Assembly (NCBI GenBank): GCA_951804945.1
Contig: OX638158.1
Span: 32,116,001-32,180,000 of the forward strand
DNA: 64,000 bases
Reading direction: 5' to 3'
Origin: Podarcis cretensis
Taxonomy: Eukaryota
Each line of letters begins with the position of its first letter. The first letter of the stretch is position 1. Shown in pieces: positions 1 to 64,000 of the stretch. The position numbers and the translations under genes are program-made. The notes beneath the pieces were generated by a model. It did no database searches. It was not told the origin of the DNA and worked only from the letters and a program-made list of their open reading frames with translations.

Positions 1-3000
1 ACGGGATAGCATATAATTTACTGAGGGTGGTGAGAAAACAGGCAGGTTTTCAGAACCAGAGATGTGGGAAGGGAAGGAGCAGGGCAGTGACAAAGAGACT
101 GGTAGTTGTTCCACAAACCTTTCTTTGATTGTAAGATAATCAAGATGATTTACTGATGTTGAATGGGATTTTGAATTGATTCATCTATAGCCAGGGAACA
201 TGATGCTCCTAGACTTTTGTTGTTCTATCTCCCCTGCTCCCTTTTTAAACATGATTTTTCAATCTACCACTTTTCAAGATACTGTTTTGCGGTGTTTGGT
301 AAATAAGAGGGAGGGGGCTTCTCACTTTGGTTCCCAAGCCCCTGGATCCTTTATTTGGGGTGCCTGATTGCTGGAATATTGCAGCATCATGGACATGAGC
401 ATAGAGAGATAGTGGAGAAATGATGAGCAAGTGGGGTTTTGTTCAGTGTTGGTGGCTGTGCAGTGCTGTGTGCTTCTTCTCCACAGACACCCAAACTATT
501 GTGTAGAAGAATAAGGAAGTAAAACAAGCCCAGTTCAACCTATCTTTAAAATTTTGAGGTGACTCCGGTGGTTGCTGTAGGCAGTAGTAAAAAATAAGAT
601 ATTTTTCTCTGTGTATTCTAAGATTAAATCTTACCTCCTCCTTTCTGCCCATTCCAATCCCTCTCAGGTGAGGGAGGACAATGAATTTCTAGTCCAGCTA
701 GAAAGATTATCACTACGTTGCCTTTGGAGATTGAGGCAACAGTATATTCCCTGCCTTCCCATATAGCTTATTCTGTTACCCAAAAAGCAAATTGATAACA
801 GATTATTGTGTTGGACCTTTGTTTGTTAAGCATAGCATTGAAGATTCTTCCTCCTACAGTTGGAGCAATTGCACAATGCAGTCTTTACCTCTCCATAGAG
901 ACACCTAAAACCAAGATGCTCTTTTGAGGATTGACATGTGCTTAAGAAAAAATAATGTTTGCAGGTTGTGCAGAGAGCCTGCTCAGTTGTTACTGAAAGT
1001 GTGTCAGTTCCACCTTAGTGGTGCCCCCCCCCCCATATTGGATAGATGTGTGTGTCTGCAAAGACTAAAAAGCAATGATAGCAGAAATTGACAGAAATTA
1101 TGTAAAAGGAATCCCGCCGTTTAGATTAAAAAATGTTTGCCATATAAAAAACAGAGTCAGGTTGGAAACTTTTTTTTTTTTTTGCCATGTAAAATATGTG
1201 GTGCCACTCGGATAATAAAAAAAGTAACTATACTTGAAATCAAAGATAGAATTAAATGCAGAGAGAGAAGTTAAAAATGTTTCCACAAGAGAAACTGGTT
1301 AAACCAAGGTTACAAAGAAGGAGAATAAAACCTTTCTTGCATATGAATGTTTTATTTCCAAAACTAATAGAATATATTATCTACAAATAGCCTCCAGCCA
1401 CAAGAACACATTAAATCAGCTTTCTGTCCCCTCTCTGACAGTGGACAAGGTTCCTAGAAGGCAATATGATCTCTTTTATAGCAGTACTATTTAACACACC
1501 TTTTGAAGTGAGTTTCCAGAGGCGATTGTCCAAAGCATGCTTTCTATGAGTTAAGTTCCATTGAACGCCATGGGGGCTGCTTTAGGGGTAAGCATGTTCA
1601 GCACTGGGCTGTAAATATCTGCAAAAATGATGAGAACATTAAACAAAACATTCTGTGAAATAGGGGTTGAAGAAGGGGGAAAAGTGCTTTCATTTTATGA
1701 CACTTGGCATGATGTGTGTGTTGGACACATCTGTTCTGGATAAGAATGCAGGTGATCTAAAATGTGCAGGACTTATATTTTTGCAAGCTAAAATGCTCAG
1801 CACTTGTGACTGAACAAGTTGGCGCAATTCTATTTTTGGGTCTAAGAGGAAATGCACTAATATGTGTATTACAAATTAGTATGCAGTATTGGAATATTTG
1901 CTTTATGTTTTGCAAGCAGATGATGTGTGATCTGAATGAGGAGGTTTCATGCTGAGATGTATCTATCTAGGACCTGCAGTCTTGGTTATACTATCTATTT
2001 TATGAAATTGTCCAACTAAGAGCTTTTGATATTTAATCAAATTTTATAACCCTTTCCTACTTAAATAATATTAATTAAGATATTATAAGCTATCCCTATA
2101 GACATGAAGAGGCCCAAATAATTGTGATAAGGAAGGGGAAGTAGAGTGAGCAGGGGAACATAAGATCACTAGGTTAGGGTTCTCTGAAACCTTTTGTTGC
2201 TTTATTTTCTTTCTAACTGATGATCAGATGCCCCATTACTCATTTTTGTCAGTATCTGGCCTTCACACTTATTAACCCACTTGTACCTATCGTAAAACCA
2301 GTTTAAAGATATTCGCTTTTTTATAAGCAAAACCAGCTACTTGTTTTCAAATAGGCTTATTTTGTTAGACGAAAAACTCATATTCCTAAAGAGGAGATGT
2401 AGGTACTTTTCATTGCTATCTTCTAGGAGAAGGTTATAGCTTTTTGTGTGTTTGACTCCCAATGAATGGTAGTCATGTACCCTGACCACCACCATTCCAT
2501 GGCATAATCCACACATACTTTTCTTGAAAGCTATGATTCCCTTTTATTGATTTGATTATTCTAGAATTTGAAACAAAACCACTCATATCATGTTATGTGT
2601 CTTCCATTGGCCTAGATTTTGATAAAAAGGGAGTTGGCATTTTCTGCTGTCTTGCCAGTTTAGTAGTCTTAATTAATTTGACACTGGATTAAGCAAAGCC
2701 ACAGAAATTCAACTGCAGCTGAATGAGCCAAATCACTCCCCTTCCCACACATAAGCATTCTGTGTATTTGCTTGTTGTCTGCTTGGCCATTATGCTTTCA
2801 GTCTGTTGGTCCTATTTCTCAAAATACTGATGAGAGCAATTGACCAGCTTCTGGAGTTGAAATGTTAACCTATTTGGGACAGACAGAGGAAAACACACAT
2901 AAGAAAATGGATGTTTAAAATTCTTAAACTATCTGCATCTAGAAATGTAACTATATAAGTGTATGCTCTACCATGAGTTATAATATGTGAATTTATTTAG

Positions 3001-4320
3001 ATTATGGGGTGGGAAATGTTTCCTTTCCTCTTTAATTAAAAAATAAACTGCTTTGCAGCCTTTTTTACTCCAATCAATACTACTTTGATGGGGGAGAAAA
3101 GGGCTTTTGTGGTTTATGGAAGCAGAGTTTATAGGGGTGGGAACACATATTCCTGGGCATTGCAGTGAGAATCAACTTTTGTTTTTTCCTGATATGATAA
3201 CCTGATATGTGGTGTTGCAGTATTTTGTCACTGGACTTGTTCTAGTGTGTATATATGTAACCCTTCCATAAAACATATATACACAGGTATTAAATATATC
3301 ACTCTATATAATATTATATATGTATGTGGTATCGAAGGAATCTTTTTTTATTGAGGGTTAAGGAAAAGGACTCTAGCTAGGGAAATGCAGCATCTCTTAT
3401 TGAAACAAAATGATGTTGGGGGGAGGAATAGTTCTGTTGCGTTGAAAAAGAATTATTTATGCTGACAGGGGATCATTACTCCAATTAGTGGTGAACTCAC
3501 CCATGTAAATATCTGCCCATTCCATGGAAAGAAATGTTCATCTAATAAATAAGGTGCTAAAGAAAGCCTTTTGATTATTTTCTTAAGAAAATGGACGTTG
3601 TCAAGAGCAGGGGGTGGCCCTTTGTCTTTATATAAATAGGATGGGATTATTTTTTGTGCTATAGCATCTCACTGTATCCATAGCACTTCAGTAATCAAGG
3701 GTGTCAGCACACTGCTCCAGAACAACTGAATAAAAGAAATAAGCATTTGGATAACTACCATAAATGACCTAGCAAGGGAAAGATTTTCAGGAGGGCAGAC
3801 ACATCTGAGAATTATAATGAAATTAGGTCACTGGTTATGTTTTTTAATACTGAACAAACTGTGCTACAAAGAGCTTGGCAATGCCCCTTTCTTAACATAA
3901 AATAAAGTTATTGGTTCAGTCACTGTATTATAAAATGCTCCAAAAATGGAGGTAGGACTCCTTTCCCAGATCCTCAAAGTTGAGGGAACGGTAGGTTTGA
4001 ATGGGATAGTAATTAACCAGGCCTTCAACCAGGCCATCCCTAAGAAATTGAGTGATAGGGGAAAGCCAGTGAAGGGAGATGCTATATTTCTAAGCTGCTC
4101 TTGTAATAAGTTGGAGAGTCCTTCAAAATGTCTTTGTATTAGTATATTTTAAGAATACCACGCTTTACTATTACAAAGAAATCCATAGTACCTTTCAGAA
4201 GGTCTAGTATCCAAGATAATAATGTAGATGTTCTAACAACTTTCTTGTTCCTAATGAGACAGATTTGCTTCTTTTAGCCTTTGTAATAGAAAATAAAAGT
4301 GTGCACTTTAAACCCTCACC
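1..4320 (+). other. Probable 3'UTR/terminal region of upstream gene (ZC3H7B by synteny)
   Basis: No coding exon seen. AT-rich and TE-poor, with several AATAAA (1324, 3042, 4292; the last has TGTA upstream). The gene identity rests only on the amniote order ZC3H7B-TEF-TOB2. Confidence 0.4.
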
Positions 4321-4536
4321 ATGTGTGCTGTATTATTCCTTGGACGAGAATGGCAAGGTGGCTCACCTGTTTCTTCATGCGTGGGCAATATGGCTGGTAT
4401 GAAACATGATCAAAAAGTGATTCATTTGTGACCTAGGATTGATCTTTCTGTTTTAGCTACCAAGTTTAGGTATCAAGTCTCATATCACACAGTTCCCATG
4501 ATGTCACTACTCTCATTACTTACATACTTCATATGT

Positions 4537-4657
4537 GGGGAACCTCCAGATGCTGCTGAATTACAACTCTTATCATCCCTGGCAATTGGCCATGCTTGCT
4601 GGGACTGTTGGGAGTTGTAGTTCAGCAACATGTAGAAAGCCAAAGTTTCCCTACCCT
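4537..4657. mobile_element. Short palindromic MITE-like repeat (related copies ~5270-5370, 12860-12990, 49655-49770, 54825-54895)
   Basis: Fold-back GATGCTGCTGAATTACAACTC…GAGTTGTAGTTCAGCAACAT, recurring in the window. Confidence 0.65.
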
Positions 4658-4827
4658 TGATGTCCTTGGTCAGCACTCCTGATCAAATGACTGTTGATCC
4701 ATCCCACTTGTACGTACCACAATGACATTGGCATTGCTTACTGAAAAACAGTGTGGCAAGAATTTATTTCTACACCACTGGTTTGTTACCCAGGTGAGGG
4801 AACACATGAAATAAAAACATGGAACTA

Positions 4828-5069
4828 CAGTGGTACCGCGGGTTAAGTACTTAATTCGTTCCGGAGTTGCTTTCTTAACCTGAAACTGTTCTTAATCTGA
4901 AGCACCATTTTAGCTAATGGGGCCTCCTGCTGCCGCCACGCTGCCGGAGCATGATTTCTGTTCTCATCCTGAAGCAAAGTTCTTAACCTGAGGTACTATT
5001 TCTGGGTTAGCAGAGTCTGTAACCTGAAGCGTATGTAACCTGAAGCGTATGTAACCCAAGGTACCACTG
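4828..5069 (+). mobile_element. pogo/Tigger-like MITE (242 bp), family A
   Basis: TIRs CAGTGGTACC…GGTACCACTG with TA target duplication on both sides; multiple copies in window. Confidence 0.9.
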
Positions 5070-6434
5070 TAAGAGAATAAAAGCAAGTGCAACAGATCCA
5101 AGTTAGGGACCTAGTTTATTAACTACTGCACATGAGGACAAAACAACTTAGCAGGGTTGTTCTTGCCAAACTGCCAGTTAAGAGAGTCTGCCCAGAGGCA
5201 AATCAGAACAAAGCTTATACAGTATAGTAGTTCAAGCACAGCACTCTTAAAGAGTCATATAACATCAAACCTTCTACTTTACATCTACCCCAGCCAATAA
5301 GGCCAGGGGCCAGGGATGGTGGGAATTGTAGTCCAAAAGCATTTGGAGGTCCACAGGTTTTCCAACTGTAGTATAGACTGGCTAAATATGCTGATCATGC
5401 TTGATTTTTAAAAAATGATCATCAGCAGGAGAGAAGTCCAGAGGAAGATCTTCTGAAACTCTAATTCTGCCTACATGCAGTAAAGTGTGTGTAAAGGAGA
5501 GAGAGAAGATGTATGTAAACCATTAAACTTGCTGCATGGTTCACATTCATGCAAATCCTGCCTAATCTGAGAGGCGGTGCCTGTGCCATGCAAGAAGGTG
5601 GTTATGTACTTTATAAGCACATTGACAGTTCTTGTTGCTATTTAGAGATGTTAGCACATGGCCCATACATTCATGGGGCTTGTGCCTTATTACAAAGAGT
5701 TGTGTACAGTTAGCTTGGTGTACTTCACTATACCTCAGGTTAATCAGCTCTTCAGCCTCCCAGGCTTCTGTGGTAGCAAATTGTCACAAAGCAAATTGCT
5801 GTTTGAAGATGTCAATAATCACAATTTAGGGTTATAAATACATGTAACCATGATTGGCGCTTTTGGCCATATAGTATTGTAGTGCAACTTCATCTGAGAC
5901 AATATTTCAAATATGTGACTTAAAGCATTTCCCCCCCACCTGCTGCTGATGTGCAGGTGTAAAAGACGAAAAAAACAACAACCCTGGAGTGAAAGTTCAC
6001 AAAACGGCTTGCTGAATGCCTTGTGGAGGGATGGAAGAGGCCTGTAATTTTGTGGTGGTGTTTTTTTTAAATCAAAACTGGTGTCAGATGATTATACCCC
6101 CATTGCTGATCAAAGTGAGGGGAAGTACACAGCCACCGAAGAGTCTTAACTTTGAGAGGAAAAGGGGAAATGGAAGTCCATGGGATGGTGTGGGCCACAG
6201 GAAGTGCTTATTTTAGGATGTCACATGTACTGTTTACTAATAATTGGGACATTCATGCCATCACACACTGATTGGCATGAGGACTACTGAGGTCAGGCAA
6301 AGGACGTCAGACGAGCCCTGCCTGATCTCACTGTGGTCAGCCAGATGCCTGGGGGGAGCCACAAGCAGGACATGAGCACAAACGGTACTCTGCCCTCAGT
6401 CTGGATTCAGTCACTGGCTAGAAGGTCCAGAGGC

Positions 6435-7260
6435 TTTTCTCCCTCATAATATTAAAGCTGGGGAAGATGGCAGTGAAGCTGAATGTTAGAAGCACAAAGC
6501 ATAAAGGAAAGGAGGTACTTCTTTACACAGCACGTAGTTAAACTACAGAATACGCTCCAGTAAGATGTAGTGATGTCCACCAAGTTAAATGGCTTTAGAA
6601 GGATTGACAAACTCATGGAGGATAAAGCTAAGTCCTACCTCTGCCTTCAGAGGTAGCATTGTGTGTACAGTGGTACCTCAGGTTAAGTACTTAATTCGTT
6701 CTGGAGGTCCGTTCTTAACCTGAAACTGTTCTTAACCTGAAGCACCACTTTAGCTAATGGGGCCTCCTGCTGCTGCAGCGCCGCCAGAGCACAATTTCTG
6801 TTCTCATCCTGAAGCAAAGTTCTTAACCTGAGACACTATTTCTGGGTTAGCGGAGTCTGTAACCTGAAGCGTATGTAAACTGAGGTACCACTGTATCAGT
6901 TTCCAGGAAGTGCAAGTGGGGCCAGTGCCATTGCACTCAGGTCCTGCTTATGGAAAAGAATACTGGGCTAGATCCAGCTTACGTTCTCTTAGGGCTGCAA
7001 GGGACAGGGTTCTACAGGCCCTCTTCCATCCAAAGAAAAGGCTGCTTGGCTGTCATAAGAACATAAGAGGCTGCTGGATCAGGCCAGTGGCTCATCTTGT
7101 CCAGCATTCTGTTCCCACCATGGCCGACCACATGCCTGTGGGAAATCCCCAAGCAGGTTCTGAGCACAGGAGCCCTCTCCCCTCCAGCGGTTTCCAGCAA
7201 CTTGTATTCAGAAGCTTTGCTGCCTCTGACTCTGGAGGCATGGTCATTGTGGCTACTAAC
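6435..7260. mobile_element. Two CR1-clade 3'-end remnants in opposite orientation (+ ~6435-6990; - ~7055-7260)
   Basis: TTCTTTACACAGCACGTAGTTAAACTA…ATGGAGGATAA on +, and a CATAAGAACATAAGA tail on the opposite copy; boundaries approximate. Confidence 0.6.
6668..6893 (+). mobile_element. pogo/Tigger-like MITE (226 bp), family A, inserted in a CR1-type 3' remnant
   Basis: Same TIRs and TA TSD; one 16-bp subterminal repeat shorter than the 242-bp copies. Confidence 0.9.
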
Positions 7261-8069
7261 TACTCATGGTTTTCCCCAAGGATTGTCTTGTCAGTTGCCC
7301 CGAAACTGTAGTTAGGTGAAAGAAAAAACATACCGGCTGCAGTCATTGGTTAGTGGCTTAAGAACAGGTGGGAGGCTCCCCATCCCTCAGAGCAAGAGCA
7401 GACATAACAGCTACCCAGCTACCATCTGCTCTCAGAGTCACTGCCAAGTGGGGAGGGTGGCTATGCAAAAGTTAGGAAGAATCCAATTATATTTTTTAAA
7501 ACAATTCTTTACAAAATATTTGTACAAGTTGCTGAGAGCCTTAAGTGGCATGGGACATAAATTGAATAAATACATAACCGTTTGAAACTGTTAGGAAACT
7601 TTCTCAGTTTTTTGTTTTGTTTTCAATTTGTGATTAAGTGGTTTGCCATGTTTGGCTATGTATTTCTAACATGATCCAAATGCATTCGGCAGCTATGAAT
7701 GATCAGGTCTGGCAAAGCGCTGGAAAAATGCTTCCAAGTCTCTGTTAATTAGCTTCAGTTTTTACTGGTTTTAGTTTCTTCATCCAAACGCATAGGTTTC
7801 TAGATGGGACTCAACCACCTGGTCACCATCTGGTAATTCTGATATACTTTTTTTCTTTTAAGTGTATCATCACCATCATTCTATTTGACATTTTATTTTC
7901 TTCCCCAAAGGCAGCTGTTTCAGCTATTGGTGTATCATATCCACTGTGCCCAAGAGAACGGGCAACCAATCTGATATATTAAAGAGAACATTGGCTGTGA
8001 ACATGTTGGAGACTTGGGTTCAAATTCTCACTCAGCTATGGAGATCTATTCTATAGATCTGGTGGGACA

Positions 8070-8563
8070 CAGTGGTACCTTGGTTCTCAAACTTAATCCA
8101 TTCCGGAAGTCCATTCCAAAACCAAAGTGTTCCAAAACCAAGGCATGCTTTCCCATAAAAAGTAATGCAAAATGGATCAATCCATTCCAGACTTTTAAAA
8201 ACAACCTCCAAAACAGCAATTTAACATGAATTTTCCTATCTAACGAGACCATTGATCCATAAAATGAAAGCAATAAACAATGTACTGCAGTCACACAATC
8301 AATCAGTAGCTGAACTGGGTTCCACATGGTCACACACCAAAAAAAAGAGCCACATAAACACAAAATAAATAGCAAAAACAGACAGACATCAGCATAACTC
8401 TCCAAACGAAAGTGTGGCACTCAAACTGGAAGTGTAACACTCAAAACGGAGCATGTTTGACTTCCAAAAATATTTGCTAACCAGAACACACACTTCCAGG
8501 TTTGCAGTGTTTGGGTTCCAAGTTGTTTGAGAACCAAGGCATTTGAGAACCAAGGTACCACTG
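8070..8563. mobile_element. pogo/Tigger-like MITE (494 bp), related family B
   Basis: TIRs CAGTGGTACCTTGGTTCTCAAA…TTTGAGAACCAAGGTACCACTG, followed by TA on the right. Confidence 0.88.
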
Positions 8564-10739
8564 TATTTGGTCTATTCTCTTGTGGTGACAACGGTATTCA
8601 GCTTTCAGGCTGCTAGGCTAATTAGGCTTGGCACACCCACAAATGTGACGGGTGTGTGTGTGTTGCAGGCATTTCAGTTCCTCGCACTGGGCAAGGATCT
8701 TGCAGGTAAGCCCTCCAGGCTCCAAGCAGTGTGTGGGAGGGACTTGTGTAAGGGGTGCCAGGGAAGAGCTGAGGCTTGTTAACATTGCTTCTGGGCAACT
8801 TGTCTAGGTGTGAAGCGTGACTGGGGGATGGGATAGCTGACTGCACCCACTGGAATAATCACAGTTTTAAGCAGGCTTTGCAACACCTATTGCTACTGGA
8901 CTGAGATGCTGACATAATCACACAACTGATTCAAAATGGTACCAGTCTGTCTCTTTGTATAAAGCAGGCTGCATACACTCCACCCAAAGAACCCTGGGAA
9001 CTGTAGTTTGTTAAAGGTGCTGGGAACTGTAGCTTTGTGAAGGGTTAACTACAGTTCACAGGATTTAGGAGACGCTGCCTTAAAGTATGTTATGTTCACA
9101 GTGTGGTAAAGTATTTGAACATAATTAGGAACATGATGGCAAAAGTAAGAAGATTAATTAGCAGCTTTGGATGATCCCTCTCAGTATCAAGCTATATAGC
9201 ATTAGGAATTAGAGTTATACTTGAGACCAGAAGGGCTCTAAACTTGCCCTGTGGGGCTCTAGATATTGCTGCACCTCTATTCTCACCATCCCTGGCCACT
9301 GGCCTTGCTGGGTGGCGCTGAATGGCTCAGTCCAGAATCTAGTTCAGAAATAGCAAGAGCATGTTTAACAAAACTCAAAGTCTGCTTTATTCAGATAGTG
9401 TTGCAGCTAATGAACTAGCCTAAGCTGTTAAAAGGCACCTCTAGCCACCAACGACACTTGTGCCCCAAATATAGCGCCACCCCCAGACTATGTATAAGGT
9501 CACTGCTCTGTTTTAGTTTTGTATAAATATGGCTTTTAGATAAACAGTAGAGAAAGGTTCCTGGAAATCTTGCAACAGATTTTCTGCTGATGCCATAGAA
9601 GCAGAAACTAGATTACAAGTATGGTGTTTTCCACACCCACTAACTCTGAAGCTTAAAGCAGCAGCATGGTGTGTCATTTTACTCCATGAGAAACAGGGTG
9701 AATGAAAGTGACCCATAATTCTACGGTCTTAGCTACATTGGTGGCACATGCTATAACTTTGGTAGAGTGTATTTGACATCACATGTGCACCCAGCAGCAA
9801 AATCAAGAGCAAAGCAGTATCTCTTTAAACTCATTAAACACCACAAACTAAAACAGCTCAAACAAGTTCCCCGCTACCTGCATTGAATGCCACAAATTCC
9901 CACCAATCATAGATGAGTATCCCCATAGCATCTTCAAATTAGCCATATGCAGAATGTGGATCTACACACGGCAATTAATTTCCCCTATGATTCCTTTACC
10001 CCACACCCAGGCCAGATTAAAGGACCCCACAGCGCAATTCTCACACACCATCAATCACTCCAAGAATTGTGTGTGATGAACCACTTGAACTTCAGGTGGT
10101 CATCTTCTTTGTGAAGAATGGGAGCACAGAATTACGTAGTTTGTGGGTAGCAGGGTTAGTTTGTGGGCAGCAGTTGTGATTCCACCTGAAAGACTGCTTT
10201 GTTGCAAACAGAAGCAAGCAAACAAACAAACTCTACCGCTTCTGCCTTGCAGCTTCTATTGCCAGGTCATATATTAGGTAACTGAATTAGGTACCATGGG
10301 GTTTTATCCAAGAGATAGAATTGTGATTATACTACTTAAGGTTTATCTAACTTAAGACTAAGACCTTTGATCCTATGGGTCATGACCCCACACAAGACAC
10401 TGAGTAGCATATGAAAAATAAATATAGACTGTCGCCTACAGTATTTTGATGGAGAAATCAGAAATACTGGCTAAGAGGTGGCAGCTTCCAGGGTCACGCT
10501 GCGAACCCCTTCTTAAGAAGACGCATGATTTGCAAAGCCGCTCCACAGTCTGAAAACAAAACAAGACCAGGAGGAACTACGGTAACTAATGCATTTATTC
10601 TGCCTGATCGAGAGAGCAACCTATGATTTACTGGCCTGAGGTTGGCATTGTACTTTATGGTTGTGATAGACTTGTTGCGCCGACTGTCAGAATCCTCCTT
10701 TGATTTCTTGCCCGTCTCTTCACACTTGAGATTTAAGCC

Positions 10740-11560
10740 TTTCCTGCGACCGAGCCCATTTCCTCTCGCAAGTTAGGTAACCGGCCCAGTTCTTTAGGGC
10801 CTGATTGGCTGCAGCGGGCGCTGTAAACCAGACCGACCCGGCCCTGTTTGTCATTGGCCAGCGGGGAGTGGGCGGGGCGGGCTGAAGAGTTCTGGGCTGC
10901 GTCCGTCTCTGATTGGCTGTTCCTCTGGCAGCCTCCCCCTGCCAGGAGTTGTTGAGCAACATCGCTCCGGGCTCCTCTTGTGACTTCTGCTGAAAGCCCG
11001 TTCTCCGCGCTCAGACACGCGGCCGGCCCTTCTCTTGGGAAGAAGAAACGGGATCGTCCTTCCCCAGCCCAAGGCGGGAAATGTCCAGCTGCAGCAGACT
11101 CGGAGCCCCTCCTGCCATGGATTTTCCTGAAGTGCTGAAGTCTCTTCTGGAGTACTCTGTGCCCTGGACGGGATCTCTGAAAGGTAGGATGGGCGCGCCA
11201 CTCCTTTTGCCCCAAAACCAGATTGGGAGAGGGAGGGGTGGCGGCATAATATATATTGGCTTTGGCTCTTCTTTAATTCGACCTAAGCCACGAGGATCGG
11301 GAAAGTCGAGAGGAGCGACACGTGCTGAGAGCCACACTTTTCTGGTGCTGCTACATTAGGTGTGGGTCGGGGAGGGGGCGGCCGGAGACTTTGGAAGAAG
11401 CTGTCAGATACGTGGTGGGTGTCTTGTGTGGATGGTCCGGTTTGATCTCTCAGCTCAAGCAACTGCTGCTGCTGCTGGAGCCGTTCTACTTGGGCATCAA
11501 AAACTCCCAGGATTTCCATACCTTTTAATTCCGCGAGCTCAGCTCCGGCGGATCATGACC
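10740..11560 (+). promoter_or_regulatory. TEF distal promoter/CpG island (exon 1a)
   Basis: CpG-rich. Three reverse CCAAT boxes (ATTGG near 10804, 10853, 10912), GC boxes GGGCGGGGCGGG near 10870, D-box-like GTTAGGTAAC 10772-10781, and E-box CACGTG 11319-11324 in the intron. Confidence 0.8.
11081..11183 (+). CDS. TEF: TEF alternative first coding exon 1a (distal promoter)
   Basis: Encodes MSSCSRLGAPPA-MDFPEVLKSLLEYSVPWTGSLK, resembling the alternative TEF N-terminus I recall (MDMPEVLKSLLEHSLPW). Ends at donor AAG|gtagga in phase 1, which joins exon 2 as G|AT = Asp. A second in-frame ATG at 11117 has strong Kozak context GCCATGG. Confidence 0.92.
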
Positions 11561-11571
11561 ACAACTGCCTG

Positions 11572-11710
11572 ATTTTTAGAAGACATCTGAAGGCAGCCCT
11601 GTTTAAGGAAGTTTTTAATGTTTGATGTTTTATCGTGTTTTTAATATTCTATTGGGAGCCGCCCAAAGTGGGGAAACCCCGCCAGATGGGCGGGGTATAA
11701 ATAATAAATT
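11572..11710 (+). mobile_element. L2-type LINE 3' end
   Basis: TTTTAGAAGACATCTGAAGGCAGCC…CAGATGGGCGGGGTATAAATAATAAA; a homologous copy lies at ~15070-15305. Confidence 0.65.
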
Positions 11711-13615
11711 GCTACTACTACAACAGCAACGTCAAAGGGCTTCCAATGAGATCCCACAGGTTTAAAGCAGTGTCACGTCGTTTTATGGCTCTGTATCTGA
11801 GGCATAAGTTGCTGCTTTGCTGCTTCTCCCTCCACCTCCCATATGAAATAGAGCCATCCGGGAGTAAGTGCTCCGATGGGCTTTGGGATCCGTTGGCTGA
11901 TGCTTTCTCTTTCCCGTTATGTAGGCGTTTGTTTTGGGGTTGTTGTTTTTAAGTCGCTCGCTGCATTTCTGGCTATTGGGCAGGAACTCGTCTAAATGCT
12001 GTGGTGCGTATTTTAGATATGGTCCTGGTTACTATAACACAAGCTGGTGCTCATTTCGGGGTCCCAAACATGTGCAATAAGGCGGATTTTTGTGGGGCAA
12101 TGTAGTGAGTTGATGCAGTGGGGAAAGCCTGTTAAAAGAAATTGCCTGCTGTGTGGACTGACTGTGGCAACAGGAGAGAGATGATGGCAAAAGTTCGGTT
12201 GGAATGTTGTGCCATGTTGAAAATGGGACTAAAGGAGAATACTTGTTGTTTTTTAGGTCCCTCTAGCATCTTACTTTTGTCATTGTCGTGTTCGTCCTCT
12301 ACTTCTTCCTTTCAGAAACCTTTGCAACAAGCCACTGGTATAAAAACGGAGCCAGATGTCTGTTCTGTGACACCCGCCCCCAGAACTATTTGATATTACT
12401 GTAAAAGATCATTGGAAACAGGAGGTCTAATTTAGCTCTGGCAAAATAATTACAACTGCACCCAAGAGGAAAAATTATGCAGACCAGACAGTTAATCCAG
12501 AATCAAATAGTATGTAATTGTTATGATAGGTGGTTGTTTTGACAGTTTATATACTACCTAATTATAAATGTATCCAAGTGGTTTACATCAAGTTCAACAA
12601 ATAACAATACAGATTAAATCTGTTAAAAACTATTAAATCAGAAATTACTTAAAATATCTACTGGAATAAAGAAAAGGATTTGGGTTCAACAGGGAGCGGG
12701 GGGATGCTTGATATTAGTTAAGAGGCAGTTCCACAAAATTGGCTCCACAATTCTGAATGCACAGCTCCTGATGGATAAGAGTTGTGCTTCCAAGACATTC
12801 AGTTCTGAAGGGCTGAAACTACCTAGCAGATTTTAGATAAACAACATGTGAAGAACAGAGGCGGGCAACGTGCAGTCTTCCAGATGTTGTGATACTACTC
12901 CAACTCCCATCAGCCCCTACCAGGATGGTTGATGGGCAGGGATGCTGGCAGCTGCAGCCCAGTAACATTTGGAGGTTACAGGTTGTCTGTCTCTGGTTTT
13001 GTTTGAACATACAAAGGAAACAGATCTTTGAGGGCGATGATTTACTTTTCACTGGATGTGGTTTATCTTGGCTACTCAGAAGCTGAATTCTTAGATTATG
13101 CTATCTTTGAAACGTTGTCAAGGGAACCTCCCTCTCCCTTAAGCAAACAACTTTCCATTTTTACTTGCGTTGTTCTTTGTAACTTAAATAAAGCAAATGC
13201 ACATGAACACACACAGAGAGGTTGCTATTCATTCCTCTAAAACAGGAATGGGTAACTTTCCTCCCGCCCAATGGCCTCCTTCACCTTGGATCACCTTTCT
13301 GGGGTTCACAAGCTAGCAGTGGGTGTGGCCATCCACACACACTCACACACATTCCTGGAACATACAAGTTCACAGCATCCTCCTTCGGTTGATCCATGTG
13401 GTTCAGCTGTCACCCACTCTCCACACATCACATGATTAAGCTGATGAACAGGGAGGGACCACCCCAATGAGGGTGCTTAGCTCTACCTGCCTCAGTGCTG
13501 CCTGTTTTATTTTATTTTATTTTATCTGCTGCTACCCAAATCAGTGTGATCTTGCAGGGGCAGAATTTTTGTAGAGGAGGGCTAGATCAGACCCCCAAGA
13601 AGTGGGGCTCCCAAA

Positions 13616-13621
<6 letters not shown>

Positions 13622-13656
<35 letters not shown>
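13622..13656. repeat. (AT)n microsatellite
   Basis: Direct reading. Confidence 0.95.
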
Positions 13657-13662
<6 letters not shown>

Positions 13663-13716
13663 AGACCACCCTTCATCATAAGATCTCAGGGCGGATCCCA
13701 GACTTACATTGTATTC

Positions 13717-13764
13717 TATTTATGTTTTGCTGTACCTGCCTATTTATGTTTTGCTGTACCTGCC
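13717..13764. repeat. Perfect 24-bp tandem duplication
   Basis: TATTTATGTTTTGCTGTACCTGCC x2. Confidence 0.9.
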
Positions 13765-13789
13765 TATTTTGTTGTTCACTGTCTTTTTA

Positions 13790-14470
13790 AAATAATGTTT
13801 TTCATTTATTCTTTATGGTACAGAAGATACATTTTGAGAAAACGACTGTTACAACAGTAAACAACAAATAACTTGATAAAACATGATAAAATTACAGACT
13901 TTTGACATGCTGTGTAATAAAGCTTCATTTGATTACTCTAAAAGATCACACCACATTTTCCCATGAGTGTTGGCTGGATTTCTGCCAGTCTGAACTATTT
14001 ATGTATTCAATAAACATTTGCCATAAGTTATAAAGGAAACAGGGGTTGTGTTTGCCCTTTGCTGCTCTGACCTGACATGTTAGTTCATCTGCCAATGCTA
14101 TTGACCGTACTTTGTTATACCAAGAATCAATGTTCAGTCCATTGCCAGTTTTCCAACATCTGGCTATTTCCATACAGGCACCAGTCAATAGAAAGCAAAG
14201 AGGTCATTGTTTGTTGTACACTGCATTGATATTTTAGATGATGGAGCCAGCTATACATATTTTATTATACAGTATAAATGAGAACTGATTTTCCAATGGC
14301 CTGAATGGTTCCATATTTCCTCCTCAGACCCAATCATCCTCTTATTTGTCTTCCTTTTAAATCAGCATTGACCTTTCCCATATCCAATATAAAATACAAT
14401 TTTCTCAGACATTTAATTGTGGGCCAGTTATGAGTCTCACTGAATTCTCTGCTTTTTTTCTTTTACTGCC
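13790..14470 (-). mobile_element. Old L1/Tx1-like 3' fragment
   Basis: Minus-strand peptide IARCWK…W…LWQMFIEY resembles L1-clade ORF2 ends, followed by an A-rich tail region; approximate. Confidence 0.45.
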
Positions 14471-15069
14471 CATGGCTAGTACCAAAAAGGGACTGAGTCT
14501 GAAGTTGTTAGACTTTAAGCAAACCAAGAAGGTGCAGCTGGTAGTCTAGGGTGCAGCATTTAGTCTGCTTGGCAGTCAGAACAACTAATTCCAAAAGAAC
14601 TATAAGTCAAAAAGTGTAGTCCAGCAAAGCTGCAAAATCAGTTCCTATGCATTATGTTCCTAAATAATAGCTCACATAGATCCTAAATAATGTATGTGAA
14701 ACTCCACTATGTGCCAAACCGTGGGCCAGTAGTATGACACAATATGGATACTAGTTCAGAACATCAACCCTATGGATGTTTCTGCTATGCCAGAAGGCGA
14801 CTCTTTCATTTGGTGAACTGAAGCCTGATTTAAATAAGTTGCCAGGCAAGTAAGAATGACCCTGTGAAGTGTCTCATGCACCTGGTGTCTTTTTTAAACT
14901 AGGTTGGCCTGCCTTGAGGTGCAGTGATAGCATGCCAGTGAGTGGACACCTCACTGGAGCACACTAGTATTGCATGCATAGAGGCTGGGGGGGGGATTAA
15001 AATGAGAGGTTGGATATGTGGAATGCCAGCTGCACAGGTAAATTCCTCTTGTTCTGGGCATAAAGGTAC

Positions 15070-15305
15070 TATTTTTGGTTTGTGTGCATTGTGAGCCTTC
15101 TCAGTAGTTGCACGTCCCTTATGCAATGCCTTCCCATCAGATGTCAAGGGAATAAACATCTATCTGAATTTTAGAAGGCAGCCGGTACAGAGAGGTTTTT
15201 AATGTTTCAGTTTTTTTGTGTTTTAATATTTTGTTGGAAATCACTCAGAGTGGCTGGGGCAACCCAGTCAGATGGGCAGGATATAAATACAAGAACAACA
15301 ATTAT
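15070..15305 (+). mobile_element. L2-type LINE 3' end
   Basis: Homologous to 11572-11710. Confidence 0.6.
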
Positions 15306-16269
15306 TACTGACTTCTATTGGATAAATATAATATATATATATTTACTGTTAAAAGGTTCAAGTAAAGTTTTGGAGATAGATTAAGGTCTAGGCAAATTGC
15401 CTAGGGGGCAGTGCTGGAGAGAAGCTTTAGTCTCGTAAGTACTGTAAAGTTTGGCTAAATTCAGTTTTATTTACATTTGGGGCAGCTTCTATATGCATTT
15501 GCATGTTCTCTGTTAATAATAATATGATTTGCCCAGGCTTGCCCAAAATAAGGTCTATGATTACAGCTCCTTCAGTGTGAACTCACTTGGAATAATTGTG
15601 CAGGGTTAATGCACAGCTGAACTGAGCACTGAATACTTGCTGCGGAATCACGCTTTGCTCTTGATTATAATCACACTGAGTTTAGGAAATTAAGAAAGCC
15701 AATTTTATTAAAGGGAAAACATACCTGATAGGAAATATCCTTTCTTCTGTCTAACTAAGATGGAGCTACAAAGAACCATTCCTGCTCTTTGTTCTCAGCA
15801 AGAGAGACATACAAAGATGTCTCTTCTCCCAAGGTGAAAAAGAAAATGAGGAAAGAAAGCCTGAGAGTATCAGTCTAACACCTGATGGAAGGTCAGCACA
15901 GTTAAAAGAACATCTCTATGACGTTTCAAGGTTCCTCTCTCTATATTTTCTCCTATGCAGACCCACCAGTCTTCCATACAAGTTGAGTTTCATTCTAAAA
16001 CTTCCCACACGACTGAACACTTTTTGTCTGTCAGCCCATTCCCATTCTCTTTGTGACAACAGCTTTGATCTCCACAGCCCCCTCAATAATGGGGTTGGGA
16101 GAATGTTGCTTGTCCTTTTCCTGGATTCAGAGGAACATCCTGTGCAAGTGGTACTTGTTTTTCTTCCCAAGCTGTTGCAGTTAGCCTGCCATTCAAGGAT
16201 CACTAGAAAACACGAAGATCAACAAAATACACATTAGAAGCAGGAAAGTGGCTAGAAAGGAATAAGGGA

Positions 16270-16830
16270 GAGAAAAGTGTGCTAAGGGAGGAAAATGAGA
16301 ATGAATTCAGCAGAGAAGCTGAATGAATTATTTGCATCTATTTTCATGGTGGAAGATGTAGGGCAGATCTGATCATCTGAACCAACTATAGCAGGATGAG
16401 AGTCTGAGGAACTGAAGCAAATAGTACTAACAAGAAATGAAGTTCTAGGCCATATGGACAATTTAAAATTCACAAATTGCCGGGTGCAGATGGTATCCAC
16501 CTGAGAGTTCTTTAAAAACTCAAATGCTGATCTTCTAACAAAAACATATACTTTGCTCCTAACATCAGCCTCCATACCTGAGGACTGAAAAGTGGTCAAT
16601 GTGACACAATTTTTAAAAATGAGAACCAAGGGGATTCTGGTAATTACAAGATTGCTAGCTTAACATCTGTTTGGAGAAAGCTTTATTAAAGCTAAAATTA
16701 CCAAGCATATGGAAGAACAGTTCTTGCTGAAGCAGAGGCGGCATGGCTTCTGCAAGGGTAAGAAGTCCTGTCTCGTTAAGGAATATGACGAAACATATAG
16801 AGATGATCCAATCAGCATTATATATTTAGA
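16270..16830 (+). mobile_element. Degenerate CR1 ORF2 (RT N-terminal) fragment
   Basis: Remnant motifs PGxDGIHxRVL, PEDW, NYxxxSLTS and HGFCKGKSC with frameshifts; boundaries approximate. Confidence 0.75.
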
Positions 16831-17239
16831 CCACTGGTTCTCAAAGGTTGTGGTGTGCCACACTGGTGTGGCAGGAGAGGATGGCAATATGGCAGGAAGA
16901 TTCAAAGATAATCAGTATTTTATTTAGGGAATGATTTGTGTTCTTATGTAGCTGAATTGTTTTATACTTTCTGGATGTCCCCTGATCATATTATAAACTA
17001 GTTGTGTTCTATGTTACAAATCAAGCACTGCCATGAGGTGTCTCTCCCCATGTATTTCTTACACACACAAAAATCGCTGGTGCAAACAACTTTTTATCTG
17101 AAAGTGTAGCCCAGAGAAAAAAGTTTCAGAACCACTGTGCTATGGAATTTATTCCCACGAGATGTGATGACTTGGGTGACTTTAAAGGAGGATAATGGCT
17201 ACTAGCCTGGATGTCTATGTTCTTCTACCTTTGCTGAGG

Positions 17240-18230
17240 TGGTCGATCTAGCACCACCTTTCTCACTTCTGAAGGGAGCTCAGAAGAGCATCTGAGGAAG
17301 ACCTTAATATCTGGGTAGGTTCATGCAGTCCTTCTGGTATCCCAGTGCTAAGCTGTTTAAGGGCTATAAACATAAAAACCATGTGCTTGGCAATTGATTG
17401 TTAACTAGTTCAGTTGTTTTGAGACTGCTGGGATGTGATCCATTCAACCAGCCAATTACGCATCTTGATGTAGTATTTTGTACTAATTTAAGTTTCTAAG
17501 TATTCGGCAAAGGCAGAACCACATATAGTGCATTACAGTAGTCAAACCTGGATGTTTCCATAACATAACTATGGCTAGAAGTCATTTGGGTCTCTAAATA
17601 TAAGACCAAATCTATCAGCACTGCAGATTGTCGTCTGAGTACAACCCTGCCTAGGAAAGGCTAAAGAACACCATATAAACTAGATGAACTGCCTACCAAT
17701 AGAAACTGCACCTGAGTTTCAGTTCATTGGCCTTTATCCAGTCCATGGCTATCTCCAAATACCAGCTTACCGCTTTTGCAGCCTCATCTGATCTCTGATG
17801 AAAATGATAAACTGATCTGTGTGTCGTCTGCAGAGTGATGACGCACCTTGTTGCAAATCTCCAGATGACATGTGCCCTGGTTATGATGTTGTCCTTGTGC
17901 ACTAGAATATGCTAGGTGCTGATGTTGTGTAGAAATCTTATTACCACTAATCCTATTAGTCTGAACTCCAGATTTCATGTTGAGGGATAATTCTTCTCTC
18001 AGCCATTTTGTAAACAGTTGAAAACAGCAAGCCTTCAGTGGGATTTCAATGTCGCCAGTCCCAGCAATGATGATGTCCAGTTGGACCTTCCAGATAGAAT
18101 GCAGAAGTGGCTGATGGTGGAACAGATCACTGGAGGAAATTGATGCAGGAGAAAACCACGGTCTAACTTTAGGGACCATGGTTTCTTTAGTAGCAATATA
18201 CCTTAGGACATGGATTCTCAAGCTTTCTAC
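17240..18230 (-). mobile_element. Degenerate L2-type LINE RT fragment
   Basis: Minus-strand peptides ADDTQISLSF (YADD motif) and WIKANELKL; boundaries approximate. Confidence 0.7.
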
Positions 18231-18990
18231 TCCCAGGGCTTACTTGAGATGGCTGAAAATCACTGAGGCCCACAAACTACAACATGGTGATGCAGGAGCC
18301 AAGCAAAATCCAAAATAGTGGCAGGTGGAGGTAAAGTTTGGCATAATCAACTGGCAGTTACTATTACTTTCTACTGATATCTAATCCATTTTTTGAAATT
18401 GCTAAATTCTTTGCCTTAGCTTTTTCCTTGTGGCAAGCAGTTCCATAATTCAGCTTTTCTCAAGCTAAGTAAGAACAGTTGCCATGGATGTATTGTGACT
18501 CAGCCACTCCATATTAGGAAGAATTTGCTGATCCAGTGGCTTTAAGTGAAAAGGGTTTTTCCACACTCAACTTGTACCTTATCCCACCAGATTCAAAATG
18601 TTCAGTGTGCTTTGCCCCTTCTCACTGATCCTTTTGCATTCACCTCTTCCTCCTCTAACAGCTCCCCTCTCTTACCACCTTCCATTCTAATCCCAGGCCA
18701 GTGAGGAGGCACTGAACAGGCTGTGGCACCAAGAGCCACCTGAAAGTGGCCCTTGACTCATTGCTGGGTCCCAGCCTTGTTTGAGAAACACACCGCCCAA
18801 GGAAATTCACCTGTCTCAAGCTGCCTCAAACTACCCTAGAAGCTTTACTAGCCATAAATATAATAAAACAGCTTTCTATGCTTGACTGTAATTAGGTAGA
18901 CAATATTGTGACTCCTGTTGCAGACCAATACTATGTAAGCCATACTGTACATGAACCAAACAGTACCCATTTGTAAAAGTAGCAAAATAA

Positions 18991-19156
18991 TGTATTTTTC
19001 TGTTTATAAGACACCCCCATGTATAAGATGCCCCCTATTTTGGGGGACTCCTATTTAAGAAAATGGGGGGAGATGTATCCGTGTACAAGACGCCCCCCCA
19101 ATTTTTGACATTATTTTTTGGGGGGGAAACCTAGTCTTATACACGGAAAAATACTG
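18991..19156. mobile_element. Tc1/mariner-superfamily MITE
   Basis: Inverted ends GTATTTTTCTGTTTATAAGAC…GTCTTATACACGGAAAAATAC, followed by TG-TA; internal TATAAGAC repeats. Confidence 0.7.
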
Positions 19157-20386
19157 TATGTCCTTTTTTATGCCTTCATAATTATTTACATTTATGGTGG
19201 TGTCAGGGTGGTTACATGCAATCCTGCTTTCAGTATTGCCCTGCAAAAGCTTCTGGTTGGACATAATGCAATATAGTGGGCAAAAATGCGTAAACATTAC
19301 ATATATTAGAAAACAAACTCACTTAAAAATGCTGATCAATTTTCATGAGGACTTTTTTGTATGTAAATGTAGTGAAGCAAAATTAAGACTGGAAAAATGA
19401 GAAACAGGTTACATGCATATAAAAAGTAGAAATTTAAAACATATTTATATTACAACAAGGATTTTCAGTTAATCTCCAGTTTGCTTCTGCCCACTGGAAG
19501 AAGAGAGGCTTGCAACTATGAAAATAAAGGTCTTCTCTTGACTTTATATACCTCTGCTTGCTTGCTTCTATTGCAAACAGCAGGTGGCTTTAGACTGTAC
19601 TCTGTTCTATTGTTTCTGAAAAGTCTTCAGGAAGCGAGTAGGGACACTTATGGCTGCAATTCTCTACTCACTTTGGAGTAAATTCCACTGACCGCAGTCA
19701 GACTTACTTCTGATTAGGCACTGGCTTTCACTGTAAATTATTTTTAATTTTTTCCCCTGCCAAACAGCACTTAAGCTGATTTACAGAAAGCAAATAATAC
19801 AAACTAACAATACATATACTGTAATACATACACATAAAGCAAATACATATATGAAACACTAGGTACACACTAATAGCCACATAATAGTTCTGAACCCAAA
19901 AGCTTGATGAAGAAAGGTTTGCTTGAAAACCTCAGGTGATTTGGCCTGTCACATCTTTTTGGCAGGAAAGTGCCATAACACTTAATGCCACTAGTGGGAC
20001 CTAAATTCAAGATCTTAATTCCCAAAGGGGTGGACACAAAGGAAGGCATTCCCAGCTCTAGAAATTTAGGTCCGCAGACTTTTAGGCATGCTCTGAGATG
20101 AATTTTACAAGCACATTTGATGCTAGTGTGTCTTCCAAGATTCTAGTACGGTTCAGAACTTCTAGATTACCGGTATATTAATTTGTTTATTCCAACAATG
20201 GGTGAATTAAATTTTTCATTCACAATTCATTATGTGAACTGAATTGTAATTATACGAATTGTTTGTTGTTTCCGACTGTCAATATGTACCTATTATTGCT
20301 TAGTTTGGCTCTAGTGCACTCCTACCCAGTGGAGGCTGGGGTCCACTGGGATCTGCAGGGCGGAAGGCAAGGAGGCCAACAGTATA

Positions 20387-20628
20387 CAGTAGTACCTCAG
20401 GTTAAGTACTTAATTTGTTCCGGAGGTCCGTACTTAACCTGAAACTGTTCTTAATCTGAAGCACCACTTTAGCTAATGGGGCCTGCTGCTGCCGCCGTGC
20501 CACGAGAGGCTGATTTCTGTTCTCATCCTGAAGCAAAGTTCTTAACCTGAAGCACTATTTCTAGGTTAGCGGAGTCTGTAACCTGAAGCATATGTAACCT
20601 GAAGTGTATGTAACCTAAAGTACCACTG
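20387..20628 (+). mobile_element. pogo/Tigger-like MITE (242 bp), family A
   Basis: TA-CAGTAGTACC…GTACCACTG-TA; interior matches the other copies. Confidence 0.9.
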
Positions 20629-20632
20629 TATA

Positions 20633-20998
20633 GACGCAGGTGGCGCTGTGGGTTAAAGCCTCAGCGCCTAGGGCTTGCCGATCGAAAGGTCGGCAGTTCG
20701 AATCCCTGCGGCGGGGTGCGCTCCCGCTGCTCGGTCCCAGCGCCTGCCAACCTAGCAGTTCGAAAGCACCTCTGGGTGCAAGTAGATAAATAGGGACCGC
20801 TTACCAGCGGGAAGGTAAACGGCGTTTCCGTGTGCGGCTCTGGCTCTGGCCAGAGCAGCGATGTCACGCTGGCCACGTGACCCGGAAGTGTCTCCGGACA
20901 GCGCTGGCCCCTGGCCTCTTAAGTGAGATGGGCGCACAACCCCAGAGTCTGTCAAGACTGGCCCGTACGGGCAGGGGTACCTTTACCTTTACCTTTAC
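20633..20998 (+). mobile_element. Sauria SINE (tRNA-derived)
   Basis: Pol III A/B-box-like head (GTGGCGCTGTGGGTTAAA…GCAGTTCGAATCC), Sauria core AAGTAGATAAATAGG and (ACCTTT)n tail. Confidence 0.9.
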
Positions 20999-21037
20999 CA
21001 CTGTTCCCACCACTGGTGTTTAAAGCCAGGTGCATAT

Positions 21038-21376
21038 AAAAGTTAAAGGTAAAGGACCCCTGAAAGTTAAGTCCAGTCGCAAATGACTCTGGGGTTGCGG
21101 TGCTCATCTCGCTTTACAGGCCGAGGGAGCTGGCGTTTGTCCGCAGTTTTTCCAGGTCATGTGGCCAGCATGACTAAGCTGCTTCTGGCGAAACGAGCAG
21201 TGCATGGAAATGCCATTTACCTATTTATCTACTTGCACTTTGACGTGCTTTCGAACTGCTAGGTTGGCAGGAGCAGGGACCGAGCAACGGGGGCTCACCC
21301 TGTCACGGGGATTCAAACCACCCACCTTCCATTTGGCAAGCCCTAGGCTCAGTGGTTTAGACCACAGTGCCACCCG
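21038..21376 (-). mobile_element. Sauria SINE, minus strand
   Basis: Reverse complement of the same family with an internal deletion; flanked by direct repeat GTGCATAT (21030-21037 and 21376-21383). Confidence 0.88.
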
Positions 21377-21999
21377 TGCATATGGCATTAGCTAAATCCA
21401 GTCTGTTGAGAAATACTCCTGTTTGATACGCTTTCCTTCCTTGAACAGTTGTTCAGAGAATTCCAGGGACAAAGAAAATTACGTAATGTGCATTGGGTGT
21501 AGACACTCTGGCCCTGTCTCTGATGTGTGCAGCGAACACTACTTGAAACACAGTGGGGAGAGAAACGACCCTTTTGCCTTTTTAAGCCATGGGGGGGCAT
21601 ACATACCCTATTTGAAAAGGTTTTATTTAAATGGATTTCTGTATCGCTGTACTTTTACAAAATATGGCAAGCTCTTTTGCAGGTAACTGCTTCAAAAAGT
21701 GGAGAATAAGTTATTTAAATATGACAGAAACTTCCCACTGACAACCTTCCTTGGAGGTTTTTAGTTGGATGGCTATCTGCCATGCATGGATGCTTTAGCT
21801 GAGATGCTTCCATTGCACGGGGATGGACCCCCGGGGTCCCTTCCAACTTTACGATTCTCTGACAATGGGTGGATGCTATTTTTAAACGAAGTTCAGAGGC
21901 GTATGGGTGTGTATGGTAGGTGAAAGAACAAACTGTGCGTGTTCCTGTTTTCCTGCAGAGGGTGTGAGGGGCTGCCCCTTTTGGAAGCCTCATTGTTGT

Positions 22000-23200
22000 T
22001 GCTGCTGTTCCTGCTGTGAATGCGCTTGCTGGCCTCCAATTCGGCGAGCTTTGTGACCTCTAAAGACGCCAAGCTCCTCTTTCCGGGGCTGCCCCGCTGG
22101 GCCCCCTCCGCCGTCCCGGCACCCCTTTGGTCCCCTCATCTTCCACTCCCCCTCCTTCCCACGCAGGTGAAAAGGGCTCCGCCGCCTCCCTCGGCTGGTT
22201 ACCCTGGCGCGCACCCTTCGCTTCAAGGCTCACTTAAGGTCAGAGCCGCGGGTGCGCGCCGCGCGCAAAGCAATAGGCGTCTCGGCGGCATACCCGCCAG
22301 CGCGTGGGGCGGGGCCCCCATGCTAATGAGAAACTCACCCCTCCGCTACACGTGCCTGGCGGCCAGCCCCGCCTTCCCGGAGGCCCTAGCCAATCGCAGG
22401 GCGCAGAACGTGAGGGTGGCGACGCTGGGCTCATGAATAGTAAAAGCGCCTCGGGGCCCCCCGAAGAAGCCGCCGTCCGGAGCGGCGCACGCGCAGTCGT
22501 CGTCGTCAGTGTCGAGTGGTGGCGGGTCGGCCCCTCCCTCTCGCTTCGCGGGCGCCCCCTCAGCTGGCCTCGTTCGCTCGCCGCTCTCAGGGCCTTCACG
22601 GGGAGGGTGGGGGTGTCTCGGAAGCCGCCGCCCGCCGCCCGCTTGGTTATAGTATGTCCAGCCGTGCCGCGCACCAGGAAGCGGCGGGGACCGCGGGAGC
22701 CGCGCAGCAGGAGCGGGGCCTGGCGGGCGCCTTCCCCTTGGTGTTGAAGAAGCTGATGGAAAACCCGCCGCGGGACACGCGCCTCGGTGAGGGCGGCGGC
22801 GGCGGCGGGAGCGCGGGGGGCTCCGGGCAGGGCGGCCGCTGCGGAGCGAGCCGGAGGGTTGGAGGGGAGCGGCGCGCGCAGAGTCGCATCCATTTTGCGG
22901 CGCTCTGGCGCCCCGGTTTGTCCTTCGCCTGCCATGATCCGGGCGGCTTGTTTACGCGCCTGAGACGAGCAGCACCAGCCCCTCCTGCCCGCTTACGAGG
23001 GAGCAAGCCTCGCCGTGCAAACGTGCCTCGGGTGGCACCGCAAGGGGTCGTGGCGGAGGAGGCAAAACAACGGCTCCTCCCGCAGCGTTGAGGGGCCGAT
23101 TTGATATCCCGTTTCACCATAACCACAGTGGCAGCGTGGCTGCCAAAACTGCACACGGAAAGGCCAGGCGCTCTCTTCGCTGCGCCGCCCTTCCCGATCC
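22000..23200 (+). promoter_or_regulatory. TEF proximal promoter/CpG island (exon 1b)
   Basis: Very GC/CpG-rich. GC box near 22307, E-box CACGTG 22349-22354, CCAAT 22390-22394, E'-box AACGTG 22407-22412, and TTAAGGTCA nuclear-receptor half-site 22234-22242. Confidence 0.85.
22654..22786 (+). CDS. TEF: TEF alternative first coding exon 1b (proximal CpG-island promoter)
   Basis: [44 protein letters not shown] contains the TEF/VBP motif [14 protein letters not shown]. Donor CTCG|gtgagg, phase 1. With exons 2-4 it gives 897 nt = 298 aa + stop. Confidence 0.95.
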
Positions 23201-25290
23201 AGAGAAACGATCTGGAGACAACAGATGGGGATTTCATCAGGGCTTCAAGCGAATATTCTTTGCAAATATTCAAGGTTGAGTTGCGTGGGGGGAAGTGAGG
23301 GGGAGGCATTTGCCCTGGTTGTTTTGATGCTTCGTGGTATTCCGGAGATGGAGGTGCTCCTGATTAACGTAAGCATGCATACGTGTTCTGGAACCGCCCT
23401 TCCCAAGTGACACACCTGCATGCACATTTCTCCATCAACATTCCAAGATGGATGTGAATGTAAATTTCGTTTTGTAGATGTGGCAAGGATGGCTGACCTG
23501 CATTTGTCTCTTGCAATTCACCTGGTTCCACAACACCTGGATGGATGGTAGATTTTTACTCATGGTAGATAAGAAGAAAATCTACAATGGACAGTTTGCT
23601 AACCTCAGTAGTAAATGTTAGCCTTCCTCCAGTTTTGGACGTTCACTGGAGCCCTGCTTTTATTTTCTCAAAGCTCCCTGGTTTCTAGTCTAGGTGATAA
23701 AATTCCTTCCCTGTGCAGAAGGTCTGGAGTGCTGTAGATTTGACACTCAAAATAATGGACACCCAAAAGTATGTGATCTTGTGTATTGGGTGAAGCATGC
23801 AGCGTGGCTTTGTTTAAAATCTTATGGGAAGGTGGTTCTTTTATTACTTGAAATACTTAATGCAAAGTAGATGCTCCAGCATTGTGCCTGCTGCAGCCCT
23901 TTCCTAATTCTTGCCGTTTATTTTCTATTACTGTAATAAAACTTTTTACATCTACATACGTTTTCAGAAGTCAACTGATTTTCCTAAGTCTTTTTTCTTT
24001 TCTTTTTTAATCATTTCAGTTAAAGCAAAGGAGAAAAACATAAAAACAAGTATCATGCATACATACTGTTACAGACTAAATATGGTAGCATAAGTGGCTG
24101 ACAACATTTGAGCAGAATTATTAAAATTCTACTTTATGCAAACCCTCTTCTCCCCTTTCACCACCACTTCAGCCAGCCAAACAAGCTTTTTTTAATAGGT
24201 TGTCCAAAGAGGGGCATTATTTTGCAAATGGGTTGTTTCAGATCTAATGTTTGTGTGTGCACAGTTGCTATATAAGAGTCCACACACTCTGGGTTTTTTC
24301 AGTCACCATATTAATTATTGTTGCACTTCTTGATGTCCACACCAGTAGGAAAAGTTTGGCAGAAAATATTCTGGGTTAGTTTGAGAACCACTGTATTATA
24401 TATCCTAGAGCTGTCTTCCAGGTTTTCACAATTTCCTGTATGGCCACCACTAATAAAAAAATGATAAGATCCATGTACAGAGCCTGTCTCCATGTCACTA
24501 AACATTGACAAATGTTTTTCCCCCTTTTATTGTTTTTGGATTGCAATTTTATATATTGAAAGTAGGTCCCATTTAACACATTGAGGCTTATTTCTGAGTA
24601 AACATGCAAACAATTGCACTGTCAAAGAAACATGTTAAAATGCTTTGCCATATGTTGATCACATATAAACTTCTAAAATGTAACATGGCAGTAGTAGCTG
24701 GGAAGTTAGAATGTTTATCTTCATGTGATTTACTAACACTATGTGGACATGTCTTGCCTTTTAGGACAGTTACACTTTTACAGCTTATCTGCCACATCCT
24801 CACTGGTGACTGGATGTAAACATATAAAAGGGAAATGTATGTCTCCAAACATGCAGTGGATATGAGTCAGCCAGTTGTGGCTTCTTAGTGCATGTTTATC
24901 ATAGCATCAAAGACAGACAAAGTAAACACTCACTTTGGTGAAACCATAGTACACTACTTAGAATCCAGGGTTTTAACGGTCTTGCTGTGAGTTGAGGGGC
25001 TGGAGTTTGGCTGTGAACATAGATATTTATAGTTATGTGCTGAGTGTGCACACCAACGTTCATTCTGATAGCTTAATCTCAAAGTCCAGTGTTGCATTTT
25101 GTGCATAATTGCTACCCCCATTTGAAAAGGGATGTTTCTAATCTTAAATGGTTCTGTACTGGCACCTATCATGTGCCTTCTGATAAGTGTATTGGGCCAC
25201 GATATTGTTGAGTAATTGAGTGGTGTATATGTTTGAACCACGATTATAATTCTCCATAAGATTAAAACCATCATTTCATTTTACATTTAG

Positions 25291-25617
25291 ATAAAGAGAA
25301 GAAGGAAAAACTTGAGGAAGATGAAGCGGCAGCTGCTAGTACAATGGCAGTCTCTGCCTCCCTCATGCCTCCCATCTGGGACAAAACAATTCCTTATGAT
25401 GGGGAGTCTTTCCACCTGGAGTACATGGATCTGGATGAGTTCCTGTTGGAGAATGGAATCCCTTCCAGTCCTACTCACTTGGATCTGAACCAGAACCCAC
25501 TGCTGCCTGTGGCTGAGCTGGAAGGAAAAGAACCTGCCAGTGTTTCTGCTGCTACCACCCCACTCTCATCATCTTCCACAGTGGTTTTCCAGCCATCAGA
25601 AACTACCACAAGTGCAG
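25291..25617 (+). CDS. TEF: TEF exon 2 (transactivation domain)
   Basis: Acceptor ttacatttag|AT. Translates (D)[57 protein letters not shown]...; donor GCAG|gtatgt, phase 1. Confidence 0.98.
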
Positions 25618-27254
25618 GTATGTGTAATGATGCCAATCTGAATATTTCGTAATCAGAAAATCAATAGGATATATTTGCCTGTTGTGCTTTAATGCTTTTT
25701 CATTTAAAGTGGAGATGGATGGTTAAAACAGCTGTAGCAAATAGGCTTAAACTTGTCTGTGTAACTTGCATTGCTTCTGCAGTATAGCTCATTATCACTG
25801 CTAGTGCATTGCTTTTACACTACATCAATACAGCGGCCCTGCCTAAGTGACTTTTTGGTGCCCCCCCCCCCCCCATGAATGAAAGTATCGTTAGAACTAG
25901 AGCTCCGCTGCATTAATTGTGCTTCTGGAACCTTTGCACAGAGACATACCCTAACGTTGGGATAGTAGTGTAAGTCTGTTCTAAGCTTTAAATGAGCTGT
26001 ACTTTCAGACAGAGCATGCTCTTTTACAAAGCCTGTGTGTGTTTGTGTTTTTTGTCACAACAGGTAGCTTAATAAATGGTTGCTGGGAGATGTATGTGGA
26101 ATATGGAACTATTATCTGAAAATGTGCAGAGTCCCAGTCATGATTGCTACACCCAAACATCTTCTGACCAATAGACATATTTTTTCACAAGTCCGAGTTC
26201 TCTTCTTCGTAGATTACCATCCAGACAGCAAAGAATAGCAAAATGTTATCCTTCACATGACGAAACAGAGCACATTAATACCCTGCATGTCTGGCTATCT
26301 GCTTTGGCAGACGTGATGTTGAGGGGAATTGTTTTTCTTGAAAGCATGAATTTGTTAGCTGTTTTCATAAGCAGTTAATCTTATTTGACAGATGAACAAG
26401 ATATATCTATCTATCTTAACAGGATTGTCTTTACCCTCTTCCTGTAGTTTTACTGCATACAAGCTGGTACACAGTTTGGGGTAGTTAACACAAGAAGACT
26501 GCAGATGCTGGCTTCTGGGAATGACCCCATCTGTCCCGGATTCAAAACAAATTCTTAATGGATTGTTAATAGGATGTTAATTGGGATTAATAGCCTCCTC
26601 CGCACTCACTCACAGGCGCACTCATACCTGTCTTTTGTATGGGACTCCAACCAGGCTGGGGCAGTCCTGTGGCTTGACATTAGAAGAAGGAATGTACTTT
26701 TTTGTTTTGCTGTCAACCTTTCAATTGGCTGCTGTCCAGGTTTCCTTGCATATCTTAGGTGCATTTCCGAAATACCATGGATTGATGTGGTTTTTTTTTT
26801 TTTTTGGTTTTTTTTTTGGTGAGTTAAATTAGCTAGGTGACCTGTTAACTGACCTTAAATTGATTGTATCCCAGCTCCTGCTGCAAGTATCAGGGTGTTT
26901 TGGTGGGATGAAATGGGTGCACTAACTCCTGTCACAACAGCACAGCCTTAAGGCTGCTTTATAGTGATTTTATCCCTGTGGTCTTTTAATTACCCTAATT
27001 AACTAAAGTCAAGGGTTTGTAACTAAAATCACACATTCTTCCCTTGCCTTCTTCCTTCCTCTCCCATGGGTGTCGCCTTTGTGTCTAGATTTAGACCAGA
27101 AGTCTCTTGGGGTGAGGACATGTCATATCCTCCTTTGTAAAGTGCCATGTACATGGGGGGCGTTAAATAAAGGGGGGCTGCTTTTGACCCTTTGGTTTCC
27201 TTGTTGCTATGTTCCTCACACTGACTTCCTATTTCAATTTTTTTTCTTTGCCAG

Positions 27255-27475
27255 AATCCTCACCAGATAACGAGAGACTGACTCCCAGCCCTGTTGATCC
27301 AGAGTGTGTTGAGGTTGATGTGAATTTCAACCCTGACCCTGCTGATTTAGTGCTGTCCAGTGTTCCAGGAGGTGAGCTCTTCAACCCTAGAAAGCATAAG
27401 TTTGCTGAAGAGGACCTGAAACCACAGCCCATGATTAAAAAAGCCAAGAAAGTCTTTGTCCCGGAAGACCAAAAG
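27255..27475 (+). CDS. TEF: TEF exon 3 (PAR domain)
   Basis: Acceptor tttctttgccag|AA. Translates (E)[73 protein letters not shown]; donor AAG|gtaaca, phase 0. Confidence 0.98.
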
Positions 27476-27921
27476 GTAACACCTCGTTTTTATCACAGTG
27501 TTAGAATGTGAGTTAGAGAGCAGTGTTCATGTGTAATTTTTTAGAATGAGTTATTGCATAGATGGGAAGTAATAATGAAAAGGTTATTGGAAGCTGGTTT
27601 GTTCACTACTTTGCTGTTCTGTTTCATAGTACTGGTATTTCCTACAGCTCCCCCCTTTTTTTTTAGTAAATCAGCTGACCCCTTTTGACCCATTGTATTG
27701 TTTGTTTGGTACAGAGGTATGAGCAATGTGAAAATGCCTTCATCCTTCTCTAGCAACTACCGTGTGTGTGTGTGTGTGTGTTAACATACACATATACATG
27801 CTATATGTGTATATATATATTTATATACGTATTTTTAAGGGTTACCAGCATTTGGTCAAACATATTTCTATATTTCAACAGAAGTATAGTGTCCTGATCA
27901 AAGGAAGTAATAGAATTATTC

Positions 27922-28459
27922 TATTTTGCCTTGGTCAGACCACATCTTGAGTACTGTGTCCAGTTCTGGGTGCTACAATTGGATACAGTATTGACAAGCT
28001 TGAACTTAAGCAAAGGAGGGCAGCTATGATGATTGAGGGTATGGAAACCAAGTCTTATGAGGAAGGGTTGAGGGAACTGGATATGTTTAGCCTGGATAAG
28101 AGGAAACGTGAGAGGAGATATGACAGCTATCTTCAAATATCTTAAGGGCTGTCATATAGAAGATGGAGCAAGCTTGTTTTCTCCTGCATTGGAGGGTAGA
28201 ACCCAAACCAATGGATTCAAGTTACAAGAAAGGAGATTCCAACTAAACAGTAGGAAGAACTTTCTGACAGTAAGAGCTGTTTGACAGTGGAACAGACTCC
28301 CTCAGAAGGTGGTGGACTCTTCTTCCTTGGAGGTTTTTAAGCAAAGGTTGGATGATCATATGTCATGGATACTTTAGTTGAGATTTTCTGCATTGCAGGG
28401 GGTTGGACTAGATGACCCTTGGGGTCCTTTCCAACTTTACAGTTATATGACTCTATGAT
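27922..28459 (+). mobile_element. CR1 LINE 3' fragment in TEF intron 3
   Basis: Homologous to the 50.7-kb copy (GGAAGAACTTTCTGACAGTAAGAGCTGTT…TTCCAACT), with a degenerate tail. Confidence 0.92.
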
Positions 28460-28791
28460 CGAATAAAGCAAAATTACAGTATGTTCCACTAAATCCTGTT
28501 ATATAAGTAAACCCAGCTGTTGAAGTGGATGGTAACCACTGGAGCTGTTTTAAGATGTGTTCTGTCTGTTGATCAGGACTGTTCAATCTAGCAGATTGTT
28601 TCTTGTGCCAGATTTCTTGAGTAGTCCCCACATATGAGAAACAGCAATTATTCTGGAAGTTACTAGGGCATAGATAACTCTTGCTAAGCTGGGTTGCATA
28701 GCTGGTCATAAGAAGAGGCCAAATAGTAGGTACTTTTTGGCTTTTTGATACCTGAAGTATTTCACTATTGAACTGATTATTTTCTCTCTAG

Positions 28792-29007
28792 GATGAAAAA
28801 TATTGGACTAGGCGGAAGAAGAATAATGTGGCAGCCAAACGATCTCGTGATGCTCGTCGCCTGAAAGAGAACCAGATCACAGTCCGAGCTGCCTTTCTGG
28901 AGAAGGAGAATACAGCTCTGAGGACCGAGGTGGCAGAGCTGCGAAAGGAGATGGGAAAATGCAAGAACATTGTCTCTAAATATGAGAGCAGATATGGACC
29001 CTTGTAA
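28792..29007 (+). CDS. TEF: TEF exon 4 (basic region and leucine zipper), stop TAA 29005-29007
   Basis: Acceptor tttctctctag|GAT. Translates [71 protein letters not shown], a canonical PAR-bZIP C-terminus. Confidence 0.98.
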
Positions 29008-30853
29008 GCAAACCCTTTTCCCTTACTTTGTTCCTTGGCTTGCTCTGTTTCAATAGAGACTAATGTTTGTAGCTCGGTTGTTCTGTAACCGTGAACAGGA
29101 TCCACTTCTGCTGACACAACTTGGTCAGGTGCTTTCTGATCCTTGTGTTGCAATATGCCAATTTTTAATATTTTAAAAAACAAATTTAACACATTTTAAG
29201 AATTTGGTGTTTCTAATCAAATAACACTAATTTGATGACTTGAGGAATAAATCTGTCTATGTTACTAGACTGGCAGGTGTTTTACTGCTGTCATGTCTGG
29301 AATGAAAGGCAAATGGTTCGAAAGTATTTTGCTTTAAAACAAATCATATAATGTGGAAGGAATCATGCTGAAATAATTTTGTAATTGCTTCCTTTTCCAA
29401 GTTATACATATAAAATAATATGATGTGCAGGACTGATAGTTTTCTCTTACTTTGAGAACAAGTATGAATCTTCTTTTCAGTTCTGGGCCTTTTGATTCTT
29501 TTGGGCAGAAATGAGGCTTTGGCTTCAATCCTAAACGTGACTACTCAGAAGTAAGTCCTGTTGAATGCAATTGGACTTACAAATAAGTGGGGTTTAGATT
29601 GCAACCTTATCAGCTGTGTATCTGTCCAAACAACACTGCTGTGGGGGTATTACTTCTGAAAAAAATTATAAATTTCTTTGCATATTGTAAAATGGAAGCA
29701 TTTCCTCTTAATTGATTTGGATTTTTTTACTTTCATTTAAGCAATTTGTCTCCAAATCACTTGCATTAGTTTTTTTAACTAATATGAGTGGCTGTTGAGA
29801 AAATAACCATATTCACTTAAATTACAGGTTCAATTCATTATAGTAAATTCCTGCAATTAATTCTTCAAAGGAGTATATTTTTATTTTTATTAAAAAGTAA
29901 TGAGCCACAATATTTGTGACCTAGAGTTGTAGGGTAATATTAGTCCTGGGAGAGCTTGCTTTAGATCCATTAAAGTGATGCTTTGCTACAGTCTTGGTTC
30001 TGACCTGACCAATGTAAGAGGTGGGTGGGGCACATTACCTTGCTGCAAGCTATTTAATTTATTCATCCTTTTGGGTTGCCTTGCATATGGTTTCCCTGAC
30101 AGCTGCATGTCATGTCTCAAGCATATTTTAGTGCTTATCTTGAAAAGAACACACAAGGCTTTCCCCATAGCTGCTATTAGCTGCTAATAACCTCCTCCAG
30201 CTAAAGCAGCATACATTGGTGTAATCCTGGAGACCTTCTTCAAGGCCATTGGTTGCAAGGATACATAAGAATGTCAGTAATACAGAAGTAAGTGGGTACC
30301 TTGAATTTTAGCAGAGCCAGTTCAGGTGCACACATCCCCTTGTAGCAATTTTTTTCAGCATGTAATATGCTTTCTTAATGATCAAGGAGAGAAAAATGTC
30401 TGAATGCTGAACTAGCTTTCAGGCAGAATGGTGGTTTTTCTTAAAGGCAATGTTTGGGACATAGCTGCTGTTTTAGGATAATATAATCTAGATGTGCTGC
30501 AGCCAGTAACAGTCCTCCTTTGTGCCCACCCACTTTTTAAAGGGAGGTCACATTAGTAGTGTTAAAAAACACCAGGTATTGGGTATGGATCAACAGTTGG
30601 AAAAGCTCTACCATGGCTCATTGATAGAAATGGGAAGCAGTTTAATTTTGTGCAGTTAAAATAAATTTCCTAGAATTGTTGTTCCTTCTCGTGATACCTT
30701 GACTCAGCGGAGTGGTTTTACTTTCAGTGCTAGTGTAATGCTCCCCAAGTAGTCTGTTTCCTTTATAATAGGGAATTGGTAACATCCCTGAGAGTGAATG
30801 TAACAATATGCTGTTTTATAAATAGTCATATTCTTGCTTTGCTTTGTTTAAAG

Positions 30854-30875
30854 TGACTTATCCGATTCCGAGTGA
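30854..30875 (+). CDS. TEF: TEF alternative terminal coding exon, giving C-terminus ...YGP-FDLSDSE*
   Basis: Donor CCC TT|gtaagc at 29004 overlaps the TTG TAA stop. Acceptor ttcttgctttgctttgtttaaag|T GAC TTA TCC GAT TCC GAG TGA. Matches the alternative C-terminus I recall for chicken VBP/TEF. Confidence 0.8.
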
Positions 30876-32641
30876 TGCAACTTTAAAGACTCTTAAAATC
30901 ACAAAGAAACTAAAAACTACACATGAAACCACCTGCCATCAGAATGAATAGTGAAAGATGTGAGGTGTTCCACAACTGATGATGACCCTGCTTGCCTGCA
31001 AGTACCTCCCTCTGAACTACCCAAGGGCTGAGCATGATGAAAACACCAAGGTCTCTAAGGGTACATTTCTGTTGTACTGCTATTTTTCCTTGTACCCACA
31101 ACATGCAGTACAGTTATTAACTCTTTTCAATGACACTTGGTGCTCGTGTCCTTGAGTTCAGTTTGAATAATTAGTGGAGATCCTTTATTGGGAGGAAGGG
31201 GCAAGTATTAAGGGAATATAACTATAATTATTCAAGATTTCCTTCTGTGTTTCTTTTTCATATCTGTTCTGTGCTTTAGAATGGATATCAATATTGCAGC
31301 TAAATTCTGTTAATCTATTGTATCTTGTACTATTGGAACAGAAACAGCATATGTGGAAAACAGATTAAAAAGAAATAGTTTTGGTACACTATACAACCAA
31401 CATATCAATTAAAATAGAAGTAATGGAAAATAACACGTACCCCAAGATGCACTATATCTTAACAAATGCTAGCAAGTTAGATGCACCTTATTTTCTCAGC
31501 TGATTAAAGCTGACACTCACTTTCTGAAATTAGCACTTTTTCTTAAGCTTGCTGACTGACAATAGAATGATTGTGATGGCATGCTGATGCATTTTCACAA
31601 TCTACTCCTTGTAATAATCCTAAGAGATTTCTATTTCCTTACTTTCATAAACATAGATGTGTAATGAAGAGGGAGCAGTATAATAAAAGGACAGGTTGCA
31701 AAAGTAGGGTGACTCAGTTATTCACTCAGTTACTCATTTTATCTGCTGTTGCCTATCTTCTAAAAGATGCAAGTTCAACATCTAGTTTACTTTTTCTTGC
31801 TGAACAAATTGCCCAAAGTCTCTTATCAAAATTGGGGTGGCCTTCTGATTGCCCCAACTGAATAATTACAGAATAATTGCTGATTTTCACTTCTACCTGG
31901 TCCTGTACATGTTAGAAATAAAATAAGCAACGTTTATGCTGTTTCCCCCTACTATTTTTCCCTTAAAGATTTCTGAATTTCACTTGAGTGCCTGAACATA
32001 GTATGATGAGCATTGGACTCATTAATCTGAAGCATCAGACATAGCACAGTTGGAATATCCCATCAGATGCATGCCTATGTGGTAGCAGAACCTGTCGCGT
32101 AGACCCTAGGGACAGCAAAATGGCTTGTGGAAATAGGGCATTTCAATTCTGTAGAAGTTACACCCTGAACATGATCTACATGAAACTTGTAATGTGTCAA
32201 GAATAGATATATTTCAAAACTGGATAAAACCCACACCAATTTGTCATAGGACTAATGACTTGGTTAGCAGGCTTCCATCAGTTGATTAGGAAAGCATAGC
32301 ACAGAGGTTGCCAACTTTTTTAGGCTTGTGGGCACATTTGAAATTTTGGACAAGTGCACCATCCCTTCTGGCCACTTCCCTCAGCCAGATCAGCCTCCCC
32401 ACAGAAAGAAGATCACTTTTCCAAGTGATCTTATCCAGAATAATTAATCTGGGCCTTGCAAAGGACATGGAGCTAAAAGAGAAAGTGGAAATAAGCATCA
32501 TGCTTCCAATGCTTCCAATTTCCTCATTCAGCTCTATGCATTCCAGCTCATTAAAAGGGCAGAAAGTAAGAGGGGCTCATTTGGCCTGTCGGAACCATGG
32601 GAAGACCTCAGAGGCACTATTGTGCCTACAGTTCAATGCTG

Positions 32642-32880
32642 ACAATATTTTTATAACATTATACTGTTTCAAAATTCATAAACAGAAAACATGTGCATGG
32701 AGTCATGTGCATGGATGTTCCATTTATTCAATTATTAATTTGTGACTCCATGCACATGTTTTCTGTTTATGAATTTTGAAACAGTATAATGTTATAAAAA
32801 TATTGTCAGTACATTATTAGCCAACGTGTTGCTTGTTGTTGTTTAGAGTGCTCTGTTTGCAACACGGGATTTTTTTGGTG
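32642..32880. mobile_element. Unclassified 239-bp insertion with 15-bp TSD and internal perfect 67-bp inverted repeat
   Basis: Direct repeat TACAGTTCAATGCTG at 32627-32641 and 32881-32895; arms 32639-32705 and 32743-32809 are exact reverse complements. Confidence 0.75.
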
Positions 32881-35657
32881 TACAGTTCAATGCTGGCAAT
32901 CCCTGCTTAGCACAAGAGGCTTCAAGATTGCTGTTTCAGATTCAGAAGTTGGACTTGACAGGAAAGTCCCAACACAACTATGCTAGTAGATTACATTTTG
33001 CAAAACACTGATTTTCTGCTGTTTTCAAAGCGTAACCCCCACAAAATTAAGAAATTGCCTGTACTATTTTAATTGTTTGCGATTAATGCACCAGTGTGCA
33101 TATTACTTAGTAAAATTGACTGTGGGCTCTTTATAGAATCTCTCAAAAGTTGGAGAAGATTGGTATAACGATTAAATACACACAGAAAGAAAATAATATC
33201 AGAATTGTAGTACTAATCCAAATGATGTGCTACATACCCTTATAACTTGCAGTTGGAGCCAGATTTCCAATACCTGTGTGTGTTACATTAGAAATGTAAT
33301 ATATGGCTCTTCATGATAGCTGTTAATAATTTAATTCTCCAGCCATTTTATAGCACAAAACAACTGAAATAGAATATGAATTCCCACATTTAATGTGCTT
33401 TGGTTAGTCACTTGGATGATTTGCATGTGTTGTACAACACGATGCAAAGGTTATGTGTGTAACTTTACGTGTACCTTTGTGTAGGAAGATGAAGTAGTTG
33501 TAATACTCTTCCCAGGAAAAACAAATGAGACACATTAAACATCATGTGACTTTATAACTTTGTTTCTTTAAAATGCATTATTTCTTTGGTATGGGAGGTA
33601 GATAATATATCATTAGCATAACCAGGTCTTCCACCTTCTTCTTCATCTTGGTAACCAATATATAGTGATAACAGTAGACAATAATGTTCTTAATTTGCAC
33701 TAACGTTTAACATTAATTTGTCCAAAGAAATAGTGCAGGATGCCTGCTATAAGTATGCAAACTCTTCTACATACTGCTGTTTAATTATATAATGGAATTA
33801 CCAGAGTGTGATCTGTAGGATTACAGACCTTGCTGGGAACAGTTTGAGGGGAACAGTAATCTCTTTATGGTTACCCAGTTACTATCAACATGCCACTGAA
33901 GATCCAAGGGTTAACAACTTTTAATTTTTTAATAAATATTGTGGACAAGAAAGAAAATCTTCAAAAGCAAATAATCTATATAATAGAGAATTTTGTTATG
34001 GTAATCTTAATGTACATGATCATCCCCTTGAGAGAGATTGAAATAAAATATCCCCCTAACTGAATTTCATCCATAGATGAAATTAATTGAATAATAATAA
34101 TAATTTCTAAATAATAATTTAGAAGCTGATCTTCCTTTTCTTAAAGATTTCATTTCATTGTACAGGCTTAGCATAGGCATTTAACTCTGTTTATTGGTTT
34201 TTAATCATTCTTTAATAGTCATGTGAGATTTCTACTTTGCAACTAGAGCAATGATTTAGGTTTAAGGGATAATTTGTGGTTCTGTGATCAATCTCTGTGC
34301 AGGTTTCATGTGAAATTTTGGTGGAGTTTTCCCTTATTCATTACTTTTGTATCATTCATTCAAGAAGTAATGGAGGCATATATTTAGTGCTGTGGGTGCT
34401 GAAGCCTTTATAAGTTTTTATATTAAACCTATGATATTAATCTTGGTTGCTGTTTTGTATAAATTCCCAATGTCTTTGCAGGTGGGTTTTTTAAAAAAAG
34501 ATATTCATTGGCACTTTCCCTTTCTGTGCTGTGTTGTGCTGTATTGTGCCGAATAACCAGGTATTCTAGATGTAGAGCTTGCTTCTAGTACTCCCTAGTG
34601 GGCAGTCCTTCTGTCAGGTATCAAGATAACAGGTGCAGTAAAAGAGAACCAGCAGCTAAAGCTTACAGAGATACTGTAAAATTGTTAAGAGCAAATATAT
34701 TTTGAATAGTTAAGACATACTAGAATCTGTGGTGTTGTTTTTTTACAGAATTCCTAAACACCTCTGGGCCATAAGCATCTAGTTCAATGTTTTTTCTACC
34801 CCCCACCCCAAAAACAAAAAAACCCCCAGAATTTGGGGATGTTTTAACACATATACTCATGTTGAGGCTGATTCACCCACTAAAGGCAGCTATACAAAAC
34901 TGAATTGTTTCAACTTCTAGAGTAACAGAAATCTTTCAAATCTGAACCTTTGCTAAGGAAAAAAAGGCGCATTATCTATCTTTTTGTATATGCACATCTG
35001 CTTTCCTGGAAAAATGTGTACACTGATTCACTAGTATTCATATACTCTTCAGCTAAATATCTACTTCATGTATTTCATGTGTGCACCCTTTTAGATCTGC
35101 GTTTTTAAATGCTCACCTAAATTTTGTGAGTGTGATAACCATGTGTTTGCAAACATACATCATGCAGACACACTTAATATATAATTTTATATCCTGCGTA
35201 TACATAATAATAATTAGAATAATTTTATTATTTATACCCCACCTATCTAGCTGGGTTGCCCCCAATAGTCTCCCATCCAAATAATTGATCAGGTCCACAC
35301 CTGCTTGGCTTCACCTGCAATGCTGGAGCCTCAGGCATCCATGGACACATCTCCAGGCAGCCTTGATTAACTGCACCTCATTATGGAGCACACAGTCTGT
35401 GACAGATCTGAGGTTTGCCTCTGTGCAGTGTGCATAGCCATGACAATGCTGGCAAATCAAAAATTCTTAACTGATTACTGTCCCTTTTTTAGTTTGAAAA
35501 CCAATTAGAGAGAGAAGATAGATGTGACCTGTATAGAGCAGTGAGATTTGTTTGGAAGAAGCTTCATCTTGTTCAAGCATGTTCTTTAAAAACAAACAAA
35601 ATAAAATATCAAAAAACTGTGTCGCAAGTTTGCAGCCCAGCCAGGTGTGCATGTGGC

Positions 35658-36005
35658 CAGGGGCGGAGGAAGGGAGGTGCGATGGGGGCAGGTTGCCCCA
35701 GGTGTCTTCGCTCAGGGGGGTGACATTCGGTGTGCTGCCGAAGCCTACCCCAAGCCGTCGGGGGAAGGGGGGAGCTGTGCCACTTTGCTGGCAGCATTCC
35801 CCCCTTCCCCCTTCGTTTTGACAACTGGGGGGGGGGGCGAATGTCCGCCCTCAGTGGCTCCCTCCACCCCCAGCTGCAGTGCGCGTGCACCGCTCTGTGC
35901 ACCCGAGTGGCTATTCTGTGCCTGGGAGGGCACCCTCTGTGCCGCGTTCTGACCCCCTCGGGAGCACGCCCACCCTGGGCAGCACTGGCATATGCTCCGC
36001 CGCTG
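35658..36005. mobile_element. GC-rich hAT-type MITE with 8-bp TSD
   Basis: TIRs CAGGGGCGGAG/CTCCGCCGCTG; perfect TSD CATGTGGC at 35650-35657 and 36006-36013. Confidence 0.85.
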
Positions 36006-38633
36006 CATGTGGCATTGATAGGATGGCAACTACAACAATACACACACACACAGTTTTCTGCTTTAAAAAACACCTTTGTCCTTTTTTCATTAACAGAATT
36101 AAGGCAAGGCTGATTTCTGAGCCAGCATTGAATTCACTGGTATGCAGATCTCATTAAGCTGAGAAGCAGGGAAGAATTCACTGGATGTTTTACTCAACTA
36201 AGCTACACAACTATGTTTTACTCAAAATAGACCCATGGAAACTAACGAACCTCACTTAAATTAGGTCCAGTAATTTCACTGGGTGTAGTCTGAATAAAAC
36301 ACCCTCTCTCCCCCTGTGGCTCCAAAACATACTCTCTATATATTACATCTGTTTTTCACAAATTTGTCACAGAACCTATAAAAATACTTAATGGCAACTA
36401 CATTCCTTCACAATGGCAATGCCTGGCATGTCCGCCCCGCCTTGCTAAACATCTTTCTTATGAAAACAAGACAAGTTTAAGCTCTCCTGGCTGGATGATG
36501 CCCAGCAAGGAAGATGCAAGGCATTGCTGAGTTCAAAGTCATTCTCATTGTGAACTTTAGATACTAATTCTCTTCATTTGAGTTAATTTATAATGAGAAT
36601 TGCTTTTGATGTGAAAGCTTATCAACTTGATTATCTTTCTGGTGAACTTGTACTATCTAATTATAATGAAAAGAAGGTGAGGCTGAGGAGGGAATATAAT
36701 AATTCTATTTTTCAGACTCTTAATAACACTTCTTTCCCCACACATAACCTCCCCCACTGCTCCATTAATGCACATGGTTCTTACTTGTGGTTCCTAGTAG
36801 TGCTTTCTTGTGAACTTTATCTGAATTAATCAGCAAGGCAGCCTCCTCCTGATACAAAACTGAGGCTGAGGTGTTCTTTGTATTGTTTTGCTGAACTAGG
36901 ATAACAATTAACTTGTGCTTTGAAGCATCAGCTGGCAAGGTGTTTAGTTGGGTCCAGAATAGCAGAAGTGTAATGTTTTTCCATTTGTGTCTGAAACACA
37001 GTAATAACATGATTATTGGAATACTGTATTTTGTACGACAAAATATGTAAATACACTTTAATATTAATCTCAGTCCTCCTGGAGTAATAAGTGCTTTCGT
37101 TGTAACCTCTGCAAACTCATTAAGATATTTTAATGTAGCATGGTTTGAGGATTTTGTTTCTTAGAAAACTGCAGAAATCAAGCAAAATTAAATTATTGTA
37201 GAGCTTTGGTTTGTGATGCTTTCTATTTACAAAATGTTTAATAAACCACGAAAAGCAGAGACACTGAGAATTGGCATGGGAGCTATTTCTGTGGTCACTG
37301 AGTTTATTCATAATCATGCTAAACTGGTTTTTTTTGGAGGCAAGCCTATCTTGCCAGTTAGCAGTATCCTCATGCATTAATTCCTGTTGACAAAAAGTAC
37401 ATGATGATTTCAGAAACGCAAACTACTCTGAATGTTGTGTTGATACGTGCTCTTTGCACCAGCCTGGTGTGAATTGTCATTCAGCACACTATACATTAGG
37501 TTTATGGTAGCTTAGCCATAAAAAAATGGTAGATGAATTTGGAAATATTTTTTTTGTCAGTATTCTACATTGGCATCTGTTGCATGCAACATACTTCCCT
37601 TAGCATTTCTCCAGCTTAGTGACATTATTTCTGCTGTTAAAACTCCATTATCATTGGCATGGAAAGCTTGGTCTGCTTATAACATAGCTGGATACAGTGT
37701 CCCTTTAAAAATATGTTCTCAGATAATCCTGCAGCGTAGCTATGTTATTTTTCCATAGTTAGAGAGATTAACTACTCAGGAGCTTCATTGTCTTTAGATC
37801 ATTCTGTTCATTTGGAGAGGCAGGTGAGTGTTTATCTCCATTTGTCATTAAACGGGAAATGTGACTGCAATATAAAATGTGACCTTTTTTGGTCAAAACT
37901 ACTCTTTGTTTTTGCTGTATAACATTTGCATTTCTCTTTGATGTGTTCCAGTATGTACTGAGTGAAAGTGTGTAGATTAGTATATAAAATGCTTTTCAGT
38001 CATGGATTTTAAGGCACTATATAGTAGGATCGTTACCATTTATAAAAACATCAGGGTAAAAATGTCTATCCCTACCCATTTTTTTTCCTGTACACACAAA
38101 TGAATAATGGATGACTGTTGAAAGGACTTAAAAATGATAATCTTGATAAGAAAGAAAAAACACATTTTCATATTCAAAGCCTACCTGGTATTCATTTTTA
38201 TGACACTTTCTAAATGATAGAATTAAGGATATGAGCTCTCTGATGGTGGATTGTCTGGGTATGTAAGTCTCTCTGCTAAGTGTCTTTTTAAAAAGAATGC
38301 TTTTGTTTTAAAAATGTAAAGTTTTGACTGTATTGAATTGTTGGATTTTTCCCCCTTAAAAAAATAAAGTGTATATTCTACTAAGTACAAGATATAGTCA
38401 CTGCAGTATATTGTTTGCAAACTGTCACCAGAACATAAAGATGTGGTGCAGATCCTTCAGCTGTCTCTGATATCTGTCTGTAGGAGTTGGTGTCAATAAT
38501 CACTTTCAGAAGTCTGGCTGTACCCTTGCTTCCTATATTTACAAGCTAGTTCTGGCCATGAATGAACACAAAAGTTTATTTTATTTATATTTATTTCTCC
38601 TCATGTTTTTACCTTGTGATTGTATCAGAAATA

Positions 38634-38763
38634 CTGGCATACCTCAGAGATATTCCAGACCACCGTATTAAAACAAACATCACAATAAAGGGAGTCAAAC
38701 TTCTTTCTTTTCTTTCCCAGGACATATAAAAGCGTTGTTTATACTTTAATGCAGTCTATTAAG
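38634..38763. mobile_element. Tigger1-like DNA transposon terminal fragment
   Basis: TA-CTGGCATACCTCAGAGATATT…CCAGACCACCG…CAATAAAG…TTTCCCAG…CATATAAAAG…AGTCTATTAAG follows the Tigger1 end as I recall it. Confidence 0.6.
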
Positions 38764-39460
38764 CCAGACCCCCTGGCTGCAGGAGTGAGAGGGGAAAACC
38801 CGGCTCCAGCCCTAGCCCCCACCACTCCAGCGCCCAGAAGAGAAGCAGCAGCGTCAGGGAGCGAGCTTTCCCTGAAAGCAGCCCGGCTTGCTGCAACTAC
38901 AGCCAATATCTGTGGAGCGCAATAAAGCTGAACAGGGTTGCTTCTCCTGAGAAAGAAAAGCAAGTGCCATGCACTGCGCTTCTTAAAATGTGTGTGGGCA
39001 AAGTCACATCCTGAGTAATCCCGCCTGAAGCACTTAACACTCCTAATGTTTATGGAAACCACCTACCGTATTTCACAAATGGTCTCCCGCAGCCTTTTGT
39101 TGAAAATCTTGAAGCAAAAGGCAAAAAATTAATCTGTTCCTATATACTAGAACTGCCTTAAAAGGGGAGTGGGGATGGGACCTTTTGTGGGAATTAAAAC
39201 TTCACATGCCATGAAGAATCTATCCGAAGCACCACTAATCAATAGTAAGTTAATCTTCTTAAGCACCAGAAAGGGTTGCTTAAAAGAGTACTAAAAGCTT
39301 TCCCTAGAGCATAAGTACTGAAGTTAGATGCCAATCATGCAAGTCAAATTACATCCTATGCAGATGAAAAGAGAACATTAAATTGCCTACTGGAGCTAGT
39401 CATGCCACAAGTCACTCACTGCTTCCTTGGCAATGAAGTCAGTTTCCAGTATGGTAAGAA

Positions 39461-39715
39461 CAGGGGTCAGCAAGCTTTCAGCAGGGGTCCGGTCCACTGT
39501 CCCTCAAGACCTTGGGGGGGGGCAGACTATCTTTTGAGGGGGGGGATGAACAAATTCCTATGCCCCACAAATAACCCAGAGATGCATTTTAAATAAAAGG
39601 ACACATTCTACTCATGTAAAAACATGCTGATTCCTGAACCGTCCGTGGGCTGGATTTAGAAGACGATTGGGCCCACTCCAGCTCCAGCTCCCAGGCCTTA
39701 GTTTGCCTACCCATG
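39461..39715. mobile_element. hAT-type MITE
   Basis: Ends CAGGGGTCAGCAA…TTTGCCTACCCATG; TSD GGTAAGAA/CGTAAGAA (7/8). Confidence 0.82.
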
Positions 39716-40329
39716 CGTAAGAAGATGTGGCAAACATGAACAAAGAGACAAAATAATTTGCCACTTGGTAGAGTAGAGTTTGCACAACATGATACCTAGA
39801 CTGCCCCCCCCCCCTTGCCGGATACCTGCCTCTTGCCCTCTGAATGCTGATGGGCAGTAGGAGTTTTGTGGTAGTGTTTGGCATTAAGATAGCAACTATT
39901 GATCATAAATATTCTCGGGTTTTGGATATGGAGGTAGAAGAAAGACAAAAGATTCAAACCTGGCTATCTTCGTGCAACTTGAGCTAAATACGGCTTTTAA
40001 ATGACAAAGTGTAGAAGTCTGTGAGGATGATAAGCAGTGCTATGCCTCAAAAAACTAGAATTAATAAAAATTATTCATTAAAAAAACTGGTGATATCCAA
40101 GGTTGGTCAAACTCTTGAGTGGATAAATTGAAATCATTGGAATTACGTCCATTGATTTTGATGACCTGCACATCATCCACAAGAACTGGGTTAGACTGTC
40201 TCCTTCCCGACAACAGAGTGCTAAATGTTTCCAAAGGGACCTTTGGGGAAATAGGGCTATCTTGGGTCAGATTAAAAAATGGTTTTTTCAAAGAATTAAA
40301 GGTGGTTTGAAAGATAGATTGCTGCATGT

Positions 40330-40378
40330 TGTGTGTGTGTGTGTATGTATACGCGCACGCGCGCGCACACACACACAC
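40330..40378. repeat. Compound (TG)n-(CG)n-(CA)n alternating purine-pyrimidine tract
   Basis: Direct reading; self-complementary and Z-DNA-prone. Confidence 0.85.
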
Positions 40379-42269
40379 TATCCTCCTTTTGACTCTGCTT
40401 AAATGGGTTTTGCAGGATTTTATATTGGTTGCAGAAAACCTGCTTGATAAGAGGCAACAATGGAATCAATGAAATATCTGTCTTTATTGGAAACAATTTC
40501 TCCAACCACTTCCAGCTTTTAAACTATTGTCTTTCTCCAACCTTGGAAATCAGTCTCTATTTTCCACTTTCTTTCATCTGACATTTGGTTGTAATGAGAC
40601 ACCATGGTGATACATTTCAGCTCTTCACAGTTGTCCCCTTGCAACTGAATAGCTGCCTTCTACATCAACCCCAGTCATACCACTGGCCCTTCCTCCAAAC
40701 CAAATAGTTTTATTTAAATTGTGTTTATATATTTGATCTATTTGTATGCTGGCTTTAAGAGTCAAACCCTGTTAAGGTGGCTTCTGTTAAATAATACAAA
40801 TACAATATCATCAAAAAATTACAGACATTTAATAAGCCGGTAGCAATAAACATCCAGCCCCCCGCCCCCCCTCACACATATATAGCCAAAATCAACTGCA
40901 GCAAGAAAAAATAAATTCAAGGAAAGGCCAGTGTGAGCAAGTAAGTTTTTAACCCTTTCCTAAAGTCCTGAAATGTTGTGGTCTGAAGGAACCCAGATTG
41001 TAAAGAGCTATGGTGACAATACAGAGAATACCCTTTTATACTCATCAGTTTAATTGCTCTGGGTGTAAGGCAGGTGAGAATGACTTAAAGGTGTGGGCAA
41101 GCTGGAATGGAAGCAAGGAATAATAGAGTTTCATTAAAATTTAATTGTGTGATGAGAAAATGTATTCCAGAGGAGGTGCTTCAGAACTTTTGTATTCTGG
41201 AAAGAGGGGCAGTTGCCTATTATCTGTGTGCAACATGGTTCATGTTTTTTGTTTTGCATCTCACCTGCCAAATCTCTTTTTTGGTGGATATACATCTCAC
41301 CTGCCCCATTTTTGCCGTTTCCCAGTTATTCCGATACTATGTGGTGTCCCTCCACGAGTCTGTTAGGAGACTTCCATGTAGTATTTAAGAGTTTGTACCT
41401 CACATCTTGGAAAGTTTAGTGCTTTGTTATTTTCATGCCTTTCTAAAATTGGATTTTTTTTAAAAAAAATTGCTGCCTCATTGGGAGATGAGAGAGAGAG
41501 ACAGTTCTAAGTAGTGGTTGTTTGAATCAAAAAACTGCATCTGAACTATCTTCTGCAAAAGGGGGAGTTACACGGAAAGAGCTAAGATTGGTGGAATTGA
41601 GTGGGCAGCTGGAAGTAGCAAGGCTTTAGAGTAAAAGTACTGGCAGTACTCCAGGCATTGCAATAGGTGACCTTATGTACGATTTATCTGGGATACACTT
41701 GGAGTTACAATGCTGGAGGTGACACTGATTTTCTGGTTTTGAACTTTGCTTTGGGAGAGGAGAGCACAGTCAGCAAGACTGACCTGAAAGCAGCTTCCCT
41801 CACCAATGGGGCCATTGAAGTTCAGGGTTACTGAACAACTTCCATCCCTTCTGATTTTGAGGGAAGGGGTTTAGATTTCGTTTTCTGCTCTGCTTTGACC
41901 CTCTCTATTCTCTATTCACTTTTCTAGCCCTTGCGTCCAACTGAGCTTATTAGTCTGAAAACTTACCAAGTAACCATGCAATCTCTCTCTCTCTCCTTGT
42001 CTCATGTTTTCAACCATATATTACTTCTGGCCATTATGAACCTTGGTTGCTTGCCCCTGCATTGGGCTCTTCACATGAGGCCTTGTGAGATCCTGGCCAA
42101 GGTCTGACAGTGGGGCAAAGGAGTTCAGGGAAATCAGGGGAGGGAGGACTCATCATCCCTCTCAGCATGCAGGTCCCCCCACATTTATACATGTGTCCTC
42201 ATCATGTTCATCTTACCGCTTGTCCAGTCTTCTAATTTGGTTAAGAAACATTCTGCTTTTCTAATGACT

Positions 42270-42287
42270 TGCCACCAGATGGCGCTG
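42270..42287 (+). promoter_or_regulatory. CTCF motif between TEF and TOB2
   Basis: TGCCACCAGATGGCGCTG is a near-perfect match to the CTCF core CCASYAGRKGGCRS. Confidence 0.65.
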
Positions 42288-42808
42288 TTGCAGCATAGCA
42301 AGTGCTGTGACCTTGTCCCTTTAAAAATAAATAACCCTCCCGATGGGATTGCACAAGAAACTAAAGGTTATTGATATGAAATGAAAGAGAGAGAGAGAAG
42401 CATACTGTTTTGACACTAATCCAGCCAAAGCTTTGCAACCAGCTGTCTTGGAATGGTTTTTATTTTCTTTAACTGAAAGGCAGTAAAAAAATGATTGTAA
42501 ATAAATAAACCTCCCATTAGCAAACAATCACACTTTCTTTCCTTTTATATGCCAGTTGAACCAGCATGATGGATGATTAGGCTAGAGTCTTAAGACTCTA
42601 CATTCTGGTCCACTTCTTCTCGAGTTTGTTTAGTATGGATGACTGAGCAGTTTCAAGGATAATGAATTATAGAAAAAAGTATTTGTGCCACAAGTGAAAC
42701 GGATTGCAACCCCAGGGACTGCCAGTCTGGATAAGAAGGATCTAGGCTTGTCAAAACCAATCTGCATGGGGAGCAAAATATTTTTTTCAGAGAGTTATGT
42801 AGCGGCAA

Positions 42809-42949
42809 CATTGGGCGTAGCCAGGATTTTTGTTGGGGGGTAGGCCTTTTGTTGGGGTGGACAGAACTTAAGTTAGCTATGTGTTTTCATTTTTTTATTG
42901 ATGGGGGGCAGCTGTCCCCCTCTCCTCTCCCCCCCCGGCTACGCCCATG
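42809..42949. mobile_element. Small MITE (hAT-like)
   Basis: TIRs TGGGCGTAGCC/GGCTACGCCCA; flanks GCGGCAAC/GCGACAAC. Confidence 0.75.
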
Positions 42950-44187
42950 GCGACAACTGCAAACTGCATTGGCAAAGGATCTACTTCCCTGCCCAAAAGG
43001 AGATTATTCTTCACTCTCCCATGCAGAAAGTGTTCTGCATTTAGCCCAAATTATATAAATGAGTGTTTTGACAGATAGTACTAAGTCACAGAAGCTTAAG
43101 TGCTCTTTTCTCCTGTATTGTGTGTTCATTTAAAGTGCAGTGAAAGGGACCTTTATCCAATATATCACGCAAGTGCTCTTGTAGCCCTATAAAAAGAAGG
43201 AAAATCGTTCCAAGGCTATCCCTTTCCTCTGCAGCAGAGATGGGCAACCTGTGGTTCGCCATATGTTGGTGCTGGTTTATGATTGATTTAAAGAAAAGAA
43301 TGCCAGATTCCTAGATCCAAACACGGGGTAGAATACTTTCTGGAAAGAGAGAGCCTCAGCAGAGATTTTAAAATACAAAACACGCAGCAAAGTGAAGCAT
43401 GGAAATATAGGCTCTTAGACATTTTAAATATCTTATTCTAAGTTGTTTACGGCGACTTTCCCTTTCTACCCTCTTAGAATTGAATAGATTACACAGTTTG
43501 GTAAGTTTAAAATAAGTGTACTTACAAAATAATCAACAGTCATATTCATGTGTTTTTCCATACAGCAGCAAAGAAAGACAAGTTACAAAATAATGGTAAA
43601 AGTTTCTGAACATGCAGTCAGGACTTGGAGCAATCCGCTCACACATCCTGCCTAGTTGGATTCATATGGTGGAAGAGAATGAACAGCAGAAAGAAGGCAA
43701 ACAAAATAAAATAAAATAACTTTCCGAATTGCCTTTACCTTTACCTATACCTTAACTTTTACCTAACCTTGTGGTATTTTAAAAATTCAATACAAACTAA
43801 AAGATGAGGATTAGACCCACAGTCTTGGGGTGGTACTTAATTTAGCTTTGTTACTGGAGGCCCTCATGATGTACTTTGCAGTGTCTTTTCACCACCTGGT
43901 GTTGCCATGCCAGCCATGGCCTTCTTGGACAGAGACAGCTTAGCCACAGTGATCCAGCTCTGGTCATTTCCAGACAAGATCACTGCAACATGTTTGGTGT
44001 GTAGATTACACACCTGTGTTACCTGTGTATATACAATATGTGTTAATATGTTGCAGACTTCTCAAACTTCATTTGGTTCGGAATATTATCATTATATATA
44101 TTTATTAAATTCCTATCCTGCCCTGCCTCCCAAAGGAACCCAAAGTGGAAAACAACAAAAGTAGTAAAACAAAAGAATTAAAAATTA

Positions 44188-44411
44188 CAGTGGTACCTCT
44201 GGTTACGAATTTAATTCGTTCCGGAAATCTGTTCTTAAACTGAAACAGTTCTTATCCTGAGGCGCGTTTTCGCTAACGGGGCCTCCCACTGTGCGTGCCT
44301 CCAGCACATAATTTCCGTTCGCATCCGGGGGCAAAGTTCACAACCAGGAGCAGCTACTTTTGGGTTAGCGGAGCTCGTAACCTGAAGCATTCATAACCAG
44401 AGGTACCACTG
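44188..44411 (+). mobile_element. pogo/Tigger-like MITE, diverged subfamily
   Basis: TA-CAGTGGTACCTCTGGTTA…TAACCAGAGGTACCACTG-TA. Confidence 0.88.
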
Positions 44412-45816
44412 TAAATAAAAGCACGTCATACAGTCACCAACTGGCACCAGGCCTAGCAAACATATCATGGCTGCCTGTTTCCAAGCATAATTGCAAGTGC
44501 TGATACTTGCTGTTTAATGATCTATGGGGCTTTAGGTCTGGTTGCCTATAGAGCTGCCTTTTCACACATCTACCAGCTGATGTGTTAAGATCTTTGTAAA
44601 CAGCTCTTCTCCAGGTGTCTCTGCTACCTGAGGTGCATCAGGGGACATGGGAGTGGTGACCTGTTCAACTGTAACAACTCTACTTTCCCCAGGAAGCTTA
44701 GCCTGGCACTCTGTGTCTTTTGGTGCCTCATGAACCCTTCTTATTTTCCTTAGACGTTTAAAAATACTGTATTGTGTTTCATCAACCTCTTGTGGTTGCT
44801 GCATTAATTCAATGCTGCTGCTGTTACCATTGTTGTGTTTTCAGTGCGTGTGCTTCCTTTTTATAGTCGGATTGTTTTCAAAATGTTGTAGCAGCTGCCC
44901 TGGGATTATTTTGTGCTGAAGGTGTAGGATATAAATACAAATAAATAATGAAAATGTCTGCCTGCCATTAGCTACCAACCCTAAAATCTGGTATCCTCTC
45001 AAAACCTCAGTCAGTTTTGTACCACAAACTCCATTGGCCACTGCCCCTTAAGTGTGTACCTGACATTTTGAGTCATTAACACTAAAAAAGCAAGTATTAA
45101 CTACTTGGCTGTGGCCACGTGCTTCAAATGTATTGTGTGAATGCATCCAAAGGTGTGACTTCCCCATGTGAACCTGATTTTTAAATTATTTTTATACCTT
45201 GATTTATGTTTAAATGCCATTAATCTCGTAGATCTAAGGTGCTTTGCATTCCAGGGTCATGGCTGCTACTATGTGATTTTAACATCGTTTTGTTGAGCTT
45301 TCAACCAATCAGCTGAGGCTGTAAGCTAAACTGCTAATGAATGTAACTGAAGTACCTTTACTGGACAGCGCTTCCAACCATGAGGGACCAATTTTATAGC
45401 AAGGAAATGGAAACTGTTAACAATGCAACATCAGACTGCATCTGAAATGGAGCTGGGTTAGGACTGAGGAGCAATTCTCATTGATTGTGCTACTTAAGCA
45501 GCGGTCATAAACATTTTTGGAATTTTGAGAGAATGTTGAAGCCAACAGTCACAAAATGGCTGCCACAAGGCGCCATGGCTTGATGCAAAATGGCTGTCAT
45601 GAGGGCATGGCTTGAAACAAAACTGGGAATACTTTTATTCCTATGTAGCAAAGCATCAACTAACTGATTAGTTGACTTGGGAAATGAAGGTTTCAATTCC
45701 CACTCAGTGATGAAGTTCGCTGGGCAATTTTCAGCCAGCCATTCTCTCACCCAACCTATGAGGATATAATGACATGCAGGAAGAACCATGTATAGCACCT
45801 TGAGCTGCGTGGAGGA

Positions 45817-45860
<44 letters not shown>
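45817..45860. repeat. (ATT)n microsatellite
   Basis: Direct reading; source of the poly-Ile in two spurious ORFs. Confidence 0.95.
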
Positions 45861-45861
<1 letters not shown>

Positions 45862-46133
45862 AATAAAAAATAAATATGCCCTTCTGGGCAGAAAAGAAAT
45901 GAGACAAGCCTTAAGGCAAGTGGGGATGGCATCCCCTTTGCCTCTTCCTCCCCAACACTTGATCAAAATACAAGAAACAAAGGGAAGCCACCCCTCTCCC
46001 CTCTTCTTTCCACCCCATCAAAATGTCCTCCCGAGCGAGGAAAAGAAGGAAGGTAGAGCCATCCCTGCTTCACTCCCCACACCATGCCATCCAGGGCAAG
46101 AAAATGGGGGGGGGGGAGCACCCTCACCATGTA

Positions 46134-46364
46134 CAGTGGTACCTCGGGTTACAAACACCTCGGGTTACAAACACTTCGGGTTACAGACTCCGCTAACTCG
46201 GAAGTAGTACCTCGGGTTAAGAACTTTACCTCAGGATGAGAACAGAAATTGTGTGGCGGCAGTGGGAGGCCCCATTAGCTAAAGTGGTACCTCAGGTTAA
46301 GAATGGTTTCACATTAAGAACGGACCTCCGGAACAAATTAAGTTTGTAACCAGAGGTACCACTG
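46134..46364 (-). mobile_element. pogo/Tigger-like MITE, reverse orientation
   Basis: Same TIRs and TA TSD; interior is the reverse complement of family A. Confidence 0.88.
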
Positions 46365-48373
46365 TATTTCCCCCTCCCCAAATAAAACTGATATCCAGTG
46401 CTAGAAAAATGAGGAAAGTAAACCAAGAGGCCAGCAGGAAACCAACCATGCCACTTATCTGTCCCCCAGAGGAGAGAAGGAGTTCACTGCCCTGCCAACT
46501 GGAGTGAAAAGGGAGGCCCTCTCTACTTCCACAACTGCTTGGCATGCAGAACAATACCTATAGTTTCCCAGAGCGTTACTGGATGCCCCAAATCTCTTCC
46601 ATTTTGCAAAGAAAGCCAGTAAATTAATATATACTGTAGTTCTATTTATGAAGCATCCCCCTCCCCTAAAACATTACTCCCTTGGGAATTACCGTAAGTG
46701 AAATTAAGATTTATGCCTAAAACTGCACCCAGCACAGGGGCAGGATGTTCTGAACTTTTGTCAAAATTTCTACTTCAGACATTAGGCTGTTTGATTGCTG
46801 TAGACCACTTTTGGTCTCTGATGACAACGAAAAGTCCCCTGCCCTCTTCTGCATTGATCTGGTTGATCTGCAGACAGGAGCTAGAGCTATTTGCCTTGGT
46901 GCTGGTTGATTCAGCAACAGCCAGCCCAGGGAGTGGAGTGGATGAGCAGGGCTTTTGAGAGAAAGCTGGTCACATGTAGCCTCTTTTAGCAGGCATTCTC
47001 TTGCTCCTGACCATCTGTCTCTCCCTCTCTGTTCAGCTGATGGGGCGATTCTAGGGGTGTTAGATTCCCTATTCACTATGGTGCAGTTTCCACCAACATC
47101 CTGCTCTGGTCGCTCTGGGTGGGAATGGCAGTGGAGTGACCTTTCTAATATTACTATGAGAGAGAGGGGGGGGGGACTGCCAGTACTGCGGGGGAATGGG
47201 GATTAAGGAGACACACCAGGATCAGGAAAGGGGGATGGGTGGTGGCTGAAATGAGGAGGTGTACAACCTTTGGTGTTTGAGAAAAAATCTTCCCCAGCAG
47301 AGATAAGTGCCAGCTCAGGTGACCATACTTGCTGCTAGGATGATGAGGCACCTCCAGAGTGTGGCCTGGACGTCAGAATCTCTAGATTTACCTCAGCTTT
47401 TTAGTGTTGCTGGTTGTCTAACGAAGTTACAGTGAAGGAATTCTTATACTCCTTTCAACAAAACTTTGCAATATCTTATTCCTCTGCTTGGAACTATGAG
47501 AAGAGCTAGAGGAGAAGGGGGGCGGTGGCAAGAGATGAGCTATAAAAATAGCTTTGTCCGATGGCTGCGGCTGTTCCACTCACTGCCTGTAATCCACCCT
47601 GTGGCATCCTGGCTCCCATGTGCACTGTGTGTTACATAATGGGAGGCACTCGGGCATCACTTCAGCCTCAGAAAAGGGAAAGGGAAAGAGTGACGTGACA
47701 TTTACACCGCTTGCGCTTCCCAATATGTTCCTCCAGCTGGGCTTTCCAAAGCATGTCAATGCTGAGCTGCTTTCAGAGGGGTTGATAGGCACCCAGAGAG
47801 CGTGAAAATAAAGCATTTCCATTTTGCACCAGAGGGCAGTGGCGGTTGACGTGGGTAGGGGTAGTAGAATGCCTTGTTCGAGAATGAATATAATTTGAGG
47901 GAGCAGGAAGGGGGTCAAAGAAGAAAAAAAACTCTAAGATGTCCTGTTAGGAGTATTTACTGTGGAAAGATTAAGCCATTGGCAAGTGTCCAGGGACTAG
48001 GTTGCTTTGAATGAACAAGCCATTTTATAGTCTATAAAATATAGTACTAACTGCCACATGCTCAAAATAGGTTTCAGTGTTTGGAAAGGGAGGGCTTAGT
48101 TGGAATAATACATGGGGATTTGCTCGTGTGGGGAGGTTTGCGTGCACCCCCAAAGGAGTTAGGGCTGTGTACATACCACACATTTAAAGCATGTGACTTC
48201 CCCCTGAGAAACCAGAAAACTGTGGTTTGTTGAGGGTGCTGTGAATTATAGCTCTGTAAGGAGTATAGTTCCTAGGATTCCTGGAGTGTGTGTTTTAAAT
48301 GTGTGGTGTAATATTGGGTCTTTCCTGGGTTAGAACAACTGGCCAGTGATCTGCAGAGAGTCCTGTCTTACAC

Positions 48374-48409
48374 ACTCACTCACTCACTCACTCACTCACT
48401 CACTCACTC
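48374..48409. repeat. (CACT)n microsatellite
   Basis: Direct reading. Confidence 0.95.
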
Positions 48410-50707
48410 AAACACGCACAAACAAATACACACACTCTCACAGTCCAAGCCTTCGGCCTCCTCACATTTTGCCATATGGTTTTCAGCAGAGTGGAGTACC
48501 AAAAAAGAAAAAGAAAAAATACTGCTTCTCAGCTTCACTTTTGGCTTCTATTGCCTCCCAATGTCAAGCAGCACAAACTTCTGTGAGGCTTCCTGCCAGG
48601 AATACTCAGCTGCAGCAAAAGGGGTTCCCTCTTCTGTGTTTCTCTCCTGGAAGCTTTTATTGAGCTACTCGTCCTAATTCATTCTCTGAAGAAGGATCTG
48701 GAACTGGTAAGTACTGAGTAAAAAACAGGCCAGTAAGGAAGTTCCAGAACTCCATATGGGGTGGAGAGATGGGGTTGAGTCCAGAAACTCCCAACCATGG
48801 ATCATGGAATATTTGGTCAATTAATATATAGAATAATAGTACCAAAGTAGTATGGAAAGGGCAATTGGTGAGCACTCCAATATTCACAGTAGGGAAATTC
48901 TTTTATTAGGAACAACCCAAATGACCTGCTGAACACTGGCCTCTTCCCATGCAGTTGCAACTAATGTTTTGTTGGCAAAAGGTAATCCAGTTTGGGTTGC
49001 ACGTAAATGTCTACAGCCAGACTCTCTTGGGCCTGCAGTGATGAATCATTTTATTTTAAAATTTAATATGCATGTGTTTGAACAGCATCTGTGGAATCAG
49101 ACCCACACGTATACTATACAAGGAGAAACAGCAGGGCTCTGTCGATGGCAATCAAAGGACCAAATGCTGAGTGTTTACTTTGTCCTGGCTGCCTTGTCTG
49201 AGATCAACAGTGACTGTAGATTTTCTCATTGTTCCATTGAAATAATATATATTGATTAGTCAACAGAAGTGAGTCCAGTGTGCATATAGTTCAAGTGGTT
49301 TTGTTAATTTCATTTAAATCCTCTGGTAGTGTTGGGTGGGAAGCGAAAACACAATTTGCAAGTAGGCCGGTCTTGGTTGCAGTCTTTTTATCCCAGAGTT
49401 GATCATTTACATTAGTGGGGAGGTGAAGACAGCCTTTTCAGGGCTGGGGACACCTTTAGGCCACACATACCTCATGGGGCCCACTTCTTAAAAGCGTAAT
49501 ATATATTTGTATGGTGGTTGTGTTGTTTTTGCAACCTGTGTAGTTCAAGCTGTGACCCAGTAGTGGGTTCCAAACCTGCAGCAATTACCTAACGATGTTA
49601 GGTAATTGGATTGGAGTTGCAGCCCTAGCTTCTGAAATAGGTAAGAAGAACCTATGGCCTTCCATTTGTTTTTGGACTGCATCTGTGTCCATTGGCCATG
49701 CTAGCTGTGGATGATGGGGAGCTGCAGATTCTGACAACATCTGGAGGGTCATAGCTTTCCCACCTCTGCTCTAGAAAGCTTAAAGGATGAGGACTGGTGA
49801 CTCTATAAGGATGTTTCAGCCCTTCTAAAGTAAATATTATTTAGTGACATAGTTAAATTACCCTGGTGTAGTGCTTTACAGGAACCTTTGTTCTGCTCTG
49901 TTCTCATTGGTTATGACAAGGAAAGACTCACATGACTGGAGAAACTTTCTTGAGCAAGTTGGATTATGAGCAGCTACTTACGGTAAGTTTTCTTATGTTC
50001 TGCTTTACAGAAACAGCTGCCTCTGAGAGGACTTTGATGAGGCCCCAGAGAAGGGAAGTGGGGGGTGATGTAGGATGGTTTGTCCCTCCTGAATATTGCT
50101 GCCTCATTGGATTTATAAATAACATTCTTAATACCTTGGTTGCTAATTGTTTGTTAAGTATTTCCAGAAAGAATGAAGCAATTTCCAAGAACTATCATCA
50201 TTGGCAAGGGAGATAGTTTGCTATGGAAGCCTTTAGTCCTTTCATATGCCTATTGTTCTCTACATTTCCAGTATTTTTTATTAATTGTCCAAGATCCTCT
50301 CTCTGTGCCTAAGAAGAAAAATAGGCATTTACAATCTTAAGTAGTGCCATGGATATGATATGGGGTGCTCCTCATAGGTAGTTTCAAATGCTTGGGAACA
50401 GTGACCCCAATCAGCAACTCTGCATGGCAGAGAGGCTGCAGTTACTGGAATGTCTCCAGGAAAGAAGGGTAGTAAGATATGGCATTGGGGTGTCAAATGC
50501 AACAGTCAACCTGGCAATTCCCCATTAATTCAGCAGTGAGGTTGCCAGCCTCTTTTTCCAGCAAGGTTTTTCAGCCTTTATCAGATGCATTAAAGACATA
50601 AATTCAACATTTCAGCCTTTTCCTAGTATGGAGATACAGTATTAGGAAATCTCCTCCTCCTCCTTTTTCCTCCAGGTTAATGTTTTATTATTAATTCAAT
50701 AAATTAA

Positions 50708-51185
50708 CGGACAAACTGGAACGTGTCCAGAGGAGGGCAACTAAAATGGTCAAAGGCCTGGAAACGATGCCTTATGAAGAACGGCTAAGGGAGCTGGGCA
50801 TGTTTAGCCTGGAGAAGAGGAGGTTAAGGGGTGATATGATAGCCATGTTCAAATATATAAAAGGATGTCACATAGAGGAGGGAGAAAGGTTGTTTTCTGC
50901 TGCTCCAGAGAAGCGGACACGGAGCAATGGTTCCAAACTACAAGAAAAAAGATTCCACCTAAACATTAGGAAGAACTTCCTGACAGTAAGAGCTGTTCGA
51001 CAGTGGAATTTGCTGCCAAGGAGTGTGGTGGAGTCTCCTTCTTTGGAGGTCTTTAAGCAGAGGCTTGACAACCATATGTCAGGAGTGCTCTGACGGTGTT
51101 TCCTGCTTGGCAGGGGGTTGGACTCGATGGCCCTTGTGGTCTCTTCCAACTCTATGATTCTATGATTCTATGATTCTATTCTATG
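50708..51185 (+). mobile_element. Young 5'-truncated CR1 LINE (ORF2 C-terminus, 3'UTR, (ATTCTATG)n tail)
   Basis: Uninterrupted ORF 50746-51093 ([23 protein letters not shown]…[27 protein letters not shown]) is the CR1 ORF2 end; the octamer tail is present. Confidence 0.95.
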
Positions 51186-51461
51186 AAATATGTTAAGAGC
51201 CAGTGGCTTAAAAACTACAGCACATAAAAAGATACCAACAAGTCCCAATATCTGTAGACCCACCTCTCCTCCAGTTATCTGTTCCCTTTCCATGCTCCAG
51301 TAACAACACGATTGAAGTTATGCACAAGCCACCTTATGCTGTGCTATTCAAGAGAAACCAACATGAGAATAAAAGCAAGCTAAAATAGAGGGGTTGGAAG
51401 TAAAAAGAAGCTCTATTTTCATTAGCTATTCCTCAAATGTTTAAGGAAAGACTAACATGTA

Positions 51462-51703
51462 CAGTGGTACCTCGGGTTAAGTACTTAATTCGTTCCGGAG
51501 GTCCGTTTTTAACCTGAAACTGTTCTTAATCTGAGGTACCACTTTAGCTAATGAGGCCTCCCGCTGCTGCCACGCCGCTGGAACACGATTTCTGTTCTCA
51601 TCCTGAAGCAAAGTTCTTAACCTGAGGTACTATTTCTGGGTTAGTGGAGTCTGTAACCTGAAGTGACTGTAACCTGAAGCGAATGTAACCCGAGGTACCA
51701 CTG
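51462..51703 (+). mobile_element. pogo/Tigger-like MITE (242 bp), family A
   Basis: TA-CAGTGGTACCTCGGGTTA…TAACCCGAGGTACCACTG-TA. Confidence 0.9.
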
Positions 51704-54432
51704 TATTATTAAAGCTTAGCAGACTGCTGTTTTTGATAGGTCTCCCATTCTTTTACCGCTTGGCTCTCTCTGCCTCTGGGGTGGGGGGAGATCAGTAGGA
51801 AAGCTGAGCAGCTCTGCCACCACAGAAGCACCCCTTACCTGGATTGCTTCTCCAGCAGTGGTGAGAGTAATGGGGAGGTGGAGCACCAGTGGAGGCACCG
51901 CCTCTTGTATTTCCGCTGCCTGAGGCGGCTCCTTCACCTTGCCTCATGGGTGGGCTGGCTCTGGTTTAAAGGTGTAGTGTGAATGCAGCGTGTTTCATAC
52001 ATGTTTTACTTCCTAGGCGGCAGTCTGTGCTAGCTGTGGCTTTGTTGTGGTCCTTGGATGACCCAGTAAGATGGGTCTATCCAGATTTCCAAGAAGGCTG
52101 AGCTGCCTCTCTGGACAGGGATCAAGTAAGGGTAGAAACATAAACAGATGACATGCAGGGAATGAGTTCTTTCAGGTATATGCTTCGCACAATCCTGTTA
52201 TGAGCTCTTCCAAACTACTTTTTCTTTTTTTCTTTTGCATGATCTGTTACAGATAATCTCACAATGGCTCTTTCAGACTGCATCTGGTGAACTGTTGCTG
52301 CTTAGTACTCTAGATTTTTTTTTCTTCCTTACCTGCCCCGCCTTGTTCACAAAACTTGCACCTCAGTTAGGATACTCCTGTAACATCAATAGTAGTTGTA
52401 TAGAAGAGGACATTTTGGCAGGAGACAGCTGTCAACTAGGGTTGGGGGCAGGAGGAAAGGGTGAATTTGATGGCATTTATTCTCCTATAAAAGGAGCCCT
52501 GGCCAACTTTGGACCTGGTCACATTTGCATCATTAGTTACAAACCTTCCTATTGCCATTCCCCATCCACAAACCCACCCACCTAAATAGCAACAATCTCG
52601 GAGTGCCCTTTGAGTGACTGCTCCTCGTACTGTGCAATCTTAGGCGTGCTTACCTTAGAGCCAAAGGCCCTCTTGGAGCCAGAAAGATGGGCATTGGATT
52701 GCAACCTTAATGTAAAACAAGTGTATTTCTTATTCCCTTGATGAATTGTATGTTCTTTGGCATCCTGGCTAGCTAATGTTTCAAACTGGAAAAGAGAAAA
52801 CAGCATCTCTTCTATGTGCAAAAGTATTTTTGGCTGTTTTTAATTTGAATACATTGTCTTGCTTCTATTACATGAAACACTTCTGCTGAGGAATCGCCTT
52901 TATCCAGTATGTGTGACCCTCTTAAAAAGCTTTTGAATGGTCTTGGGGGGGGGGCAGGAGAGCAGGTGGGGGAAGAGGCAGAAGAAGTAAATCTGCTGCT
53001 AAATCTTCACCTCTGTAAGCCAACATGACCTTTCAGTTGGCCAAGTGTGCAGAATAGAGGCCACAGGACTCAGCCAATATTTGGGCAAAATGACACCAAT
53101 TGAATCTGATCCATTGGGCAGGTGTGTATTCTAGAGATTCAAACTGTGGCCACGAAATATCTCTCTGTTGAGAAGACGACAGGTGAAGGGTTAACTTGCA
53201 GCAGCAGCCACATGCAGCAAAGGGCTCTCCTCTCTCTGCCTGCCAGCTCCTGGAGACTAGCAGAGAGTTAAGGAGCTGGGAGTCTGACGTCAAGAGGGCC
53301 AGAATAGAAGACTCTATTTATAGGGCTGTTCCAAAGGGAATGGGAGACGCACAGACAGAGAGATTGTTCACTGGCTTGTGCTTGCAGGGTTGTTTTCTCT
53401 GTTCTTAACAGTGCAGGCAGCTGCCCCACTAGCTGGCACAGCTGCCTTGTCGGGAGGGAAATGGGCTCTCTGCACTGGCCACATTTGGTCTGTATGTCCT
53501 CCCCATTCCTTTCCTACACAACCTCATAGAATGGTTACACATCCTCCTAATATAATTCATTTAGTGTCCAAATGCAGTACCAGTACTTTCAGTATATGAT
53601 AAATCTCTTTTGCTAGGCTCATATTCAGTGAATAATTCCTAGCATTTTATCCTGTGACCTACAAGTCTTTAACCCTTTTCCCAAATGCATGGGGGCTGGC
53701 AGTGGTGAATGAAAGGTACTCTGTTTGTAATCCGAGGTGTTCCTTACATGTTCTGAGGCTGTGATCTGGTACTGAAAACAGATAGTTGCAGGTAAATCCA
53801 TCCCGGTCTTGACTCATGTCAATATTTGCTCATATTCCCAGGAAAGAATTGCAAATTCTTTTGGGAACTTAAATTACCTGATTGAATGTTGTTGCCATGT
53901 TATCTGTTTCCTTGTCTCCATGGGAAAGGATTGCTAAAAAAGAAAAGGAAAAAAAAGGGGCGGAGGAGCCCTCAGGCATAACATCTGTGCAACCAGTCTT
54001 CTCTCCAGGTTATAAGATTTATGCAAAAGCAAAACACAGAGTCCTGCGCCCTGTGATACCACTGTTGCCATTTACTTCCAAGCTTTCAGTCCTATCGTGG
54101 AGGATGGCACAACTGCAAAATGCCCTAGCTTGAACACAATGCTCCTTTGATATTTTTCCCCACAAAGTTCCAATCCTAAAGATGTATTTACTTCTCTAAT
54201 CTAGGAATAATCACTGTGCTACTTTCAGTCTCTCCTCTGCAGCATTTTGAGTATGCATAATCATTGCGGAGTTCTGTTGTTGCATTCCCTTTTGTGCTTT
54301 TTGGCAATGGAACAAAGAAGTCTTTCTTCTCTCCTAGTTATCTGACGTATGAAACAGAAATGTGTGTTGTGATCTTCGTTTCCACCTAGAAATTGTAGTA
54401 TCTTTTTTAACTGGAACGTAGCATGTCTAGCC

Positions 54433-54436
<4 letters not shown>

Positions 54437-54462
<26 letters not shown>
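54437..54462. repeat. (CA)n microsatellite
   Basis: Direct reading. Confidence 0.95.
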
Positions 54463-54463
<1 letters not shown>

Positions 54464-56374
54464 TGGGGAGCTTATAATCTCTGCAGCAATCTGTAATACC
54501 AGCATCTGGGGCTGGATTTGGGGCACATGCAGCAGCATTTGTGATGTCAGTCTAATTTGTGAATGAGCGTAAAATGGTTGCAAAACCATGAATCCTATAG
54601 GCACCCTTGTCAATCAGTCATGGTTGATGGCATCTCCCTTTACTTCCTGCAGTACAGTCATTACACATTACAAAACTCAAATTGACACCAAAACCAGCAT
54701 CCCCATAGTTTTCAGCTTAGCCAGGGTCCAATGTCATCACAATGTGTGAATACCCACCTCATTGTGTAGATCACATCGTTGGATGGTGGGGACAGGAAAT
54801 GCACACTGTAATGAAGCCCATCCATGTTGGCCAATAGGCAGGGGTTATGGATGTTGCAGTCCAACATTTGAAGGAACACAGGTTCCCCACCCCTTCCTCA
54901 AGGACTAACAAATTTATAAAGACATTATGCCAAGCAATTCTTTGTTAGCTTTCCTGCAAAATATGCCTATCCTCCTGAAAGAATGAGGAGTACACAATAG
55001 ATCGGAAACAAAGATCAGAGGTAATCAGAAAAATATGTAAGAGATCCATTCTTCTATATGCTCCCTAAAATTCACAAGGAAAGCTTCTCTTTGCTAAGTA
55101 GACCTGTTGTATCAAAATCAGGATCTATTTGGGGGCTATTTTGGAGCCTTTCTTGATTCCTTTCTACAAGACTTTGTGCAGCAGAGCCCATCGTTTATTT
55201 AAGATACAAAACATTTTATCAAGGGAGTGGATTGTATGCCTCCACTTTCATACTGATCTAAACACTGCTGCTGCATGCGTTTGGCATTGTGATGTGATGG
55301 CAACAGCAAGCTGAGACAGATTCCTGTGGGTTGTTCATCCTCTGCCTCCTGCATAAGAGAGGTAGAAATGTGACTTGCCTTGGAACTCTGGAGACACATA
55401 TTGTAGATGGCAGTCAGAGGCCACATGCACACCACATATTTGTAGCGATATTATGCCACTTTAAACAGTCATGGCTTCCTGCAAACAAAGAATCCTGGGA
55501 AGTACAGTTTGTTAAGGATGCAGAGTCATCAGAAGAGCCACATTACCCCCACAGAGCTACCATTCCCTGGGAAGGGATGGACTGATTGTGCTGTAGGGAA
55601 TTGTGATGCTGAAAGACTACATGGCAGCTGTCGAGGCGCATCATTCCAATCATTAACCAAAAGAATTGGAACAACCCAGCAGCTTCTATCCCATTTGTGG
55701 TTGCGTTTGCTGAGCACAAGTTAAACGTAATAGTATTGCTTGCCGCGATATAAAACACTTCTCCTACTCATGATTTATGGATTGAAGTTTTAAATATTAA
55801 CACAACATAAATAGGCCAAATAGCTTTTATCTTCACTGACTCAAAGGCTCTTCTTTAAACGAACATAAAATCCTTCCTTTTGTAGATAAAGATGCCCATC
55901 TGTATTGCTCATGAATAAAGTCTCATTTACTTTGAAAAACTTAAATCACACTTGCCATGCTGGGAGGACAGTAACAAGCAATGATACTTTTTCTGGAGTC
56001 AGATACAGAAACCTGAAGGTTGAATTGAACTTTGCTTATTATCTCGATTTGTCTCTCCTGCTGCACACTTCCCATTCTGTCACTTGTTGATCTCCCAGGG
56101 GGTGGGGGGCAAAGCTTGGCCTTTTAAAATTAGCGGTTATATCCCACCATTCCTCCAAGGAGCTCAAGGCAGAATACATGATTTCTCTTACCTGTCCGTC
56201 CCCCCCCCCCCCCGCAGTCGATTTTAGCCTTGCAACCACTCTGTGCTGTAGGTCAGGCTAAGACCACCAGCCCTAGTATTTCACGACCAAGTAAGGATTT
56301 GAACCTAGTTCAGCATCAGTGGACTGTCCTAGTCCTAGTCCAGCATCATAACCATTACACCACAAGAAAAGCCC

Positions 56375-56643
56375 ACTGGGCCACAGCAGTGTCCCACCTA
56401 GTTCTGCATTGTGTTCTCAGTGTGGCCAACAAGATCTCCATGGGCAGCCTGCAAGTGGGTTCTGAGTGCAGCTCCTGCGGTTTCCAGCAACCGGGTATTC
56501 AGAAACATACCGCCTCTGGCAGTGGAGGTAGAGCATAGTCATCAGGGTTAGTGGCCACTGGTGGCCAGCTTTATTCTCCATAAGTGTGTCTCTTGAAAAA
56601 CCATCCACGTTGGTGACCATCAACTGCCTCTTGTGGGAGCAAA
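56375..56643 (-). mobile_element. CR1-clade 3' remnant, same family as 7055-7260
   Basis: Shares GGTTTCCAGCAAC…GTATTCAGAA with 7189-7213. Confidence 0.6.
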
Positions 56644-56729
56644 CACACCAGCTCTTGGTAACAGGGGGCTTTATGGAAGCAGGCCTTAATGAGAACATTA
56701 CTCTTTGGACATGAGTACCCCATCCTCAT

Positions 56730-57079
56730 GGGACGCGGGTGGTGCTGTGGGTTAAACCACAGAGCCTAGGGCTTGCCAAACAGAATGTCGGCAGTTCAAA
56801 TCCCTGTGATGGAGTGAGCTCCCATTGCTCGGTCCCTGCTCCTGCCAACCTAGCAGTTTGAAAGCACGTCAAAGTGCAAGTAGATAAATAGGTACCGCTC
56901 TGACGGGAAGGTAAACGGCATTTCCGTGTGGTGCTCTGGTTTGCCAGAAGCAGCTTAGTCATGCTGGCCACATGACCCACAAGCTGTACGCTGGCTCCCT
57001 CGGTCAATAAAGCGAGATGAGCGCCGCAACCCCAGAGTTGTCCGTGACTGGACCTAATGGTCAAGGGTCCCTTTACCTT
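56730..57079 (+). mobile_element. Full-length Sauria SINE with 13-bp TSD
   Basis: GGGACGCGGGTGG…CCCTTTACCTTT, flanked by TACCCCATCCTCA at 56716-56728 and 57080-57092. Confidence 0.93.
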
Positions 57080-60000
57080 TACCCCATCCTCACAATGCTG
57101 GGATAAAGAAAAATAGAACCTTGCTGCAACTGTGTTACATCAGTGACATAATTTCACATGGTTCCTAAAGCTAAAGTAGAGCAAGCCATCTCAGCAAAGG
57201 AACACATTGGCCTGCTTTTCAAATATGCTGATCCTTTCAAAGGCAATGAGCCCTGCAAGTGACTCTGTGCATTTGCAAATAATAATCAGCAATTTTTTAA
57301 ACGTGCAATTGCCCCTGAACCTACAGCTGAGTGTTTTTGCCTTATTTACAGCCCAGGTTTTGTTCTCACTGGGAATAACTGCAATATTAATTAATGCTAG
57401 CCATTCATTACAGAAGTCAATGAAGTTAAAGGAGAGAGAAAAACTAGACGAAATTGTTTCTGATAAGCACAAAAGGTTGTCTAAGGTGACCACACTGTGA
57501 GGTCAGCACAGCAGAAGTGGGGAGGAGCAGGAGGCCTGGAAGCATAACCCCTCCAGCGAATTAGTGGAGGGGTCAGGGTGAACGAGACTCATTCAGCTTA
57601 AGTTGGAGGGCAGCCAGAAAAGCAGAGGTAAGGGCACAGACAGGCACTTAAGGTTTAAGGCTGGCTATCCTTGGCCCAGGCCTTTCCTACTTGCCTGTGT
57701 TTTTGTTGGCAGACTTAACATCCCCAAACGCAAACCTGCATTGTAGGGTATAGAATTATCACACTCCTGAGTAAGAAACATAATGTACAGTGGGGAAGAG
57801 GAAGGATGTTATGGAACATATCATGTTAACTGTTCATTTATACAAGAGTCATGAAATGTGTGCATTAGCCTGAACCATAACCCTTGAAGGTGGGGCCTGA
57901 TTCAGAGGGACCATGTGTATTCTGCCACTCATCCAGCCTATGACATGCCATGGCATTCAGGAAAGACAAAACTAACCTAGAGGTGCCAGACCAGCTCTGC
58001 AATAGGGAAAGGGAAAAGAAACATTAGATCAGCATCCCAGCATGTAGACTGAATTGGTTGGGGGTCTTGCACACCTAGGAAGCCTGCTTTCCCCCCCTCA
58101 GTTAATTGTTCTGCCTTTGCCCACTCCATACTTCCAACAAGTCCAGCCAGAAAACTTGGCACTGGTACATTTTGAATTGGAGAGATGCAAAGGTTTACTT
58201 TGTGGAAGCCACACCACCTTTCTAGTGCCTGCCTGCTGTTACAATGATGTAAAGGGAGGGATCAGTCCGATTCTGATCTGTGTCAGTTTCACATACGCAA
58301 CTCTGTTCCACCCTTTTTTTTTTGCATTACTATGCAAATTATGAAACTGTACCAATTCATATTTAAGTATACATTCTTGACTGTTTTCTACACAATAGGT
58401 GAATTTCTAAACGCATCTTCCCTAAAAAATATTTCACTTTCTTATATTTGGATTCCACCATGACGTACATGAAATCCTCAGAAAGCCATGTTCTGTCTAT
58501 CAATGAAGCCTGTAGGAAAGCATTCTAGATGGCTACTTTACAGTTGAAAAAACTCCACATTGTGGAAGCTCAAAGTTAAAACCTGAGCCTCTTCCTTAAC
58601 AGTGTAACTGACATTTTTACTCTGGTTTGTAACTAGTGGTAGCTAACTTGGAATTTGGTATGGATCTTGTTGTTTTGTAAACTGAAAGTTTTAACATCAC
58701 TGATACTGCTAATATGTACATAAACTATGAACATATAATGTAAAAGCCAGCAAACTCAAAAAGTAAAACCAGTATTTACTATTTCTCTGGGTTTTTTACA
58801 CCAGCCCCTGTACTGTTGGGGAACAGCTCAAAAACCTTAAGACATATTACCACATCAAACTCCTCTAGCTACAATGGATTATTTAGCAAAATCTGGGCTT
58901 GCAGTGCTGTAGAATGCAATGTAGAATGTGAAGCTGTGATTTTCCAGTTGCTATTGTGTGTGGGAAGCATGTATCTCCTATTTTAATCTAAATAATTGAG
59001 GCTTCAGCAGTCCTACATTCCAATCCACTTTCTCCAGGCCTGTCTTCACATCTTAAGCATTGCAAGATCAGCCTTCTTTTCAGTTCTCTGACAGCCCTCC
59101 CTTGCCCTTCATGGATGACTCATGCTGTAAGTTGTTGTTGCCCTAAGAGGGAATGACAGCAAGCAGAAATACCAGTGCTGTTGACATTATAACCCATGTT
59201 CAGGTAGGATCCCTCCCTCTCAAATGACTCAATATTTCAAATTCTCTTAACATGGGAGTCCCCTGTGATGAATGTCTAACCACCACCCCACCCTAGCTTG
59301 GGAGAAACTATCCAGGAGTTTCTGGAAACATGTTAGAACTTGGTGCTCTGGCTAGGCTACCAAAGCACTATTGTGACCAAACTTGGTATAGTTTGTTACT
59401 TAGAGGAAAGCACTTAACTTGAAGGAAACACTTTTCCTTTTTTAGGTGCTCATAATGGCGGCTTCTTAAGTGCTGCATGACGAATACTGTACATTCTTTC
59501 CAAAATACTGGCTTTCTAACCATTGCATGCAGCTACAATCAACACGCAAGCAACGTTGAAACCATCATAATACTCTTTGCACATGTCAGGACACCAAATC
59601 CTGAAGCACTGGGCCAAATGAACACTTAAAACAGTCTGCCACAAGAAGCCCCTAGTGGTGATTGCTACTGCTACCCAAAAAACCAATTTTGTTTAATCCA
59701 GGTATAAGGGCAGTGTGTTACGGATCCTAGTTGATTTCTGGACATGTCTTGCCTTACAGGCTAGCAGGGGTAGTATTACAAAACTCCAGTGCAACATTAT
59801 TTTCTGAGTTCTTGGTTAGTATAGCATTATGTAGTAACATGCTTTCATTTTATTCATATAATTAGGGCACTTTTCGTAATTTTGTTATGGTTAACTTTGC
59901 ATGCTCCGACAATCACTAGCACTTGTCATGCTGCCATGTTTTAAACACTATTTGGAAGTGAAGCGAGTATTTTTGCAAAGCCCTCCGATTGCATTTACCA

Positions 60001-60544
60001 ATAGCATTTGGAATAACCAATACACTTAAGGGTTTTCTTATATAAGGCAGAAATTTTAGAAAATGTTGGTATCCTTTAAGCCTCATACACCCGACTTACT
60101 TCTAATACACAAATGTTAAGTCAAATCTTACTGAATTCAGTCAAATTTACTTCCACATAGAAATATTGTGGTAGAAACGTAGTCCAATTAAAGATGCAAT
60201 AGCCAGGAAAAGGTCATGGTGCTAAACAGCATTTTCTGCTTTATATACGGCATTCAGTGGCTTCCAACCATACTTTGGGAGATTTCATTGCTGCAACATT
60301 TCCCGTTATCAGTCAGGTGGCTTTCAGCAGGTATCAGTCCTGTCTGGTCTGTGCTATTTCTGCAGTGAGCTCCTTGCTCACCCTGGGGATGTCTCCAAAG
60401 AGCTGAGCCTGTCTTCAGGACATTTACTTTCTGGCTTTACACTACTGCACCCATCTGGAGAAATGTTCCTCCCAATCCCCCCAAAATCTATTTCCCACCC
60501 TTCAAACCCTTAGTGCCCTTGCACAAACAACAGGGACAAGAGGC

Positions 60545-63500
60545 TATTATATATCATGCTTTTAATACAAACTTAAAAAAATCTGGAACAATAGAAACTG
60601 TACAGATTTGATCAACCTTTGTTGTTTTTTAACTAAATCTCTAGACACGCCAATGTCCTGTTCCAAAATATTGCACAACATTCTGAATACAAAACTCTGA
60701 TTGTATTCCTCCTTCGCTAGAGAAAAAAGAAAGAAAAAGAACGAAACCCCCTCTGGATCCCTACTCAATGGCCCCCTGCATGTAAGAACCAAAAAACCAA
60801 ACAAGAACAGCATGGACCTCTGCATTTAAAAACATACATAATTCTGTCCTCTTTGTGTCCATCCATACTCCAAGATCACACGTTGCTGATTCGCTCTTCA
60901 AAAAGGGTCAGGAAGGAGGGAAGTGAGGGGAGAAAAGGAGCTTTCACTGCTGCTTTTTTAAAATTTTCCTGAAAAAATATTTTTTTCTCTCTCCTCTAAG
61001 AAAAAATCTTGAAAAGAAAAAAGTTCAATTTTTTTTTTACGTTAGAAATATACATATATTATATATACCTCTTACATTTTACAAATGTAGCAAATTATTC
61101 AATATAAACGGACAACAAAAAAATTAACACAAACCCATAAAAATAAAAGTTAAAAAAAATCTCTTTTTCTTCCTAAGAAACCAGGTAAATTAGTGCAGGT
61201 TTTAAAAATAAAATTGAAGCTGAACGTCTAACTCTTGAGACAACAAGACCAAAAAAGAGGCCGTGAGTTTCATTGTCGCCAGCACTGGAAATGCTTCTGA
61301 AGCACGGTATGTGTTCCTTTAGGAAATACAGAGGTTGGTCCTTCCCCTTTTCCTCCTTATGAACGCAGACTTCTTTTCAAAAAGCAGTTAACAGGATAAA
61401 GCAGTGTGAAACATCACATGTCGCAGGTGCTAGTGAGGTTCTCTCCCTCCCTTCAATATACTTAAGCCTGAGAAGGGTGCATAACCCCACCCAAGGCAGT
61501 GGCTCAGGGCAGCATTCTGCTGCATGTGGAAGTTCTCGGCGGAGATTATGCTGGGCAGATAGGGAGCCAGCAGCTCTCCTAGGGAGGAAGTCCAGTGTAA
61601 AAGCATGGCAGTCTACAGTACATGTTGAGGGGAAAGAGGTGGGTGGCAGTGGTAATGTTGGGAGTGGGGGTGGGGTGGGGGGAAGACAAACAAATGTGTT
61701 TACTGAAGAGGTCTAACGTGTCTTGTTCAGGTTTAGGACTTCTAGCTTCATGAAACTTCACCCATCACTTTACTGCCCAATAGTATCTTCCCTCCTTAAC
61801 CCCTTAGTGGCTCACAGAAAACAGGCAGAATGCAAATAAGTTTTTTCTTTTTTAGTGTCCTTTTCCTCAGCCCAGCAAAGAGGCAGGGGTAAGAAGGGGG
61901 TACAAAGAAACAAAAAAGGGCTCAACTTGGGGATACCTAGAGAAGATCTCATGCATAAGCCACATCACTGTGGCCTGGGCAGGAGACACTTCCCATCCAT
62001 TTCACCGAATGATCTCTAGTGCAGAGTTAGGCATCCTTCACAGGAGGACAGATGCTTGTAGCAGTTAAGGCTCATATACAGTCCTACAGGGAATCCTCAG
62101 TTTAGCTTAAGTGGAAACGCAAGTCTCCAGGTCAAGTCACCAAAGAGCTCTAGAATTGTAGCTTATTTATTCAATATGACTTTGCCAGAGAAGGTGCAAA
62201 AGCAACATTTTATACACGGTCCAAACCATGCTGTTTGGGGGTGGGGAGCAGATAGTGATGGTAGAGAGAATATGCCTAGAGTATGTAATCCACAGCCACA
62301 TCTATGTTATCTCCCCTGAAGTTCTCTCTCACCCCTTATCGCCATAGATAAGTAAACTTTTGGACTCAGTAATTATCTCACAAGGCATAGATGGGGAAAG
62401 GTTTGCAAATCATCTGCCAAAAGAAAAGAAAAACTCACTCTTGAAGGCCACTACTGTCCCTGTCTTCCAGGCTGTCCTCTCATGACAGAAAAGGGAGATG
62501 CAGGGAATACCATTAGGATTCCTAGTTCAATAGCAACAATAAGGGAGGAGAGACTCTACATTCTTATCAGAGAACACTTTCTTCTCACCACATGTTGAGC
62601 AACATTCTACAGCAAGCCCACTTCATTCCTCATGCTCTCGAAATGGAACAAGTCCAGACTGGACCTGATATGTGGGGCGCTCTTCCGTACAGGAATGCCT
62701 GCTTCCTTTCAAATGAAAAATCATAAGGTTTTTGGTCAGAAGTCTTAAGAGACATGAGATTCAAAGTGCAAACCCTCATGCTATTCATCCAGAAAGCAGT
62801 CTGCACTGTAACTCCCTCTTCCCTGCCAAAAAGTAGTGCTATCATAGTCAAGAGCAGGAAACCATCCTTTCCATGAGAATTAGTAACCAAATGCTCAGCT
62901 GTCAACAGAAGAGCTCAGAACCCCATAAACCAAGGCAATTGGTCCAGAGGAACATCAATGGGGGCTGCTCAGGCACAAAAAAACCCTGGAAGGCCAGCTC
63001 TCACTCCTACCCTTGAAAGAGAGTGCAATATACATGGATCAATTTTTCTCACAAGTCAGAAGTGTTTGCATCTAGAGTCCTATTTATACATCATAGCATT
63101 AGCAGCTGACATGGGATCTAAGCTTCCCAAAGAGTACATCTAACTCCAGACTCTTAAGGGGGCTAAGGGGAGAGGAGGTGCTTACAATGGAAAACTGTAG
63201 GGGGGAAAAACCTGTCCCAGATGCTACAATGCTGCCCCTTCCAGCATTCCCCTGAAGCTAGAGGGGCTAAGGCCTTGCCATCACCAGTTAGCGCAGGAAG
63301 AAACAGAAGCTGAGAACTTTGTTCTACTCCCATTTTGCAATAGGAATACAAAAACGGAGTTATGAGAAATGAATACATTTGCTCCACTGTCTGGGCCTCT
63401 CATTACGCACTGAGAAACCCAGGCCTACCCTAGGAAGTGCTTGAGACTTCACACATCCAGAAGCCGTCTAAATCATCCCCCATCACTCCAAAACAGGGAG

Positions 63501-63868
63501 GAGGGGAAAATCAAGGTATCTGGCTGCAAGGGACATGACAGCACCCTGAAAAATGCCATCCTTGCAGTAAGAATATTTGAGAACCAGTTCCAAGAAGCAG
63601 CATGGGACATAATATAAAGTGGCTCTGGCTCCCACCACTGCTGGGCTGGAACAATAACCTTCCTCATTAAGTGTACAACAACGGATAGGAAAGAGCACAG
63701 GAAACAAGTTAAAAAAAATAATCAGTGCTTCAGCAGCGCTTCCTGGCATGACACAACGAATCAGGATTTGTCTCTTTCCAAGAAGCTATATTTATAAGAT
63801 TTCAAATATTTCTAATTATTTTTTCTCTTTTTTTGGAAGTTATTTTCCCCAGAATACTCTCATGGTGG
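60545..63868 (-). other. TOB2: TOB2 3'UTR (~3.3 kb), candidate poly(A) signal ATTAAA at 60561-60566 (-)
   Basis: TE-free stretch directly after the TOB2 stop, with U-rich blocks on - at 60560-61320. Plus-strand TTTAAT reads ATTAAA on -. The end position is inferred. Confidence 0.7.
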
Positions 63869-64000
63869 TCAGTTGGCCAAAACCACTGGCTGGAACGACT
63901 GGCTGGGATACTGCATGGCGTTCAGATTGTAGCTGAGTCCTTCCACGAAGGGTGTCTTCTCCAGAAAGAGGCTGTTGGTGCTGCCCCCAAAGACCTGAGC
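63869..64000 (-). CDS. TOB2: TOB2 (transducer of ERBB2, 2; BTG/Tob family), 3' end of CDS, truncated by window edge
   Basis: Reverse complement reads [43 protein letters not shown], matching the TOB2 C-terminus (…QFQPVVLAN). TOB2 lies convergent to TEF in amniotes. Confidence 0.93.

Follow-up and report, generated by a model that had tools for sequence, protein, structure and literature searches.

The TEF locus

The window analysed here, a stretch of 64 kb (64,000 nucleotides) of the Podarcis cretensis genome, contains the gene TEF (Table 1). Indeed, exon 4 encodes a C-terminal bZIP domain (Pfam bZIP_2, E 8.1e-17; bZIP_1, E 1.6e-7) that is 100% identical to Anolis TEF over 71 amino acids in a protein search, and exon 3 encodes a block that is invariant across 22 aligned TEF proteins, which we take to be the PAR region of PAR bZIP proteins and which has no separate Pfam match. 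The gene is TEF, not HLF or DBP, as the named top matches are TEF proteins and the spliced products show exact identity with Podarcis TEF proteins; this agrees with the identity proposed in an earlier note on this DNA. Exons 1a and 1b each sit in a CpG-rich stretch.

Table 1. Features of the TEF gene in the P. cretensis window (window coordinates).
Feature	Position	Strand	Remarks
First coding exon 1a, MSSCSRLG...MDFPEVLKSLLEY type	11081..11183	+	Donor AAG/GTAGGA; coding part only; spliced proteins identical to P0121 and P0122
First coding exon 1b	22654..22786	+	Donor TCG/GTGAGG; coding part only; with the tail, spliced protein identical to P0133
Common exon 2	25291..25617	+	Canonical AG/GT borders; frame open in all four models
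Common exon 3, most of the PAR region	27255..27475	+	Splice models; conserved block in the TEF protein alignment
Exon 4 coding part, basic region and leucine zipper	28792..29007	+	Ends in YGPL and a stop if unspliced at 29004
Alternative 5' splice site CTT/GTAAGC within the last Leu codon and TAA stop	29001..29009	+	
Alternatively removed intron, 1850 nt	29004..30853	+	At least its start is 3'UTR of the L-ending form
TGCAATA 7-mer (miR-25/92 seed match, chance level)	29149..29155	+	
AATAAA and downstream GU-rich stretch; may serve the L-ending form as intronic poly(A) signal	29246..29251	+	
Pyrimidine tract (30831-30849) and AG acceptor (30852-30853)	30831..30853	+	
Terminal exon 5, coding part: T GAC TTA TCC GAT TCC GAG TGA	30854..30875	+	F-D-L-S-D-S-E and a stop; exact matches P0121 and P0133

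TEF is under the control of CLOCK/BMAL1, with which two CACGTG E-boxes fit, one at 22349, which precedes the start codon of exon 1b by about 300 nt, and another at 11319, just after exon 1a. A perfect palindromic PAR/D-box site, ATTACGTAAT, was also found at 21478-21487, some 1.2 kb ahead of the same start codon, with a second match at 47631-47640 (two sites, or three strand matches, against 0.55 expected); autoregulation is possible. No neighbouring gene was recognised among the long open reading frames in 1-8000 and 36000-64000 (of at least 110 amino acids for the latter), and there is a modest rise in CpG counts around 46000-48000 and 56000-58000. Short frames at 16282-16927, 27951-28284 and 50695-51093 resemble what we take to be ends of LINE (CR1-type) reverse transcriptases; the three pieces tested gave no Pfam match.

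Alternative N- and C-termini

The last codon and the stop codon of exon 4 contain a splice donor. In brief, positions 29002-29010 read TTGTAAGCA, which includes the Leu codon TTG (29002-29004), the stop TAA (29005-29007) and a GT at 29004-29005. AAAG precedes the 22-nt terminal exon, and splicing across 1850 nt gives a protein ending in ...YGPFDLSDSE. The donor CTT/GTAAGC matches the donor consensus CAG/GTAAGT at six of nine positions, and the other four donors of the gene score 5, 6, 6 and 8. The donor word alone means little, because GTAAG occurs 48 times on the + strand of the 64-kb window. TRA stops lie inside the GTRAG donor consensus, and a stop within a donor is a common consequence of this. 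A tail with the conserved pattern, as taken from homologues, is reached from only one of the 417 AG dinucleotides in 29004-36000. The earlier note had proposed that the TEF stop codon doubles as a donor for a 22-nt exon encoding FDLSDSE, and every coordinate of this proposal proved right, the spliced protein being the same as database proteins. That the tail splice is real and conserved is, in our judgement, practically certain.

The exons of the window were joined by coordinates in a script, in four combinations of first exon and C-terminus, and all four gave open frames, of 288, 294, 298 and 304 amino acids. Three of them are letter-for-letter identical to listed RefSeq Podarcis TEF proteins, namely P0122 (X4), P0121 (X3) and P0133 (X1, XP_053262718.1), so that no protein-level difference from the RefSeq isoforms exists for three of the four. 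The remaining combination, exon 1b with the L end, has no exact counterpart among the matches listed and is one residue shorter than isoform X2 of P. muralis (P0126). The scheme of two first exons by two C-termini put forward for this locus is therefore borne out by three exact matches and by a fourth within one residue of that of a congener. The RefSeq Podarcis TEF X1-X4 records (XP_053262718.1, XP_053262720.1, XP_053262721.1 and those of congeners) are predicted (XP_) models. The tail exon had been called hidden, which did not hold, as it is already annotated in isoforms X1/X3 in Podarcis and in many other species. The FDLSDSE isoform itself is already known and deriving it again adds little; what is useful is the comparative pattern, a modest new evolutionary lead.

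Distribution of the tail in tetrapods

The tail was looked for in annotated proteins, not in genomic DNA, from protein listings that comprise the best 120 clusters per search with up to 15 members each; clade counts were made by hand on named entries, leaving aside unnamed entries and fish. Among the matches listed, the tail was found in squamates (22/47), birds (26/62), turtles (7/16), the tuatara (1/1) and crocodilians (3/5, one more entry having extra residues). The tail frame is kept in sauropsids other than Podarcis, as far as annotated proteins tell, and its retention there had been named in advance as a check. Duck, swan, goose, ratite and songbird entries carry FDLSDSE, and no chicken entry is among the matches listed. 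The tail is also present, among the matches listed, in monotremes (4/8), marsupials (2/27), frogs (16/44) and salamanders (4/4). Amniote tails read FDLSDSE, with FDPSDSE in echidna; frog tails read FDFSDSE, LDFSDSE, FDFYDSD and LDFIESE, and the salamander tail reads LELSDSE. Altogether, 72 of the 263 entries examined end in [FL]-[DE]-[LFP]-x-[DE]-S-[DE], and 43 of them exactly in FDLSDSE.

None of the 128 placental TEF entries among the matches listed has the tail: 119 end at L and nine end otherwise. Furthermore, 22 unnamed mammal-type entries among the matches listed all end at L. A comparison of placental with other entries gives a Fisher p of 1.6e-21, on which we do not rely since the entries are related and several belong to the same species. 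The tail was likely lost in placental mammals, as judged from these annotations, although the marsupial count of 2/27 illustrates that sparse annotation can hide a tail.

Eighteen same-species pairs were picked by hand, the condition being that both forms were listed; within each pair the two proteins do not differ before the last codon. The last residue changes from L to F in 13 tetrapod pairs and from M to I in a mormyrid pair, and these changes place the junction inside the last codon, after its second base.

Other ends were seen as well. Bird, alligator and turtle models (P0023, P0027, P0031, P0667, P0669) continue after GPF into other, species-specific sequence, as if the same donor had been used with different acceptors or a further splice had followed the tail exon. 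Another group of entries (P0185, P0204, P0609, P0264, P0265), of which the named ones are placental, has unrelated ends after ...AELRKE that are neither acidic nor shared; this break suggests a cryptic donor inside the zipper.

Distribution in ray-finned fish and age of the switch

A gar protein among the unnamed representatives prompted a search of ray-finned fish, of which the best 120 of 2196 matches (including P0412-P0529) were considered. Among the matches listed, an extension follows G-x-L in 34 of the 37 entries named 'family member a', two of these 37 being from bowfin, and in none of the 42 teleost tefb ('member b') entries. The fish extensions among the matches listed are seven residues long in 39/56 and net negative in 55/56. 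For bowfin, eel, cichlid, mormyrid and bichir, the listings contain both a tailed and a short protein of the gene, the bichir short form being a partial homology model. Amphibians, sauropsids, monotremes, marsupials and ray-finned fish all have annotations of both ends for this one gene, with the last codon as the point of divergence. Beyond length and charge, the fish tails cannot be aligned with FDLSDSE, and the bichir tail LELDIE resembles the salamander LELSDSE. It is the shared junction, not the sequence, that points to a common origin of the fish and tetrapod exons.

From annotated proteins of tetrapods and ray-finned fish, we infer a switch of single origin that dates back to the bony-vertebrate ancestor, which lived about 430 million years ago, and that has disappeared from placentals and from teleost tefb. 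The age of the switch is, on the evidence of these protein annotations, underrated by the earlier note, since it is not confined to sauropsids. A fuller version would hold that, since the bony-vertebrate ancestor, splicing has switched on and off an acidic seventh heptad that gives TEF a distinct activity state at D-boxes, and that this was lost twice independently, in placentals and in tefb; we hold this version tentatively and find it somewhat doubtful. If it is true, human and mouse have only the short one of two states between which TEF still switches in other vertebrate groups, and birds, reptiles, amphibians, fish, monotremes and marsupials keep a switch that makes for a testable clade difference in clock-output control.

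Evidence for spliced RNA in other species

Sixteen tail-bearing reading frames found only in Logan, chosen by hand from assemblies of other species' sequencing runs, contain the motifs of exon 2 and exon 3 through to the tail on contigs of 1249-4487 nt; two of them (P0014, P0070) are of squamate type. The distance from exon 2 to the tail is 5.6 kb in the P. cretensis genome, against 1.2-4.5 kb for the contigs, and because such a span is covered these contigs are most simply spliced RNA. Spliced, tail-coding TEF RNA thus most simply exists in other species, although any single entry could be a processed gene copy. The zebrafish GenBank entry AAC00211.1 also ends in the tailed form. For P. cretensis itself, use of the tail is suggested by the annotation of identical proteins.

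These data bear on whether the junction could be splicing noise at a chance donor, spread by annotation pipelines. A last codon ending in G before TAA, TAG or TGA always creates a GT, the donor word is frequent in the window as stated above, and some annotations join the donor to other acceptors and so gain unrelated tails (P0023, P0027, P0667). However, noise would have to account for an identical amniote tail, for amphibian and fish tails that are divergent but patterned, for tail-coding contigs from sequencing runs and for the tailed zebrafish entry. Conservation largely refutes this reading, which we regard as highly improbable.

The 3' end of the mRNA

Two AATAAA hexamers lie in the intron, at 29246 and 30660; a shuffled intron is expected to contain 1.46, so two is no excess. 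The first one, with its GU-rich stretch, could end the L-ending mRNA about 240 nt past the stop; deletion of 1.85 kb of 3'UTR by the splice presupposes an L-ending mRNA that extends through the entire intron. The miR-25/92-type TGCAATA that had been noticed in this 3'UTR lies where it was placed, but is at chance level: the heptamer, which we take to be a miR-25/92 seed match, occurs 17 times in the window against 14.9 expected, and at least once in 261 of 1000 intron shuffles. An Rfam search of 28700-36000 gave no match. Downstream of the tail stop TGA, the frame at 30876-30893 reads CNFKDS, and a bird-type Logan protein (P0021) has CNFKDF, so conservation between lizard and bird seems to extend into the first part of the 3'UTR. 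Readthrough of the tail stop, as the WCNFKDF of P0021 might be taken to mean, was considered and rejected: it is a single entry, and the gene caller more likely took TGA as Trp.

Conceivably, the splice persists because of what it does to the mRNA (to its 3'UTR length, its poly(A) site, its stability or its rhythmic decay), with the peptide as a by-product. It would swap up to 1850 nt of 3'UTR, the intron holds a candidate poly(A) signal at 29246, and the first 15 nt past the tail stop encode CNFKD in the lizard and in the bird-type Logan frame, which argues for conservation of the flanking RNA. Nevertheless, a by-product would not keep seven residues and a net negative charge across tails that otherwise differ between tetrapods and fish, and the sole UTR element proposed, TGCAATA, is at chance level. 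We consider a role confined to the mRNA improbable.

A putative switch at the end of the zipper

In the reading that we prefer, the last splice choice of TEF adds an acidic heptad whose likely role is to tune the distal end of the zipper; taken as a whole, we give this statement an even chance. Use of the donor in the final Leu codon joins the 22-nt exon and yields a protein ending in FDLSDSE, and skipping of the donor yields one ending in L. Two outcomes would compete, splicing at a donor of middling strength and failure to remove the intron, by retention or by polyadenylation at 29246. The tail is predicted to start at heptad position d after a Gly-Pro helix break and may pack against the last two heptads of the zipper, which would alter dimer stability or partner choice and, in turn, transcription from D-boxes.

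In the TEF zipper, I-L-L-L-C-Y occupy the d positions, and the following d is taken by the terminal L or F. The tail thereby extends the zipper register by precisely one heptad; it carries a charge of -3 next to two heptads whose net charge is +2, and similar charges are seen in zebrafish, bowfin and frog. An AlphaFold2 model of the tailed isoform of Rhineura, based on 22 aligned sequences, has a helix at 219-285, the Gly-Pro break and a short helix at 290-293; pLDDT is about 64 at this short helix, pTM is 0.27, and in this monomer no packing of the tail is visible.

Alternatively, the tail could be a docking motif or a (phospho)degron for a kinase, ligase or cofactor, which would set the half-life or activation of TEF and not affect the zipper. 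The tail is C-terminal, follows a helix break and is of low confidence in the predicted model, and its pattern recurs as counted above, with most instances exactly FDLSDSE; the near-invariant FDLSDSE of amniotes fits binding to a partner no less well than an effect of charge. The CK2 consensus is S/T-x-x-E/D, and S-D-S-E, which fits S-x-x-E, is present in all amniote tails listed. However, the first Ser is replaced by Tyr in Ascaphus and by Ile in two other frog entries, and most fish tails have neither Ser nor an aromatic residue, so that the CK2 reading fits amniotes but, to judge from the sequences, not some frogs and most fish. Moreover, the titles and opening lines of abstracts seen in the literature on PAR bZIP proteins, CK2 and TEF showed nothing about the tail. 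We regard docking or degradation as rather unlikely.

TEF has mostly been studied in mouse, human and zebrafish. Mouse and human appear to lack the tail, the listed zebrafish Tefa entries are tailed and the listed teleost tefb entries are not, so D-box studies that set Tefa against Tefb, or fish against mouse, may be confounded by the C-terminus; no paper testing the tail was found. A switch of seven residues, or one heptad, would be cheap to test.

Comparison with known systems

The literature covers related points. Two zebrafish tef isoforms arise from separate promoters (PMC2935359), and the part of that paper seen makes no mention of splicing or of the C-terminus. Placentals are without photolyases, and according to the part of PMC12716789 that was available, Tefa, Tefb and Dbpb all activated more strongly with 6-4 photolyase, the follow-up having used Tefb. 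Loss of photolyases was considered as a cause of the loss of the tail and rejected, since Tefa, Tefb and Dbpb respond alike in that account and Tefb is without a listed tail. The string FDLSDSE in PMC2492807 belongs, in the passage retrieved, to an unrelated bacterial ABC-transporter-like sequence. No paper was found on the conservation or loss of the TEF tail or on its C-terminal exon, in a search that covered 1990s VBP work and old and subscription literature thinly.

Within vertebrates, placental TEF shares with the lizard gene the bZIP, the G-x-L end and alternative N-termini, and differs from it in having no tail in the 128 entries listed. Unnamed representatives, which we take from their HGPL or HGAL ends to be HLF- or DBP-like, stop at L (a thin sample). 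Teleost Tefa and the TEF of gar, bowfin and bichir are like that of the lizard in carrying an acidic extension after the same G-x-L, several of them with both ends, and teleost Tefb is unlike it in having no extension among the matches listed.

Composite terminal exons with intronic polyadenylation, and retained last introns, likewise have a 5' splice site inside a terminal exon, and its use or non-use alters the C-terminus. TEF differs from them in that one residue is swapped for seven and that intronic polyadenylation is only a candidate.

A close parallel is chicken VBP/TEF, whose second C-terminus is probably FDLSDSE; at the Podarcis locus, the L and FDLSDSE C-termini both match listed proteins. 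The chicken gene was described in the earlier note as having alternative isoforms, and this is supported by the title of Burch and Davis 1994 (Nucleic Acids Res 22:4733, PMID 7984425), as given in the references of PMC6496933, which reports four isoforms from alternative promoters and splicing. Judging by that title, the orthologue makes its four isoforms from two first exons and a splicing option, and the lizard locus has both.
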